A stretch of DNA of 64,000 bases from Octopus sinensis (taxonomy: Eukaryota), in assembly GCF_006345805.1 (NCBI RefSeq), contig NC_043007.1, positions 18,600,001-18,664,000 on the forward strand. Reading direction: 5' to 3'. Shown piece after piece: positions 1-64,000 of the stretch (its first letter is position 1; the number at the start of each line of letters is the position of its first letter). The notes under the pieces were generated by a model. It had not been told where the DNA came from. It worked only from the letters and a program-made list of their open reading frames with translations, and did no database searches. The translations under genes were made by a program, and so were the position numbers.

Positions 1-169
1 TATGTTACAAACTGGCATGGTAGTTACCCTTTGGATATTTAAAATAAGACATAGATGTTACATTAATGATAAATTATGATGGTGATGTTGATGATGAAGA
101 TGATGCTGTACATAGAACCAAGTGGTTGAGAAACAATCTTCTTACCACAAAGTCAAAATGCACCTATGG

Positions 170-273
170 AAAAAAAAATATAGAACACTTCATGAATTTG
201 TGTGTCATCCTTGTGCAGAGGCCATGCTAATCTTCCCTGTGTTGTTCCAATTTTTAGAATATGTACTGCAGAA
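170..273 (-). pseudogene. U6: U6 snRNA pseudogene (about 8 nt missing at the 5' end)
   Basis: Reverse complement aligns with metazoan U6 (...AAAATTGGAAC..ACAG(G)GAAGATTAGCATGGCC..TGC(A)CAAGGATGACAC(A)CAAATTC(A)TGAAG(T)GTTC(T)ATATTTTT). ACAGAGA box is mutated to ACAGGGA and most CpGs have decayed. Confidence 0.92.
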
Positions 274-644
274 TATATATATGATAGATTCTCTCAGCAT
301 GAACAACAAATGAGGGTTCAGTAAAATAAAGTGGTAATCATGTTCTATGGACATGCATGCATCTCTTGAGGCCTGCTGGTGCCTTACAAACCTTTTGGTA
401 AATGGAACAAGTTGAGGACTCAGTTTGCTTTAGTGCTTGTGGATCATTTACTATGTGTTTTCTTGAGTGGACAGCAAGGCCCACTTTGCTCTGTCCCACA
501 AAACCACAATGACAAGTAAAGTTTTCATTTAGAGGAGCAGCATTTTACCAACATGCCTTCATGTTTGCATGAAGTTGATCCCGATGTTGGAGTCAGTTTT
601 GCTCAAATCTTTGAACCGAGGAGAAGCAGGACTGGTGCCAGGTC

Positions 645-980
645 CATCATCATCATCATCATTGTTCAACTGTGGTCGAGACAATGGAATTTACTATGTT
701 ACGCCAGACTTCACGGTCCATCATAGCATTACGGAGGTCCTGTTGCTGGATGCCTGTATCCCTGGAGATTACATCAGGGTAGGAGAGTGTGCGCCCTCTG
801 GTATCGTGAGCAGATGGCTTCCAAAGGAGAAGAGTAGAAATTACCTCGTTTTTAGATCTACAACAATGTCCAGCAAATTGGACTCTTCTACCTTTCACAA
901 GAGATGATACAGGTGGTAATTTCCCATATATTTGTACTTTGGTTGGATGATGCTTCCACGAGAGATTTTGAGCTGGACCT
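645..980 (-). mobile_element. RTE-like LINE 3' fragment with (TGA)n tail
   Basis: Minus-strand peptide SWKHHPTKVQIYGKLPPVSSLVKGRRVQFAGHCCRSKNEVISTLLLWKP...AMMDREVWR is typical of an RTE-group ORF2 C-terminus, followed by a tgatga tail. Confidence 0.75.
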
Positions 981-1110
981 GGTGCCAGGTCCTGTAGTTT
1001 GATGCTTTGTTTTCACAGAATAAAAGGAGAATATAGCATCTCTTCAGATTTTCTTTTAGTTTGCCTTTGAAGCGCAAGAAGTGGCCTTCCAACTGATCTT
1101 TGTGTTATGG

Positions 1111-1279
1111 ATGGAACACTTACTTTTAGGATTCTGAGTTTCAGTGCAAACAATTCAACAGCTTGTGCAAGGGTAATGAATACATACTGCATGAATTACA
1201 CTTGCAAGAAAACTAATGAAGTACAACATTCATTGAATTGTTTGCACAGAAACTCAAAGTCCTGAAAGTGAGTGTTCCA
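1111..1279. mobile_element. MITE / foldback element with ~48-bp terminal inverted repeats
   Basis: atggaacacttacttttaggattctgagtttcagtgcaaacaattcaa matches the reverse complement of ttgaattgtttgcacagaaactcaaagtcctgaaagtgagtgttccat. Confidence 0.75.
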
Positions 1280-1363
1280 TACGAGTATCATTTAATAAAT
1301 TTAGTCCTCCATTTCCAACAATATTGAGGTATAATTCTGTTGTTGCTACATATGGTTGGTTGA

Positions 1364-1447
1364 TGTGTGTGTATGTGTGTGTGTATGTGTGTGTGTGTGT
1401 GTGTATGTGTGTGTATGTGTGTGTGTGTGTGTGTGTGTGCGTGTGTG
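1364..1447. repeat. (TG)n / (TGTA) microsatellite
   Basis: Directly visible. Confidence 0.95.
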
Positions 1448-1754
1448 CTCAAAGAAATAGCTGTGTAGTAAAGTTCGCTTCCCAACCATGTACTTTCAGT
1501 TTCGGTACCACTACATGACACGTTTGGTATGAGTCTCCTCTTATAGTACCATACCAGACTGACCAACCTTGCGAATAGATTTGTTAGACAGAAACTGAAA
1601 GAAGCCCGTCATACATGTGTGTGTATGTGTATGCATGAATATGTTTGTGCGAGTAAGTATTATATTTCTCTTGATCTTCGCATGTGCTTGTGGGCTGTAA
1701 ATAATGACGATGACGTGATTTGCTTGTGCTCAACCACAAAGCATGTCTAAGTTA

Positions 1755-1931
1755 CCCACTACACTCATGGAGTGGTTGGCATTAAGAAGGGCATACAGCT
1801 GTAGAAACATTGCCAGATCAGACTGGAGCCTGGTGCAGCCTCCTGGCTTCCCAGACCCCGGTCGAACAGTCCAACCCATGCTAGCATGGAAAACGGACGC
1901 TAAACGCTGATGATGATGATGATGATGATGA
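1755..1931 (+). mobile_element. Abundant short retroposon tail ending in (GAT)n. Other copies near 4770-4945, 5395-5563, 16590-16760, 19380-19566, 28130-28320, 34440-34624, 38150-38340, 54838-54986, and several on the minus strand
   Basis: Recurrent motif gagtggttggcgttaggaagggcatccagctgtagaaac...aacccatgctagcatggaaaacggacgttaaacgatgatgat. Confidence 0.85.
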
Positions 1932-2020
1932 TACATATAAATATATACATATATATATATATATATAATAACAAATTAATAAATAAAACATATGCATATA
2001 TACATACATACATATATATT

Positions 2021-2248
2021 TCTTTACTACCCACAAGGGGCTAAACACAGAGGAGACAAACAAGGACAGACGAACAGATTAAGTCGATTACATCGACCCC
2101 AGCGCGTAACTGGTACTTAATTTATCGACCCCGGAAGGATGAAAGGCAAAGTCGACCTCAGCGGAATTTGAACTCGGAACGTAACGGCAGACGAAATACG
2201 GCAACGCATTTTGCCCGGCGTGCTAACGTTTCTGCCAGCTCGCCGCCT
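2021..2248 (-). mobile_element. tRNA-derived SINE family 1 (head GGCGGCGAGCTGGCAGAA). Other copies near 10482-10712(+), 16765-16938(-), 23931-24310(+), 32016-32231(-), 45833-46050(+), 57292-57520(-)
   Basis: A-box-like TGGCAGAA..G and B-box GAGTTCAAATTCC, with a shared body gtcgactttgcctttcatcctttcggggtcgataaattaagtaccag. Confidence 0.85.
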
Positions 2249-2600
2249 TCGTGCATATATGTACGTACCTACATCTATATGTATATATATGCATGCATAT
2301 ATGGGTACAGGACACCAAGAAAAACGTCGAACACAATGAGAAACGAAAACATAAACACAAAACGAAGGAAATGGACATTTTTCTTAAACACCGAAAAAAC
2401 AGAATACAAGACATACAACACAAGGAATCCAATACATATATGATGTATGTGTGTGGCTTTGGGATTGTGTTTGTGTATGTATTAATAATGTGTATGTATA
2501 CACTTATACATGCAAACACAAACTTAGTCTTACAAATTTCTTTAAGTTGGCAATTCTGAATAATTCCATGAGTAATGACATGATTCTGTGAGAAACGAAC

Positions 2601-2701
2601 CTGTAACACTTGACGCTAGATCTACAAGTCCCTCTGAGTCGTCTGATTCCTCTGATTCTGAAGAAGAAAAAGAAAATGAAAAAGAAAAAGCAAAAAGCAA
2701 T

Positions 2702-2790
<89 letters not shown>

Positions 2791-5700
2791 TGGCAGAAAT
2801 TCAAAAGATAGTGCTCATGGGAACTGCTCATATCCTACGCAAAATACTCTCTATGTAATCCCAAGGTTTAAAACAAACTTTTTTGATTTTTTATTTTTAT
2901 TTTTATTTTATTTTATTTATTTATTTATTTTTTTAATATATTTATTTATTATTTTATTTTTATGTATTAGACATTCACTAGTACAACACCAAAAAAAAAA
3001 AATACCCCAAATATATGGCACAGAACTTCCAACCTGTTGTCTCTTGAGGTCTCTGGGTGAGACTTGGAGCCAACTTGTACAGACATAAAGCAAAAGTCAA
3101 ACATAGAATAATAATAATAATTTTTTTTTTTTTCCTTTACTACCCACAAGGGGCTAAACACAGAGGGGACAAACAAGGACAGACAAACGGATTAAGTCGA
3201 TTACATCGACCCCAGTGCGTAACTGGTACTTAATTTATCGACCCCGAAAGGATGAAAGGTAAAGTCGACCTAATAATAAAATAATAATAAAAATGAAATT
3301 ATTGTATACAGTGGTCAGGTGCACCACAACTTGTCAAAAGTACGTATAAAGCATATGCAGTAATGTACAAATGTCTGGAAGCGAACAGTGTATGAGTCAG
3401 ATACATGCTTGTGTGTGTATGGAGGGGAGAAAATCAGGTGTAGTGTTGTTGAATCTCAGGAAGCATGGAAGTTTTGAAGGATGCAGTGCTCCAACAACTA
3501 ACAACTGATGCCGGCAGTTTGTTCCATGCTTCAGCAACTCTTAGCATGAAAAAAATGTTTCTGAAAGTCATGGGAGCTGTGCTGTTTTCTGACTTTGTAA
3601 ACCTGTCCATGGGTGTTAGACAGGTGGAGTTTGAAAAGGTGCTCAGAGTTATTGTTTGTAAGATGGTCAATAATTTTATGGGTGTCTGCCAAGTCAGCTG
3701 CCAGACGTCAGAGTTTCAACACAGTGACTTTTTTCTGTTAAGAGAATGTGAATGACAAGAAGCATGACCAAACCAAACACCACAATAACAAACCTCCATG
3801 ATAGGAACATTTGGCAACCATTTAAGATCCTACAAAAACATGTGATAAGTGCAAAATACTAAAAATCACAGGTGGAAATCCCAGCAACAACTGTAGCTTC
3901 TCTATTTTAAACACAAAAGTTAAATCTCTCTGAAATCACTCCATGTCATTTTGAGAGAGGAAAAAAACATTGGATGAGGTAGAAATGGATGGTATGTATG
4001 AATAATAGATGGGATGATCATGCCTGGAATGCTCTTCCTGTATGAATAGGTTCAGTAAACTTTTTAATAGGCACACCTTAAGAGTTTCCTTTAGCTGTGT
4101 CCCTAGTGTAAAAAGAAGATATTAGTAGGATGACCAACCACACCTGAGACAGTGGCAGAATGCACATGTAGAGGTAACATCACATGTCTCCTTAATGACC
4201 ACTGTAACAGGGAAACAGTTGCATATGAGACAGATGTAACGTTGAAAGGCCCAAACAGGCAACCAAATGTGTAGAAGTATGCGGGAACAACAGAAGGTCC
4301 CTTCAGAGCCAGTTTCAATAGCCATACGTCCTCCTGTAATATTCCAGAGAGATGAAATGCCACAGCCCTGGCCAAGCACATATAGTTATTAAAGAAAAAT
4401 GCCGTGGTGTACAATACAGAGTGGAGAATCTTAGAGAAGAGCAAACCATATTTTAGTTGCAGCAAGAGAATGCAGATTATGTTTAACTGATAAAAAAGCC
4501 CACACATCTACCTAAACTACAGAAGAGAGATTTTTAATCCTTGCCCACATGAAAGAAGGTATATTTTATTGTACCTACTGGCTCCATCATGACTATAATC
4601 AGCAGTTCTCCATCTTCAGCTCTTTCATCACGATATTCTGAGATCCTTGTTAGGATTTTAAACAAAACATACAAACAAACACACAGACACATATGTACTC
4701 TTACATAAAAATCACCATTTGAGCATGGCCGTTGCCTTTTCTGCCTGACTGGCCCTCATGCCGGTGGCACGTAAAAGCACCCGCTACACTGTCAGAGTGG
4801 TTGGCGTTAGGAAGGGCATCCAGCTGTAGAAACTCTGCCAAATCAAGATTGGAGCCTGGTGCAGCCATCTGGTTCGCCAGACCTCAGAGAATCGTCCAAC
4901 CCATGCTAGCAAGGAAAGTGGACATTAAACGATGATGATGATGAGAGTGTGACAAAGCTGGCCCTTTGAAATACAGGTACAACAGAAACAGGGAGAAAGA
5001 GTGAGAGAAGGTGTGGTGAAAGAGTACAGCAGGGTTTGCCACCACCCTCTGCCGGAGCCTCATAGAGCATTAAGTGTTTTCGCTCAATAAACATTCACAA
5101 TGCCCGGTCTGGGAATCGAAACCACGATCCTACGACTGCAAGTCTACTGCCCTAACCACTGGGCCATTGCGCCTCCACTATGTGTGTCTACATAAATATA
5201 CGCATGTGTGTATACATAAATATCGCCTAGATTGGCTTCTGTGCCGGTGGTACATAAAAAGCGCTATCCGAATCATGGCCGATGCCAGTGCCGCCTCGAC
5301 TTGCTTCCGTGCCGGTGGCACGTAAAATGCACCAATCCGATAGTGGCCGTTGCCAGCCTCGCCTGGCACCTGTGCAGGTGGCACATAAAAAGCACCCACT
5401 ACACTCACGGAGTGGTTGGCGTTAGGAAGGGCATCCAGCTGTAGAAACATTGCCAGATCAGACTGGGCCTGGTGCAGCCTTCTGGCTTCCCAGACCCCAG
5501 TTGAACTGTCCAACCCATGCTAGCATGGAAAAACGGACGTTAAACGATGATGATGATGATGATGCATGTGTTTGTATACACACACATAAGCACACACACA
5601 CAAGCAGATGCACCCATGCACACCTCTTCGCAGCACTGACAGTTCTGTCCATTAACACGAGTAGTCAAGTAATTAACTTTCTCAGAAACATACCTGAGCT

Positions 5701-8349
5701 AGTATCTACATAAATAGCTTCATCACCTGCTTCAACAACGGCTACATCACCTGCTTCATCACCTGCTTCAACAACGGCTACATCACCTGCTTCTAAAGAA
5801 GAAGAAGAAAGAAGAAAGATTGAAAAGAAAACAATTGAAGAATAACTTTTACATACCTTCATTTTCTCAGTTCATACCTTGCAACAAAGGATTTACACAC
5901 ACACACACACACACACAAACATATATACAGACACAGGTATGGCTGTGTGGTTAAGATGCTTTGTTCCTAAACCATATGGTTTTGGGTTCAGTTCCACTGT
6001 GTGACACCTTGGGCAAATCTCTTCTACTATAGCCCCAGGGCATCCCAAAGCTTTGTGAGTTGATCTGGTAGATGGAAACTGGGTTCTTTTTAAGAGAGTT
6101 CAAGCTGGTCACTAACAAGGTGACAAGACTTTGAGTTAAGAGAGTTCCTGGTGTTGATATGTAGTTGAGTTGGTATGTTGGTTGAGTTGGTATGTTGGTT
6201 GAGTTGGTATGTTGGTTGAGTTGGTATGTTGGTTGAGTTGGTATGTTGGTTGAGTTGGTATGTTGGTTGAGTTGGTATGTTGGTTGAGTTGGTATGTTGG
6301 TTGAGTTGGTATGTTGGTTGAGCTGTCAATACATACACCCTAGTATGTGTATCTATTCATCTAAAGAATCTCAGAGAATTTTTGTTATGTCTTACAAAAT
6401 ATTAGCCATCTTACTAACTATAACTCTGAGCACCTTTTCAAATTCCACCCGTCTAACACCCGTGGACATGTTTACAAAGTCAGAAAACAGCACAGCTCCC
6501 ATGACTTTAGAAACATTTTTTCATGCTAAGAGTTGCTGAAGCATGGAACAGACTGCCGGCATCAGTTGTTAGTTGTCGAAGCACTGCATCCTTCAAAACT
6601 TCCATGCTTCCTGAGATTCGCCAACACTACACCTGATTTTCTCCCCTCCATACACACACAAGCATGTATCTGACTCATACACTGTTCGCTTTCCAGACAT
6701 TTGTACATTACTGCATATACTTTATACGCACTTTCTGATAAGTTGTGGGGCACCTGAGCACTGTATACAATAATTTCATCCTCATCATCACCCCACCACC
6801 ACCACCACCACCACCACCACCACCACCACCATCAGCAGCAGCAGCATAATAACAACATGATCATGATGGTGGGTGTGCACGATATAATGAGTATTTAGGA
6901 AATTAATTCTTTCAGTGCGTAACTGGTACTTTATTTATCGACCCCGAAAGGATGAAAGGCAAAGTCAACCTCAGTGGAATTTGAACTCAGAACATAATGG
7001 CAGATGAAATACTTGTTGTTGTTGACCCCCTTCGGTCACGACACTGACCATGGGATTGCACCTAGAAAGTTACCCTCCTAGTCACAAGTCTGGGCAAGGT
7101 GGTTTATGGAAGACCAGCAGTCGCCCATGCATACTAGCCTCCCCTCTCCACACCACCAGTGTTATCCAGGGGAAAGACAAAGGTCGATACAGCTTGGTAC
7201 CTGTGAAGTTGCAACTCATTCCTACAGCTGAGTGAACTGGAGCAACGTGAAATAAAGTGTCTTGCTCAAGAACACAACACACAGCCTGGTCCGGGATTCG
7301 AACTCACAACCTCACGATCGTAAGTTTGACGTTCTAACCATTGAGTCATGCACCTTCACCCAGATGAAATACTGCTAAGCATTTCGCCCGCATACGGGCT
7401 GGACATCCAAAGGTGCCTCTGCTTTTTCAGCTACTTCTGAAGAAGAAAAAGAACATTATCATTTGTACATTTTGGCTGAATGATTTTGCTTGGTAAGGTG
7501 GAATATTTCTTCCTAACAAATGTAGCCATTAAAGTAATTGTTTTTCTGAAAAATTTGAGATTGTTGGGTTTTTCTTATCTCAATATTCTTTAAGTCTTTT
7601 CATGCAGCCTAATGCCAGATTGTTTCATTGCAATGGTGAAAGTATAGTAATTTCCCGAGTGGTATGTATTTCAAAAAAGGTTGTTGGTTTGCTTTTACTC
7701 AAAGAAAATAACCATTTCTTTTACCAGGCTTGCATTAATGACAATAATCATAGAAGATAGTATTGAACAGTCCCCTATGCCAACATGTCTGGCCTATGTT
7801 CAACACTATGATTGTGTGTGTGTGTGTGTGTGTGTGAGCCCTTGTCTTGATATCACGTGATGGTTGTAGAGTAGCATCACTATCATATAAGTGAGGGTGT
7901 TCATTTCCAGTCTTCTGTAAAAACATGGATTATGTAAAATGCTACCTCGTTTGGAAATAAGTGAGGGTTGGTGCTAAAAGGGGTGTCTGTCTGGCCCATG
8001 TGAGTATAGGAAAGAGGATGTTAAATGATGATGATGATATATAAATATGTTTGTGTATGTACACATAAACATGTGTGTGCGTGCATGTTATATACATATG
8101 TGTATGTGTGTATATATATAAACACACATGCACATACACCCACACCCACACACATTGCTTTCGGTCATGATGGTGGGTGTGCACGATATAATGAGTAGTT
8201 AGGAAATTAATTCTTTCAGTAACCTACCTGTGACAGCGGGCTGGACATCCAAAGGTACCTCTGCTTTTTCAGCTGCTTCTGAAGAAGAAAAAGAAGGTAA
8301 AAGATTGGAAAGAAAACAGTTAAATAATAATTGTTACATGCACACACAT

Positions 8350-8391
<42 letters not shown>

Positions 8392-11300
8392 TTCTTCATC
8401 TTGATGATAGGTCTGATCAATATCTTGAGCAGCTAGGTAACGGACATTCTCAGAAACCTACCTTCAACATCAGGTGTGCTTGCTTTATCAACTGCTTCTG
8501 AAGAAGAAGAAAAAGAAGAGAAATTGAAAAGAAAACAAATAATAAATGTCATCCCCAGCAACAGATGATGCACACATACATACATATAATTATTTTCAGG
8601 ATCCAACAAAATCAAAGGGTTTTAATAACAAAGTTCGTTTGGGTAGACAAGAAATGTATGTACCGGGAGAGAGGTCAGCTGACCTGCTGATGTGAATATC
8701 TCTTTGAAAATCAAAGAGAAAGAAGATAACTAGGGACAACTGCTTCCAAACCTCCAGCTTCTGTATCCGGATTACTAGTTTTAGTCCGGACTAAAACTAG
8801 TCCGAGCGTATCACTCAGGCTTGCGAGGAAGGGATGGCCTCCCTTTGCAAATACCCCAAGGACACTGATATTGTGTCTAAAGCCAGCTAGAGACGACGAT
8901 CCCTTGGGGCTATAAAGCTACAGTAACACCCCCTCCCCAATGTGGTTAGCCGTGATAAGATGGTTTCTATACTTTACATTATCGAGCGATTACTGTTTCA
9001 ATCTCATTCTGAGATTTAAATATGCTTACTGTCAGTTTTTCGAAATCAGTGGCAAACACCACTAGAAAAGCTCTTATATATTTGCAAGGAAGCCTTCACT
9101 TTCGTTGCATCCTGGTGGTTACCGCCCGTTGACAAGGGACAAATATCCCGAAACTAGTTCGAGCGTATCACTCAGGCTTGCGAGGAAGGGATGGCCTCCC
9201 TTTGCAAATACTCCAAGGGCACTGATATTGTGTCTAAAGCCAGCTGGAGACGAAGATCTCTTGGGGCTATAAAGCTACAGTAACACCCCCTCCCCTATGT
9301 GGTTAGCCATGATAAGATGGCTTCTATACTTTACATTATCGAGCGATTACTGTTTCAATCTCATTCTGAGATTTAAATATCAGAGTAGATATTTACTTAA
9401 TGAAAAAGTAAGCACTGTTCTAATAAAGTCCATACCTTCCTCTTCCTCCTTCAATGACTCTTCTTCTGTTGCTAGAACTTCTTCCTGAGGTGTACTGACC
9501 TCAGTTTCTTCAACGCTCACAGGAGTTTGTAAAAGATTTTGATCTTCTTCACTTAAAAACCTTCCTACTACTTCTTCCTCTGATAATGCGATATCTCTTC
9601 TAGAGCCTTTCTCTGGAGCCATCTTCTCAATCACAGACCCTTGTGTCAAAGCACTTTCAGTTTCACTCATCACATCACTTGCAGCTTTTGCTAACTGATC
9701 AGCCTCATCAGTTAATGCATCATCAGGCAACTCAACATCTTCATCCTGAGATAATTCAGATCCATCCTCTGCAAACAAAAGTCCAGAACAGTATGTCTAT
9801 TATAATACAAACTTTAACATTAATTAAAATGAATAACATTTGAAAAAAATAAAAATGGAAAAACATTCTTTTCAGTATAAACATGTAGAAGCAATAGTAT
9901 TATTATTATTATCATTACTACTAAGGCAGTGAGCTAGCAGAACTGTTAGCACACCAGGCAAAATGCTTACTCTTTTACTTGTTTCAGTCATCTGACTGCG
10001 GCCATGCTGGAGCACCGCCTTTAGTCAAGGAAATCGAACCAAGCACTTATTCTTTGTAAGCCTAGTACTTATTCTATTGGCCTCTTTTACCAAACTGCTA
10101 AGTTACGGGGGACATAAACACACTAGCATCTGTTGTCAAGCGATGTTGGGGGGGGGGGCAAACATAGACACACAACCACACACACACACACATATATACA
10201 ACGGGCTTCTTTCAGTTTCCGTCTACCAAATCCACTCACAAGACTTTGGTCGGCCCGAGGCTATAGCAGAAGACACTTGCCCAAGGTGCCATGCGGTGGG
10301 ACTGAACCCGGAACCATGTGGTTGGTAAGCAAGCTACTTACCACACAACCACTTCAGAGTAGATGCGAGTAGTTGAATCTGGCCTATTTGAACATAAAAC
10401 AGAATATTTGGATCAAATATGGCCAGTTTAAGTGCTAATGGGTTAAATCAATGGTGCAGCATGGGGGTATGTAGAAAATTAGGCGGCGAGCTGGCAGAAT
10501 CGTTAGCACGCCGGGCGAAATGCTTAGCAGTATTTCATCTGCCATTATGTTCTGAGTTCAAATTCCGCTGAGGTTGACTTTCCCTTTCATCCTTTCGGGG
10601 TCGATAAATAAAGTACCAGTTACGCACTGGGGTTGATGTAATTGCCTTAATCTCTTTGTCTGTCCTTGTTTATCCCCTCTATGTTTAGCCCCTTGTGGGC
10701 AATAAAGGAATAATGGGTATGTAGAATATACAGAATGGTTACTTTATATATGTGTATTTATCAGTGACGTAGCTAGAGGTGGATTTTCTAAGGGTGGATG
10801 CCCTTCTTGTCTCCAACGCTAACCTGTTTCCAAGCAAGGTGATATCTCCCCATGGCCAGACATGTTTTCTAGGAAGAATGGGAATGAATGACACTGCTGG
10901 CATGACAGTGGCACTTGTTTACAACTAACACCTGGAGTTTACATCTAACACAAGGAGACAGTGACACATACACACATGTGCACACACACATACACACACA
11001 CACACACATGTGTGTGATGGGCTTCTTTTGTTCAATCCAGTCGCAAGGCTTTGGTCAGCTTGGGGCTATAGTTGAAGACATAATATGACACTTGTCAGAC
11101 ATAATAAGATGCTTGTGTGGAAATTAGGTTTGGAATCAAAAGGCCTTAGAATCAATGTAGCAAAAACCAAAGTTCTAGTAAGCAGGAAGGTGAACTCTTC
11201 ACTCCCACCCCTCAGGTAGGTGGACCTGCTCAATCTGTAGAAAAGGTGTCGGTAGAAACTCCATAAGATGTACCCAGTGTAAGCTATGGACACATAAGAG

Positions 11301-12373
11301 GTGCAGCAACATCAAAGGAAAATTAACCGAGAAGATAGCTATCGTGTGTGGCAGATGCACTGGGGCAATAGACACCACAGATACTCAGAAAACAGATTCC
11401 ATCTAACTCCAGTGGGAGAAACTAGAAGTAGTTGATGGGTGACCAAGTTAGTAGTGGGGGTGGATGCTCAGAGAGTGTTACCACTAGAATAAGAATAGCA
11501 TGGGAAAAGTTTAGAAAGCTTCTTCACCTACTGGCGACAAAGGGTCTCTTTCTCAGAATGAAAGGTAGATTGTATGACACATGTGTGCGAACCGCCATAC
11601 TTCACGGCAGTGAAACATGGGCCATGATTGCCAAGGACATGTGTAGGCTTAAAAGAAATGAAGCTAGCATGATCTGCAGGATGTGTAATGTCAGTGTGCA
11701 TGCACGACAGAGTGTAAGCGTCCTGAGATAACTGTTGGGCATAAGAAGCATTGGATGTGGCATGCAGGAGAGACATTTGTGTTGGTATGGTCATGTACTA
11801 AGGATGGATGAGGAGAGATGTGTGAAGAAGTGCCACTCCCAAACAGTTGAAGGAATCCGGGGTAGAGGTAAACCCAGGAAGACATGGGATGAGGTGGACC
11901 TTCGAACGTTGGGCCTCACAGAAGCAATGACGAAAGACTGAGACCTCTGGGGATATGCTGTGACTGCGAAGACCCGACAAATGAAGTGAGTTCATGGCTT
12001 GCAGGACGGCCTGCTGTGCTTACCTTGGATCATCTTACCATGCTGCCATGCCAAAACCTTATTGCTATCAGAACTGGATAAACTTACAGACCATGAGTCT
12101 CACTGAGACTAAGGCAGGATTAGCAGGATTAGCTCTAAATACCTAAGGGATTATATTATGTGAAAATATGATGTAGCAGTTAAGATAAGGCAAGTTTTAA
12201 TCATTACCAAAAGTCACTAAGCCCTGAATGTTACCTTCACCTTCTTCATCCCCTTCCTGACTGCCTTCACCATCATCTTGCAGAATGATACTCTCACTTT
12301 GGTCTGCATTCTCATCTTCGCCTACGTTTGTCTCCTCTTCTTGCTCAATATTACTTGAATTGGGATCAGCCAT
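2601..12373 (-). CDS. Unidentified gene with Glu/Asp-rich N-terminus, copy A (3'-incomplete, probably continues left of the window). Coding exons 12373-12235, 9768-9436, 8497-8462, 8278-8228, 5792-5694, 2657-2601; possible extra exon 4637-4575
   Basis: Each exon has a pyrimidine-rich AG acceptor and a GT donor, all phase 1-1, joining into one ORF: MADPNSSNIEQEEETNVGEDENADQ.../EDGSELSQDEDVELPDD.../EAVDKASTPDVE/EAAEKAEVPLDVQPAVT/EAGDVAVVEAGDE.../ESEESDDSEGLVDLASSVT. Putative 5'UTR exons at ~14505-14466 and 13280-13221. No recognisable domain. Confidence 0.72.
2704..2790. repeat. (AAT)n microsatellite
   Basis: Directly visible. Confidence 0.95.
3290..3715 (-). mobile_element. CR1-clade LINE 3' fragment. 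Related copies at 6400-6780(+), 18275-18660(+), 25207-25590(+), 33585-33710(+)
   Basis: Peptide SNTRGHVYKVRKQHSSHDFRKHFF..RVAEAWNKLPASVV is a CR1 ORF2 C-terminus; (AAT)n tail. Confidence 0.85.
4150..4570 (+). mobile_element. Degenerate Penelope-like element, GIY-YIG endonuclease region
   Basis: Translation with stops and a frameshift: ECTCRGNITCLLNDHC...KYAGTTEGPFRASFNSHTSS...NATALAKHI*LLK...EWRILEKSKPY...CRLCLTDK...LNYRREIFNPCPHE. This follows the Penelope GIY-YIG C-terminal pattern. Confidence 0.8.
6164..6322. repeat. 17-bp minisatellite (gttgagttggtatgttg) x ~9; paralogous array of ~5 units at 25037-25127
   Basis: Directly visible tandem units. Confidence 0.95.
7020..7358 (-). mobile_element. 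tRNA-derived SINE family 4 (head GAAGGCGCATGGCTCAGTGG), nested in a family-1 SINE; second copy at 56203-56478
   Basis: tRNA-like head ...TGGTTAGAACGTC...GTGAGTTCGAATCCCGG on the minus strand. It interrupts the family-1 SINE at cagatgaaatact, which is duplicated on both sides. Confidence 0.8.
7396..7436 (-). pseudogene. Dead duplicate of microexon 8278-8228 (donor lost to a SINE insertion)
   Basis: EVAEKAEAPLDVQP vs EAAEKAEVPLDVQPAVT. The downstream intron resumes at 6860-6916, homologous to 8166-8220. Confidence 0.75.
8774..9380. repeat. Segment with ~225-bp direct repeats (8797-9023, 9153-9380) and a 28-bp perfect palindrome at its left end
   Basis: Near-identical repeats actagt(c/t)cgagcgtatcactcaggc...gagatttaaatat; palindrome actagttttagtccggactaaaactagt; absent from unit B. 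Confidence 0.85.
11070..12030 (+). mobile_element. RTE-clade LINE, decayed 3' half
   Basis: GGGCSESVTTRIRIAWEKFRKLLHLL...KGRLYDTCVRTAILHGSETW...WYGHVLRMDEERCVKKC...RGRGKPRKTW. Confidence 0.9.
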
Positions 12374-12805
12374 TGTAATATTATCTAGAGAGAAATGATA
12401 AAATAAAATAAAATAGAATTTTGTAAGTATTTGTACTGTCCGACTTCAATGGTACTGTCGCACCCGTTCTCTTATAGCAGGTGAAATGTGGGCTGCTACA
12501 AAGAGGGAAGAACATTGGCTACAACACAAATGGCCAGGAAGAGAAGATCCATGCAAGAATATATCCAAAATGAATTAATTCAAGAATGGATCATGGCTTG
12601 CACTGAGTTCACTGCAGAAAATTTCTGCCAACATCTTTCCTACATATTGAGCAAAGCCATTTTCTCGAAGGAAGTAGAGTTTTGTCTGTTCTCTTGCTAT
12701 CTAGAACTTTAAAAATAGAAAGAAAAGAAAAAGAGACAGAGCAAGACACCGTATACTAGATAATACAATCCTATTTAAAAAAAATAAAAATAAGATGTAG
12801 TAGTA

Positions 12806-13186
12806 GGAGCACTCCGTCGGTTACGACGATGAGGGTCCCAGCTGATACGATCAACGGAACAGCTTGCTCGTGGAATTAACGTGCAAGTGGCTGAGCACTC
12901 CACTGACACGTGTACCCTTAACGCAGTTCTCGGGGATATTCAGCGTGACACAAAGAGTGACAAGGCTGGCCCTTTGAAATACAGGTACAACAGAAACAGG
13001 AAGAAAGAGTGAGAGAAAGTTGTGGTGAAAGAGTACAGCAGGGTTCACCACCATCCCCTGCCGGAGCCTCATGGAGCTTAAGTGTTTTCGCTCAATAAAC
13101 ACTCACAATGCCCGGTCTTGGAATCGAAACCGCGATCCTACGACCGCGAGTCCGCTGCCCTAACCACTGGGTCATTGCGCCTCCAC
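12806..13186 (-). mobile_element. tRNA-derived SINE family 3 (head GGAGGCGCAATGGCCCAGTGG). Other copies at 4945-5178, 17286-17666, 22970-23351, 25754-26125, 39679-40061; variant at 60697-60987
   Basis: A box TGGCCCAGTGG, B box GGTTTCGATTCC, and a conserved ~380-bp body. Confidence 0.88.
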
Positions 13187-13714
13187 AAAAAATAAGATGA
13201 GAACAGCGGGAATGCCCTACCTGGGGTTAAATCATACTAACAACACTTTGAGAAGATACTTCTTTGGGAATTTTAAGGTGCTATTTATAAGATATATAGA
13301 GCCGTGAAATGACTTTTAAACGTTTAAAAGAAAAATCAAAATACACAAAGTAGAAAAACACATTTCAAACATTTATAAGGAAAACGAAAAAGAGTCAATG
13401 TTTTAACTTTTAAACATTTCGTATGAGAGATAGAGCGAAATTATAAAAATGAAATTGTTTAAGTGAAAAACGAAACAATTAGATGCTTTACGAATCTGGA
13501 CAAGCGCCTCAAAGATTTGATTTCCACCCTGCGTAACCTTAAAAGACAGAGGAGGAAGGGTGAAGTAAAAAAACTGATTTGATTTTAAAAACAATGAAAA
13601 GATAGGAAGAAGAATATGTGTATATTTCTATACTCAGAATGTATCTCTGTGAGACCATAGGCTTATAGTGTGCATGGTGGATTAGCGGAGAATCTTGTCT
13701 CTCACAGTGACAGA

Positions 13715-14040
13715 AGGCCCTTCATCTGGGATGCCAGATGACACATGCTGTGGCACCTCCAGCGGCAGCTTGGTGTTGTCAGCTACCAACCCAGGCTCCG
13801 CTGCTCGTCAGGCTGAGAAAAACAGTCAAACTTTCCGACAGGTTTATGGTCGAACTTGTAACAATGCAGACCTCCAGCACACTTGGCCCCCGGACCATAT
13901 CCCCGATTACCGATATCGGGGCGGAGATTGCTGTCTGCAAGTGCGAGCCCCGTGGAGTCAGAGTGGCTATTCCAACGCATCTCCCTCGCTATCCTCCGGG
14001 ACAAAACCTTTTCCATTTTGTCTACTGGTGCCATGGGAAA
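13715..14040 (+). mobile_element. CRE-clade (restriction-like endonuclease) non-LTR retrotransposon 3' relic; paralog at 29535-30565 split by a CR1
   Basis: Frameshifted WD..DT...SATNPGSAARQAEK..LSDRFMVELVTMQTSSTLGP...EPRESEWLFQRISLAILRDKTFSILST resembles the CRE RLE pattern AAA.AE..K..KY.....FVPVAVET.G..G...FQRLSVAVQRGNA. Confidence 0.7.
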
Positions 14041-14465
14041 TGTTTCTATATTCTGGGAGGCAAGATTCTCCGTTAATCCATCGCGTATACTATAAGCTTT
14101 TGAATGTTTCACAGAGACAAGTCCCCCATACAAAAACAGATACATTTTCTTCTTCCGATCTTCTTATTCCTTTCTACTCAAATCTATTTTTCACTTCACT
14201 CTTCCACCTTAAAAATGATTTTAAATAAAGTTTGTAATTATTTTAGGTATCGTGTACTTGCCGGAATGTCTATTGGTGCCGGATAATCTAGGTGAATGTT
14301 GTTGAATGGCTTAACGTGATGTAAACACACCAAAAGTGAAGTCAATAAACAATATAACAAATAAGTCGGTGATAACTAATGCACTTGGGAGATGGATGAA
14401 TACCACAACTCATTGTTTCTATAAGTGTCACGAACGAGGAAATACGAAATTATTCTTTTGATTAC

Positions 14466-14535
14466 CTTGAAAGTGGACAGGTTCAACTTAACGGTCGGTC
14501 AGACAAGCGGAAGTGTAGCCATGACAACCTCACGC
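14466..14535 (-). promoter_or_regulatory. Promoter/first exon of acidic gene copy A: ETS site CGGAAGT (14508-14514) abutting an RFX X-box GTAGCCATGACAAC (14515-14528); donor CAAG|GTAAT at 14466
   Basis: Exact fit to the X-box consensus GTHNYY-AT-RRNAAC, locally CpG-rich, and identical in unit B. Confidence 0.65.
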
Positions 14536-15027
14536 ACTACCTACATGACAATCGTTAATCCCAACACCATCACAACCACAATCTTACTACCACCACCATC
14601 GCCCTACTGCTGCGAGTACCACAACTATCATCACAGTTTCTACTCTGTCATCGTCATCACTGCTTTCCCAAACTGCCATGAATTGGGTGGGTCTTCCCCA
14701 GCTGGGCATTTCGTTCTGTATTGCTTCCCATACATTCTTCCTTATTTCTTCTTCATACATTCTCGGCATTTAATGTCTACGCGTCACTTCTCTTTAACAT
14801 TGCGCTGAATACACGAGTATCGGACAATCTACCTTCCACTGGGAAAGGTAATCCTTTATTGGTGGTGGAGGTAATAGGTTCCTGAAACCAGCCGCCTCCT
14901 GTGCTTATGTTTACGGGGCGAAATTCTGCTTTAAGCACCCCTCGTAACTTGTTTTATTTTTTTTTAATCTTCAGAAAACTTTTGCGATTTTGTGCTCTAC
15001 ACACGAGATTATCAAAAATAAATGTGG

Positions 15028-15151
15028 GATCTGTTCACTTTGACCGGCACATTTAAAAAATAATTTTTTGTAACTAAACACTTTTAAACTTCGTAGAATG
15101 TTACATACAGAAAAATATTTTTTAAATGTGCCGGTCAAAGTAAAAAGATCC
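15028..15151. mobile_element. Short MITE (TIR ggatct.tt.actttgaccggcacatttaaaa)
   Basis: Terminal inverted repeats; related TIR to the element at 43249-43657. Confidence 0.7.
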
Positions 15152-17743
15152 TAAATGTGTGTGATTTAAGAGTGATTTAGCTATTGTTTTTAGCACATCC
15201 CACGACCACCTGATACCTCGTTGTCACTCTGACATGTATTGATGTTTTTCAATATTTTTCTCCTCCTACACACATTTGATGATGCACCCAAGGGTGGTTC
15301 GTTGCTGGGATTTTAGCAGAAAATTAGAACTGTCCGTATTAGAAACCCTGATTTTAAAACGGAAATTTGAGGATTTATAGGGTGGGGCTGAAAATTTTTT
15401 GTTTATAATCATATGTATTCCGTGTGTAGAGCACACATTCACGAACATTTTCTGACAAATACAAAGTTGAGGGTGTTTAAACCAGAATTCTGTCATTCAC
15501 AGAACTTCTACCTCCATAGTACAATCAGTAAACTATTCTTGTACCTCTTCTACACACAATGTTGTCCTTTCCTATGAGCCTGTTTGTGACCCCACAATAC
15601 CTTTTTTTGCCCCCATTGTATACACTGGGTACACCATATGGGAATCCTCCCTAGTTATTCTCTGCATTCTGAGAATGGTTGCTTCTCAAATGTCAGCATA
15701 GTCCTGTTTGAAGCTTCTTGATTCTATGTTATGCTTCTTCATTTGGAATTTCTTTTCTCGTAATTCTTTGACAGATTCAGCAATAAGGAATTGGTCACTG
15801 GCATACAAGACTTCCAACAGACAGCTGGTCTTAAACTCCTCTATTGTGGCCTGTAAAACTATAATAAACAAAAATGGGGCTGAGTACTGAAACATGATGG
15901 ACCCTTACCTGCTTTCTAAATTCTTTCCTGAACTCAGTGCCAAATATCACTTTGCATAGAGCATCATCTCTGTATAGGGCTTGTATTGCCTTTACAAGTC
16001 ATTTGTCAGCATTGTTTTCTTAGTGGTTACCAGATTACAGAGCATGATAACATATGAAAGGCCTTCATTTCAACAAATGCTAACTATAATGGTTTATTCT
16101 TTTCTTTTTTATTTAATTTTTAAAGACAGTATGGTATTAAAGATTTGGCTGCTATTTCCAGCAGATAGTGTATCCATATCATTCTCACTAGTGATTAAAA
16201 TTCCCAAATTATTTGGAAGTGAAGCTAGAATTAACTTTCAGCTTTTTATTTCTTATTCAAATGGCTGCAAAGAAATAACACAATTGAGATGACAACAGGC
16301 ATCGACAGGCTAAATGATGAAATAAGACACAGATGCTGGAACTGGATCGGACATGTTCTCAGACAAGATTGCAAAAGTGACTTGGTGGCACTGAAGTGGC
16401 AGTCTGAAGGGAAAAGAACAGCAGGGCACCCTAAAACCATATGGTGAAGAAACTATTACTACTACATCTGATGACAATAATAATAATGATCCTTTCTACT
16501 AAAGGTACAACGCCTGAAATTTTGGGGGAGTGGCACGTAAAAAGCACCAACCGATTGTGGCTGCTGCCAGCCTCCCCTGGCACGTAAAAAGCACTCACTA
16601 CACTCACGAAGTGGTTGGCGTTAGGAAGGGCTCCCAGCTGTAGAAAACACTGCCAGATCAGACTGGAGCCTGGTGCAGCCTCCTGGCTTCCCAGACCCCA
16701 GTTGAACCATCCAACCAGTGATAGCACGGAAAACGGACATTAAATGATGACGATGATGATGATTGGACAAGTCGATTACATTGATCCCAGTGTTTCACTG
16801 GTACTTAATTTATTGACCCCTGAAAGGATGAAAGGCAAAGTCGACCTCGGAGGAATTTGAACTCAGAATGTAGTGACAGACAAAATACCACTAAGCATTT
16901 CACCCAGCATGCTAATGATTCTGCCAGCTCAACACCTTAGTATTATGTCATTATAAATCGACCTTGGTGGGAATTGAGCTAAGAATGTCATGAGTGAAGA
17001 AATGCTGATAGGCGTTTTGTTGAATGTGCTAAGAATTCTGTCAGCACACTGCTTATAATCTTTTATTTGTTTCAGTCATTTGGCTGTGGCCATGCTGGAG
17101 CAACTCCTTTAGTCCAGCAAATCAACCCCAGGCCTTATTCTTCGTAAACCTAGTACTTATTCTATCGGTCTCTTTTGCCAAACTGCTAAGTTACAGGGAC
17201 GTAAACACACCAGCATCAGTTGTCAAGCGATGTTGGGGGGACAAACACAGACACACAAACATATACATACATATATATGGAATGGAAGCACTCCGTCAGT
17301 TACGACGACGAGGGTTCCAGTTGATCCGATCAACGGAACAGCCTGCTCGTGAAATTAACGTGTAAGTGGCTGAGCACTCCACAGACACATGTACCCTTAA
17401 TGTAGTTCTCGGGGATATTCAGCGTGACACAGAGAGTGACAAGGCCGGCCCTTTGAAATACAGCTACAAGAGAAACAGGAAGTAAGAGTGAGAGAAAGTT
17501 GTGGTGAAAGAGTACAGCAGGGATCACCACCATCCCCTGCCGGAACCTCGTGGAGCTTTAGGTGTTTTCGCTCAATAAACACTCACAACGCCCAGTCTGG
17601 GAATCGAAACCGCGATCCTACGACCGCGAGTCCACTGCCCTAACCACTGGGCCATTGCGCCTCCACATACATATATATATATACGTTTAAATATTTGTTG
17701 TGCAAGATTTTTTATGTGAAGTCGTGTGACCATTCCGAAATAT

Positions 17744-17802
<59 letters not shown>

Positions 17803-18074
17803 ATATATATATATATATACATATGACTGGCTTCTTTCAGTTTCTATCTACCAAATCCACTCACAAGGCTTTGGTCGGCCTGAGGCTGAAGACACTTGTC
17901 CAAGGTGCCACACAGTGGAACTGAAACCAGAACCATGTGATTGGTAAGCAAGCTACTTACTAGCACAGCCACTCCTGGCTTTTAATAATGAAATAACAAG
18001 AATGATGATGATGATGATACAAACTTCAAAACATCAAGTGACACGAAGATACTGTTTAAACAATTTATTTAAAA

Positions 18075-21000
18075 TTATACACTCGCTTTTTTGTCCCAAT
18101 CTTTCATTTTGGTGCTGTCGAGTATGAAGTCATCTTTCAGAAAATTCCAAATCTTTTTCTCAGGTTCAGGCTGAAGTAGATAGATATGGTGAATATTTAT
18201 TGTGCAAGTAAATTAACTCAAGGCAAACACAATCAACACAACAACAACAACACAGGTGGACAGAACCAATGCAGCAACCATCTTACAAACAATAACTCTG
18301 AGCACCTTTTCAAACTCCACCTGTCTAACACCTGTGGACATGTTTACAAAGTCAGAAAACAGCACAGCTCCCATGACTTTCGGAAACATTTTTTTCATGC
18401 TAAGAGTTGCTGAAGCATGGAACAAACTGCTGACATCAGTTGTTAGTTGTCGGAGCACTGCATCCTTCAAAACTTCCATGCTTCCTGAGATTCGCCAACA
18501 CTACACCTGATTTTCTTCCCTCCATACACACGCAAGCATGTATCTGACTCATACACTGTTCACTTTCCAGACATTTGTACATTACTGCATATGCTTTACA
18601 TGCACTTTTGACAAGTTGTGGTGCACCCGAGCACTGTATACAACAAGTTCATTATTATTATTATTAAAACACATGGACAGTCCAGCCAAGAAATTAGTTG
18701 AATGGTCAGAAGAGGTGAACATAGTTAACACAATAACACAGGCAAACAGAGTCAACATAACAGAAACAGTCAACACAACAAAACAGGTGAACATAACAAT
18801 TATACAGGTAATCACATACCTGTACTATCTTAATCCTTCAGCATTCAGATTACTCTGTCAAATGTGATGCTTATTTATTCATATTATTATGAATTAATCA
18901 TGCATAATCTCATAGCTTCAAGATTCTGATGAATGATGTGGTAGTTTATTTTTAGAATGATATTGTAAGGTAGGTATAAGGGGCTATATTTGGCCAGTTT
19001 GAGCATAAAGCAGGTAAAATATTTTAGTTGGATAAGGCCAGTTTAAATGCCAAAGTGTTAAGGCATAAGCAGACAGAGCAGTTGCATGGGAGTCTCATGG
19101 GTTCAGGGGACCAATTCTGATCTATGTATGCTGTGACTTGCTGTCAATAAATAACTACTATAGGGCCCAATGTATTGATTTGCCTGTAGGCCTCATGGGT
19201 CTAAGGACCTAATTCTCATTTATCAGCATCGCCTTACTGGTACTTGTGCCGGTGGTATGTGAAAAACAACATTTGAGCGAGGGCGTTGCCGGTGCCACTG
19301 GACTGGCTTCTGTGCAGGTGGCACATAAAAAACACCATTTGAGCGTGGCCGTTGCCTTTTCTGCCTGACTGGCCCTTGTGCTGGTGGCACGTAAAAGCAC
19401 CCACTACACTCTCGGAGTGGTTGGCATTAGGAAGAGCATCCAGCTGTAGAAACTCTGCCAGATCAGATTGGAGCCTGGTGCAGCCATCTGGTTCACCAGT
19501 CCCCAGTCAAACCGTCCAACCCATGCCAGCATGGAAAGCGGACATTAAACAATGATGATGATGATGAAAGCGGTGGTTGGTGTAAAATAGTTTGATTCAG
19601 CTCCAAGCAACATAAAGTTCCATAGCCTCATCACAAGAGTTTAGCTTGTGCTCAGGTGAGTCTACAAAACTTAATGTTGTATAGGGCCAAATCAATCTAT
19701 TTAAAATAATAACATACACACACATATATACATACATACACACACACACAAACAGATAACATAACTAATGGATAACACAAGTCGGGGACAAGACAATACT
19801 CATGAACAAAAGACATAACTAATGGATGATAACATGACTAGGTTAACAGGACATAATTAAAGGGTAACACAAGGGAGAAGAGAAATGACCAATGGAAGAT
19901 ATACGGTAAATCTTCTAGTATAGTCCGCCCTTGAGTAAAATACGTAGGGGATTTTTAGGGGGCTGTACCTCTGAAAAACCTAAACCTTGTGTATAATACA
20001 CACTCCTTCTCTAACTTGAGTCAAGGAGGTCTATATAACGTCCTTGGTTTGTAAAAATGTATACAGCAACGTCCTTTATTATTATTGTATATATAACATA
20101 ATGCAAACGTGTAGCTTTTTTGTGCATTTTGTTTGCAGAAAATAAAGAAATAACAATAATAACAACAATAACATTTAATAAATGTTGCTTATTGTAAGTT
20201 ATGGATGATTCTTTTATGACTTCATTGCTTTCAGGCTTAGCTTAAGATATTTTCGCGCCCGACATCACAAAATGCGTCTGAATAAACATTGCCGGACAGC
20301 AAATAGAGACTCGGACATTGCTTAGAAAATAATTTTCATTTTTAACCTCGTATATAGTACGCACTAGGGATTTTGACCTTTAAATTTTGGGGAAAAATTG
20401 CGGATTATACTCAAGGATTTACGGTAATTGAGGAACACAAGACATAACTAATGGATAACATGACTTGAAAAGACATGAAATAACATGACTAGAGGAGGAG
20501 GTGGGATAACTAATAGATCATATGACTAGGTAAGCAGTGGAATGAGTAGGAGGAAGTAGTCAATTAAGAGCCAAGTTACTAAATTACTTACTTTAATTGT
20601 GTCGTCTGGTTGAGATGACAAATTAACTTTCGGCATGTTTTGAAGCAGGTGAAAGAATGACATCTGCTCTGTGTTCTCAGAGATTTTCTGTTTTTTCCAC
20701 TCAGTTGTGTTTATGGTATTTTCGTTCTCCTCATTCAGTTTCTGTTGTTCCTGTACAGCATTGAATAGCTGGACAATACCTCTGAAAAGAATATATATAT
20801 ATGTATATCTCTATATATATATAAATACATACAAGCAAAATGCCCCCCCCCCCACGTCCAATGGTCGGTGCTGAATCAAATCAGCTGAATAAAGAGCAAT
20901 CAGTGTTTTATTTTCATTAAAAAATAATTAAGCATGCCTTTATTTCAATAAATTTTTTGGTTTTGTTAAATGAAGTTAAGGCAAATAAAAAACTTCTTGA

Positions 21001-21262
21001 GAAACCAAATAGTCTTTCCTTCCTCCAGGCCAAGTTTGAAGAAAATATCTCTTTTACATCTTACTTTTTTGGTCTCTTAAACATACTGCATTTTGTGGTA
21101 TTATTTCAAGCCAGCCTTGAAATAACTTTCCCCTTCAGGCATACAATGAAGTACAAAATAGAAAAACAAATCTTACTGTGTAGCTACTGCTGTCAATTGG
21201 CGTTCTTTATTTATCTCAAGGACATTAGGCTTTGTTCTGGCTAAAAGAAGTTTAAAGATCCT
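18075..21262 (-). pseudogene. RRP15: Orphan duplicate of the last three RRP15 coding exons (21262-21177, 20781-20592, 18170-18075); frame and splice sites intact
   Basis: RIFKLLLARTKPNVLEINKERQLTAVAT/QGIVQLFNAVQEQQK.../PEPEKKIWNFLKDDFILDSTKMKDWDKKASV*. Same exon lengths (86/190/96) as the main gene, AATAAA retained, no 5' exons of its own. Confidence 0.85.
19902..20426. mobile_element. Tc1/mariner-pogo type MITE (TA ends); paralog at 34912-35436
   Basis: tacggtaaatcttctagtatagtccgc ... gcggattatactcaaggatttacggta inverted termini. Confidence 0.75.
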
Positions 21263-21594
21263 CTGGATAAGAAAAAAAGAAAGAGAAAAACAGCAAAATG
21301 AATTAAAGGGGAAGAGAAAAAATAAAACCAACAAGAAATATCTAAAATTTATGAGTGATGTTTATATTTCCATGCTTGCATGGGTCAGATGGAATTTGTA
21401 GAGGCAGATATTCTACAGCTGGAGGCTCTTCCTGTTGCCAACCCTCACCATTCTTTTCATGCAAAAAAATATTTTCCCATGACCAGACATGTTTTCCAAA
21501 GAAGACTGGAAGCAAACAACCTTGCTTCTATGATGATGATGGTGATGATGATGATGACAGTGATTTACAACCATCATGTTATGTCTAGAGAAGG

Positions 21595-21630
21595 GTATAC
21601 ACCAGCATTTCTCAACCAGGGTTCTGTAAG
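21595..21630 (+). mobile_element. Left terminus of a hAT element (TSD gtatacac + CAGCATTTCTCAACC)
   Basis: Partner right terminus GGTTGAGAAACACTG + gtatacac at 40302-40324. Confidence 0.65.
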
Positions 21631-22915
21631 AAAGAGTAAGATAAGCTAATGCTAATTTCAGGATCATAATATTGACATCATCCTATCTAACCTATTATGT
21701 TATCAAAAAATATAACAACCTTGGAAAAATAAAAATCAAGTCAAGTTATTTCACTCGACTTTACGTCTGTCCACCACAAATACTGGAATCGTAAAATCAC
21801 TAGAAAACCGTTAAAAACACATAAAATCATGTTACTGTACATCATCATCATCGGGTTGGATGGTTCAACAGGGATCTGGGAAGCCAGGAGGCTGCACCAG
21901 GCTCCAGTCTGAACTGGCAGTGTTTCTACAGCTGGATGCCCTTCCTAATGCCAACCACTCCAAGAGTGTAGTGGGTACTTTTTACGTGCCACTGGCACAG
22001 GGGCCAGAGGAGGCTGGCTACGGCCATGATCGGTTGTTGCTTTTTATGTGCCACCAGCACGGACGCCAGTCAAGGCGACACTAGCATCGATTAAGAATAA
22101 AAGCCTATAAAGTCATATTAAAATATGTACAGTAAATGTTAAGATACACACCATAAAGTAGTGTAGCTTAGTGAATGAAATCAGCTGTGTTGTTTTATTT
22201 ATCGGTTTTTCAGGGCTGATATTGCACTGTAGTTCCAATATCCACTCTTAGACATCGTTGCCTCTCCTGATTCCCGCAGTTGTTTTGAATTCAGATTTGT
22301 TTACGTCTGTTTATCAGCTAATTTCTTATTCTCATTCATTTGTGACTTTATTTTTTTGCTCTCATGGCTCCCAAGAAAATTCATATTGAAAGTACTAAGC
22401 ATCATGCTTATAATACCGGAAGATAAACTGGCTACGATAAAACGTCATGCAAAAGTGAAAAAGTGGTAACAATTGCACGATCTTTTGGGATGAGCCAGAC
22501 AACTGTATCGACAATTGTACATAATAAAGACAAGATTTTAGCACACATTTTATTAACCATTCCAACTCTATATGAATACTAACCCTAGCCCCTGCACACA
22601 AAGAACTCTTGCAGACTTACAGCATCTCAGAGACCTTTGGGGTCAAGGGACATAACTCAATATCTTAATATAACGCTTGCTCAGTTTGTTTTGCTTTTTT
22701 CACAATATCCACAAAATGGATGTGTTTTTTCAGCTCCAATAACAGAGAGCAGTCACAATATATTTTCTCCATATCTGCCAGCTCTGATGAACATGCAGTA
22801 TTGCTTAACCATGCGATTATCTAACATCCGGTTTAGTATCCAGTGTGAAACCGACTCTTAAAATCAGCCACAATGAATATATAATACTGTACACTTCAAT
22901 TAATATACATAGATA

Positions 22916-22951
<36 letters not shown>

Positions 22952-23497
22952 ATTATGTATGCGTGTATTGTGGAACTCCGTCTGTTATGATGACGAGGGT
23001 TCCAGTTGATCAGATCAACAGAACAGCCTGCTCGGGAAATAAACGTGCAAGTGGATGAGCACTCCACAGACACCTGTACCCTTAACGTAGTTCTCAGGGA
23101 GATTCAGCGTGACACAGTATGTGACAAAGCTGGCCCTTTGAAATACAGGTACAACAGAAACAGGGAGAAAGAGTGAGAGAAGGTCATGGTGAAAGAGTAC
23201 AGCAGGGTTTGCCACCATCCCCTGCCAGAGCCTCATAGAGCTTTAGGTTGTTTTCGCTCAATAAACATTCACAATGCCCGTCCTGAGAATTGAAACCACG
23301 ATCCTACGACTGCAAGTCTGCTGCCCTAACCACTGGGCCATTGCGCCTCCACTATGTGTGTATACATAAATATACACATATGCATGTGTTTGCATACACA
23401 CACACAAGCACATGCACCCATGCATCCATCTTCGCAGCACTGACAGTTCTGTCCATTATCACGAGTAGTCAAGTAATTAACTTCCTCAGAAACACAC

Positions 23498-26400
23498 CTG
23501 AGCTAGAACATTCAGCATCTTCATCACCTGCTTCATCAACGGCTTCATCACCTGCTTCATCACCTGCTTCTAAAGAAGAAGAAAGAAGAAAGATTGAAAA
23601 GAAAACAATTGAAGAATAACTTTTACATACCTTCATTTCTTCAGTTCATACCTTACAACAAATGATTTACACACACACACACACACATATATACAGACAC
23701 AGGTATGGCTGTGTGGTTAAGATGCTTTGTTCCTAAACCATATGGTTTTGGGTTCAGTTCCACTGTGTGGCATCTTGGGCAAATCTCTTCTACTATAGCC
23801 CCAGGGCATCCCAAAGCTTTGTGAGTTGATCTGGTAGATGGAAACTGGGAAAAGCCCATAGTGTGTATATGTGTGTGTGTAATTTTACTGTTTATTGTAA
23901 AATTGTTTTTATTATAAAGACATAATACTAAGGTGGTGAGCTGGCAGAATCATTAGCATGCTGGGTGAAATGCTTTGTGGTATTTTGTCTGCCACTACGT
24001 TCTGAGTTCAAATTCCGCCAAAGTCGACTTTGCCTTTCATCCTTTTTTGGTTAATGAAATAAGTACCAGTTACAGACTGGGGTCGGTATAATCGACTTAA
24101 TCCATTTGTCTGTCCTTGTTTGTCCTCTCTGTGTTTAGCCCCTTGTGGGTAGTAAAGAAATAGGTATTTTGTCTGTCTTCATGTTCTGAGTTCAAATTCC
24201 ATTGAGGTTGACTTATCCTTTCAGTGTTGATAAATTAAGTACCAGCAAAACACTGGGGTCGATATAATCGACTAATCCTCTCCCCCAAAATGGCTAACCT
24301 TATGGCAAAATTTGAAATCATTATTCTTTTATTTGTTTCAGTCATTTGACTGTGGCCACCTTTAGTAGAACAAATTCACTTATTCTTTGTAAGCCTACTA
24401 CTTATTTTATTGGACTCTTTTGCGGAACCACTAAGTGACGGGGACGTAAACATACCAGCATTGGTTGTCAAGCAATGGTGGAGGGGACAAACACAAACAC
24501 ACACACACACACATTCTTTTAGTTGTTTCAGTCACTTGATTGTGGCCATGCTGGAGCACTGCCTTTAGTCGAGCAAATCAACCCCAGGACTTATTCTTTG
24601 TAAGCCTAGTACTTATTCTATCGGCTTTTTTACCGAACTGCTAAGTTACAGGAACGTAAACACACTACCACTGGTTGTCAAGTGATGTTGGAGGTGGGGG
24701 ACAAACACAGACACACATATATACATATACATATATACGACGGGCTTCTTTCAGTTTCCGTCTACCAAATCCACTCACAAGGCTTTGGTCGGCCCAAGGC
24801 TATTGTAGAAGACACTTGCCCAAGGTGCTACGCAGTGGGACTGAACCCAGAACCATGTGGTTGGGAAGCAAGCTACTTACCACACAGCCACTCCTGTGCC
24901 AACGACATAAAGCAAACAAATATGTGTGTACGATTTTTTTTTCAGTTTAATTTAAGTTCTTTTTAAGAGAGTTCAAGCTGGTCACTAACAAGGTGACAAG
25001 ACTTTGAGTTAAGAGAGTTCCTGGTGTTGATATGTAGTTGAGTTGGTATGTTGGTTGAGTTGGTATGTTGGTTGAGTTGGTATGTTGGTTGAGTTGGTAT
25101 GTTGGTTGAGTTGGTATGTTGGTTGAGCTGTCAATACATACACCCTAGTATGTGTATCTATTCATCTAAAGAATCTCAGAGAATTTTTGTTATGTCTTAC
25201 AAAATATTAGCCATCTTACTAACTATAACTCTGAGCACCTTTTCAAATTCCACCCGTCTAACACCCGTGGACATGTTTACAAAGTCAGAAAACAGCACAG
25301 CTCCCATGACTTTTAGAAACATTTTTTTCATGCTAAGAGTTGCTGAAGCATGGAACAGACTGCCGGCATCAGTTGTTAGTTGTCGAAGCACTGCATCCTT
25401 CAAAACTTCCATGCTTCCTGAGATTCGCCAACACTACACCTGATTTTCTCCCCTCCATACACACACAAGCATGTATCTGACTCATACACTGTTCGCTTTC
25501 CAGACATTTGTACATTACTGCATATACTTTATACGCAGTTTCTGATAAGTTGTGGTGCACCTGAGCACTGTATACAATAATTCCATTATTATTGTATTAT
25601 TGTATTATTTTTAAATAAGTCTATTTTTTATTAAACATGAGTAGTCTGGGAACGTTTTAATACCACCTCATAGTAGATATAAACACACACAAACACAAAC
25701 ACACATACATATGATGGGCTTCTTTCAGTTTCTGTCTCACAAATGTGGAATTGGAAGCACTCCGTCGGTTACGACGATGAGGGTTCCGGTTGATCCGAAT
25801 CAACGGAACAGCCTGCTCGTGAAAATTAACGTGTAAGTGGCTGAGCACTCCACAGACACACGTGCACCCTTAACGTAGTTCTCGGGGATATTCAGCATGA
25901 CACAGAGAGTGACAAGGCCGGCCCTTTGAAATACAGGTACAACAGAAACAGGAAGTAAGAGTGAGAGAAAGTTGTGGTGAAAGAGTACAGCAGGGATCAC
26001 CACCATCCCCTGCCGGAGCCTCGTGGAGCTTTTAGGTGTTTTCGCTCACAACGCCCGGTCTGGGAATCGAAACCGCGATCCTATGACTGCGAGTCCGCTG
26101 CCCTAACCACTGGGCCATCGCGCCTACACTCACAAATGTACTCACAAAGCTTTGGTGAGCTCAAGGCTATAGCTGAAGATACTTGCCCAAGGTGCCACAC
26201 AGTGGGACTGAACTACAGGGTTGCAAAGCAAACATCTTAACCACACAACAATATCAGAGTAGATATTTACTTAATGAAAAAGTAAGCACTGTTCTAATAA
26301 AGTCCATACCTTCCTCTTCCGCTTCCTCTTCCTTCAATGGCTCTAATTCTGTTGCTGAAGTTGCTTCAACTTCTTCCTGAGAAGTACAAACCTCAGTTTC

Positions 26401-28694
26401 GTCAACGCTCACAGGAGTTTGTAAAAGATTTTGATCTTCTTCACTTACAACCGCTCCTTCTACTTCTTCCTCTGATATCTCAGACCCTTGTGTCAAAGCA
26501 GATCCAGTTTCACTCATCACATCAGTTTCAGATTTTGCTAACTGATCAGCCTCATCAGTTAATGCATCATCAGGCAACTCAACATCTTCATCCTGAGCTA
26601 ATTCAGGTACATCCTCTGCAAACAAAAGTCCAGAACAGTATGTCTATTATAATACAAACTTTAACATTAATTAAAAGGAATAACATTTGAAAAAAATAAA
26701 AATGGAAAAACATTCTTTTCAGTATTAGTAATAAGAGAAAATATAAACATGTAGAAGTAATAGTATTATTATTATTATCATTACTACTAAGGCAGTGAGC
26801 TAGCAGAACTGTTAGCACACCAGGCAAAATGCTTACTCTTTTACTTGTTTCAGTCATCTGACTGCGGCCATGCTGGAGCACCGCCTTTAGTCGAGGAAAT
26901 CGACCCAAACACTTATTCTTTGTAAGCCTAGTACTTATTCTATTGGCCTCTTTTGCCAAACTGCTAAGTGACGGGGACGTAAACACACTAGCATCAGTTG
27001 TCAAGCGATGTTGGTGGTGACAAACACAGACATACAAACACACACACACACACACACATATATATACATACACATATATATGATGGGCTTCGTTCAGTTT
27101 CCATCTACCAAATCCACTCACAAGGCTTTGGTCGGCCCGAGGCTATAGCAGAAGACACTTGCCCAAGGTGCCACTCAGTGGGACTGAACCCAGAACCATG
27201 TGGTTTGCAATCAAGCTACTTACCACACAGTCACTCCTGCTTGTTAATATTTTGTCTGTCTTTATGTTCTGAGTTCAAATTCTGCTGAGGTCAACTTTGT
27301 CTTTCATCCTTTTGGGATCAGTGAAATAAGTACCAGTTACGCACTGGGGTTGACTAGACCCCCACCCCAAGATTTCAGGCCTTGTGCCTTTAGTATTTAT
27401 TGGTGGTAGTAGTAGTGGTGGTGGTGGTAGTAATAGTAGAAATAGGGGCAATTGCTGCCATGCAATTACATAGCACTAGAATAATGAATTTAATGAATTG
27501 GTCAAAATATGAAATAGACAAATTAGATAGAAAATAATAATAATAATAATAATAATAAAAACTAACCTAGCTATATATGAAGTTGTTTTTACATGAAACG
27601 TGAAATCTAAGAGGAAGACTGCTGACTGGGAGAATGGAGAGCATAGGTCAGCTGACCTTGTACAAATTAAAACAAAAAAAAGTAGTTAAATATACAGTAG
27701 CAGAATAAGATGTGGAATCATTAGCACATGAGATAAAATGCTTAGTGGCATGTCTTCTAGCTCTTTACATTCTGAGTTCAAATCCTGCTGAGGTCAACTT
27801 TGCCTTTAATCCCTTTAGAGTCAAGTATCAGTAAATTACAGGGGATTGGTAAAACTAACTTAGCTCTGACCTGCTTCAAAATGGCTGGTCTTGAACCCTG
27901 AAATGTATGGGTGTCCCTTTCAGGGGGAGTGTTGTGATATTGGTTATTTCACACTCATTGCTGCTGGGTACTCTGTCAGTTGTGACGACGAGTGTCCCAG
28001 TTGAGTTGATCAATGGAAGAACCTGACCAAGAAATTAATCTGCAGGTGACTGAGCAGTTTGCAGGCATGCTTACCCTTAATGTAGTTCTCAGGGAGATTC
28101 ATCATGACACATCATCATGCCCTTGTGCCAGTGGCATGTAAAAAGCACCCACTACACTCACGGAGTGGTTGGCGTTAGGAAGGGCATCCAGCTGTAGAAA
28201 CACTGCCAGATCAGACTGGAGCCTGGTGCAGCTTCCTGGCTTCCCAGACCCCGGTCAAACTGTCCAGCCCATGCCAGCATGGAAAGCGGACCTTAAATGA
28301 TGATGATGATGATGGTGATGATTGTCTGAAGTGCTACACAGTGGGACCAAACATCTTACCATGCTGCCATGCCAATACCTTATTGCTATCAGAACTGGAT
28401 AAACATACAGACCATGATTATCACTGAGACGAAGGCAGGATTAGCAGGCTTAGCTCTAAATACATAAGGAATTATATTATGCGAAAATATGATGTAGCAG
28501 TTAAGATAAGGCAAGTTCCAATCATTACCAAAAGTCACTAAGCCCTGAATGTTACCTTCACCTTCTTCATCCCCTTCCTGACTGCCTTCGCCATCATCTT
28601 GCTGAATGTTACTTTCACTTTGGTCTGCATTCTCATCTTCGCCTACGTTTGTCTCCTCTTCTTGCTCAATATTACCTGAATTGGGATCAGCCAT
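23498..28694 (-). CDS. Acidic gene, 5'-partial duplicate (copy B): exons 28694-28556, 26615-26310, 23569-23498; putative UTR exons ~31025-30985 and 29097-29038
   Basis: MADPNSGNIEQEEETNVGEDENADQSESNIQQDD.../EDVPELAQDEDVELPDD.../EAGDEAGDEAVDEAGDEDAECSSS. Frame open, splice sites intact, ends at the duplication junction. Confidence 0.65.
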
Positions 28695-29747
28695 TGTAAT
28701 ATTATCTAGAGAGAAATGATAAAATAAAATAAAATAGAATTTTGTAAGTATTTGTACTGTCCGACTTCAATGGTACTGTCGCACCCGTTCTCTTATAGCA
28801 GGTGAAATGTGGGCTGCTACAAAGAGGGAAGAACATTGGCTACAACACAAATGGCCAGGAAGAGAAGAGCCATGCAAGAATATATCCAAAATGAATTAAT
28901 TCAAGAATGGATCATGGCTTGCACTGAGTTCACTGCAGAAAATTTCTGCCTACAACTTTCCTACATATTGAGCAAAGCCATTTTCCCGAAGGAAGTAGAA
29001 TTTTGTCTGTTCTCTTGCTATCTAGAACTTTACCTACCTGGGGTTAAATCATACTAACAACACTTTGAGAAGATACTTCTTTGGGAATTTTAAGGTGCTA
29101 TTTATAAGATATATAGAGCTTTGAAATGACTTTTAAACGTTTAAAAGAAAAATCAAAATATATAAAGTAGAAAAAGACATTTTAAACATTTATAAGGAAA
29201 ACGAAAAAGAGTCAATGTTTTAACTTTTAAACATTTCGTATGAGAGATAGAGCGAAATTATAAAAATGAAATTGTTTAAGTGAAAAACGAAACAATTAGA
29301 TGCTTTACGAATCTGGACAAGCGCCTCAAAGATTTGATTTCCACCCTGCGTAACCTTAAAAGACAGAGGAGGAAGGGTGAAGTAAAAAAACTGATTTGAT
29401 TTTAAAAACAATGAAAAGATAGGAAGAAGAATATGTGTATATTTCTATACTCAGAATGTATCTCTGTGAGACCATAGGCTTATAGTGTGCATGGTGGATT
29501 AGCGGAGAATCTTGTCTCTCACAGTGACGGAAGGCCCTTCATCTGGGATGCCAGATGACACATGCTGTGGCACCTCCAGCGGCAGCTTAGTGTTGTCAGC
29601 TACCAACCCAGGCTCCGCTGCTCGTCAGGCTGAGAAAAACAGTCAAACTTTCCGACAGGTTTATGGTCGAACTTGTAACAATGCAGACCTCCAGCACACT
29701 TGGCCCCCGGACCATATCCCTGATTACCGATATCGGGGCGGAGATTA

Positions 29748-30460
29748 TAATAATAATAATTGTGTACAGTGCTCAGGTGCACTACAACTCATCTAAAGTG
29801 CATATATAATCAGGTGTAGTTTCGGCGTGTTTCGGAAAGCATGAGGGTCTTAAAGGATGCAGTGCATGGCAGTCAACAACTGACGCAGGCAGTTTATTCC
29901 ATGCTTCAGCAACTCTGAGCGTGAAAAAATGTTTCCGAAAGTCATGGGAGCTGTATTGTTTTCTGACTTTGTAGCCATGTCCACGTGTGTTAGACACATG
30001 GAGATCAAAAAGGTGTTCAGTGTTGTTGTTGGTGAGGTGGTTGATAATTTTGTGGGTGTTTACCAAGTCCGTCGCCAGACGCCGGAGCTTCAGTGAATCC
30101 ATGCCCAGGGAAACAAGGCGCTCAGAATATGGTAGGTGTCTGATGGATGGTATGCGTTTGGTTGTACGTCTCTGGACAGATTCCAGGAGGTCAATGTTCT
30201 GAGCAAGATAGGGGTTCCAAACTGATGATGCGAATTCCAAGTGTGGTCGTACCATAGCTGTATACAGTTTTAAATAGATGGCTGGAGAGCGGCTAACAAA
30301 AGTCTTGCTGAGTGATGCCAAGACACCCTCGGCCTTCTTGACAATTTTAGAGATATGCTTTGTCCAACGCAAATCACTGCTGACAGTGATGCCTAGGTCA
30401 CGCTCGCAAGAGGATTTCTTGATATCAGTGTTGTGGAGGGAGTATGTGGACGCAGGGTTA
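29748..30460 (-). mobile_element. Young 5'-truncated CR1-clade LINE, specific to unit B
   Basis: ERDLGITVSSDLRWTKHI...LYTAMVRPHLEFASSVWNPYLAQNIDLLESVQRRTTK with an (AAT)n tail; empty site gattgctgtctgc at ~13927 in unit A. Confidence 0.92.
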
Positions 30461-30984
30461 CTGTCTGCAAGTGCGAGCCCCGTGGAGTCAGAGTGGCTAT
30501 TCCAACGCATCTCCCTCGCTATCCTCCGGGACAAAACCTTTTCCATTTTGTCTACTGGTGCCATGAGAAATGTTTCTATATTCTGGGAGGCAAGATTCTC
30601 CGTTAATCCATCACGTATACTATAAGCTTTAGAATGTTTCACAGAGACAACCCCCCCCCCTACAAAATCAGGTACATTTTCTTCTTCCGATCTTCTCAAA
30701 TCTATTTTTCACTTCACTCTTCCACCTTTAAAATGATTTTAAATAAAGTTTGTAATTATTTTAAGTAATCGTATACTTGCCGAAATGTCTATTGGTGCCG
30801 GATAATCTAGGTGAAAGTTGTTGAATGGCTTAACGTGATGTAAACACACCAAAAGTGAAGTCAATAAACAATATAACAAATAAGTCGGTGATAACTAATG
30901 CACTTGGGAGATGGATGAATACCACAACTCCTTGTTTCTATAAGTGTCACGAACAAGGAAATACGAAATTATTCTTTTGATTAC

Positions 30985-31055
30985 CTTGAAAGTGGACAGA
31001 TTCAACTTAACGGTCGGTCAGACAAGCGGAAGTGTAGCCATGACAACCTCGTGCA
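30985..31055 (-). promoter_or_regulatory. Duplicated promoter of acidic gene copy B: ETS + RFX X-box (31034-31047), donor at 30985
   Basis: Same motif block gcggaagtgtagccatgacaac as at 14507-14528. Confidence 0.65.
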
Positions 31056-31544
31056 CTACCTACATGACATTCGTTAGTTCCATTACAGAGCATGAAACCT
31101 ATGAAAGGCCTTTATGTCAACAAATGCTAACTATAATGGTTTATTCTTTTCTTTTTTATTTAATTTTTAAAGACAGTATAGTATTAAAGATTTGGCTGCT
31201 ATTTCCAGCAGATAGTATGTCCATATCATTCTCTCTAGTGTTTAAAATTCCCAAATTATTTGGAAGTGAAGCTAGAATTAATTTTCAGCTTTTTACTTCT
31301 TATTCAAATGGCTGCAAAGAAATAACACAATTGAGATGACAACAGGCATCGACAGGCTAAATGATGAAATAAAACACAGATGCTGGAACTGGATCGGACA
31401 TGTTCTCAGACAAGAATGCAAAAGTGACTTGGTGGCACTGAAGTGGCAGTCTGAAGGGAAAAGAGCAGCAGGGCACCCTAAAACCATATGGTGAAGAAAC
31501 TATTACTACTACTACTACTACTGATGACAATAATAATAATAAAG

Positions 31545-32003
31545 ATGGCCTACAGCAAATATTCTGCTCAATACCACAGATTTGCTTGTCAGTTGTTTGA
31601 CCGTAACCAGTTGAGCATGTCCCTTAGCGGCTGATGATAGGTGCATCTCTGATCACGAGCAGAAGTAGTGGGGGAGCATCATAGCCATGTGTTGAGAGGG
31701 ATTCTTTGAGGTTTGGATAATTCACCTTTGGGAAACGTGGGTGTTTTGTTCAACATCCTTAAGCAACCCTTATTCAGGTACCTTTTGAGCGGGATGGGTT
31801 ACTCAACCAGAAGGAAATTCTAAATGGGCCCCACCTGCAAGATCATGCGCCGTTTATCTTGATATGAGATCACCATGTCGCGCACATATGGTTGTGATGT
31901 ATGTTCCTAGTGTACCCTTATCAGACGGGTAGTTATGATGGGTATACTGGGCTTTGTATATTTTACCCCAGTGTCACTTTGATGGCATGCACTGCTCTCA
32001 CTC
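31545..32003. mobile_element. Unclassified interspersed insertion, specific to unit B, within an (AAT)n run
   Basis: Absent at the paralogous site ~16485; flanked by aataat on both sides. Confidence 0.55.
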
Positions 32004-33385
32004 AATAATAACAATCCTTTCTACTAAAGGCAAAAGGCCTGAAATTTTGTGGGTGGGGACAAGTCAATTACATTGATCCCAGTGTTTCACTGGTAATTAA
32101 TTTATTGACCCCTGAAAGGATAAAAGGCAAAGTCGACCTCGAAGGAATTTGAACTCAGAACGTAGTGACAGGTGAAATACCGATAAGCATTTCGTCCAGT
32201 GTGCCAATGATTCTGCTAGCTCACCACCTTAATAATAATAATAATAATGACGATGATGATGAAAGTCACTTCTGTTGATTTCGGCATGAGAGTATTTGAA
32301 GGAAAAGATTTATAAAATAAAAATAAAAAATAAACAAAAGCTGCATCTATTTGTGATGGATGCATGAATGTAGTTTGGGTCCAGGTATGGATTTTGATAT
32401 GAAGTCATAATGAGGACAATGATGATTTTGATTTTGCCTGGGATTGGACAGATATGTCTGTTAATTGCAGGATATAATTCTCGCATTGTTCTCTTTCTTC
32501 AACTCAAATTGTTTAAATGCATCATGACACATTTTAAACCACTCAGATTGATCAAGGCAATAAGTTCTCCCAAGGTGTTAAGCTAAGCTGTAGGGATTTT
32601 AGTAGTTGTTTCAACTTACCCTTATATCTAAGGATGTGTCTTCTTTAATCCTTGTTGTTATTATTGTCATCAGTAGTAGTAGTAATAGTTTCTTCACCAT
32701 CTGGTTTTAGGGTGCCCTGCTCTAATAAAGGCACAACACTTGAAATTTTGACAGCAGAGGGGAGTTACGTTGAGCCAGTACCCAATTGGTACTTATTTCG
32801 ACTTGCAAAATCGACCTCGGAGGGAATTGAGCTAAGAATGTCATGAGTCAAGAACAGCTGATAGGCGTTTTGTTGAATGTGCTAATAATTCTGTCAACTC
32901 ACTGCTTATATTCTTTGGTTTCAGTCATTTGGCTGTGGCCATGCTGAAGCACCACCTTTAGTTGAGCAAATCAACCCTGGGCCTTATTCTTTGTAAGCCT
33001 AGTACTTATTCTATCGGCCTCTTTTGCTGAACCACTAACTTATGGGGCCGTAAACATACCAGCATCAGTTGTCAAGCGATGTTGGGGGGACAAACACAGA
33101 CACACAAACATATACATATATATACATATGACTGGCTTCTTTCAGTTTCTGTCTACCAAATCCACTCACAAGGCTTTGGTCGGCATGAGGCTAAAGCAGA
33201 AGACACTTGCCCAAGGTGCCACGCAGTGGAACTGAACCGAGAACCATGTGGTTGGTAAGTAAGCTACTTACTAGCACAGCCACTCCTGGCTTTTAATAAT
33301 GAAATAACAAGAATGATGATGATGATGGTACAAACTTCAAAACATCAAGTAACACGAAGATACTGTTTGAACAATTTATTTAAAA

Positions 33386-33813
33386 CTATACACTCTCTTT
33401 TTTGTCCCAATCTTTCATTTTGGTGCTGTCGAGTATGAAGTCATCTTTCAGAAAATTCCAAATCTTTTTCTCAGGTTCAGGCTGAAGTAGATAGATATGG
33501 TGAATATTTATTGTGCAAGTAAATTAACTCAAGGCAAACACAATCAACACAACAACAACAACAACACATGTGGACAGAACCAATGCAGCAACCATCTTAC
33601 AAACAATAACTCTGAACACCTTTTCAAACTCCACCTGTCTAACACCCGTGGACATGTTTACAAAGTCGGAAAACAGCATGCTAAGAGTTGTTGAAGCATG
33701 GAACAAACTGTTATGGGGACGTAAACACACCAGCATTGGTTGTTAAGCGATGTTGGGGGGACAAACACAGACATACAAACATATACACACACACATACAT
33801 ATATATCTATCTA

Positions 33814-33844
<31 letters not shown>

Positions 33845-36800
33845 GACAGGCTTCTTTCATTTTCCATCTACCAAATTCACTCACAAGGCTTTGGTCGGCC
33901 CGAGGCTATAGTAGAAGGTACCACGCAGTGGGACTGAACCCAGAACCATGTGGTTGGTAAGCAAGCTACTTACCACAAAGCCACTCCTACGCCTATGAGT
34001 AGTAGTTTATTTTTAGAATGATATTGTAGGGTAGGTATAAGGGTCTCGATTTGGCCAGTGTGAGCATAAAGCAGGTAAAATATTTTAGTTGGATAAGGCC
34101 AGTTTAAATGCCAAAGTGTTAAGGCATAAGCAGACAGAGCAGTTGCATGGGAGTCTCATGGGTTCAGGGGACCAATTCTGATCTATGTATGCTGTGACTT
34201 GCTGTCAATAAATAGCTACTATAGGGCCCAATGTATTGATTTGCCTGTAGGCCTCATGGATCTAAGGACCCAATTCTCATTTATCAGCATCGCCTTACTG
34301 GCACTTGTGCCGGTGGTACGTGAAAAACAACATTTAAGCGAGGGCGTTGCCAGTGCCGCTGGACTGGCTTCTGTGCAGGTGACACGTAAAAACATTTGAG
34401 CGTGGCCGTTGCCAGTACTGCCTGACTGTCTCTCATGCCGGTGGCACATAAAAGCGCCCCCTACACTCTCAGAGTGGTTGGCGTTAGGAAGGGCATCCAG
34501 CTGTAGAAACTCTGCCAGATCAGATTGGAGCCTAGTGCAGCCATCTGGTTCGCCAGTCCTCAGTCAAATCGTCCAACCCATGTCAGCATGGAAAGCGGAC
34601 GTTAAACAATGATGATGATGATGAAAGCGGTGGTTGGTGTAAAATAGTTTGATTCAGCTCCAAGCATATTAAAGTTCCATAGCCTCATCACAAGAATTTA
34701 GCTTGTGCTCAGGTGAGTCTACAAAACTTTATGTTGTATAGGGCCAAATCAATCTATTTAAAATAACATACACACACACATGCAAACATAACATAACTAA
34801 TGGATAACACAAGTGGGGGACAAGACAATACTCATGAACAAAAGACATAACTAATGGACGATAACATGACTAGGTAACACAAGGGAGAAGAGAAATGACC
34901 AATGGAAGATATACTGTAAATCTTCGAGTATAGTCCGCCCTTGACTATAATACGCAGGGGATTTTTAGGGAGCTGTACCTCTGAAAAATCTAAACCTTGT
35001 GTATAATACGCACCACTTCTCTAACTTGAGTCAAGGAGGTCTATATAACGTCCTTGGTTTGTAAAAATGTATATGGCAACGTCCTTTATTATTATTGTAT
35101 ATATAACATAATGCAAACGTGTAGCTTTTTTGTGCATTTTGTTTGCAGAAAATAAAGAAATAACAATAATAACAACAATAACATTTAATAAATGTTGCTT
35201 ATTGTAAGTTATGGATGATTCTTTTATGACTTCATTGCTTTCAGGCTTAGCTTAAGGTATTTTCGCGACCGACATCACAAAATGCGTCTGAATAAACATT
35301 GCCGGACAGCAAATAGAGACTCGGACATTGCTTAGAAAATAATTTTCATTTTTAACCTCGTATATAGTACACACTAGGGATTTTGACCTTTAAATTTTGG
35401 GAAAAAATTGCGGATTATACTCGAGGATTTACGGTAATTGAGGAACACAAGACATAACTAATGGATAACATGACTAGAGGAGGAGGTGGGATAACTAATA
35501 GATCATATGACTAAGTAAGCAGTGGAATGAGTAGGAGGAAGTAGTCAATTAAGAGCCAAGTTACTGAATTACTTACTTTAATTGTGTCGTCTGGTTGAGA
35601 TGACAAATTAACTTTCGGCATGTTTTGAAGCAGGTGAAAGAATGACATCTGCTCTGTGTTCTCAGAGATTTTCTGTTTTTTCCACTCAGTTGTGTTTATG
35701 GTATTTTCGTTCTCCTCATTCAGTTTCTGTTGTTCCTGTACAGCATTGAATAGCTGGACAATACCTCTGAAAAGAATAAATAAATATGTATATCTCTATA
35801 TATATAAAGCTGAAGTTGTCTGTGTATGGCAGGTTTGGTAGCCTTCAACTAACACTATCTCCTCCGAGACCCTGCAGTGCAAGTTGACCAAAATTGAGAG
35901 TATGATAGAAGAAGGCTTGCTCTTCCTTCCGTAGAAGGAAAAAATTCAAATCGGACCATGTTAACACCAAAAATTATTTACATCAAAAAGTTGTTCTTTT
36001 TCTATGAAAATCCTTATTTTTTACGATTTTTTGACTGCTGTGTCACCATTTTTCAGTGTATTTCAACCAGAAAAATGTTCATTTAAAGAGAATAACAAGT
36101 TACATAATGCAAAATTTTTACTTTTAAAAATTTCCAATTCTAAAGGGTCGAAACAAACCCAAGCAATGCCGGGCGATACTGCTAGTATATATATATAAAG
36201 AGAGAGAGAAAGTGACAAAATGTTGGATAACAGAGCTAATACAACAATAGCAACAAACGTTTTAACCCTTTCGTTACCAAATCGCCCAAAGCCACCCGAA
36301 AAAAATTTTGGTTAATGTGACCAAAGCCGCCCGAATTTACCTATTCATATTTAAATGAGAATATCAGAGCAAATCTCTTTAGTACATTTGTGAAAACACG
36401 TGATTATACTTCGTAAACAGTTCATCTACAGTTTTGTACAACGATCGACGTGTAATTTTAATTCCCTGAATTTTGGGTGATTTTTTTCCACATTTTTTTC
36501 GGCATCGATTTTTCTTCAACTTTGAAAATGGATTGGAGTCTCATGTTATCAAGCATTGATTCCGAATTGGAAAATTTGTGAAGCAAATACTGGGTACTGT
36601 TGTGGATTTAGTTTTTACACAGGGAAACTAATGTTAGTCAGCATGGTTTAGGGTATGATGCAGTCTGGAAGTTATTGTTTGAAGCGATCGATGCGGAAAC
36701 AAACTTATGCAAAATGTAAACAAACACAAAATCAGGGATCAAATTTCGGAAAATTTGTGAAGCAAATACTGGGTACTGTGTGGATTTAGTTTTTATACAG

Positions 36801-39800
36801 GGAAAATAATGTTAGTCAGCATGGCCTAGAGAACGATGTGGTCTGGAATTTATCACTTCCATACCATAACCAGGGCCGTATATTATTTTTTGACCGATTT
36901 CTTTAGTTCGGTCAAACTTGCGGTGGATTCCAGTATTTCACTTTATTCCACCTTTATGGTACACCTGTTGTGCATTAAATTCAACTGATGATCTAGTGAT
37001 GTGCACAATTCTTCTTTATCAAAATTTTGTTGCATACCCATTTGAATATTAGCTGATGATTCATTTTCTATGGTGATGTTTAAACAAAATTTTAAAATTT
37101 TTACCTTTTGCTCAATTTTCCTGGATTTACCTGTAATTAAAGTCACTCTGAGACAAAAGTTATGCAATAGAATTGATTAAGAACCCTTTCTTTAATTATG
37201 TTCCAAATATCACATTAATATGTTGATAAGTAAAAAAGTTACAGTTATTTAATGAAACAAGCCTAGAGTCATGATTATTTTAGAATTTAATTGAAACTCA
37301 TGAGGGGTGTATTTTGGTCAGAAATATAGTAACGAAAGGGTTAAGACCGTTTTCCATGCTAAAGCAGAAGTTAGCGTTGAGAACTTTATGATGGTCTTCT
37401 TTCTCCATTTTATCTTATCCTTTAGATCCCTCTACCCCAAAACCTCTCGGTCCCAGAACCTCTTTCATCACCTCCAACCACATCCTTTTGGTTTTCTCCT
37501 TCCTCTACATCAGTGGTTCTCAAGTGGGGTTCCATATGACCCTTAGGGGCCCATATAAGATTTTATAGTTAAAATTTATGTGCAATAAATTGCTTATATT
37601 TCTACAATATATAAAATATTTTCACAGTATTTTTATAAAATTCCTAATAATAGTTAATTATAAAAATATAATAGGTTTATTTTTTAAACATCGAATGGCT
37701 GGAAGGGTCCACCTGAGTAAAATAGGAATCAAAGGGGTTGAGGATCACTGCTCTACAGCCTTCCACATTCATCTGGACTTTCTCCCTCTTCTTACTCTAT
37801 TAGAGAATTTGAGTAAACTTATATTAATGCGTCCAACTGATTAAAAAAATTCTATTTATTTATGCAGCTGAAGATAGCCCTGCATTTAAATTGATGTAAT
37901 GATTGCACTGTTCAATTAAATGGAGCCACTTGAAACAGTCGTACTGCATCACCTATTGATATCCCGTAACTTATTTTGATTATATATATATATATATATA
38001 TATTACATACACACGCTTCCGTGTCGGTGGCACGTAAAAACCACCAACCAATCGTGGTCGTCGCCAGCCTCCCTTGGCACCTGTGTCGGTGGCACGTAAA
38101 AAGCACCATCCATACGTGGTCGATGCCAGTGCCACCTTGACTGGCTTCCATGCCGGTGGCACGTATAAAGCACCCACTACACTCACCGAGTGGTTGGCGT
38201 TAGGAAGGGCATCCAGCTGTAGAAACACTGCCAGATCAGACTGGAGCCTGGTGCAGCCTCCATGGCTTCCCAGACTCCGGTCGAACTGTCAAACCCATGC
38301 TAGCATGGAAAACGGACGTTAAACAATGATGATGATGATGTAACTTTATCTTTTACTTCTTTCAGTCATCAGACTGCAGCCATGCTGGGGCACCACTTGT
38401 GGAAACTTAGTCAAAGAAATTGACACCAGTACATTTTTTTTTTGTCTAAGCTGGTACTTATACTATTAGTTTCTTTTATTGAAATGGTTGTCAAGTGGCG
38501 GTGAGGGACAAGCACAGACACTCACACACACATATATACACAACAAACTACTTTCAGTTTCCGTCTACCAAATCTACTCACAAGGCATTGGTCATCCCGA
38601 GACTACAGAAGACTCTTGCTCAAGATGCTGTACAATGGGACTGAACCCAGAACCATATCATCATCGTTTAACGTCCGCTTTCCATGCTAGCATGGGTTGG
38701 ACGATTTGACTGAGGGCTGTCGAACCAGATGGCTGCACCAGACTCCAGTCTTGATCTGGCAGAGTTTCTACAGCTGGATGCCCTTCCTAACGCCAACCAC
38801 TCCGAGAGTGTAGTGGGTACTTTTACGTGCCACCGATATATATATACACACACACATACATATACATGACAGGCTTCTTTCAGTTTCTGTCTTCCTGATC
38901 CACTCACAAAGCTTTGGGTAGCCTGAGGCTAAAGTAGAAGACACTTGTCCAAGGTGCCATGTAGTGGGACTGAACCCAAGACCAAATGGTTGGGAAGCAT
39001 GCTTCTTAACCACACAACTACATCTGTGCTTGTGACTGTTCACTTATGAACTTTCCCCTTCAGGCATACAATGAAGTACAAAAGAGAAAAACAAATCTTA
39101 CTGTGTAGCTACGGCTTTCAATTTGCGTTCTTTATTTATCTCAAGGACATTAGGCTTTGTTCTGGCTAAAAGAAGTTTCATTTTCCTCTGGATAAGAAAA
39201 AAAGAAAGAGAAAAAACAGCAAAATGAATTAAAGGGGAAGAGAAAAAATAAAACCAACAAGAAATACCATTTATTGGTTTTTCAGAGCTGATATTGCACT
39301 GTAGTTCCAATATCCACTCTTAGACATCGTTGCCACTCCTGATTCCCGCAGTTGTTTTGAATTCAGATTTGTTTACGTCTGTTTATCAGCTAATTTCTTA
39401 TTCTCATTCATTTGTGACTTTATTTTTTTGCTCTCATGGCTCCCAAGAAAATTCATATTGAAAGTACTAAGCATCATGCTTATAATATACCGGAAGATAA
39501 ACTGGCTACGATAAAACGTCATGAAAAAGGTGAAAAAGTGGTAACAATTGCACAATCTTTTGGGATGAGCCAGACAACTGTATCGACAATTATACATAAT
39601 AAGGACAAGATTTTAGCACACATGGTTTTTATTAACCATGTATTATTGAAAATGCATTTATAAATAAAGTATGGTATGGAAGCACTCCGTCGGTTACGAC
39701 GATGAGGGTTCCGGTTGATCTGAATCAACAGAACAACCTGCTCGTGAAATTAACGTGTAAGTGGCTGAGCACTCCAGAGACACGTGTACCCTTAACGTAG

Positions 39801-41856
39801 TTCTCGGGGATATTCAGCGTGACACAGAGAGCGAGAAGGCCGGCCCTTTGAAATACAGGTACAACAGAAACAGGAAGTAAGAGTGAGAGAAAGTTGTGGT
39901 GAAAGAGAACAGCAGGGATCACCACCATCCCCTGCTGGAGCCTCGTGGAGCTTTTAGGTGTTTTCGCTCAATAAACACTCACAACGCCCGGTCTGGGAAT
40001 CGAAACCGCGATCCTATGACCGCGAGTCCGCTGCCCTAACCACTGGGCCATTGCGCCTCCACTATAAATAAAGTACAGAACTGGGAATGGTTATTGTCAG
40101 TTTAACCTAGAGACAAGTTAATTTGACTTAAGTTGTGTCTCCTGGACCAATTAATGACGTAGGGTGAGGTATGCCTGCAGGTAAATATATATATCCATGA
40201 TATCAACCACATGAACTATGATGGAAAAATATGACATAATTTTTTGTGCAGGGGTTCCTTGAGACATGTAATTTATTTTAAGGGTTATGCAAGGGTAAAA
40301 AGGTTGAGAAACACTGGTATACACAAACGCATAGTATATTTTTACATATATCCAACAGGTTCCTTACAGTTTCCATCAACCAAATTCACTCACAAGGCTT
40401 TGGTGGGCCCAGGGCTGTAGCAGAAGACACTTGTTCAGGAGGACGGAACCTGATACCACATGGTTGGGAAGCAAACTTCTTAAGGCAGAGCTACATATAT
40501 CTAATAAATATCTTACTCAATTATATATGGAATCACGACAAGAAAGAAGATAAATAAAAAAAAAACAAGAAAATAAAAATCGCATGACAAACCTCTTTCA
40601 GTTTTTCTCTATGATCCTTAGAATCTGGAATTTCCTCTTTGACTGCTTCTGGATTTGTTTCCAACAATCTTTCGAGTTTATGTTTCTGAATTTCTTTGTC
40701 TGTTTTACCTTTAGCAAGAATTGTATGTTTCTTGCCAACAGGAATCTGAGTCCTTTCTAAAATTCTTGAAATAGCATCTGCAAAACCAACAATTTCATCC
40801 TCCTCCTCCTCCTCCTCACCACCACCACCATCCGCATCCTTTTGTGTTTTGGAAACAGTTTTCTTTGTTTTTGTCTTCTTCTTCTTCTTTTTACTTGGAG
40901 AAATTTCCTCTTCGTTTGAATTAGATTCCTCATCAAAACTTTCCTTTGATGCCTTCTTTTTCTTTTTTACAACTTTCTCCTCTTCAGCTTCAGAATCTTC
41001 ATCACTTGCTTCTTCTCCATCACTTTCACTAAACACATATTCTATCTCTGCCAAGGAAGAAATAAAAGAATGTATCTCCTTATCTAAACATGAATAGAGA
41101 TTTTTCGTTTTTTTGGAAAGGTACTAAGCTTTGTATTTATAGGGAGGGGATGGATATATCGGAAGTTGTGGTGTTCATAACATTCCCAGACACTCAAGGT
41201 GCCATGTGGTTGGGAATCTAGCCTGCACTTCTAACAGTTTTCTGTAATTATTCCTCTGCGTTTATATCCATGTTACTACCATGTTACTACATGGTAGTCA
41301 AATTATTCATCATTATCATTAGTGTCGTTTAACGTCCGCTTTCCATGCTAGCATGGGTTGGACGATTTGACTGAGGACTGGCGAACTAGATGGCTACACC
41401 AGGCTCCGATCTTGATTTGGCAGAGTTTCTACAGCTGGATGCCCTTCCTAACACCAACTACTCCGAGAGTGTAGTGGGTGCTTTTACGTGCCACCTGCAT
41501 GAGGGCCAGTTAGGCGGTACTGGCAAAAGTCATGGAAAATCGTGTTTTTTTCTTTTTTAAATGAAAAAACAGAAAATTTAAACTATTCTTAAAATTTTCA
41601 ACCAAAAAGATTAAATCTAACAAAAGACAATTTCTATGTAGTTTATGCTTTTACAAAAGTGTTTATCATTCAACTATATCTTACCAAAGCTTTTGTGTTT
41701 CTAAACCCAACCCATACATAAAACTGAAGAATTATGCAGAAAATTTTTTTTAGTTTTTAGCAAAAAAGTAATTGTAAAGTAAATACCAGATTTTACTTCA
41801 TCTTCACTACTGTCAGCTTCCACTTCTGTGCTTTTGGTCTGCTTTCTTTTAACCAT
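33386..41856 (-). CDS. RRP15: RRP15-like ribosomal RNA processing protein, ~298 aa. Coding exons 41856-41787, 41047-40593, 39187-39102, 35766-35577, 33481-33386; non-coding exon 1 ~44205-44158
   Basis: Acidic/lysine-rich N-terminus, then GFADAISRIL..TILAK, KERKLKAVATQGIVQLFNAVQEQQK and WNFLKDDFILDSTKMKDWD, which are Rrp15 family signatures. Exon phases join to 897 nt. Confidence 0.93.
35793..36185 (+). mobile_element. Non-autonomous Helitron-like insertion (unit B only)
   Basis: 5' tctctatatatataaagc; 3' imperfect hairpin cccaagcaatgccggg followed by CTAG|T. Confidence 0.6.
36266..37340 (+). mobile_element. Internally deleted piggyBac element with TTAA TSDs
   Basis: TTAA-ccctttcgttac...gtaacgaaaggg-TTAA. 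Transposase relics ANTGYCCGFSFYTGK...HGLGYDAVWKL (present twice in tandem) and YHNQGRILFFDRF. Confidence 0.88.
37511..37750. mobile_element. hAT MITE
   Basis: CAGTGGTTCTCAA...TTGAGGATCACTG; 8-bp TSD ctctacat/ctctacag. Confidence 0.75.
39436..39622 (+). mobile_element. pogo/Tigger transposase N-terminal (psq/CENP-B HTH) fragment; frameshifted paralog at 22364-22548
   Basis: EDKLATIKRHEKGEKVVTIAQSFGMSQTTVSTIIHNKDKI. Confidence 0.8.
40245..40324 (+). mobile_element. Right terminus of a hAT element (AAAAGGTTGAGAAACACTG + TSD gtatacac)
   Basis: Charlie-like 3' end; TSD identical to 21595-21602. Confidence 0.7.
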
Positions 41857-42956
41857 TCCTGTAAAACAAATATATTTATGAGCAAATGCAGATTCTTGGA
41901 GTTTGGTGTTCTTGCTAATACACAACCCTCCCCGTCACCCTTAACTCTATCCCCAACTTTCCCACTAATCCCTTCTCTGTTTTCCGTCCCATCTATCTCT
42001 CCCCCCAATAATATCCACTTTGTTACACTATCCTCTACCACCCACTCACACCTATCAATCTGTTCTTTTCTTTACACTTTACCAAGTTCCACCATCCAAC
42101 CTAAAATCATTACACCCCGTCTCTACTATCTTACTTCAGTTAAAGGGGCCTCTTTAGGTCCTTAGTCATCATCATCATTTAGCGTCCGTTTTCCATGCTA
42201 GCATGTGTTGGATGGTTTAACTGGGGTCTGTGAAGCCGGAAGGCTTCATCAGGCCCAGTCAGATTTGGCAGTGTTTCTACGGCTGGATGCCCTTCCTAAC
42301 GCCAACCACTCCGCGAGTGTAGTGGGTGTTTTTTACTTAGTATTGCAAGTTATAAAGAATGTAGTCAGAATATGGATGAATACTATTTACTATACAAATA
42401 GTATTTATCTAGATTCTGACCACCTTCAGTTAATATATATAAGATCTATTGAACCATTGCAATCTCTCTTTCCATACACACATAAATGTATACTCTTTTA
42501 CTTGTTTCAGTCACTTGACTGCGGCCATGCTGGAGCACCGCCTTTAGTCGAGCAAATCGACCCCGGGACTTATTCTTGGTAAGCCCAGTACTTATTATAT
42601 CGGTCTCTTTTGCCGAACCGCTAAGTGACGGGGACGTAAACACACCAGCATCGGTTGTCAAGCAATGCTAGGGGGACAAACAGACACACAAACACACATA
42701 CATATATACGACAGGCTTCTTTCAGTTTCCGTCTACCAAATCCACTCACAAGGCATTGGTCGGCCCAGGGCTATAGCAGAAGACACTTGCCCAAGATGCC
42801 TCGCAGTGGGACTGAACCCGGAACCATGTGGTTGGTTAGCAAGCTACATACCACACACCCACTCCTGTGCCTATATGTATATATTTGTATGTATGTATTT
42901 GCTGTGAAGCTCCATGGTGGTCTTGATCAAACCTATGATTAATTTTCCAGTCGTAA

Positions 42957-43657
42957 TAAACTTTGGCATTCTTTCGATATAACTTGGACAAAATCAAAAC
43001 ACTTCACTTTGGGTATTTCCGTGGAAGCAAACGACAGTTTGATTCTGTTTTCTGCTTGGAAATTTGCGGATTTTACATAAACACATGAAGCAGGTAAGAA
43101 CAAATATGCAAGGCTTTTTTTCTTCAAGTTTAAAATGAGACATTGCTGGCATAATTTCGTTATATCTTTACTCCACAACCCACGGAAATACCCGGAGTGA
43201 AATGTCTTGATTTTGTCGAGTTATATCGAAAGAATGCCTAAACTTATGGATCTTTTCGGTTTGAACGGCAGTTTTTTCTTGCAGTGTCATATGAAATTGT
43301 CACCCATAATTATGACCCTAGTATCGATCTATTGCATTTCAATCTGTTTTAGGGTTAGGGGTGGGGGGAAGGGTATCTTTTTTTCTTCAAAAATGTAAAT
43401 AAACCCAATCTGTTTCTTAAACGAGGGACATATTCATACGGCACAGACTGTTTTCACCTCAATAGACGTCATTGATTTGTTGAAATTGCAGAAATTGAAG
43501 AAAAAAAACAACAAATATCTAACAAACTATAGAATTTTCTCAATAAAGCCAAGAGAAAAAGATGTTTTATAAACACATTCTACCAGTATACGAAGTTTAA
43601 AATTTATTAGTTACCTAGGAATTATGTTAAAAACTGCCGTTCAAACCGAAAAGATCC
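42957..43657. mobile_element. Two adjacent/nested MITEs: 42957-43246 (TIR aaactttggcattctttcgatataact) and 43249-43657 (TIR ggatcttttcggtttgaacggcagtttt)
   Basis: Clear terminal inverted repeats; a mini-derivative of the first lies at 45045-45102. Confidence 0.8.
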
Positions 43658-44157
43658 AAACTTTTTTTTTCAAACACGGTACATCTAAAACTGTGTACTG
43701 CCTGCATTAAATCAGTAGGGTGTAACTGTGAGATATTTAGCTTCTATTTCTAGCAGATCGAGTAACTGAGTAAAGGCATACACACTAGCTTAGTATGAGT
43801 TGTCTTAACATGTGCGATATGTTCTTCTTGATGTCGCAAAACATTTTCATAAAGCAACAAATAGTGATTACAAATATAATCGATGAGCCTGACCTTTCTC
43901 CAGTGAATTCTAAATCATAATACAATCATAAGATGTATAGTTATTTAAAAGCACAGCAATATTTACACAAATGTTAGAATCAGATATTACAGAAAACCAT
44001 AAAATCTCTCCGATTTACGATTCAATTACTTTTTCAATGCAAATAAAAATATATAAGACCGTTAAAATATTATTGATCTAATCATCAAAAATGAAGAAAG
44101 TAAGAATTAATTACAAATAAACATTTAATTGGAAAATTTTGAGATAAATTAACTTAC

Positions 44158-44554
44158 TTAATATTTTAGATGTTAGCGACACGCGTGTTGTCAGCCGGTG
44201 TAATACAAAATTAGTATCCCATAAATATTCGATTGAAAGTTTTATTATAAAGACATATATTTATTTATACACATACATATGTGTGTGTAAATATACACAA
44301 ATAGTTAGTGAATAAAAGTGTAAAGTGCTGCATGTGGATTAATAGCAAGTGGATGGATTAAATATAAAGGAAATAATTTAGGACATATTTTATTGAAAAG
44401 GAAACGGATTAATTCTTCCGGTGTTGCGAAGCTCTTTAGTTTGGGAAAGAAGAAAAGTGAAAGCCTCGGATAATGGGGGACGCTTTTTTTTTCAGCAAGA
44501 CATCAATATAATTAAAACTTGGGTAAAGTTTAATTATATATTGGTGTTTTGAAT
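44158..44554. promoter_or_regulatory. Bidirectional promoter RRP15 / DCAF4
   Basis: RRP15 non-coding exon donor at 44158 (- strand) and DCAF4 ATG at 44555; CpG-containing patches at both ends; ETS motif cttccgg at ~44415. Confidence 0.7.
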
Positions 44555-47500
44555 ATGACTGATTTTCGAGGAAGGAAAAAGGGAAAGTGGGGGAAAAAGG
44601 AAAATGAATATCCTTCTTCTGCGACCATGTCAGTAAGTTATGACAATGCTTCTTCTGGCCAGCGTGCCTCTACTTTCTCGCCAAGTCCCTCAACTTCCAA
44701 ATCCACTCCGCATAACGACACGGCAAGCACACCAGTCACCCCTGCTATACATTCACAGAAGTTTGGCAGTAAGCTCAGTAAGAAACCGAAGAACAGTCCA
44801 TCGATAGACCCTGAAATGTCGTGTAAATACTTCTCGAAAGGAAGGAAACGAAAATTTCCTCCAAATAAAAAGCATTGGAAATCCTATTTCAACAACAAAA
44901 CGAAAGACGACTTCACCGAAAGAAATCACACGGACGAAGTTCCTTCGACATCTTATGGTTCGGCCCCCAAATCAAATGAACATAAAGAACTCGATATCCT
45001 TTTTCAGTATGTTCTCTTTAAATCTTTACAATTCCGAAAATAATTGGCATTCTTTTGAGATAAGTGTTATAAATGCTGATACGAATATCGAAAGAATGCC
45101 AAATAATTAATTTCACTTGTACGATTCACTAATTTCCGACAATCTGTCAAAAAATGTGTTCATTATTTTCGACTTCTGTTGTAGTCCAGGAAATGTGAGT
45201 TGTTGAAGATAATTAAGCATGCTTAATTATATTATTTATATTATTATTATTATTTATTTTATTTTTTGTCAAGAAAATTTCAGTGTTTCTCGTTTAGATA
45301 TGTTTAGGAAATCTTTACTTCTCTTTTGCTTGTATTTTCGATGTGTAATTCTTCGGAAAAGTTGTTTTTCCAATTTTGTATTTGACAATGTCTTTGAAAG
45401 AAATATCTAGAAACACACTGACCAACGTTCTCTTCCCACTTTTAATACTCTATCGTCTAATTTGAGGTACATAAGGCTACTATTTTTTTAATGATCATGA
45501 GGAGGCTTCCTTGATAATGTTCGTGGTTTTTAACTTGGAAGATTGAGAACAATTATCTTGCTTTAGTCATTATTTGAAGTATCTTAATCATTCTATCGAT
45601 ATAAACATTATCCACTCTTATTGTTATCCGAATTGTTTTAGTTCTTTTGAAGTTGATTTACAAGAATAATGGATGGTTTTTTTTCAAAGATCCAGAACAA
45701 TACCAACTGTTGGGATGGGACTTTATATGGACCCTTCATAATACTTTAATTCTTGTCCTATTTTGCTATGGAGTTAGCTTTTTTGACAATAGAGAGCAAG
45801 ATCTAACTTGTAAGTTATTATTATTAATAAGACGGCGAGCTGGCAGAATCGTTAGCACGCCAGGCGGAATGCTTAACGCTATTTCGCTCGTCGCTACGTT
45901 CTGAGTTCAAATTCCGCCGAGGATGACTTTGCTTTTCATTCTTTCGGGGTCGATAAGTTAAGTGCGAGTGAAACTGTGCGGGGTGGGGTCGATGTAATCG
46001 TCTGTCTCCTCCCTCAAAATTTTAGGCTTTATGCCTTTAGTAGAAAATATTATTAAGGCGGCATGCCTTAGCATGCCAGGTAAAATGCTTTATGTTTTGA
46101 GTTCAAATTCTGCTACGGTCGAATTTGCCTTTCAGGGCCAATGAAATAAGTACCAGTTGAGCACTAGGGTCGATGTAATTGACTTAACCCCTCCCCAGAA
46201 AACTGCTGACCTTGTACCAAAATTTGAAATCATTAATATGATCATTATTGTTGTTCTGGTAGAATCATTAGCACACTGAACAAAATGCTTAGTGGTATTT
46301 TTGTCTGTCTTTACGTTCTGGGTTCAAATCCCATCAGAATCAATAAAATTAGTAACTGTTGAGCCCTGGGGTCAGTGTAATCAACTTACCCCTTCCCCCA
46401 AATTGCTGGCCATATATCAAAATTGGAAACCATCCATTATTATTTGAGAAAGCATACTGTTTATTATTCAGTTAATTCCTTCATGTGTTTATAGTAATAT
46501 AATTTACATGGCACTTCTTGCCAGGACTTAATTATGTCCCATTATTAAGTCAGTCACTTAAAGAATGTTGTGAATTCTTTTAGATTTAACCAATACAAGT
46601 TCTTTATTTCTTATCTTTAAATAGACCATACTGATCACTCATATTCTCTACTTCAGTGGTTCCCAAACTATGAGTCGCGACCCATCTGTGGGTCGCGAAT
46701 GGAATCTTAGTGAGTCGCAAAAAGTTATAAAATTACGCATTAGCTTTGATTAACTGCTGTCTATTGAGATAGTTCAAGACTTATGTTTTCAATACCAGAC
46801 TTGTTGTTTTATATCTAGCAGTAGGCTTTTTCACGAACTTAACAAATCAGAGGCTGTCATTTTCTCAAGTTATTTATTCGTACGTAATCGTAAAAAGGAA
46901 AGGTCTGTTTTTACCTATTTATAGAGAACTTTAACTAGGCGAAGTATAACACTGATCGAGCCAATAACAGTTGCTACTTCAAGGTTTTGTATTAGTGTTA
47001 GTATTTACTCTGCAGCTCTCAAATTCTTTACGCCTGAAACTATCACGCATTGAACCTGATGTTAATTCTATTATTGAGCGTAGCAAGAAACAGGCTCATC
47101 CTTCTCACAGGCCTCACTAAAGATGTAATCTGAAATAAATTTGTGAATTTCATTAATGTTTTTACTCAGTAGAGTTAAGTGGGTCGCGACTCTAAAAAAT
47201 TTGGGAACCACTGCTCTACTTTATTCGTGTTTGTTTAATACCCACTTGTTACAGAGATTCATGGAGGTTGTTTATAGCACACACATAGTAATTTTCACTA
47301 AACTATTGCAATTATTGATTGACAATGCTTTACTCTTTGAATTTCTCAATAAGCACTCAATTTTTAAGTTTTGTTCTTTGCATTTCCCCTGTATTGATCC
47401 TTAACAGAATCCTACAACTTGCAGGATATTACTATGACACAGAACAGGAGAAATATTTCAAGATTATTCCTGGACACAACAATCTAAATGTTTTTACTAA

Positions 47501-48310
47501 GGCAAAAATTATTGCGAAAGAGACTGAGGAAAAACGTCAGAAGGATTTGATCAAAATGCGAGACAGCTCTTGCTCTTTGCCTAAAGTTTCCCACTTCAAG
47601 AACAATATTACTCTGTGGCTGGAACAAATGAAAGTAGGTTCTATAAACAACACACAAATGGGTATTTTCCAGCTAAGAAAAAATATTGCAGGCTTGAAAC
47701 CTTTCTGGCACGAGAAAGTATTTCCTAGTGAATTCGGTCCTTACGAACAGTTAAAACATTGCTTGCAGCTTTTAGTGAGCCCTTTATGTGATGACATTGT
47801 TGGCTCTTGGACAGTGCAAAAGTTCCTTAAACAACGTCTACAACTGATTCACATTAAAAGACGGACACCAACTAAAGATAACAACACTATTCCTATTGAG
47901 GTATATTCTAAATATTCTCTGTATTTGTTCTATTTTGCTTTTTTTGATGCTCTTTTATTTTCATTCTTTGTTATTTTTGTTCCATGCTGTCATTCTGAAT
48001 TAGCTACATATTTTCTTATTGACTTTTATTCTTCGATATAATGAAGCCTACTTATGCTTCTACACTAAAGAAAGGGCCATTCTTACAAGATCCAAAAAGA
48101 AGAAAATCATCTGAATTTTAATAAACATAGAAAAGTAGGCGCAGGAGTGGCTGTGTGGTAAGTAGCTTGCTAACCAACCACATGGTTCCGGGTTCTGTCC
48201 CACTGCGTGGCATCTTGGGCAAGTGTCTTCTGCTATAGCCTCGGGCCAACCAAAGCCTTGTGAGTGGATTTGATAGATGGAAACTGAAAGAAGCCTGTCG
48301 TATATATGTG

Positions 48311-48341
<31 letters not shown>

Positions 48342-50850
48342 CTGTGTTTGTCCCCCCTAGCATTGCTTGACAATCGATGTTGGTGTGTTTACGTCCCCAT
48401 CACTTAGCGGTTCGGCAAAAGAGACTAATAGAATAAGTACTGGGCTTACAAAGATTAAGTCCCGGTGTCGATTTGCTCAACTAAAGGCGGTGCTCCAGCA
48501 TGGCCGCAGTCAAATGACTGAAACAAGTAAAAGAGTAAAAGAGTATAGAAAAGTATATAAGGGGTGGTGGTGGTACTGAAAAGTTCCTGGCTTTAAGGGT
48601 ATCACAAAAGGCCTAGTTGGAAGCCCAACCTTCTGAGTTCTTTTTACAGGGCTTAGAAAAACTGAAGGACCACTGCAATAAGTGTGTGAATCTGAGAGGG
48701 GAATATGTTGAATAAAATCATAATTAACTGATCCTCCTGTATTTTCTTTTACCCAGAGCCAGGAACTCTCCAACACCCGCTCATATACTTGAAGAGATAT
48801 TTTCTTTTGTCTTTCTAACATAAATGTTAGACTTACAGACTAAATTGCTCATTCTCTAAATTTTCCTTTAAATTTATTTTATTTAATTTGTATACATACA
48901 AAAGATGTTGTGGAGTCACTGGCAGACTATTCAAAAATGTAATCTTCATATGTGGTAGATGGTTTGGAGCAGTTTGTATTAGCACATCAGAAATTAAGTC
49001 TCTTAAATGCTCAGATGGTTCACTATAAGTAGTTCATAGCTTTTGTTATCTAGGAGACATAGTTAGCAAGGGAGGTAGTTGCTCTGAAAGTGTAGTAGCT
49101 AGAGAGAGAGAACTGATTGAAGAAATTATATACATACATATATACACACACACATACCCTTCCTATCTCCCTTCTTTCTTTCCTTCCTTCCCTTAACATC
49201 CATCTTCCATGCATGCATGGGTAGGACGGTTGACAGGAACTGGCTTGGTAGAAAAACTACCCTAAGCTACTGTGTTTGTTTTGTCAGGAATTTTATGACT
49301 AGATACCCTTCCTAACACCAACCACTCCACAGAGTGGGCTCAGTACATTTTACATGGTACTAGCACAGGCGAAGTTAATTTTGGCATGATTTTTTACAGC
49401 TGGATGCCCTTCCAAATGCAAACCACATTACAGTGTGGACTGGATGCTTTTAACTTGGCACCAGCACTGGTAGGGTAACCGAGTAACTCACAAGACAAGG
49501 AATTACAAGAGAAGCAGGGCATTTGAGGAGAGGAACTTGTGTCAGAGGATGAAAGTTTAGAGCGTGACAATGTGACAGAGAGATGGTAGCAGGTGTCTTT
49601 CCACAACAGAGTGGGATTTAGAGAGGGTGATCCAGTATCAAATGATGAAAGGTTAGAATGTAACAGAGAAATAGGTGTCTTGCTATAGAGGAGGTACATG
49701 GTTACCTGGTGAGAGAGAGAGAGAGAAAAGATAGAGAGTGGGAGAGAGGTACAAGAGGCCAGAAACGAGTGTGCTGATGTAAAAGTAATATTTGGTTACC
49801 TAGTCAGAGGAGAAGGAGAGAGAGAGAGTAAGAAACAGTAAATGTGTAAGAGAGAGCAGAAGAGAGATGGTGTAATGCTGGGGTATCCTTACAAGTAACA
49901 AGAATATGAGCGTAGAACCTGGTTAGAAAAATAGGGTGTGGAGAGCAGCGATACAGTGAGCAAGGAGTGATGGCAAGAAAGGGGATTGGAAAGCAATCAT
50001 AGTTTATGAAGAGGAAATGTGAGGGAGAGAAAGATACAGTTAGAAGATGAATTGTAGTTTGATTTCTTAGGGTAGAGAAGATGAAAACTGTGTTGTTACA
50101 TGTGGGTGGGACACAACTCTTTTAGTACTCAGTTTTGTGGACAGGTCTTCTTTAGGACCTCATATTGCCAAACATCTTGCTCCATTTTCATTTCTTCCAT
50201 GAGCCCCAACATCCTAAGATCAGTCCTCAGTACTTCATCCCATGTTTTCCTGGGTCTCCTTCTTCCACAGGCACTTATGTGTACAGCTGTCTTCACTCAT
50301 ACGCATCACATGTGCAAACCAATGCAGTCTCCTCTCCTGCATACCACATTTAATCCCTCTTATACCTAACCTTTCTCTTGATACAGTTGTGCTTTGTTGG
50401 CCATGCACACTGATGTTGCAAATCCAATGGAGCATACTGCATTCATTCCTCTCCAGCCTATGCATGTCCTCTGCATTCAGTGCCCATGTCTCACTACCAT
50501 GTAACATATATGTGCATATATGTACATAAATGGGTACATTCTGGAAATGGGCTGTAATGGGAGACGGCAACGGGGAAGTGAACTGCTGAAATGTTGACAT
50601 TGGATTGCTGGTGTGGCTGTAGAATAAGAAACATAAATTGAACCTCTGCAGTCACGTGAGGATATGTAGTAATGAATTAATTGAAAAAATAAGGTGTGAT
50701 GGCTTCCCGCATGGTATCTATATAGTATGTCTGTAATTTTGTATGCAGTGTGAATTAACAAAATGTTAGCAAATGAATGAAATAGAAGCACATGTAAGGA
50801 ACTGTTAATTTAACAGTAAATGCCACAATAATTATTACAGAGGGACAAAG

Positions 50851-50885
<35 letters not shown>

Positions 50886-52786
50886 CGGTGCTCCAGCATG
50901 GCCGCAGTCAAATGACTGAAACAAGTAAAAGAGTAATATAGGATAAATTTCTTAATGTATGGGTAAATAGGTAATTGTAAATACTTTTAAACTGCTGTGA
51001 TAATTATTAACTGGTAATGGAACAGTAAATGTGTATTTTTATATATACCTTGGACCTTGCCATCTCATTGTTTTTTTTTTTCAAGAGTTTCACCTCTAGC
51101 ACTCACATATATACATTCGAGCATTTCAGTCACATATGTATATGTATGTGTAGATGTGTGTGTGTGTGTGTTTAATAACGTACGTAACATGGAAACACAC
51201 ACACACTCGCAGACACATACACACTCATACGCTCACAGTTAGATATACACTCAGATACAAAATGTGACGTCGTCGTCATGGTATAAAATGTTCCTGACAT
51301 ACACTCACATACATATACTAAGATAGCCACACAGAGACATACATTCACGCATGTCAGTTATTACATATGTGTATGCATGTGTAGATGTGTGTGTGTGTTT
51401 AATAAGGTACCTAATGCGAAAGACACTCACACTATGAGACATATACACACTCATATACTTACACACATACACTCACAGACAGATACACATCATCATCATC
51501 ATCATCGTTTAAGGTCCGTTTTCCATACTAGAATGGGTTGGACGGTTTGACTGGGGTCTGGGAAGCCAGGAGGCTGCACCAGGCTCCAGTCTGATCTGGC
51601 AGTGTTTCTATAGCTGGATGCCCTTCCTAATGCCAACCACTCCATGAGTGTAGTAGGTGCTTTTTACATGCCACCAGCACAGGGGCCAGAGGAGGCTGGC
51701 AATGGCCACAATCGGTTGGTGCCTTTTACGTGGAAAATGTGATGTCATAGTCGTTGTATAAAATGCCCTGTTGACAATAGAAAAATTATATGAAATGTTA
51801 TATTGTTTTAATGAAAAGGAAAGGAAAGGAAAGGAAAGGAAAATTTCATATTGATACTGACCAGCCCTCACATATAATGTTTAATAACGGGCCTAACACG
51901 GAAATACACACACCCTATGAGACATATATGCACTCAGGGACTCACACACATACATTCACAGACAGATACACAGTCATATACAAACTGTGACGTTGTGGTG
52001 GTAGTTAGAATTAAAAGTAAAAGTATAAGAGTGAAACAAGATATCACATTACAATAAAGATCTTATTCTTTTACTCTTTGACTTTTGACACGTAATACGG
52101 AACCAGTGCCAATGTTGCATTGCTTTAATCCCTCCCCCCCAAATTACATGTTGACACTCACAGGGTCTGATAGAATTACCATGTAAAATTTGAATTGATT
52201 TGGTTGAACTGTTTGAGAATGCATTGGGAACAGAGAAAGAAAGAGAGAGAGAGATAAAGGACATCACTCTTGTAATGCAACACTGTAATTTTAGTTCAAA
52301 TTGAAAGTGTGAAACTATTTTTCTTTCTAATGAAACCAAATCATTGTAGAGCAGTGTCTTTCAAATAACTATAGCTGGTTGTTCAGATAACATAGAACAT
52401 ATGTAAATGAAAATATAGTTTACATCCTAACTGAAAGATTACCGAATCTTTTGATATCCCATATGTCAAAATTGGCAGCTCAGTTTTCGAATGCATAAGG
52501 AATATACACGTACACACACAGCAGCTCTATTATATATATATATATATATATAATATATATATATAATTTATGAAATTTGATTTAGTATTTCTAAATTGAA
52601 TTTTTCCCTGTAAGTTAGGAATAATGTTCCCTCAAATAAATTATTGTGTGTATATATATATATGTGTGTAGAAGAGCGTAGGCTCGAAACGTAAAAGACT
52701 TTTCTATTCCTGAGTGTTATACTAATACATCTGTTTGTTTTGTACACCACCTGTCTTCGTCTTTTGTTTTTTTTGTAAACCCTCCC

Positions 52787-52817
<31 letters not shown>

Positions 52818-54041
52818 ATGTATGCATGTGTGTGTGTATGTATGCATGTTTGTGTGTGTGTATGTATGCATGTGCGTGTGTGTATGTATGTATGTTTGCA
52901 TGTATACAAATGTCTAAAATAATTTTTGTTCATTTTAATGTCTTTCAGATTGACCCCTTTGGAACCTCAATATTGCATTCTTGGGGACAAGTGAGCAGCA
53001 GTTGTTGGGCCCCATTTTCAGACAATCCAGACGAGCGTTGGGTTCTTTACACAACAAGTAGTGCATTTGGCCTCTTGGACAATTTTGCATTAATACGAAA
53101 TTTCAAGCCGCGTTACGGAGAAAATTTTTATATAGCTGATTACAATTTGGGCAAAACGTTTTCTTGGACATGTGCATGGAATCAAAATACAAAGCAGTTC
53201 AGTGTTGGAGCGGAGAAGACGGCCTATCTCCTGGATGTGGAAACCAAAAAAAAATGGGAATTAAACTCACGCATGAGTGACGTCTTATCTCAAGTATTTG
53301 CTCAGCAGGTAATTCCCATGTACAGTTATTCTTTTATTCTTTTACTTGTTTCAGTCATTGGACTGTGGTCATGCTGGAGCACTGCCTTTAGTCGAATCAA
53401 ATCGACCCAAGGACTTATTCTTTGTAAGCCTAGTACTTATTCTATCGGTCTCTTTTGCCGAACTGCTCAGTTACGGGAACCTAAACACACCAGCATCCGT
53501 TGTCAAGTGTTGGAGGAGACAAACACACATACACAACATATAGACACACATACATACATATATACGACGGGCTTCTTTCAGTTTCCGTCTACCAAATCCA
53601 GTCACAAGGCTTTGGTCGGCCTGAAGCTATAGTAGAAGACACTTGCCCAAGGTGTCACGCAGTGGGACTGAAACCGGGACCATGTGGTTGGTAAGCAAGA
53701 TACTTATCACACAGCCACTCCTACTCCTATATTAATATTCTAACATATCTAAGATGTCAAAATTGACTGTTACTTCAGTGACAGATTTTTATTTATTCCA
53801 GTTTAAATTTCAGGTATTTTGGGCAAATTTTCCTTATTCTTTTACTTGTTTCAGTCATTTGACTGTGGCCATGCTGGATCACTACCTTTAGTCGAGCAAA
53901 TCGACCCTAGGACTTATTCTTTGTAAGCCTAGTACTTATTCTTTTGGTCCCTTTTGCCGCACCACTAAGTCACAGGGACGTAAACACACCAGCACCAGTT
54001 GTCAAGTGATATGGGGGGGGGCAGACATATACACACATGTA

Positions 54042-54080
<39 letters not shown>

Positions 54081-57000
54081 GATGGGCTTCTTTCAGTTTC
54101 CATCTACCAAATCCGCTCACAAAGCTTCGGTCGGCCCGAGGTTATAGTAGAAGACACTTGCCCAAGGTGCCATGCAGTGGGACAAGACCATCCTTGTCAC
54201 ATTCTGTGTCATGTTGGATCTCCCTGAAAACTACATCAAGGGTACACATGTCTGTGGAGTACTCAGCCACCTGCATGTTAATTTCACAAGCAGGTTGTTT
54301 TTGTTCATCAGATCAACTGGAACTCTTGTCATTGAAACTGACAGAGAGCCAGTTTGATTTTTTTTTTTTTTTTTTTTGTGGAGAGAGGGTTATTGATTAA
54401 CTGGAAAATGTGTCAGTTAATTGGTGAGGAATGACGATGGTGATCCATTAAATTTATGGTTCTGCATGACAAACTGTTTCTAGAGATTATTTTGATTTAC
54501 CTGTTGGTTTACACTTTGAATTTAATGATTGCATTTATCCTTTGTCTTTTATTCCTCATCCAGACTGATTCCACCCTGGTCCACGGAACTCGTCAAGGTG
54601 ACATTTTGGTCCATGACCTCAGAATCCAGTCTTCCAAGCATGCTGCTGTGATGGAGCAACATAATCCTGTATGTTCTCTGAACTCCTTACAGAACGGTTA
54701 TCATGTGATAGCTGCTGATTTCAAAGGACAAGTAAGTCTGCTTTCACCCATATGCGTTTCAATTTACACACCACCACTACTGTAGGTTTGTATTCATAAA
54801 ACAATACTATATGATTAGATATTTTCATACATATCGCGGAGTGGTTGGCGTTAGGAAGGGCATCCAGCCGTAGAAACACTGCCAGATCAGACTGGGCCTG
54901 ATGCAGCTATCTGGTTCGCCAGCCCTCAGTCAAATCGTCCAACCCATGCTAGCATGGAAAACGGACGCTAAATGATGATGATGATGAATTAGATGGAATA
55001 AAGGATAAAGATCCTTTCTAAGTCATATAGACTCATACAGCCGGTTCCCTGTTTTCCGTGGTGCACATGTTATCCCCCTGGATGTGACACCAGTCTGTCA
55101 CAGGATTACTTTTTTACATGTTTTAGTCATTTGACTGTGGCCTTAGTTTTATCCAACACCTTCTCAATTCTTTCTTTCTCAGACTCGCATACTTCCAGAG
55201 CTTTAATCCTACTCTTGATTCTTTTTTACCATTGCTCTGCGACAAGTAAAGCCCCCCCCCCCAAAAAAAATAAAAGGAGCCTTCACATGGTTGCAGACCA
55301 TGTAAAAAATACTGGTGATGGTGTCATTTAAAAAGTACCTAGTATGCACTGTGAAGTGGTTGGCATTAGGAAGGGCATCCAGCTGTAGAAACCAAGCCAA
55401 AACAGACGATGGTACTTGGTGTAGCCCCTGGCCTTGCCAGTTCCTGTCAGGCCATCCACTCTATGCCACCAACATGGAAAACAGCTATTAAATATTGATG
55501 AGGATGATATTGATATATAATGTCTGTTTTCTATGCTGGGCATGGGTTGGATGGTTTGATAGTATCTGGTGAGCTATAGGGCTGCATTGAGTTCCAATGT
55601 CAGTTTTGGCATAGTTTTCTATGATTGGAAAACCACGATATGTAGCCTTTTAGTCTAATACACGACCAACTGAGCTACTTCAACTAGTTGTAATTCGACC
55701 CATAATTTATGGTAATGCAGGTGTGGGTGTGGCTGTGTAATGAAGTTTGCTTCCAAATTGCATGGTTTCAGGTTCAGTCCCACGGCATGTCACCTTGGGC
55801 AAGTGTCTTCTACTATAGCCCAAGGCCAACCAAAGCCTTTTGTGTGGATTTCAGAGACACAAATTGAAAGAAGCCTGTATGTGTATGTGATTGTTGTAAA
55901 TGAATTTCGTTAATTTCCAATATTCTTCAAAAACATATCTGGACACGGGGAAACATTGCCTTGCTTGGAAGCAGGTAAGGGTTGGCAACAGGAAGGGCAT
56001 CTGGCCATAGATAACTTGCCTCAATAAACTGTCTGACCCATACAAACTTGAAAAAGTGGATGTTAAAACAATGGTGTTGAAGGTAATTAAGTGGAAGAAA
56101 TTATAGATCGTCAAATTAATTGTACAACAGTATTCTTTTGGAGTTTTGGGGGAATTCAAATCTCATTGGAATATATTCTGTTTTCATCCCTCCGGATTGG
56201 GACCCCCTTCGGTAACGACACTGACCATGGGATTGCACCTAGAAAGTTACCCCCTAGTCACAAGTCTGGGCAAGGCTGTTTATGGAAGACCAGCAGTCGC
56301 CCATGCATACCAGCTTGGCACCTGTGACGTCACAACTCATTTCTACAGCTGAGTGAACTGGAGCAACGTGAAATAAAGTGTCTTGCTCAAGAACACAACA
56401 CGCAGCCTGGTCCGAGATTCGAACTCACAACCTCACGATCGTAAGCTCAACGCTTTAACCACTGAGCCATGCGCCTTCGGATACATTAAAATAAAACTCA
56501 TGGTTTTCTCTCTTTTGTAAATGTCTTTGTTTTTCTCGATTTTCTCCAGATAAAATTATGGGATTTCCGCAAGAAACGTACCCTACATGAGTACACTGGC
56601 CATGTCAATAAACACTGTCACCTTCCTGTGCATATTGATCACTCAGAACGTTTCTTATATGCAGGTAACTGTTTCTTTATATTCTTCTACTTTGTTTTTT
56701 TTTATGCTTTGTCACATTTTTGTATTTTTTTTTTTTTAAATATCTACTCTTTGAGTTAGATCGATATTCAAATTTAAAGATTTGCATGTTTTTAGAGTAG
56801 TGTACAGGGTAGGTCAACCACTGGAGCTGTTGCTGTTGTTGTTGTTTAGAGCCTTACTCCACCCCGGTCAGTCCTGATTGTACATTCCTATAATTTAAGA
56901 AGTTCAAATATTGATCATCACTGTGAGAATTTTGTTTCAGCCATTTGACTGCAACCATGCTGGAGCACCACTTTGAAAAGTTTTAGTCGAAGAAATCGAC

Positions 57001-59760
57001 CCCCAGGACTTATTTTTTAAGTTTGGTACTTATTCTATTGGTTGCTTCTGCTGAACCGCTGAGTTACAGGGATGTAAACACACCAGCACTGATTGTCAAG
57101 CGGTGATGGGGTGGGGAACAAACACAGACTCAAAGAAATGTGCACAAGGCTACTTTCACTTTCTGTCTACCAAACCCTCTCACAAGGCTTTCGTCACAAC
57201 TGAATCTGGCACCATATGATTGGGAAGCAAGTTTCTTACCACACAGCTACACCTGCTCATATATATACACACACACACACACATATATATATTTCTTTAT
57301 TGCCCTCAAGGGACTAAACATAGAGGGGACACACAAGGACAGACAAAGGGATTAAGTCGATTACATTGACCCCAGTGTGAAACTGGTACTTTATTTATCG
57401 ACCCCGAAGGGATGAAAGGCAGAGTCAACTTCGGTGGAATTTGAACTCAGAACTTAACGACAGACAAAATACCGCTAAGCATTTCGCCCGGTGCGCTAAT
57501 GATTCTGCCAGCTTGCTGCCTCCAACACACACACACATATATATTACCTCTATTGGCATCAAAAGGACTCTCTCTCAGAGTGAAAGGTAGACTGTATGGT
57601 GCTTGTGTGTGAATAGCTCTACTCCATGGTACTGAGACAAAGTGCAAATGTATTGAGAGAAAATTTGGGCATAAGAGGAGTCAAATGTAGCATGCAAGAG
57701 AGAAGAGTACGTTGGTTTGGACATGTGATGCATATGAATTGGAACAGATGCATAAATAATTGCCGGTCACTGTAAGTGGATGGTACCCACAGAAGAGGAA
57801 GACTCAGAAAGACATGGGATGAAGTAGTAAGAACTGATCTCAGGATGTTGGGCCTCATGGGGGAAATGACAAAGGACTGAGATGTCTGGCGATATGAAGT
57901 TCTTGAGAAGACCCACCCATGTCAGCGAAACTGAGTTCTAGAAGTGCTGTGTTTCCACCCAAACTTAAACAAGAAAACTTCTCACACACCCTACCACAAT
58001 AAACCAAACTAGATCTCCTGTGCTCTTGGCCCTGTCTCACTCTATCATTGCTAACCACTAGCCCCCAATCTGTGTGTTCCACCCACAGGTAACAAGAAAA
58101 CTTTTCACACACCCTACCCCAACAAACCAATCTACATCTCTACATCACTTCTCATTTCCTCCTTCATACACTATGTCTACCTCTCTCTTCCCAATCAGGT
58201 TTTCACGGCCCTTTTTCTCTGCACCACTGCTATCCGGTAGCGCCCTCCTCCACTCTATATGCCCAGGTTTTCACCACTCGCTTCCCCTCCCCTCTCTAAT
58301 CATGCTTCTTTGGCAATATCCTACCACTTATGACCCTTGAACCTCAAGGGTGTGCCCTGGCACCTGTCACCATGTATATCTCTCTCTGCCTTTACTCGAT
58401 CATCCCATTTATATTCTGACCCCTGTTCTTTGTGAGTATGCCCAGCACTGCTACCATCTCTATCCTGGTGTCTCCCACTCTCTCTCTTTTGCACTTCCCT
58501 CAGGTAACCATGTATCTCCTTTGCAGTCGCATGCCTGTTTCTGACTTCACTCCTGAGCTCTCTCTCTCTCTGGCCAGGTAACCTTGTACTTCCTCTACAA
58601 CAAGACACCTGTTTCTGTCTCACTGTAACCTTTCATCATCTGACACAAGATCGCCTCCTCCAATGCCCCCCCCCTCAAAAGATTAGTGTCTTGCTGGTTA
58701 CTTGGTGACTCTATCAGTGCAGGTACCATTTAAAAAGCATCCAGTCCACACTGTAAAGTGGTTGGGGTTTGGAAGGGCATCCAGCTGTAAAAACCTTACC
58801 AAAACTGACCTCACCTGTGCTTGTGCCACGTAAAAAGCACTAAGTCCTCTCTGCTGGGTGGTTAGTGTTAAGACGGGCATCCAGCTGTAAAAATCCTGCC
58901 AAAACAGTCATTGTTGTTAAGCAACAAGACGGGTAAGGGTGATTAGGTGATGGTCTAGGGCTTAGGGGCGGGAGACCCCAGACCTTGGGAAAAATAAAAA
59001 AACTTTGGTCGTCTTGTTGTAGTCGAGGGCTCTTCGTTGACACCCGACACCAGTGGGAGGTGGCCCTCGAAGTCGCTGGAAATGGAGATCTCCAGGTCCA
59101 AATTCTTGAAAGGCGCCAAAATAGCCAGAGAAGTCTGGTGCAGGCTTCTGCCTGACCAGCTCCTGTCAAGCTGTTCCACCCATGCCAGCATGGAAGGCAG
59201 ACGTTAAACAATGATGATTTGTGTCTCTGTGTATCTTTGTGTTGTGTTTGTTCCCCACAGTTGTTTGACAACGGACGTTGGTTTGCTTATATCCCTGTGA
59301 CCTAGCTGTTTGGCAAAAGAGACCGAAATTAAGTACCGGAGTCAGTTTATTCGACATAAAACCTTTGAAGGCAGTGCCCCAGCATGGCTCCAGTCAAATG
59401 ACTGAAACAAGTAAAAGAAAGATATATAACAGAATATTTCATTAGGAGCATAGTCATGAAAGACTTGAGAAAAAGATGTAAAAAAATTATTATTTAAAAA
59501 AAAAAATTTTCAAATAAAATCTGTAAATAATCTCATGGGATTTTATTTATATTTCAGTGGGCCAAGACTGTTACTCAAGGTTCTGGGATATGAAGACTGG
59601 TATCTTGTTAAAAAGCATACCACCACCTCATCCATGTTCTCTGGACTTTATTCCTGCCATCCATTATTCAGACCATTGGGCTGGTCTCCATGGTAATTCT
59701 GCTATGCTGATGGCAATAAAAGATGAATTTCACTTATATGCATGTGATATATCAGAGTGA
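44555..59760 (+). CDS. DCAF4: DDB1- and CUL4-associated factor 4 (WDR21)-like WD40 protein, ~596 aa. Exons 44555-45006, 47408-47900, 52949-53308, 54564-54731, 56550-56664, 59558-59760
   Basis: LAGYYYDTEQEKYFKIIPGHNN, H-box-like NITLWLEQMKVG, WTCAWN, SDVLSQVF, IKLWDFR (WDxR)..EYTGHVN..LPVHID, AVGQDCYSRFWD..LLKSIPPP. GT-AG phases join to 1791 nt. Confidence 0.93.
46654..47213 (+). mobile_element. hAT (Charlie/Buster-type) deletion derivative
   Basis: CAGTGGTTCCCAAA...TTTGGGAACCACTG, perfect TSD ctctactt; transposase tail LSRIEPDVNSIIERSKKQAHPSH. Confidence 0.9.
48138..48535 (+). mobile_element. tRNA-derived SINE family 2 (head GGCGCAGGAGTGGCTGTGTGG, internal TA/TG microsatellite). Many minus-strand copies, e.g. 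9965-10355, 24525-24899, 26833-27240, 32910-33290, 42494-42871, 53333-53728, 63550-63930
   Basis: A box TGGCTGTGTGG, B-box-like GGGTTC(A/T)GTCCC, 3' end gactgaaacaagtaaaagag. Confidence 0.88.
48556..48785. mobile_element. Mariner-type MITE
   Basis: tgaaaagttcctggct ... agccaggaactctcca inverted ends bounded by TA. Confidence 0.55.
49190..50505 (-). mobile_element. RTE LINE 3' portion with long 3'UTR
   Basis: LHGSETWALNAEDMHRLERNECSMLHWICN...ERRLHWFAHVMRM. Confidence 0.85.
52668..52786 (+). mobile_element. Penelope pLTR-like fragment with a degenerate minimal hammerhead core
   Basis: TAGAAGAGC-GTAG-GCTC-GAAAC-GT-AA shows stem II and a GAAA core, but CUGANGA is corrupted; embedded in (TA)n. 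Confidence 0.45.
57545..58900 (+). mobile_element. RTE LINE 3' portion with 3'UTR
   Basis: GLSLRVKGRLYGACV..LLHGTE...ERRVRWFGHVM...RGRLRKTWDEVVRTDL. Confidence 0.8.
58911..59114 (-). mobile_element. 5'-truncated retro-insertion with (AAC) tail and ~13-bp TSD
   Basis: Flanked by gccaaaacagtca / gccaaaatagcca; interrupts a common repeat. Confidence 0.55.
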
Positions 59761-59873
59761 TCTATATATTTTTTTATTAATTCATTTAAGACACGGAAAG
59801 AGAAAAGAAACCACGGATACTTATGGAAATAAATATTGCATTTTGTTTGGTCGTTTTATTCATTTTCTGAAAT

Positions 59874-59906
<33 letters not shown>

Positions 59907-60402
59907 ACAAACTGTCCAACCCATGCCAGCATGGAATGTTAAATGATAATGATATATATAAATACACACACATATGTACAGTCAACAGGTGAGATCCAGA
60001 GAGGATCAATATAGAGAACATGTACTGCTCAAATGATTTGAACTTATTCTCCAAAGTCTTTTTTGAGGACTAAGTTCGCTACAAGAGGAATACAGGTGAG
60101 CTGATATGAAGATAGGGATGCAAATAAACATGCTTGGGTTTGATATATAAAATATGCATACATACATATACACATGTAAATATATATAGGGGTATATATA
60201 GAGAGAAAGAACTGAAAATATTAAGAAAATGAATACTTGTGTGTAAGCATGTAGATATATATTTACAGAACAAATTTACATAGAGTACAAAAAAATCTGG
60301 ATAACTAAGTGTATTTCAGGTCCGACAGCTGTTTCTAAAGGTTCAGACTTATGTAATAGTTGCAATGTTGGTAGATTAAGTGTGCAAAAAGTTGATACGC
60401 AA

Positions 60403-60624
60403 CCAATAGTGGATGCATATGAACATTGCCATAAACCCAGCCAACGTTATCAAAGTAGAAAGATTGGCAACTAGCAGTTCAGAACATAATGCGAGAGAAT
60501 TTAAGAGTAGAATATTCTACCCTTAAATTCTGTCACGTTATAATCTGAACTGCTAGTTACTAATCTTCCTACCCAGATGATGGAGGCCGAGTTAACAGTA
60601 ATATTTATATGTGTCCACTACTGG
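60403..60624. repeat. 222-bp spacer-less imperfect palindrome
   Basis: Centre gtagaat|attctac at 60513/60514; the arms pair in register to ccaatagtgga/tccactactgg. Confidence 0.9.
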
Positions 60625-61775
60625 CAACCTGAAATTTGAATGATTTTCAAATAGAATAAGTAAAAATGTGCTATCATGCATAAAGGTTGTTGTTTTTGTT
60701 TGTTCCTTCTCGAGCCATCCTTGGCTCATAAGGGCCGGTTTCCTTGGCGTATAGGTTCCCCACCTGGACAGGACGCCAGTCCGTCGCAGGAGGAAAGATG
60801 CAGGAGGAAAGAGTGAGAGAAAGTTGTGGCAAAAGAGTCAGCAGATGTTCGCCATTACCTTCTGCCAGAGCTGCGTGGAGCTTAGGTGTTTTGCTCATAA
60901 ACACACACATTGCCTGGTCTGAGATTCGAACCCGCGATCCCTCGACCACGAGTCCGCTGCTCTAACCACTGGGCCATGTGCCTCCACATGCATGCATAAA
61001 GGTGGTAGACTTCAAACCAGTTGTTTTAATATCTGAATGTGTGAATAATGTTAGACAGCTGTAGTAAATGCAAAGATTCCTACAAAGTGAATCAGTCATG
61101 ATTGAATAGCCTCGGGATTAAAGGCTTTCCAATCATGGACATCTCTTTCCATTGGCTCAAAAAGCTACATTATCCATGTATGATGTGATATGAGGGAGAT
61201 TCAGCTACCCTTTCTAGAATGTTATGTGACCACTTAGAGGCTACCTTGTGGCTAAGGGGGACTAGCCCTTTGCTCAACTTAGAGCTCGTGGGTGTTGTGG
61301 TCAGTGGGGAACCTGGGGTGTCACAAAGCTCCTCACTAAATACAAGTCACTCTTTCTTCCCCAAAACAAACAACTCTTAGGAATTCCCTTCCTATACATC
61401 TTTCCTACAGCCATTACATGTTATTGCTCAAGAAGCACTTTAGCCACTTCAATTTCACTGGTCTTGAAGGGCTTGCAAAGGCCATCAATACTGGCCTGCT
61501 GCTTGGCTAGACTCAAAGGTACACAGCACTGATGAGATGCAGCGTGTTGAAACACTGGGGTCCCCAAATCCTCCTCACCAATGTGTCAAGTGTGTTGAAC
61601 ATACTGTTGTCATAAAAGGGTTTGTTTCCTTGATGTACATTACAAAGATTAGCATATTTTGCTTTTCAACCTGTCTGAGCATATCAAGAATAAACTCACA
61701 ATCATTCATGATCTCGCTGTACACAGTGCAAACAATGATTCTATAACCCAAAAGGAATTTTAATTTAAAACTTAA

Positions 61776-61994
61776 CCCTTTCATTACCAACCCGGCTGAA
61801 ACCGGTTCTGGCTCTGAGTACAATGTCTTGTTTTCATAAGTTTTGAATTAAAATCTTCCATCACACCTTAGTCACAATTTATGTTCCTAACACTAGCTGA
61901 ATGATAACTAAGTTATTTTACTAAATTCTTTGTTATATTTGAAGTAATTGAAAGAAACACAGAGCATCTCAAAATAAATACAGTAACGAAAGGG
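61776..61994. mobile_element. piggyBac MITE with TTAA TSD, same TIR family as 36266-37340
   Basis: TTAA-ccctttcattac...gtaacgaaaggg-TTAA. Confidence 0.85.
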
Positions 61995-62571
61995 TTAATT
62001 CCTCTCTTTTGTCATTTGACATCAGATGGACAAGTCTTGTTAAAGAAACACCACCTACAAGAATTTGCCTAATGTCAGTGGAAACATGGGTGGTGTCAAG
62101 ATGGGAGATTAACTGAGTCAAGAGTGCTTGAATGGAGTGGCATAAAGTTTGCCAGTTTTAGAGGGCAAAGACCATTGTAGTAGTGGTAGAAAAGTCTAAG
62201 ATAAGATACAGCAAATCTGTGAGAAGGATAATTGTGTTGAGGTAAGTGACCTCATGTTAATAGTTGGGCAACCTTTCTTTGGATGTAATCTTGGATGTTT
62301 GTGTGTAAAGCAGAAGCATCTTTGTAGATGTCAAAGCAGTATTCCATTATGAATCTCACCCTAGCTTTCTTCGTCATCATCATTCAATGTCTATTTTTCT
62401 ATGCTTGTAAGCATCAGACAGAATTTGTTAAGACAAATTTTCTGCAGCTGGTTGGATGCCCTTCCTGTCACCAACCCTCGCCTGTTTTCAAACATGGTAT
62501 TATTTTTTCCATTGCTAGATATATTTTTCATGAAACAACATTGCTTGTATAGCAATGATGCTCATAGTCAA

Positions 62572-63178
62572 AGGCATCGAGCTGGCAGAATTGTTAGTGC
62601 GCCGGGCGAAATGCTTAGTGGTATTTTGTCCGCCGTTACATTCTGAGTTCAAATTCCGCCAAGGTCAACTTTGCCTTTCATCCTTTCAGGGTCGATAAAT
62701 TAAGTACTAGTTATGCACTGGGGTCGATGTAATCGACTTAATTGCTTTGTCTGTCCTTGTTTGTCCCCTCTATGTTTAGCCCCTTATGGGCAGTAAAGAA
62801 ATAAGAAACGTTAGCACACTGGGCGAAATGCTTAGCAGTATTTTGTCTGCCGCTACATTCTGAGTTCAAATTCCGCTGAGGTTGACTTTGCCTTTCATCC
62901 TTTCGGGGTCAATTATATAAGTACCAGTTATGCACTGGGGTCGATATAATCAACTTAATCCGTTTTCCTCTCTGTGTGTAGTCCCTTGTGGATAGTAAAG
63001 AAATAGGTATTTCGTCTGCCATTACGTTCTGAGTTTAAATTCCACCAAAGTCAGCTTTGCCTTTCATCATTTTGGGGTCGATAAATTAAGTACCAGTTAT
63101 GCACTACGGTCAATGTAATCGACTTAATCCCTTTGTCTCTCCTTGTTTAGCCCCTTGTGGGCAATAAAGAAATAAGAA
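62572..63178 (+). mobile_element. Head-to-tail trimer of family-1 SINE
   Basis: Three consecutive bodies, each ending gcccctt(g/a)tggg.a.taaagaaata, with progressively truncated heads. Confidence 0.85.
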
Positions 63179-64000
63179 ATGATCCTCACAGCCATCACAT
63201 GATGTCTAGCCAATGGTAAACACACACATAAATATACATATATGTAATAGGCATCTTTCAGTTTCTTTGTACCAAGGCTTTGGTTGACTCAAGACTATAG
63301 CAGAAGACATCAAAAGCCATGCTTGTGTCTATGCTTTGTAGAGAATTAATAGTTGTTAGCCACAGAAGCATTTTCTGTGATGCAGTTGAGGATACATGCT
63401 GAACAGATGTCCCCCCACCCCACCCGTGAGGGTTCAGTCTAACTCAAAAGAGCCTTAATAGATTCAGAGGCATTCAGTTAAATGTAATGACTTTTTATAT
63501 CTGAAAGAGCCCATCCAATCAAAAGAGAGTTCAATAATTTAAAAAGAACTCTCTTTTACTTGTTTCAGTTATTTGACTGTGGTCATGCTGGAGCACCGCC
63601 TTTAGTCGAGCAAATGGACCCCAAGACTTATTCTTTGTAAGACTAGTACTTATCCTATCAGTCTCTTTTGCCAAACCACTAAGTTACAAGGACGTAAACA
63701 CACCAGCATTGGTTGTCAAGCGATGTTGGGGAGGGGGGGACAAACATATACACACACATACAGATATATGATGGGCTTCTTTCAGTTTCCGTCTACCAAA
63801 TGCACTCACAAGGCTTTGGTCGGCCCGAGGCTATTGTAAAAGACACTTGCCCAAGGTGCCACGCAGTAGGACTGAACCTGGAACCATATGGTTCGTTAGC
63901 AAGCTACTTACCACACAGCCACTCTTACTCTGTGGATTAAAAAAATCACAGATAATGTTTGACTGCTGGAAATATATTTCAAAATTTTTAATGCCAAGTT

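What the first reader, a model, noticed from the sequence alone, without database searches (positions are those of the whole stretch)
2601..9768. Array of paralogous, symmetric phase 1-1 acidic microexons generated by repeated exon+intron module duplication
Seen: exons of 36, 51, 99 and 57 nt (8497, 8278, 5792, 2657), a dead one at 7436, and a 72-nt one at 23569. All start AG|AA after a homologous (ttc)n acceptor; most share the upstream tract ttatt..(c/t)aa(t/c)tg.ttt(t/c)tttt(c/t)..t. Their donor-side introns are similar (GT.(g/c)GTT(t/a)CT(g/c)A..(g/a)aa..). All intact ones are multiples of 3 in the same phase, so any subset can be skipped in frame. Inference: a birth-and-death cassette system that tunes the length and charge of an intrinsically disordered acidic N-terminus. 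ORF-based annotation would miss these exons.
Basis: partly seen in the sequence, partly recalled or inferred. Interest (0 to 1): 0.7.

Follow-up and report, generated by a model that had tools for sequence, protein, structure and literature searches.

The report
Duplicated mini-exons lengthen octopus IQUB tail
Four short, related exons in the octopus gene for IQUB, a protein that in mammals anchors a radial spoke of cilia and sperm tails, likely arose by local copying of one exon with its splice sites and lengthen a predicted floppy acidic tail; they are already annotated and are probably always included rather than acting as a switch.

Summary
The 36, 51, 99 and 57 nt exons are real, phase 1-1 and paralogous: their intron flanks beat shuffles and the gene's other introns. 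They are coding exons 3-6 of IQUB in Octopus sinensis, and RefSeq XP_036363057.1 already contains them. The 7436 copy is a young duplicate of the 51-nt module that lost its donor to a repeat insertion. The 72-nt exon at 23569 is no separate birth: it is the 99-nt exon's twin in a ~17-kb tandem duplication (RRP15 3' end plus IQUB 5' end). Duplication and loss are supported. Cassette tuning is not: 5 of 5 annotated Octopus proteins carry all four exons, and one contig's letters and length fit exon 2-36-51-99 exactly. Rare skipping cannot be excluded with contigs. The tail is acidic, predicted disordered, fast-evolving and of variable length across animals. This points to tolerated, mostly constitutive growth of a known kind. 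The best lead lies outside the given interval: the upstream partial copy keeps three open phase-1 exons that can splice in frame into the intact gene. One O. vulgaris isoform does this, giving a 419-residue tail.

The parts
12235..12384 (-). IQUB first coding exon (150 nt from its acceptor, ATG at 12373, phase-1 donor). It has a real acceptor and is open in phase 1 from it
   Evidence: P0091 starts here; P0093 reads through the acceptor (DNITM)
9436..9768 (-). IQUB exon 2, 333 nt, phase 1-1, acidic; flanks not part of the module family
   Evidence: covered by contigs in 4 of 4 runs
8462..8497 (-). module exon 3, 36 nt (12 aa)
   Evidence: contig depth in 3 of 4 runs equals that of the exon-2 contig
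8228..8278 (-). module exon 4, 51 nt (17 aa)
   Evidence: the loose end of a contig of run X17 at 8462 reads the first 30 nt of this exon
7395..7453 (-). dead young copy of the 51-nt module: 17 nt of acceptor tract plus 42 nt of exon, 97% identical, no donor
6917..7394 (.). repeat-derived insertion in place of the dead exon's last 9 nt and donor; homology to the 51-nt module's downstream intron resumes at about 6916-6860
   Evidence: that it is a transposon is inferred from its ends matching dispersed repeats
5694..5792 (-). module exon 5, 99 nt (33 aa), grown internally by repeats of a 12-nt unit; 12 nt longer in O. vulgaris
2601..2657 (-). module exon 6, 57 nt (19 aa); its last three residues begin the first predicted strand of the ubiquitin-like domain; likely the parent module
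23498..23569 (-). 72-nt twin of the 99-nt exon in the upstream partial duplicate (copy B)
   Evidence: included in O. vulgaris isoform CAI9729678.1
26310..26615 (-). copy B of exon 2, 306 nt, open, phase 1-1; lacks the 45 nt that correspond to 9585-9629
   Evidence: one contig of run X4 skips exactly 9585-9629
28556..28705 (-). copy B of the first coding exon, 150 nt, open, splice sites intact
5592..22560 (.). unit A of a ~17-kb tandem duplication (left edge may reach 4948): IQUB exons 5 to 1, upstream region, orphan RRP15 3' exons
23396..39639 (.). unit B of the duplication: partial IQUB 5' copy, upstream region, RRP15 3' exons that continue the RRP15 gene
14515..14528 (+). X-box-like motif upstream of IQUB copy A, candidate promoter element (lead only)
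   Evidence: 2 matches in the window, 0.78 expected by chance; consensus recalled
31034..31047 (+). the same motif upstream of copy B

Best explanation
The four short exons are coding exons 3-6 of Octopus IQUB, paralogues that likely arose by repeated local duplication of one small phase 1-1 exon with its strong splice sites, and they are probably included constitutively, lengthening a predicted disordered acidic tail in front of the ubiquitin-like domain. Shown: gene identity, exon structure and phases, flank homology, a dead young copy, a ~17-kb tandem duplication that explains the 72-nt exon, and splicing of exon 2 to the 36-nt exon and on to the 51-nt exon in contigs. Inferred: the parent was the 57-nt-like exon next to the folded domain. 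Each copy (about 50-60 nt of acceptor tract, the exon, about 30-40 nt of donor-side intron) brought working splice signals and kept the frame, so it survived in a region that tolerates length change. The 99/72-nt exon then grew by slippage of a 12-nt unit. Copies die by repeat insertion (7436) or deletion (copy B has no 36- or 51-nt module). The tail is likely held to being acidic and flexible more than to a sequence or length, so growth is mostly tolerated rather than regulated.
For: P0091 (RefSeq, O. sinensis IQUB) maps letter for letter onto 16 exons, with exons 3-6 being the four modules. Pfam IQUB E=2.5e-49; PDB 8j07_c2 E=6e-159. All 5 of 5 cluster members include all four exons. Flank homology beats shuffles and other introns. 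A profile finds only the 5 training modules and the dead copy at E<1e-7 in 184 kb. Two genome searches gave 3 matches each, all at this locus (lower bounds). An X17 contig holds 116 letters beyond exon 2; the 2-36-51-99 order predicts 116, and three skip orders predict 144, 65 and 93. pLDDT <50 for residues 80-230, with the fold starting at 236. O. sinensis versus O. vulgaris: 10 substitutions in 238 tail residues against 5 in 662 core residues, Fisher p=0.001. Tail length runs from 21 to 419 residues, median 141, in 57 homologues; three Haliotis species have 226, 257 and 296. PMC4317164 reports that most micro-exons are constitutive and carry strong pyrimidine tracts (passages).
Against: Contigs drop rare variants, so minor skipping is not excluded. 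The runs are RNA only by guess (X17 of unknown kind), though the intron bins next to the exons had zero depth. The 152 letters beyond exon 2 in run X1 were not displayed, and their length fits neither full inclusion of the reference allele (116) nor a clean skip of the 99-nt exon (144). X9 was uninformative. The 99-57 and 57-exon 7 junctions rest on annotation alone. The 57-nt exon is tied to the family mainly through the 51-nt one; its body is at chance level against 36 and 99. Low pLDDT in the tail may partly reflect a poor alignment there. One of the 10 tail substitutions lies in the repeat exon and may be an alignment artefact. No third Octopus species was found, so the births cannot be dated.
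Confidence: 0.75

Rival explanations
1. Regulated cassette array: subsets of the exons are skipped by tissue or stage, tuning tail length and charge, for example sperm flagella versus epithelial cilia.
For: All modules are symmetric and encode predicted disorder; PMC3632108 reports both traits enriched in alternative exons (passages). The X1 contig length (152) is unexplained and lies near the 144 expected if the 99-nt exon were skipped. The 99-nt exon holds four in-phase CAG|GTGATG candidate donors.
Against: 0 of 5 annotated isoforms skip any module, although that O. vulgaris annotation added alternative forms from long reads (PMC10700109, passages). The X17 contig fits full inclusion. Tracts are strong, with no TGC in the last 25 nt of any module acceptor (the role of that motif in regulated neural microexons is recalled). 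Skipping the 57-nt exon would change the first strand of the folded domain.
Confidence: 0.15
2. Adaptive lengthening: the tail works as a charged spacer or interaction surface at the base of radial spoke 1, and selection (perhaps on sperm motility) favours a longer, more acidic tail, using exon duplication, repeat slippage and the segmental duplicate as parallel routes.
For: Three routes all lengthen the same tail. Octopus tails are among the most acidic (net charge about -0.3 per residue). Haliotis tails also vary by repeats. IQUB is needed for sperm motility in mouse and man (PMC11755891, passages). Copy B exons stay open with net in-frame indels.
Against: No test of selection was possible. 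Fast change, a dead copy and losses in copy B fit drift equally well. Vertebrates work with tails of about 140 residues. No function of the tail came up in the passages read ('N-terminal' 0 hits in PMC11755891).
Confidence: 0.25
3. Artefact: chance AG/GT pairs in pyrimidine-rich low-complexity DNA, or an assembly error for the duplicate.
For: The window is rich in microsatellites and repeats; (TTC)n tracts inflate similarity.
Against: Shuffle and other-intron controls, annotated proteins in two species and spliced contigs. The duplicate differs from copy A and is also reflected in an O. vulgaris protein (324 of 333 aligned residues identical), so it exists in two assemblies.
Confidence: 0.02

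Closest known systems
IQUB / FAP253 / CMUB116 (radial spoke 1 stalk and base adaptor)
   Same: Same gene: ubiquitin-like domain, IQ region, Pfam IQUB domain; 25 of 31 large deletions in homologues fall on octopus exons 8, 12, 13 or 14, so the core exon structure looks conserved; acidic N-tail.
   Different: Tail of 238 residues (419 in the long O. vulgaris isoform) against about 130-145 in mammals; here it is built partly from four duplicated small exons.
Internal tandem duplication of symmetric exons encoding disorder (PMC3632108, passages read)
   Same: Neighbouring, same-phase, homologous exons encoding a disordered region; this is the general mechanism.
   Different: Young enough that intron flanks are still alignable and a dead copy is visible; lineage-restricted; combined with a partial gene duplicate that can add a further in-frame block.
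Constitutive micro-exons (PMC4317164, passages read)
   Same: Short exons with strong pyrimidine tracts, included in all isoforms seen.
   Different: Only 2 of 4 are <=51 nt; three of the introns around the array are long (2.4-3 kb); not conserved across phyla.
Schistosome micro-exon genes, MEGs (PMC4671649, passages read)
   Same: Run of mostly symmetric short exons encoding disorder.
   Different: MEGs encode small secreted proteins with a signal peptide and a coding core of <36 bp exons; IQUB is a 900-residue axonemal protein with 4 short exons of 16.
Mutually exclusive tandem duplicated exons (PMC9741552, abstract start only)
   Same: Tandem exon duplicates.
   Different: Here the copies are spliced in series, not one instead of another.

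Membership tests
IQUB family | IQUB domain (PF25805) above the curated cut-off | tested here: met
   166.8 bits against a cut-off of 27.8
IQUB family | Ubiquitin-like domain followed by IQ region, collinear with human IQUB | tested here: met
   phmmer 214-866 to 8j07_c2, and 232-334 to 2daf; predicted beta-grasp-like strand/helix order at 236-310
IQUB family | Located at radial spoke 1 in octopus cilia or sperm | not testable with these tools
   inferred from orthology; mammalian data in PMC11755891
Tandemly duplicated symmetric exons | Neighbouring exons homologous beyond chance, flanks included | tested here: met
   (strong for 36/51/99, moderate for 57)
Tandemly duplicated symmetric exons | Same phase at both ends | tested here: met
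   all phase 1-1
Micro-exons (<=51 nt, PMC4317164) | Length at most 51 nt | tested here: inconclusive
   met by 2 of 4 (36, 51), not by 57 and 99
Regulated cassette exon array | Skipping isoforms exist | tested here: inconclusive
   none in 5 annotated proteins; one contig fits full inclusion; contigs cannot show rare forms; one contig length unexplained
Regulated cassette exon array | Tissue- or stage-dependent inclusion | not testable with these tools
   only contigs were served for the runs laid
Schistosome-type MEG | Small secreted protein whose coding core is mostly <36 bp exons | tested here: not met
   900 aa, 16 coding exons, none under 36 nt
Mutually exclusive duplicated exons | Only one copy per transcript | tested here: not met
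   all four in series in 5 of 5 proteins; 36 and 51 joined in a contig

The most novel reading that the evidence does not exclude
Octopus IQUB has two promoters in tandem and two tail sizes. Because every 5' exon is phase 1-1, the upstream partial gene duplicate (exons at 28705, 26615 and 23569, with its own X-box-like site) splices across 11 kb, past orphan RRP15 exons and the first promoter, into the acceptor at 12384. This adds a second acidic block and gives a 419-residue tail beside the 238-residue one. A partial gene duplication thus acts as one large in-frame cassette switched by promoter choice, on top of exon-by-exon growth, and may give sperm and ciliated cells different radial-spoke bases.
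Probability: 0.4. Interest if true: 0.5.

Novelty: new member of a known kind. Interest (0 to 1): 0.3.

Why it matters
It is a clean, recent snapshot of how a conserved axonemal gene grows a disordered tail. Small-exon duplication with intact flanks, slippage inside one exon, death by insertion, and a partial gene duplicate that can splice in frame all sit within about 30 kb. The mechanism is known and the exons are already in public gene models, so surprise is modest. It would matter more if the long isoform is real and tissue-specific: promoter choice would then nearly double the charged tail of a radial-spoke anchor needed for sperm motility, and the tail's function would become testable. 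A full-text search for IQUB with octopus found 0 papers; that library lacks most subscription papers.

Tried and rejected
Other cephalopods: searches with the tail and ubiquitin-like region found only the O. vulgaris/O. sinensis cluster or nothing among shorter proteins. The Argonauta protein is partial and lacks the tail. Exon counts across species therefore stay open. No RNA holder was listed as RNA on record; the runs laid are guessed RNA or of unknown kind. The idea that the 685 letters upstream of exon 2 in the X17 contig include copy B exons was rejected: lengths miss by 7, and copies A and B share 92 31-mers, which should break such a contig. A transposon origin of the module found no support: no copies elsewhere (lower bounds). 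More hidden modules: none at E<0.06 in 184 kb. The X-box is not above chance as a pattern (21 of 100 shuffles reach 2 matches) and is kept as a lead only. Selection on copy B: exon 1 A versus B has 3 nonsynonymous and 2 synonymous differences, too few to judge. PMC13759335 was searched for a stricter microexon definition without a hit; the <=27 nt definition is recalled only and not used. No earlier scan notes were found. No fold search or complex prediction was run, because sequence already identifies the protein. Supplements were not read.
Full report
Setting. The window is G000:C11:18,600,001-18,664,000. The contig length (77,502,973) equals that given for XP_036363057.1 of Octopus sinensis. 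The genome's 13,516 contigs and 2,719 Mb match the O. sinensis row of a table in PMC10700109 (passages). The gene runs on the minus strand and leaves the window to the left, so 120 kb were fetched there.

Observation. The four intact exons (36, 51, 99, 57 nt) and the 72-nt one start AG|AA, end AG|GT, are multiples of three and are open in phase 1. Homology was tested against 1000 dinucleotide shuffles and against the gene's other introns. On the acceptor side, 5 of 6 pairs were reached by at most 1 shuffle, and all 6 beat the best of 66 other-acceptor pairs. On the donor side, 4 of 6 pairs were reached by no shuffle, and 4 of 6 beat the best of 55 other-donor pairs. Exon bodies were significant in 3 of 6 pairs. 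The 57-nt exon is the most distant and links mainly through the 51-nt one. A profile of the five modules finds only them and the dead copy in 184 kb, and two genome searches give only matches at this locus (lower bounds).

The host gene. An exon left of the window hit 90 proteins among 194 candidates, most of them named IQUB. The RefSeq protein P0091 maps exactly onto 16 coding exons; the four modules are exons 3-6, and exons 2-8 are all phase 1-1, including both exons of the ubiquitin-like domain. Pfam and PDB agree. In mammals IQUB is part of the stalk of radial spoke 1, anchors it to the doublet, and is needed for sperm motility (PMC11755891, passages). AlphaFold2 gives pLDDT below 50 for residues 1-67 and 80-230, with the first strand at 236-243, so the last three residues of the 57-nt exon start the fold. 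These residues align with the A-T that precedes V-K in human and mollusc proteins, which makes this exon the likely parent (inference). Of 31 large deletions seen in homologues, 25 fall on octopus exons 8, 12, 13 or 14, so the core exon structure looks old. That the phase-1 intron before the domain is ancestral is inferred, not tested.

Are they spliced, and are they skipped? All 5 cluster members (1 O. sinensis, 4 O. vulgaris) contain all four exons. Contigs of four runs were laid on 8395-9800. Exon 2 was covered in 4 of 4 runs and the neighbouring intron bins had zero depth. In 3 of 4 runs the depth over the 36-nt exon equals that of the exon-2 contig times 27/47 (2.03, 2.81, 7.75); the joint itself was not listed. 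In X17 the loose end beyond the 36-nt exon reads the start of the 51-nt exon. That contig has 116 letters beyond exon 2, exactly where the 2-36-51-99 order meets its first repeated 31-mer; three skip orders predict 144, 65 and 93. Against a firm conclusion: contigs hide rare forms, the runs are RNA only by guess, the 152 letters in X1 were not shown and fit no tested order, and X9 ends after 18 letters. The module acceptors are 88-93% pyrimidine over 40 nt, against 60% and 75% for exons 2 and 1. PMC4317164 links strong tracts to constitutive micro-exons and finds most micro-exons constitutive (passages). Inclusion is therefore the main form; regulated skipping is unsupported but not excluded.

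Birth and death. The 7436 copy is 97% identical to the 51-nt module over 59 nt. A 478-nt repeat-derived insert stands in place of its last 9 nt and donor, after which the intron homology resumes near 6916. The other modules share 56-80% in their flanks, so they are older. The 99-nt exon is built on a 12-nt unit and is 12 nt longer in O. vulgaris. Between the two species the tail has 10 substitutions in 238 residues and the core 5 in 662 (p=0.001). Among 57 homologues with a mappable boundary (of 94 proteins held), tails run from 21 to 419 residues, median 141, and all but one fragment are net acidic. Three Haliotis species have 226, 257 and 296 residues with their own repeats. This is the profile of a composition-constrained, length-tolerant tail.

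The 72-nt exon. Collinear blocks show a tandem duplication of about 17 kb, roughly 5.6-22.6 kb against 23.4-39.6 kb, at 85-99% identity. It copies the 3' exons of RRP15 (Pfam Rrp15p) and the 5' part of IQUB up to the intron after exon 5. The 72-nt exon is the twin of the 99-nt one (59 of 65 and 47 of 52 flank identities). Copy B has exons 1, 2 and 5 but no 36- or 51-nt module; as those modules are more diverged than the duplication, loss from copy B is the likelier order (inference). Its three exons are open with intact splice sites. Joined to the acceptor at 12384 they give a stop-free frame that matches O. vulgaris CAI9729678.1 at 324 of 333 aligned residues. That annotation used Iso-Seq and added alternative forms through PASA (PMC10700109, passages), but whether this model rests on a read is not known. 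One X4 contig (depth 2, 22 letters on the short side) lacks exactly the 45 nt that copy B lacks, a weak hint that copy B is transcribed. Both copies keep an X-box-like motif, not above chance by itself. No junction from 23498 to 12384 was observed here, and the one O. sinensis protein found does not use it.

Comparison and verdict. It works like internal duplication of symmetric, disorder-coding exons as described for human genes (PMC3632108, passages), and is a new member of that kind. It is not a schistosome-type micro-exon gene (PMC4671649, passages) and not a mutually exclusive array. Interest 0.3. The boldest reading left open is the two-promoter, double-tail isoform (probability 0.4, interest 0.5 if true).

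Noticed in passing
window about 20590-20781 and 21177-21262 (minus): Orphan duplicates of two RRP15 3' exons, still open with splice sites; the twins at about 35.6-35.8 kb and 39.1-39.2 kb continue the RRP15 gene whose acidic exon lies at 40533-41123 (that exon had no Pfam hit; its assignment is by position and recalled likeness).
   Followed up: partly
L001:6714-6902 against L001:5960-6146: A 190-nt, 94% identical duplicate of the end of IQUB exon 9 with its donor lies about 750 nt upstream, in intron 8: another local exon-end duplication in this gene.
   Followed up: partly
window 8794-9023 and 9151-9380: 230-nt direct duplicate, 96% identical, in IQUB intron 2; a repeat with high contig depth in all four runs.
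   Followed up: partly
window 9751-9762: Three changes make copy A exon 2 start EDGSELS, whereas copy B and both O. vulgaris copies read EDVPELA; O. vulgaris copy B reads AAS where the window's copy B reads SET. This may be lineage-specific change or gene conversion between the copies.
   Followed up: no
window 6083-6779 against 24956-25586: 98.6-99.4% identity between the two units, well above the 85-96% of most neighbouring blocks: possible recent gene conversion tract; includes a 17-nt tandem array (10 against 6 copies).
   Followed up: no
window 29782-30708 (minus): Reverse-transcriptase-like retroelement fragment inserted in copy B's upstream region only; the collinear map skips 29747-30457.
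   Followed up: no
window 47319-56759 (plus): Exons of a WD-repeat gene that look like DCAF4 (recalled likeness; the one exon scanned had no Pfam hit).
   Followed up: no
window 44534-45043 (plus): 169-aa Ser/Lys-rich open frame, possibly the first exon of the plus-strand gene.
   Followed up: no
L012-L009 (about 84-114 kb left of the window, minus): Long low-complexity, internally repetitive open frames (522, 268 and 161 aa) of another large gene.
   Followed up: no
proteins P0003, P0004, P0009: Haliotis IQUB tails vary in copies of a short acidic repeat (226, 257, 296 residues): a likely independent expansion of the same tail.
   Followed up: partly

Follow-up and report, generated by a model that had tools for sequence, protein, structure and literature searches.

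The window analysed here, a stretch of 64,000 nucleotides of Octopus sinensis contig NC_043007.1 (positions 18,600,001 to 18,664,000; assembly GCF_006345805.1), contains a tandem duplication of two units, a lower unit A (approximately 22570-4948) and an upper unit B (approximately 39650-23120), which, like all stranded features described below, are read on the minus strand. The duplicated unit spans about 17 kb and contains exons 3-5 of RRP15 together with the promoter and first exons of IQUB, the radial-spoke protein orthologous to FAP253, which the initial annotation had described as an acidic gene. The units show 3.3% non-coding divergence and 18 indels longer than 100 nt. In the junction zone (22560-22975, no strand assigned), homology to an IQUB intron ends above and homology to RRP15 intron 2 begins below, and a piece of an old dispersed repeat, about 350 nt long, separates the two homology blocks. 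SINE-mediated recombination at this site was considered and rejected: no hybrid SINE was shown, the first part of the element being orthologous to the IQUB-intron SINE (94%) and the second part matching the RRP15-intron SINE (88.9%) no more closely than other family members (84-91%). Both parental genes are adjacent and intact, one on each side of the junction, with RRP15 (41856-33386) matching P0009 and IQUB, from 14528 downwards, matching the whole of P0002. In Argonauta, whose IQUB record is partial, the two genes carry consecutive accessions on contigs of equal length and may be neighbours there.

The intact IQUB gene begins in unit A with promoter motifs and a non-coding first exon (14466-14528), followed by exon 1 (12235-12384), whose 11-nt leader would read D-N-I-T in frame if entered from position 23498. 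Further acidic exons (9768-9436, 8497-8462, 8278-8228, a broken exon at 7436, and 5792-5694) lead to the first unduplicated exon (2657-2601), the whole series occupying 2601-9768, and the gene runs on to approximately 18.9 kb below the window. Of the two units, the O. sinensis RefSeq IQUB (P0002) draws on unit A only. Both the intact IQUB and a 1074-aa O. vulgaris gene model (CAI9729678.1, P0004) score above the Pfam PF25805 cut-off, match human IQUB (E 1e-157) and Chlamydomonas FAP253 (E 4e-66), and align to solved IQUB chains, including their ubiquitin-like and IQ regions; an ESM Atlas match carries the same IQUB label. IQUB/FAP253 is described in the available sections of PMC11755891 as a radial spoke 1 stalk protein in human, mouse and Chlamydomonas, and is tied there to the sperm tail.

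The working RRP15 gene (33386-41856) has exons 1-2 (41856-40593) outside the duplication and the remaining three (39187-39102, 35766-35577 and 33481-33386) inside unit B. Unit A retains orphan copies of the latter: exon 3 (21177-21262; 7/86 differences from 39187-39102), exon 4 (20592-20781; 190/190 identical to 35766-35577, with the Pfam Rrp15p domain) and the last exon (18170-18075) with AATAAA at 18069-18064 (18064-18170 overall). The intactness of these same-strand exons, acceptors, donors and polyadenylation signal, noted in the initial annotation, was borne out, as their splice sites match those of the working gene, apart from slight differences that the exon 3 and exon 4 acceptor regions show upstream of the AG. 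The orphan exons are 97.6% identical to the working ones and open in the RRP15 frame, and without exons 1-2 they make up no complete RRP15 gene. They differ from the working exons at 9/372 sites, where the non-coding rate would predict 12.4 (P 0.21), and they carry derived amino-acid changes at residues conserved as far as Argonauta. That all three are open in frame would suit an alternative RRP15 3' end, reached in frame from exon 2 at 40593 to 21262; we regard this as very improbable, since both annotated RRP15 sequences of O. vulgaris and O. sinensis use the unit B exons, a poly(A) signal at 33380 lies between, and the derived changes fall at the conserved residues just mentioned.

Unit B carries, as originally proposed, a promoter, an ATG exon and two further open exons, and lacks all later IQUB exons. 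Its promoter motifs (31023-31047), which from their consensus we take to be an X-box-like element (31047-31034) and an ETS-like element (31033-31027), are identical to 14528-14504 in unit A. With up to two mismatches, the X-box-like motif has 2 matches against 0.29 expected, both being copies of one site, and a relaxed pattern occurs at chance level (4 matches against 4.9 expected). The core of this promoter duplicates that of IQUB and is hence not newly formed. Below it lie a non-coding first exon (30985-31030, start inferred; 45/46 identical to unit A, GT donor), exon 1 (28705-28556, with the ATG at 28694, ending in phase 1 and matching residues 1-46 of P0004), exon 2 (26615-26310; 306 nt, acidic, present in only two copies in genome G000) and exon 3 (23569-23498; 72 nt of 12-nt repeats), at whose donor the locus branches. 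Exons 1-3 are all open and have AG/GT ends. Unit B also lacks the two open short acidic exons (8497-8462 and 8278-8228) and the broken one (7436) present in unit A. The acidic segment consists of 38% Asp+Glu and is likely disordered.

Contigs from four sequencing runs, X5 and X7 from organism A and X15 and X18 from organism B (two studies), were compared at unit B exon 3; their RNA status is a guess. Exons 2 and 3 are joined in X7 and X18 contigs, and introns are covered in none of the four runs. In X15 and X18, contigs leave exon 23569-23498 and enter the orphan RRP15 exon at 21262, continuing for 83 and 117 letters, respectively, beyond the donor; the 330-nt X18 contig also includes the tail of exon 2. 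Across the 20 letters adjoining the donor, there are no differences from the orphan exon and four from the working RRP15 exon. These contigs show an IQUB exon spliced to an orphan RRP15 exon and are probably RNA, so that the junction predicted in the initial annotation was recovered in two of the four runs, with the orphan's own letters. Among the other copy-specific variants listed there, the C giving Gln did not hold as such, being ancestral (the RRP15 of O. bimaculoides and Argonauta has Gln). The join has a contig depth of 3 and 4.2, compared with 15.5 for the ordinary unit A exon 3-4 join in X15, and exon 2-3 contigs reach 1512-1694 in X7, although depth cannot rank gene parts. For organism A, X5 has no piece at the donor and the X7 contig stops one letter beyond it; this end fits a fork between two acceptors that both start with A, or a contig merged with a repeat-number allele, and X7 was left uncounted.

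Splicing of 23498 to 21262 yields a predicted protein of 175 aa ending in E-D-L-stop, as previously proposed, with TAA at 21254-21252; RRP15 is read out of frame and contributes no residue, and joining 23498 to any one of the three orphan exons gives a product that ends at 175, 187 or 173 aa. The earlier claim that a copy A change creates the early stop needs amending: the ancestral exon stops nine codons later within the same exon (184 aa), and the change merely moves the stop. The predicted product lacks the ubiquitin-like domain, IQ motif and IQUB domain, all encoded in exons absent from unit B; the alignment of human IQUB to P0004 begins only at residue 385, and a Pfam scan of exon 2 returned no domain. 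Compared with IQUB/FAP253, the chimera would thus contain no conserved part, and compared with RRP15 (Pfam PF07890), the orphan lacks exons 1-2 and is not in its own frame within the chimera. With both downstream introns spliced, the stop would precede the following two junctions by 75 and 265 nt, and a transcript is marked for NMD when its stop lies more than 50-55 nt ahead of a downstream junction; by junction distance, the chimera would therefore be an NMD target. Its predicted 3' UTR, made of the orphan exons, extends 372 nt to AATAAA and is not long. In Drosophila and C. elegans, EJC-independent decay is keyed to long 3' UTRs, according to the accessible part of PMC8395947, and a literature search on NMD in molluscs returned nothing relevant.

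These properties bear on the proposal that the 175-aa acidic fragment is a stable new sperm or cilia gene product, comparable to Sdic, that has taken over the RRP15 exons for its 3' UTR. The window and organism B share both the join and the stop-bearing letters of the orphan, the 3' UTR is short, unit B exons occur in contigs of high depth in X7, and the absence of changes at the 190 sites of orphan exon 4 has P 0.0016 if the full non-coding rate is applied. This identity is, however, less striking once one copy is allowed constraint, and could be due to gene conversion. Against the proposal stand the position of the stop relative to both downstream junctions, the absence of any Pfam or IQUB domain, and the annotation record: no short chimeric protein was found among 27 candidates of 55-177 aa (E 0.001), a weak test given the low-complexity query, and O. 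vulgaris accessions pass from RRP15 (676, 677) directly to IQUB (678-681) with no gap. We consider a stable product of this kind unlikely.

The same donor has a second potential partner. The O. vulgaris model CAI9729678.1 consists of unit B exons 1-3, the residues D-N-I-T and then unit A exon 1, so that the acidic N-terminus is doubled, and the equivalent 23498 to 12384 join is open and in frame in the window DNA. This one gene model is the basis of the far splice; the join occurs in no contig of the runs compared, of which X15 and X18 show what follows the donor, and the O. sinensis RefSeq IQUB, with unit A only, speaks against it. In the O. vulgaris reference annotation, isoforms were added by PASA with Iso-Seq and RNA-seq, as stated in the portion of PMC10700109 at hand. 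In this model, the unit B exons run in frame into the intact IQUB as well, and the corresponding transcript is likely to exist as real RNA. Neither the identity of IQUB nor this in-frame splice was part of the initial annotation. Some 415 residues precede the ubiquitin-like domain in the long model, compared with about 130 in human IQUB. Among the top hits, 13 chosen IQUB relatives have a mostly acidic N-terminal region of anywhere between 61 and 468 aa, which indicates that changes in its length are tolerated.

Since both copies occur in an O. vulgaris gene model, the duplication predates the split of O. vulgaris and O. sinensis, placed at 2.5 Myr in the cited literature; the duplication junction and the splice across it stand as first described, whereas the supposed youth of the unit does not. 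The independent O. vulgaris record also argues against the two units being haplotypes mis-assembled in tandem, which the initial annotation had named as counting against its own reading. Octopus genomes do show heterozygosity (1.22% in O. vulgaris, in the sections of PMC10700109 consulted), but one protein among the gene models of the second species combines both copies, the RNA-like contigs join an IQUB exon to an RRP15 exon, which could not come from a haplotype with one copy, where RRP15 lies upstream of IQUB, and the units differ by the divergence and large indels given above. Mis-assembly is largely refuted and hardly credible.

Between O. sinensis and O. vulgaris, the unit B peptide is identical in 169/173 columns, and the unit A N-terminus in 209/223. 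All exon 2 and 3 indels between the copies keep the frame, compared with 6/32 non-coding indels that are multiples of three; these indels are assignable to neither copy, the representative search for an outgroup N-terminus having returned only fragments that lack it. Exon 1 differs at 5/150 sites between the copies, which is the non-coding rate, and pN/pS between copies is 0.075/0.101 (0.74). These comparisons give weak support to selection on the unit B exons. If both outputs were instead tolerated by-products, the duplicated promoter firing, its RNA being spliced to the next acceptor and neither product mattering, the neutral rate of exon 1, the pN/pS value, the derived changes and unexceptional divergence of the orphan exons and the shallow contigs of the chimeric join would be as expected. 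Frames and splice sites have nevertheless been kept in two species despite the 18 large indels between the units, the unit B peptide is conserved between these species, and the X7 exon 2-3 contigs are deep, with the same proviso that depth does not rank gene parts. Such an explanation has a real but minor chance of being correct.

The reading that we favour, with slightly better than even confidence, is that of an IQUB/RRP15 tandem duplication in which the near splice would give the 175-aa fragment and the far splice would lengthen IQUB, the latter being what likely keeps the unit B exons open. Duplication of the RRP15 3' end and the IQUB 5' end would have left a second IQUB promoter and three acidic exons upstream of the orphan RRP15 exons, and transcripts from this upper promoter would reach the donor at 23498 and face two acceptors. 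The near one, at 21262, would lead into the RRP15 cassette, with its immediate stop, predicted 3' UTR and poly(A) site, and act as an exon trap; the far one, at 12384, would skip 11.1 kb and add about 175 N-terminal acidic residues to full IQUB. Translation of either product, and which of the two selection favours, we infer. A bolder proposal, which we put forward only tentatively and consider rather doubtful, is that of a switchable flagellar locus in the common-octopus lineage, with a strong second IQUB promoter and an exon 3 donor choosing between the 175-aa protein and a doubled-tail IQUB, both made in sperm and selected, as a molluscan parallel to Sdic.

Chimeric genes from tandem-duplication junctions have been studied mostly in Drosophila. 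Sdic of Drosophila melanogaster, as presented in the available text of PMC3395120, is alike in having arisen when two neighbouring genes were duplicated and fused, an intact parent remaining on each side, in drawing its coding sequence from one parent, itself microtubule-motor-related, and in being tied to the sperm tail (for IQUB, see PMC11755891). It differs in having a new promoter, in keeping most parental domains and in being amplified, whereas the octopus promoter is a plain copy and the short product is the acidic tail alone; in addition, the second octopus gene supplies the predicted 3' UTR, and splicing can take the 5' exons back, in frame, to the intact parent as well. The protein and function of Sdic are documented in that source; the octopus protein is a prediction. 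Tandem-duplication chimeras of D. yakuba (PMC5460883, available sections) likewise have breakpoints in two neighbouring genes, a promoter moved onto foreign exons and new transcripts, but are population variants, unlike the octopus case with its 3.3% divergence in two species. A full-text search of the accessible literature returned nothing on IQUB in octopus or on tandem-duplication chimeric genes in octopus or cephalopods. The annotations of O. sinensis and of O. vulgaris each omit part of the locus, which represents a dated and probably transcribed case with both parents intact and one donor with two outputs, the far one deduced from the gene model. It permits direct tests of how duplication junctions persist, of whether cephalopod NMD obeys the junction rule, and of whether the structurally unresolved acidic tail of a radial-spoke protein bears on the sperm beat.

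Comparison of the window with itself revealed a chain of homologous blocks on the same strand, pairing 4948-22560 (unit A) with 23120-39639 (unit B), with a non-coding divergence of 3.3% (227 of 6,825 aligned sites) and 18 gaps longer than 100 nt between blocks, 11 in unit A and 7 in unit B. Searched against the O. sinensis genome, unit-B exon 2 and orphan RRP15 exon 3 each returned exactly two copies, those of units A and B. The duplicated segment comprises the 3' end of RRP15, the second gene of the duplication, and the 5' end of IQUB, so that both minus-strand parents remain whole and the additional IQUB 5' exons lie directly above the orphan RRP15 3' exons. The junction falls within 22975-22560, most of which is an old dispersed repeat, 70-77% similar to copies elsewhere; a hybrid SINE was sought there, with no sign of one. 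A 1.5-kb insert (14563-16034) is located ~35 nt upstream of the unit-A X-box, and the shared upstream DNA is therefore kept at the unit-B promoter only. A LINE-like piece of 0.7 kb (29746-30458) occupies part of the unit-B first intron.

The translation of the unit-A gene follows the O. sinensis RefSeq IQUB protein over its length, and the exons below the window, two of seven pieces of which exceed the Pfam IQUB cut-off, match the human IQUB and Chlamydomonas FAP253 chains. IQUB is described as a radial spoke 1 stalk protein, and men and mice that have lost it produce less motile sperm (PMC11755891). The consecutive accession numbers of the Argonauta IQUB and RRP15 proteins fit an ancestral IQUB-RRP15 neighbourhood. 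Unit-A IQUB harbors a small set of related short acidic exons whose acceptors are nearly identical (8497-8462, 8278-8228 and 7436), the last being 97% similar to the 8278 exon but repeat-interrupted and without a donor. Elsewhere in IQUB, one exon is preceded, within its upstream intron, by a copy of its own tail and donor (L011, ~6850-6930). A DCAF4-like gene (44534-59757, + strand; Pfam Beta-prop_DCAF4, E 6e-17) lies head to head with RRP15, and further minus-strand exons (L015-L021) presumably resemble DEAD-box helicase and BDP1.

Each exon and splice site listed in the initial annotation, and likewise its poly(A) signal, is present in the window. Unit-B exons 1-3 (28705-28556, 26615-26310 and 23569-23498) consist of 172 codons plus one base, and the computed join 23498->21262 yields the proposed product of 175 aa ending in E-D-L-stop, with an Asp+Glu content of 38% in the acidic segment. 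Joined to orphan exons 4 and 5, the same donor leads to stops at 187 and 173 aa, respectively, so RRP15 is never read in frame from 23498. The unit-A change once credited with creating the early stop merely shifts it, since exon 3 of the working gene also stops, within the same exon, at 184 aa. Against outgroup RRP15 proteins, the supposed copy-A variants KM>IF, K>T and E>A are indeed derived in the orphan, whereas its Gln is ancestral, the Gln to Lys change having occurred in the working gene, in common between O. vulgaris and O. sinensis.

With unit-B exon 2 as the query, 24 runs were retrieved, none recorded as RNA and several small and RNA by guess. Twenty of the 24 contain at least half of the exon 2 words; as unit A shares only 53 of these 321 words, the 20 runs contain unit-B-like sequence. 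Four of the 24 (X5 and X7 of organism A, X15 and X18 of organism B) were aligned to unit-B exon 3 and its flanks, and none of the four covers the flanking introns. The junction 23498->21262 was found as proposed in X15 and X18 (studies P8 and P9; RNA status guessed), whose contigs continue past the donor for 83 and 117 letters, respectively. The first 20 of these equal the orphan exon start and differ from the working RRP15 exon at four positions, and in X18 the contig extends beyond the end of the 86-nt orphan exon. The X18 contig also includes the end of exon 2, in the version seen in the O. vulgaris protein CAI9729678.1, which suggests that organism B is probably O. vulgaris. At 21238, within the orphan exon, the X18 contig has G where the transcribed strand of the window has A, representing either an allele or an A-to-I edit; X15 equals the window here. 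In organism A neither run contains the junction, both being silent past the donor rather than negative: X7 joins exons 2 and 3 at a contig depth of about 1500-1700 and ends one letter beyond the donor, and X5 has no piece there. The chimeric contigs have depths of 3 and 4.2, and the X15 contig across the ordinary unit-A join of exons 3 and 4 has a depth of 15.5, values that cannot rank gene parts.

The chimeric stop lies 75 and 265 nt upstream of the next two junctions, exceeding the 50-55 nt of the NMD rule, a mollusc form of which was not found in our literature search. The predicted 3' UTR, however, is only 372 nt, and Drosophila and C. elegans are described as having an EJC-independent form of NMD that depends on long 3' UTRs (PMC8395947). 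The chimeric RNA, its RNA status being guessed, survives enough for assembly in two studies.

A protein search with unit-B exon 2 retrieved a single cluster of five IQUB sequences. Among them, O. vulgaris CAI9729678.1 (1074 aa) consists of unit-B exons 1-3, D-N-I-T, unit-A exon 1 and the whole of IQUB, the 11-nt leader of unit-A exon 1 bringing back the frame after the phase-1 donor. The corresponding join in the window, 23498->12384, is likewise open, and this gene model makes a long isoform likely. Isoforms were added to the O. vulgaris reference annotation via PASA from Iso-Seq and RNA-seq, the support for this protein itself being a gene model, and heterozygosity is given as 1.22% (PMC10700109). 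The N-terminal regions of IQUB relatives span 61-468 aa and are mostly acidic (13 sequences chosen from hits and queries), which places the doubled tail within the range of the family. Tandem mis-assembly of two haplotypes is very unlikely, because the model has the two copies arranged in this way in a second species and the contigs of X15 and X18 contain the IQUB-to-RRP15 join. For the same reason, the duplication predates the split of O. vulgaris from O. sinensis, cited as 2.5 Myr, that from O. bimaculoides being 34 Myr (PMC10700109).

Every indel in exons 2 and 3 keeps the frame, versus six of 32 non-coding indels that are multiples of three, an argument for selection weakened by the 12-nt repeats of exon 3, which are frame-keeping on their own. 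Of the 173 columns of the unit-B peptide, 169 are the same in O. vulgaris and O. sinensis, compared with 292 of 298 for RRP15 and 209 of 223 for the unit-A N-terminus, so the peptide is conserved at about the RRP15 level and above the unit-A N-terminus. Counting against selection, exon 1 diverges between copies at the non-coding rate, exon 2 does so faster (23/288), and pN/pS is 0.74. The orphan exons combined (9/372 differences) show no departure from neutrality, exon 4 alone being unchanged. The first ~39 residues of exon 2 (26615-26500 and 9768-9650) are the same in both O. vulgaris copies and differ at six residues in those of the window, possibly through gene conversion or fast change.

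Our full-text search, with subscription journals mostly outside its scope, found no paper on octopus IQUB or a cephalopod tandem-duplication chimeric gene. The duplication structure is directly visible in the assembly and the chimeric splice in contigs of guessed RNA status; the functions of the outputs are putative. As described in PMC3395120, Sdic is likewise a duplication-fusion of adjacent genes with its coding part from one parent, and the D. yakuba chimeric structures formed by tandem duplication work similarly (PMC5460883). Relative to these cases as outlined there, the octopus locus differs in that the promoter was copied, the short product lacks any domain and in-frame rejoining of the parent is possible.
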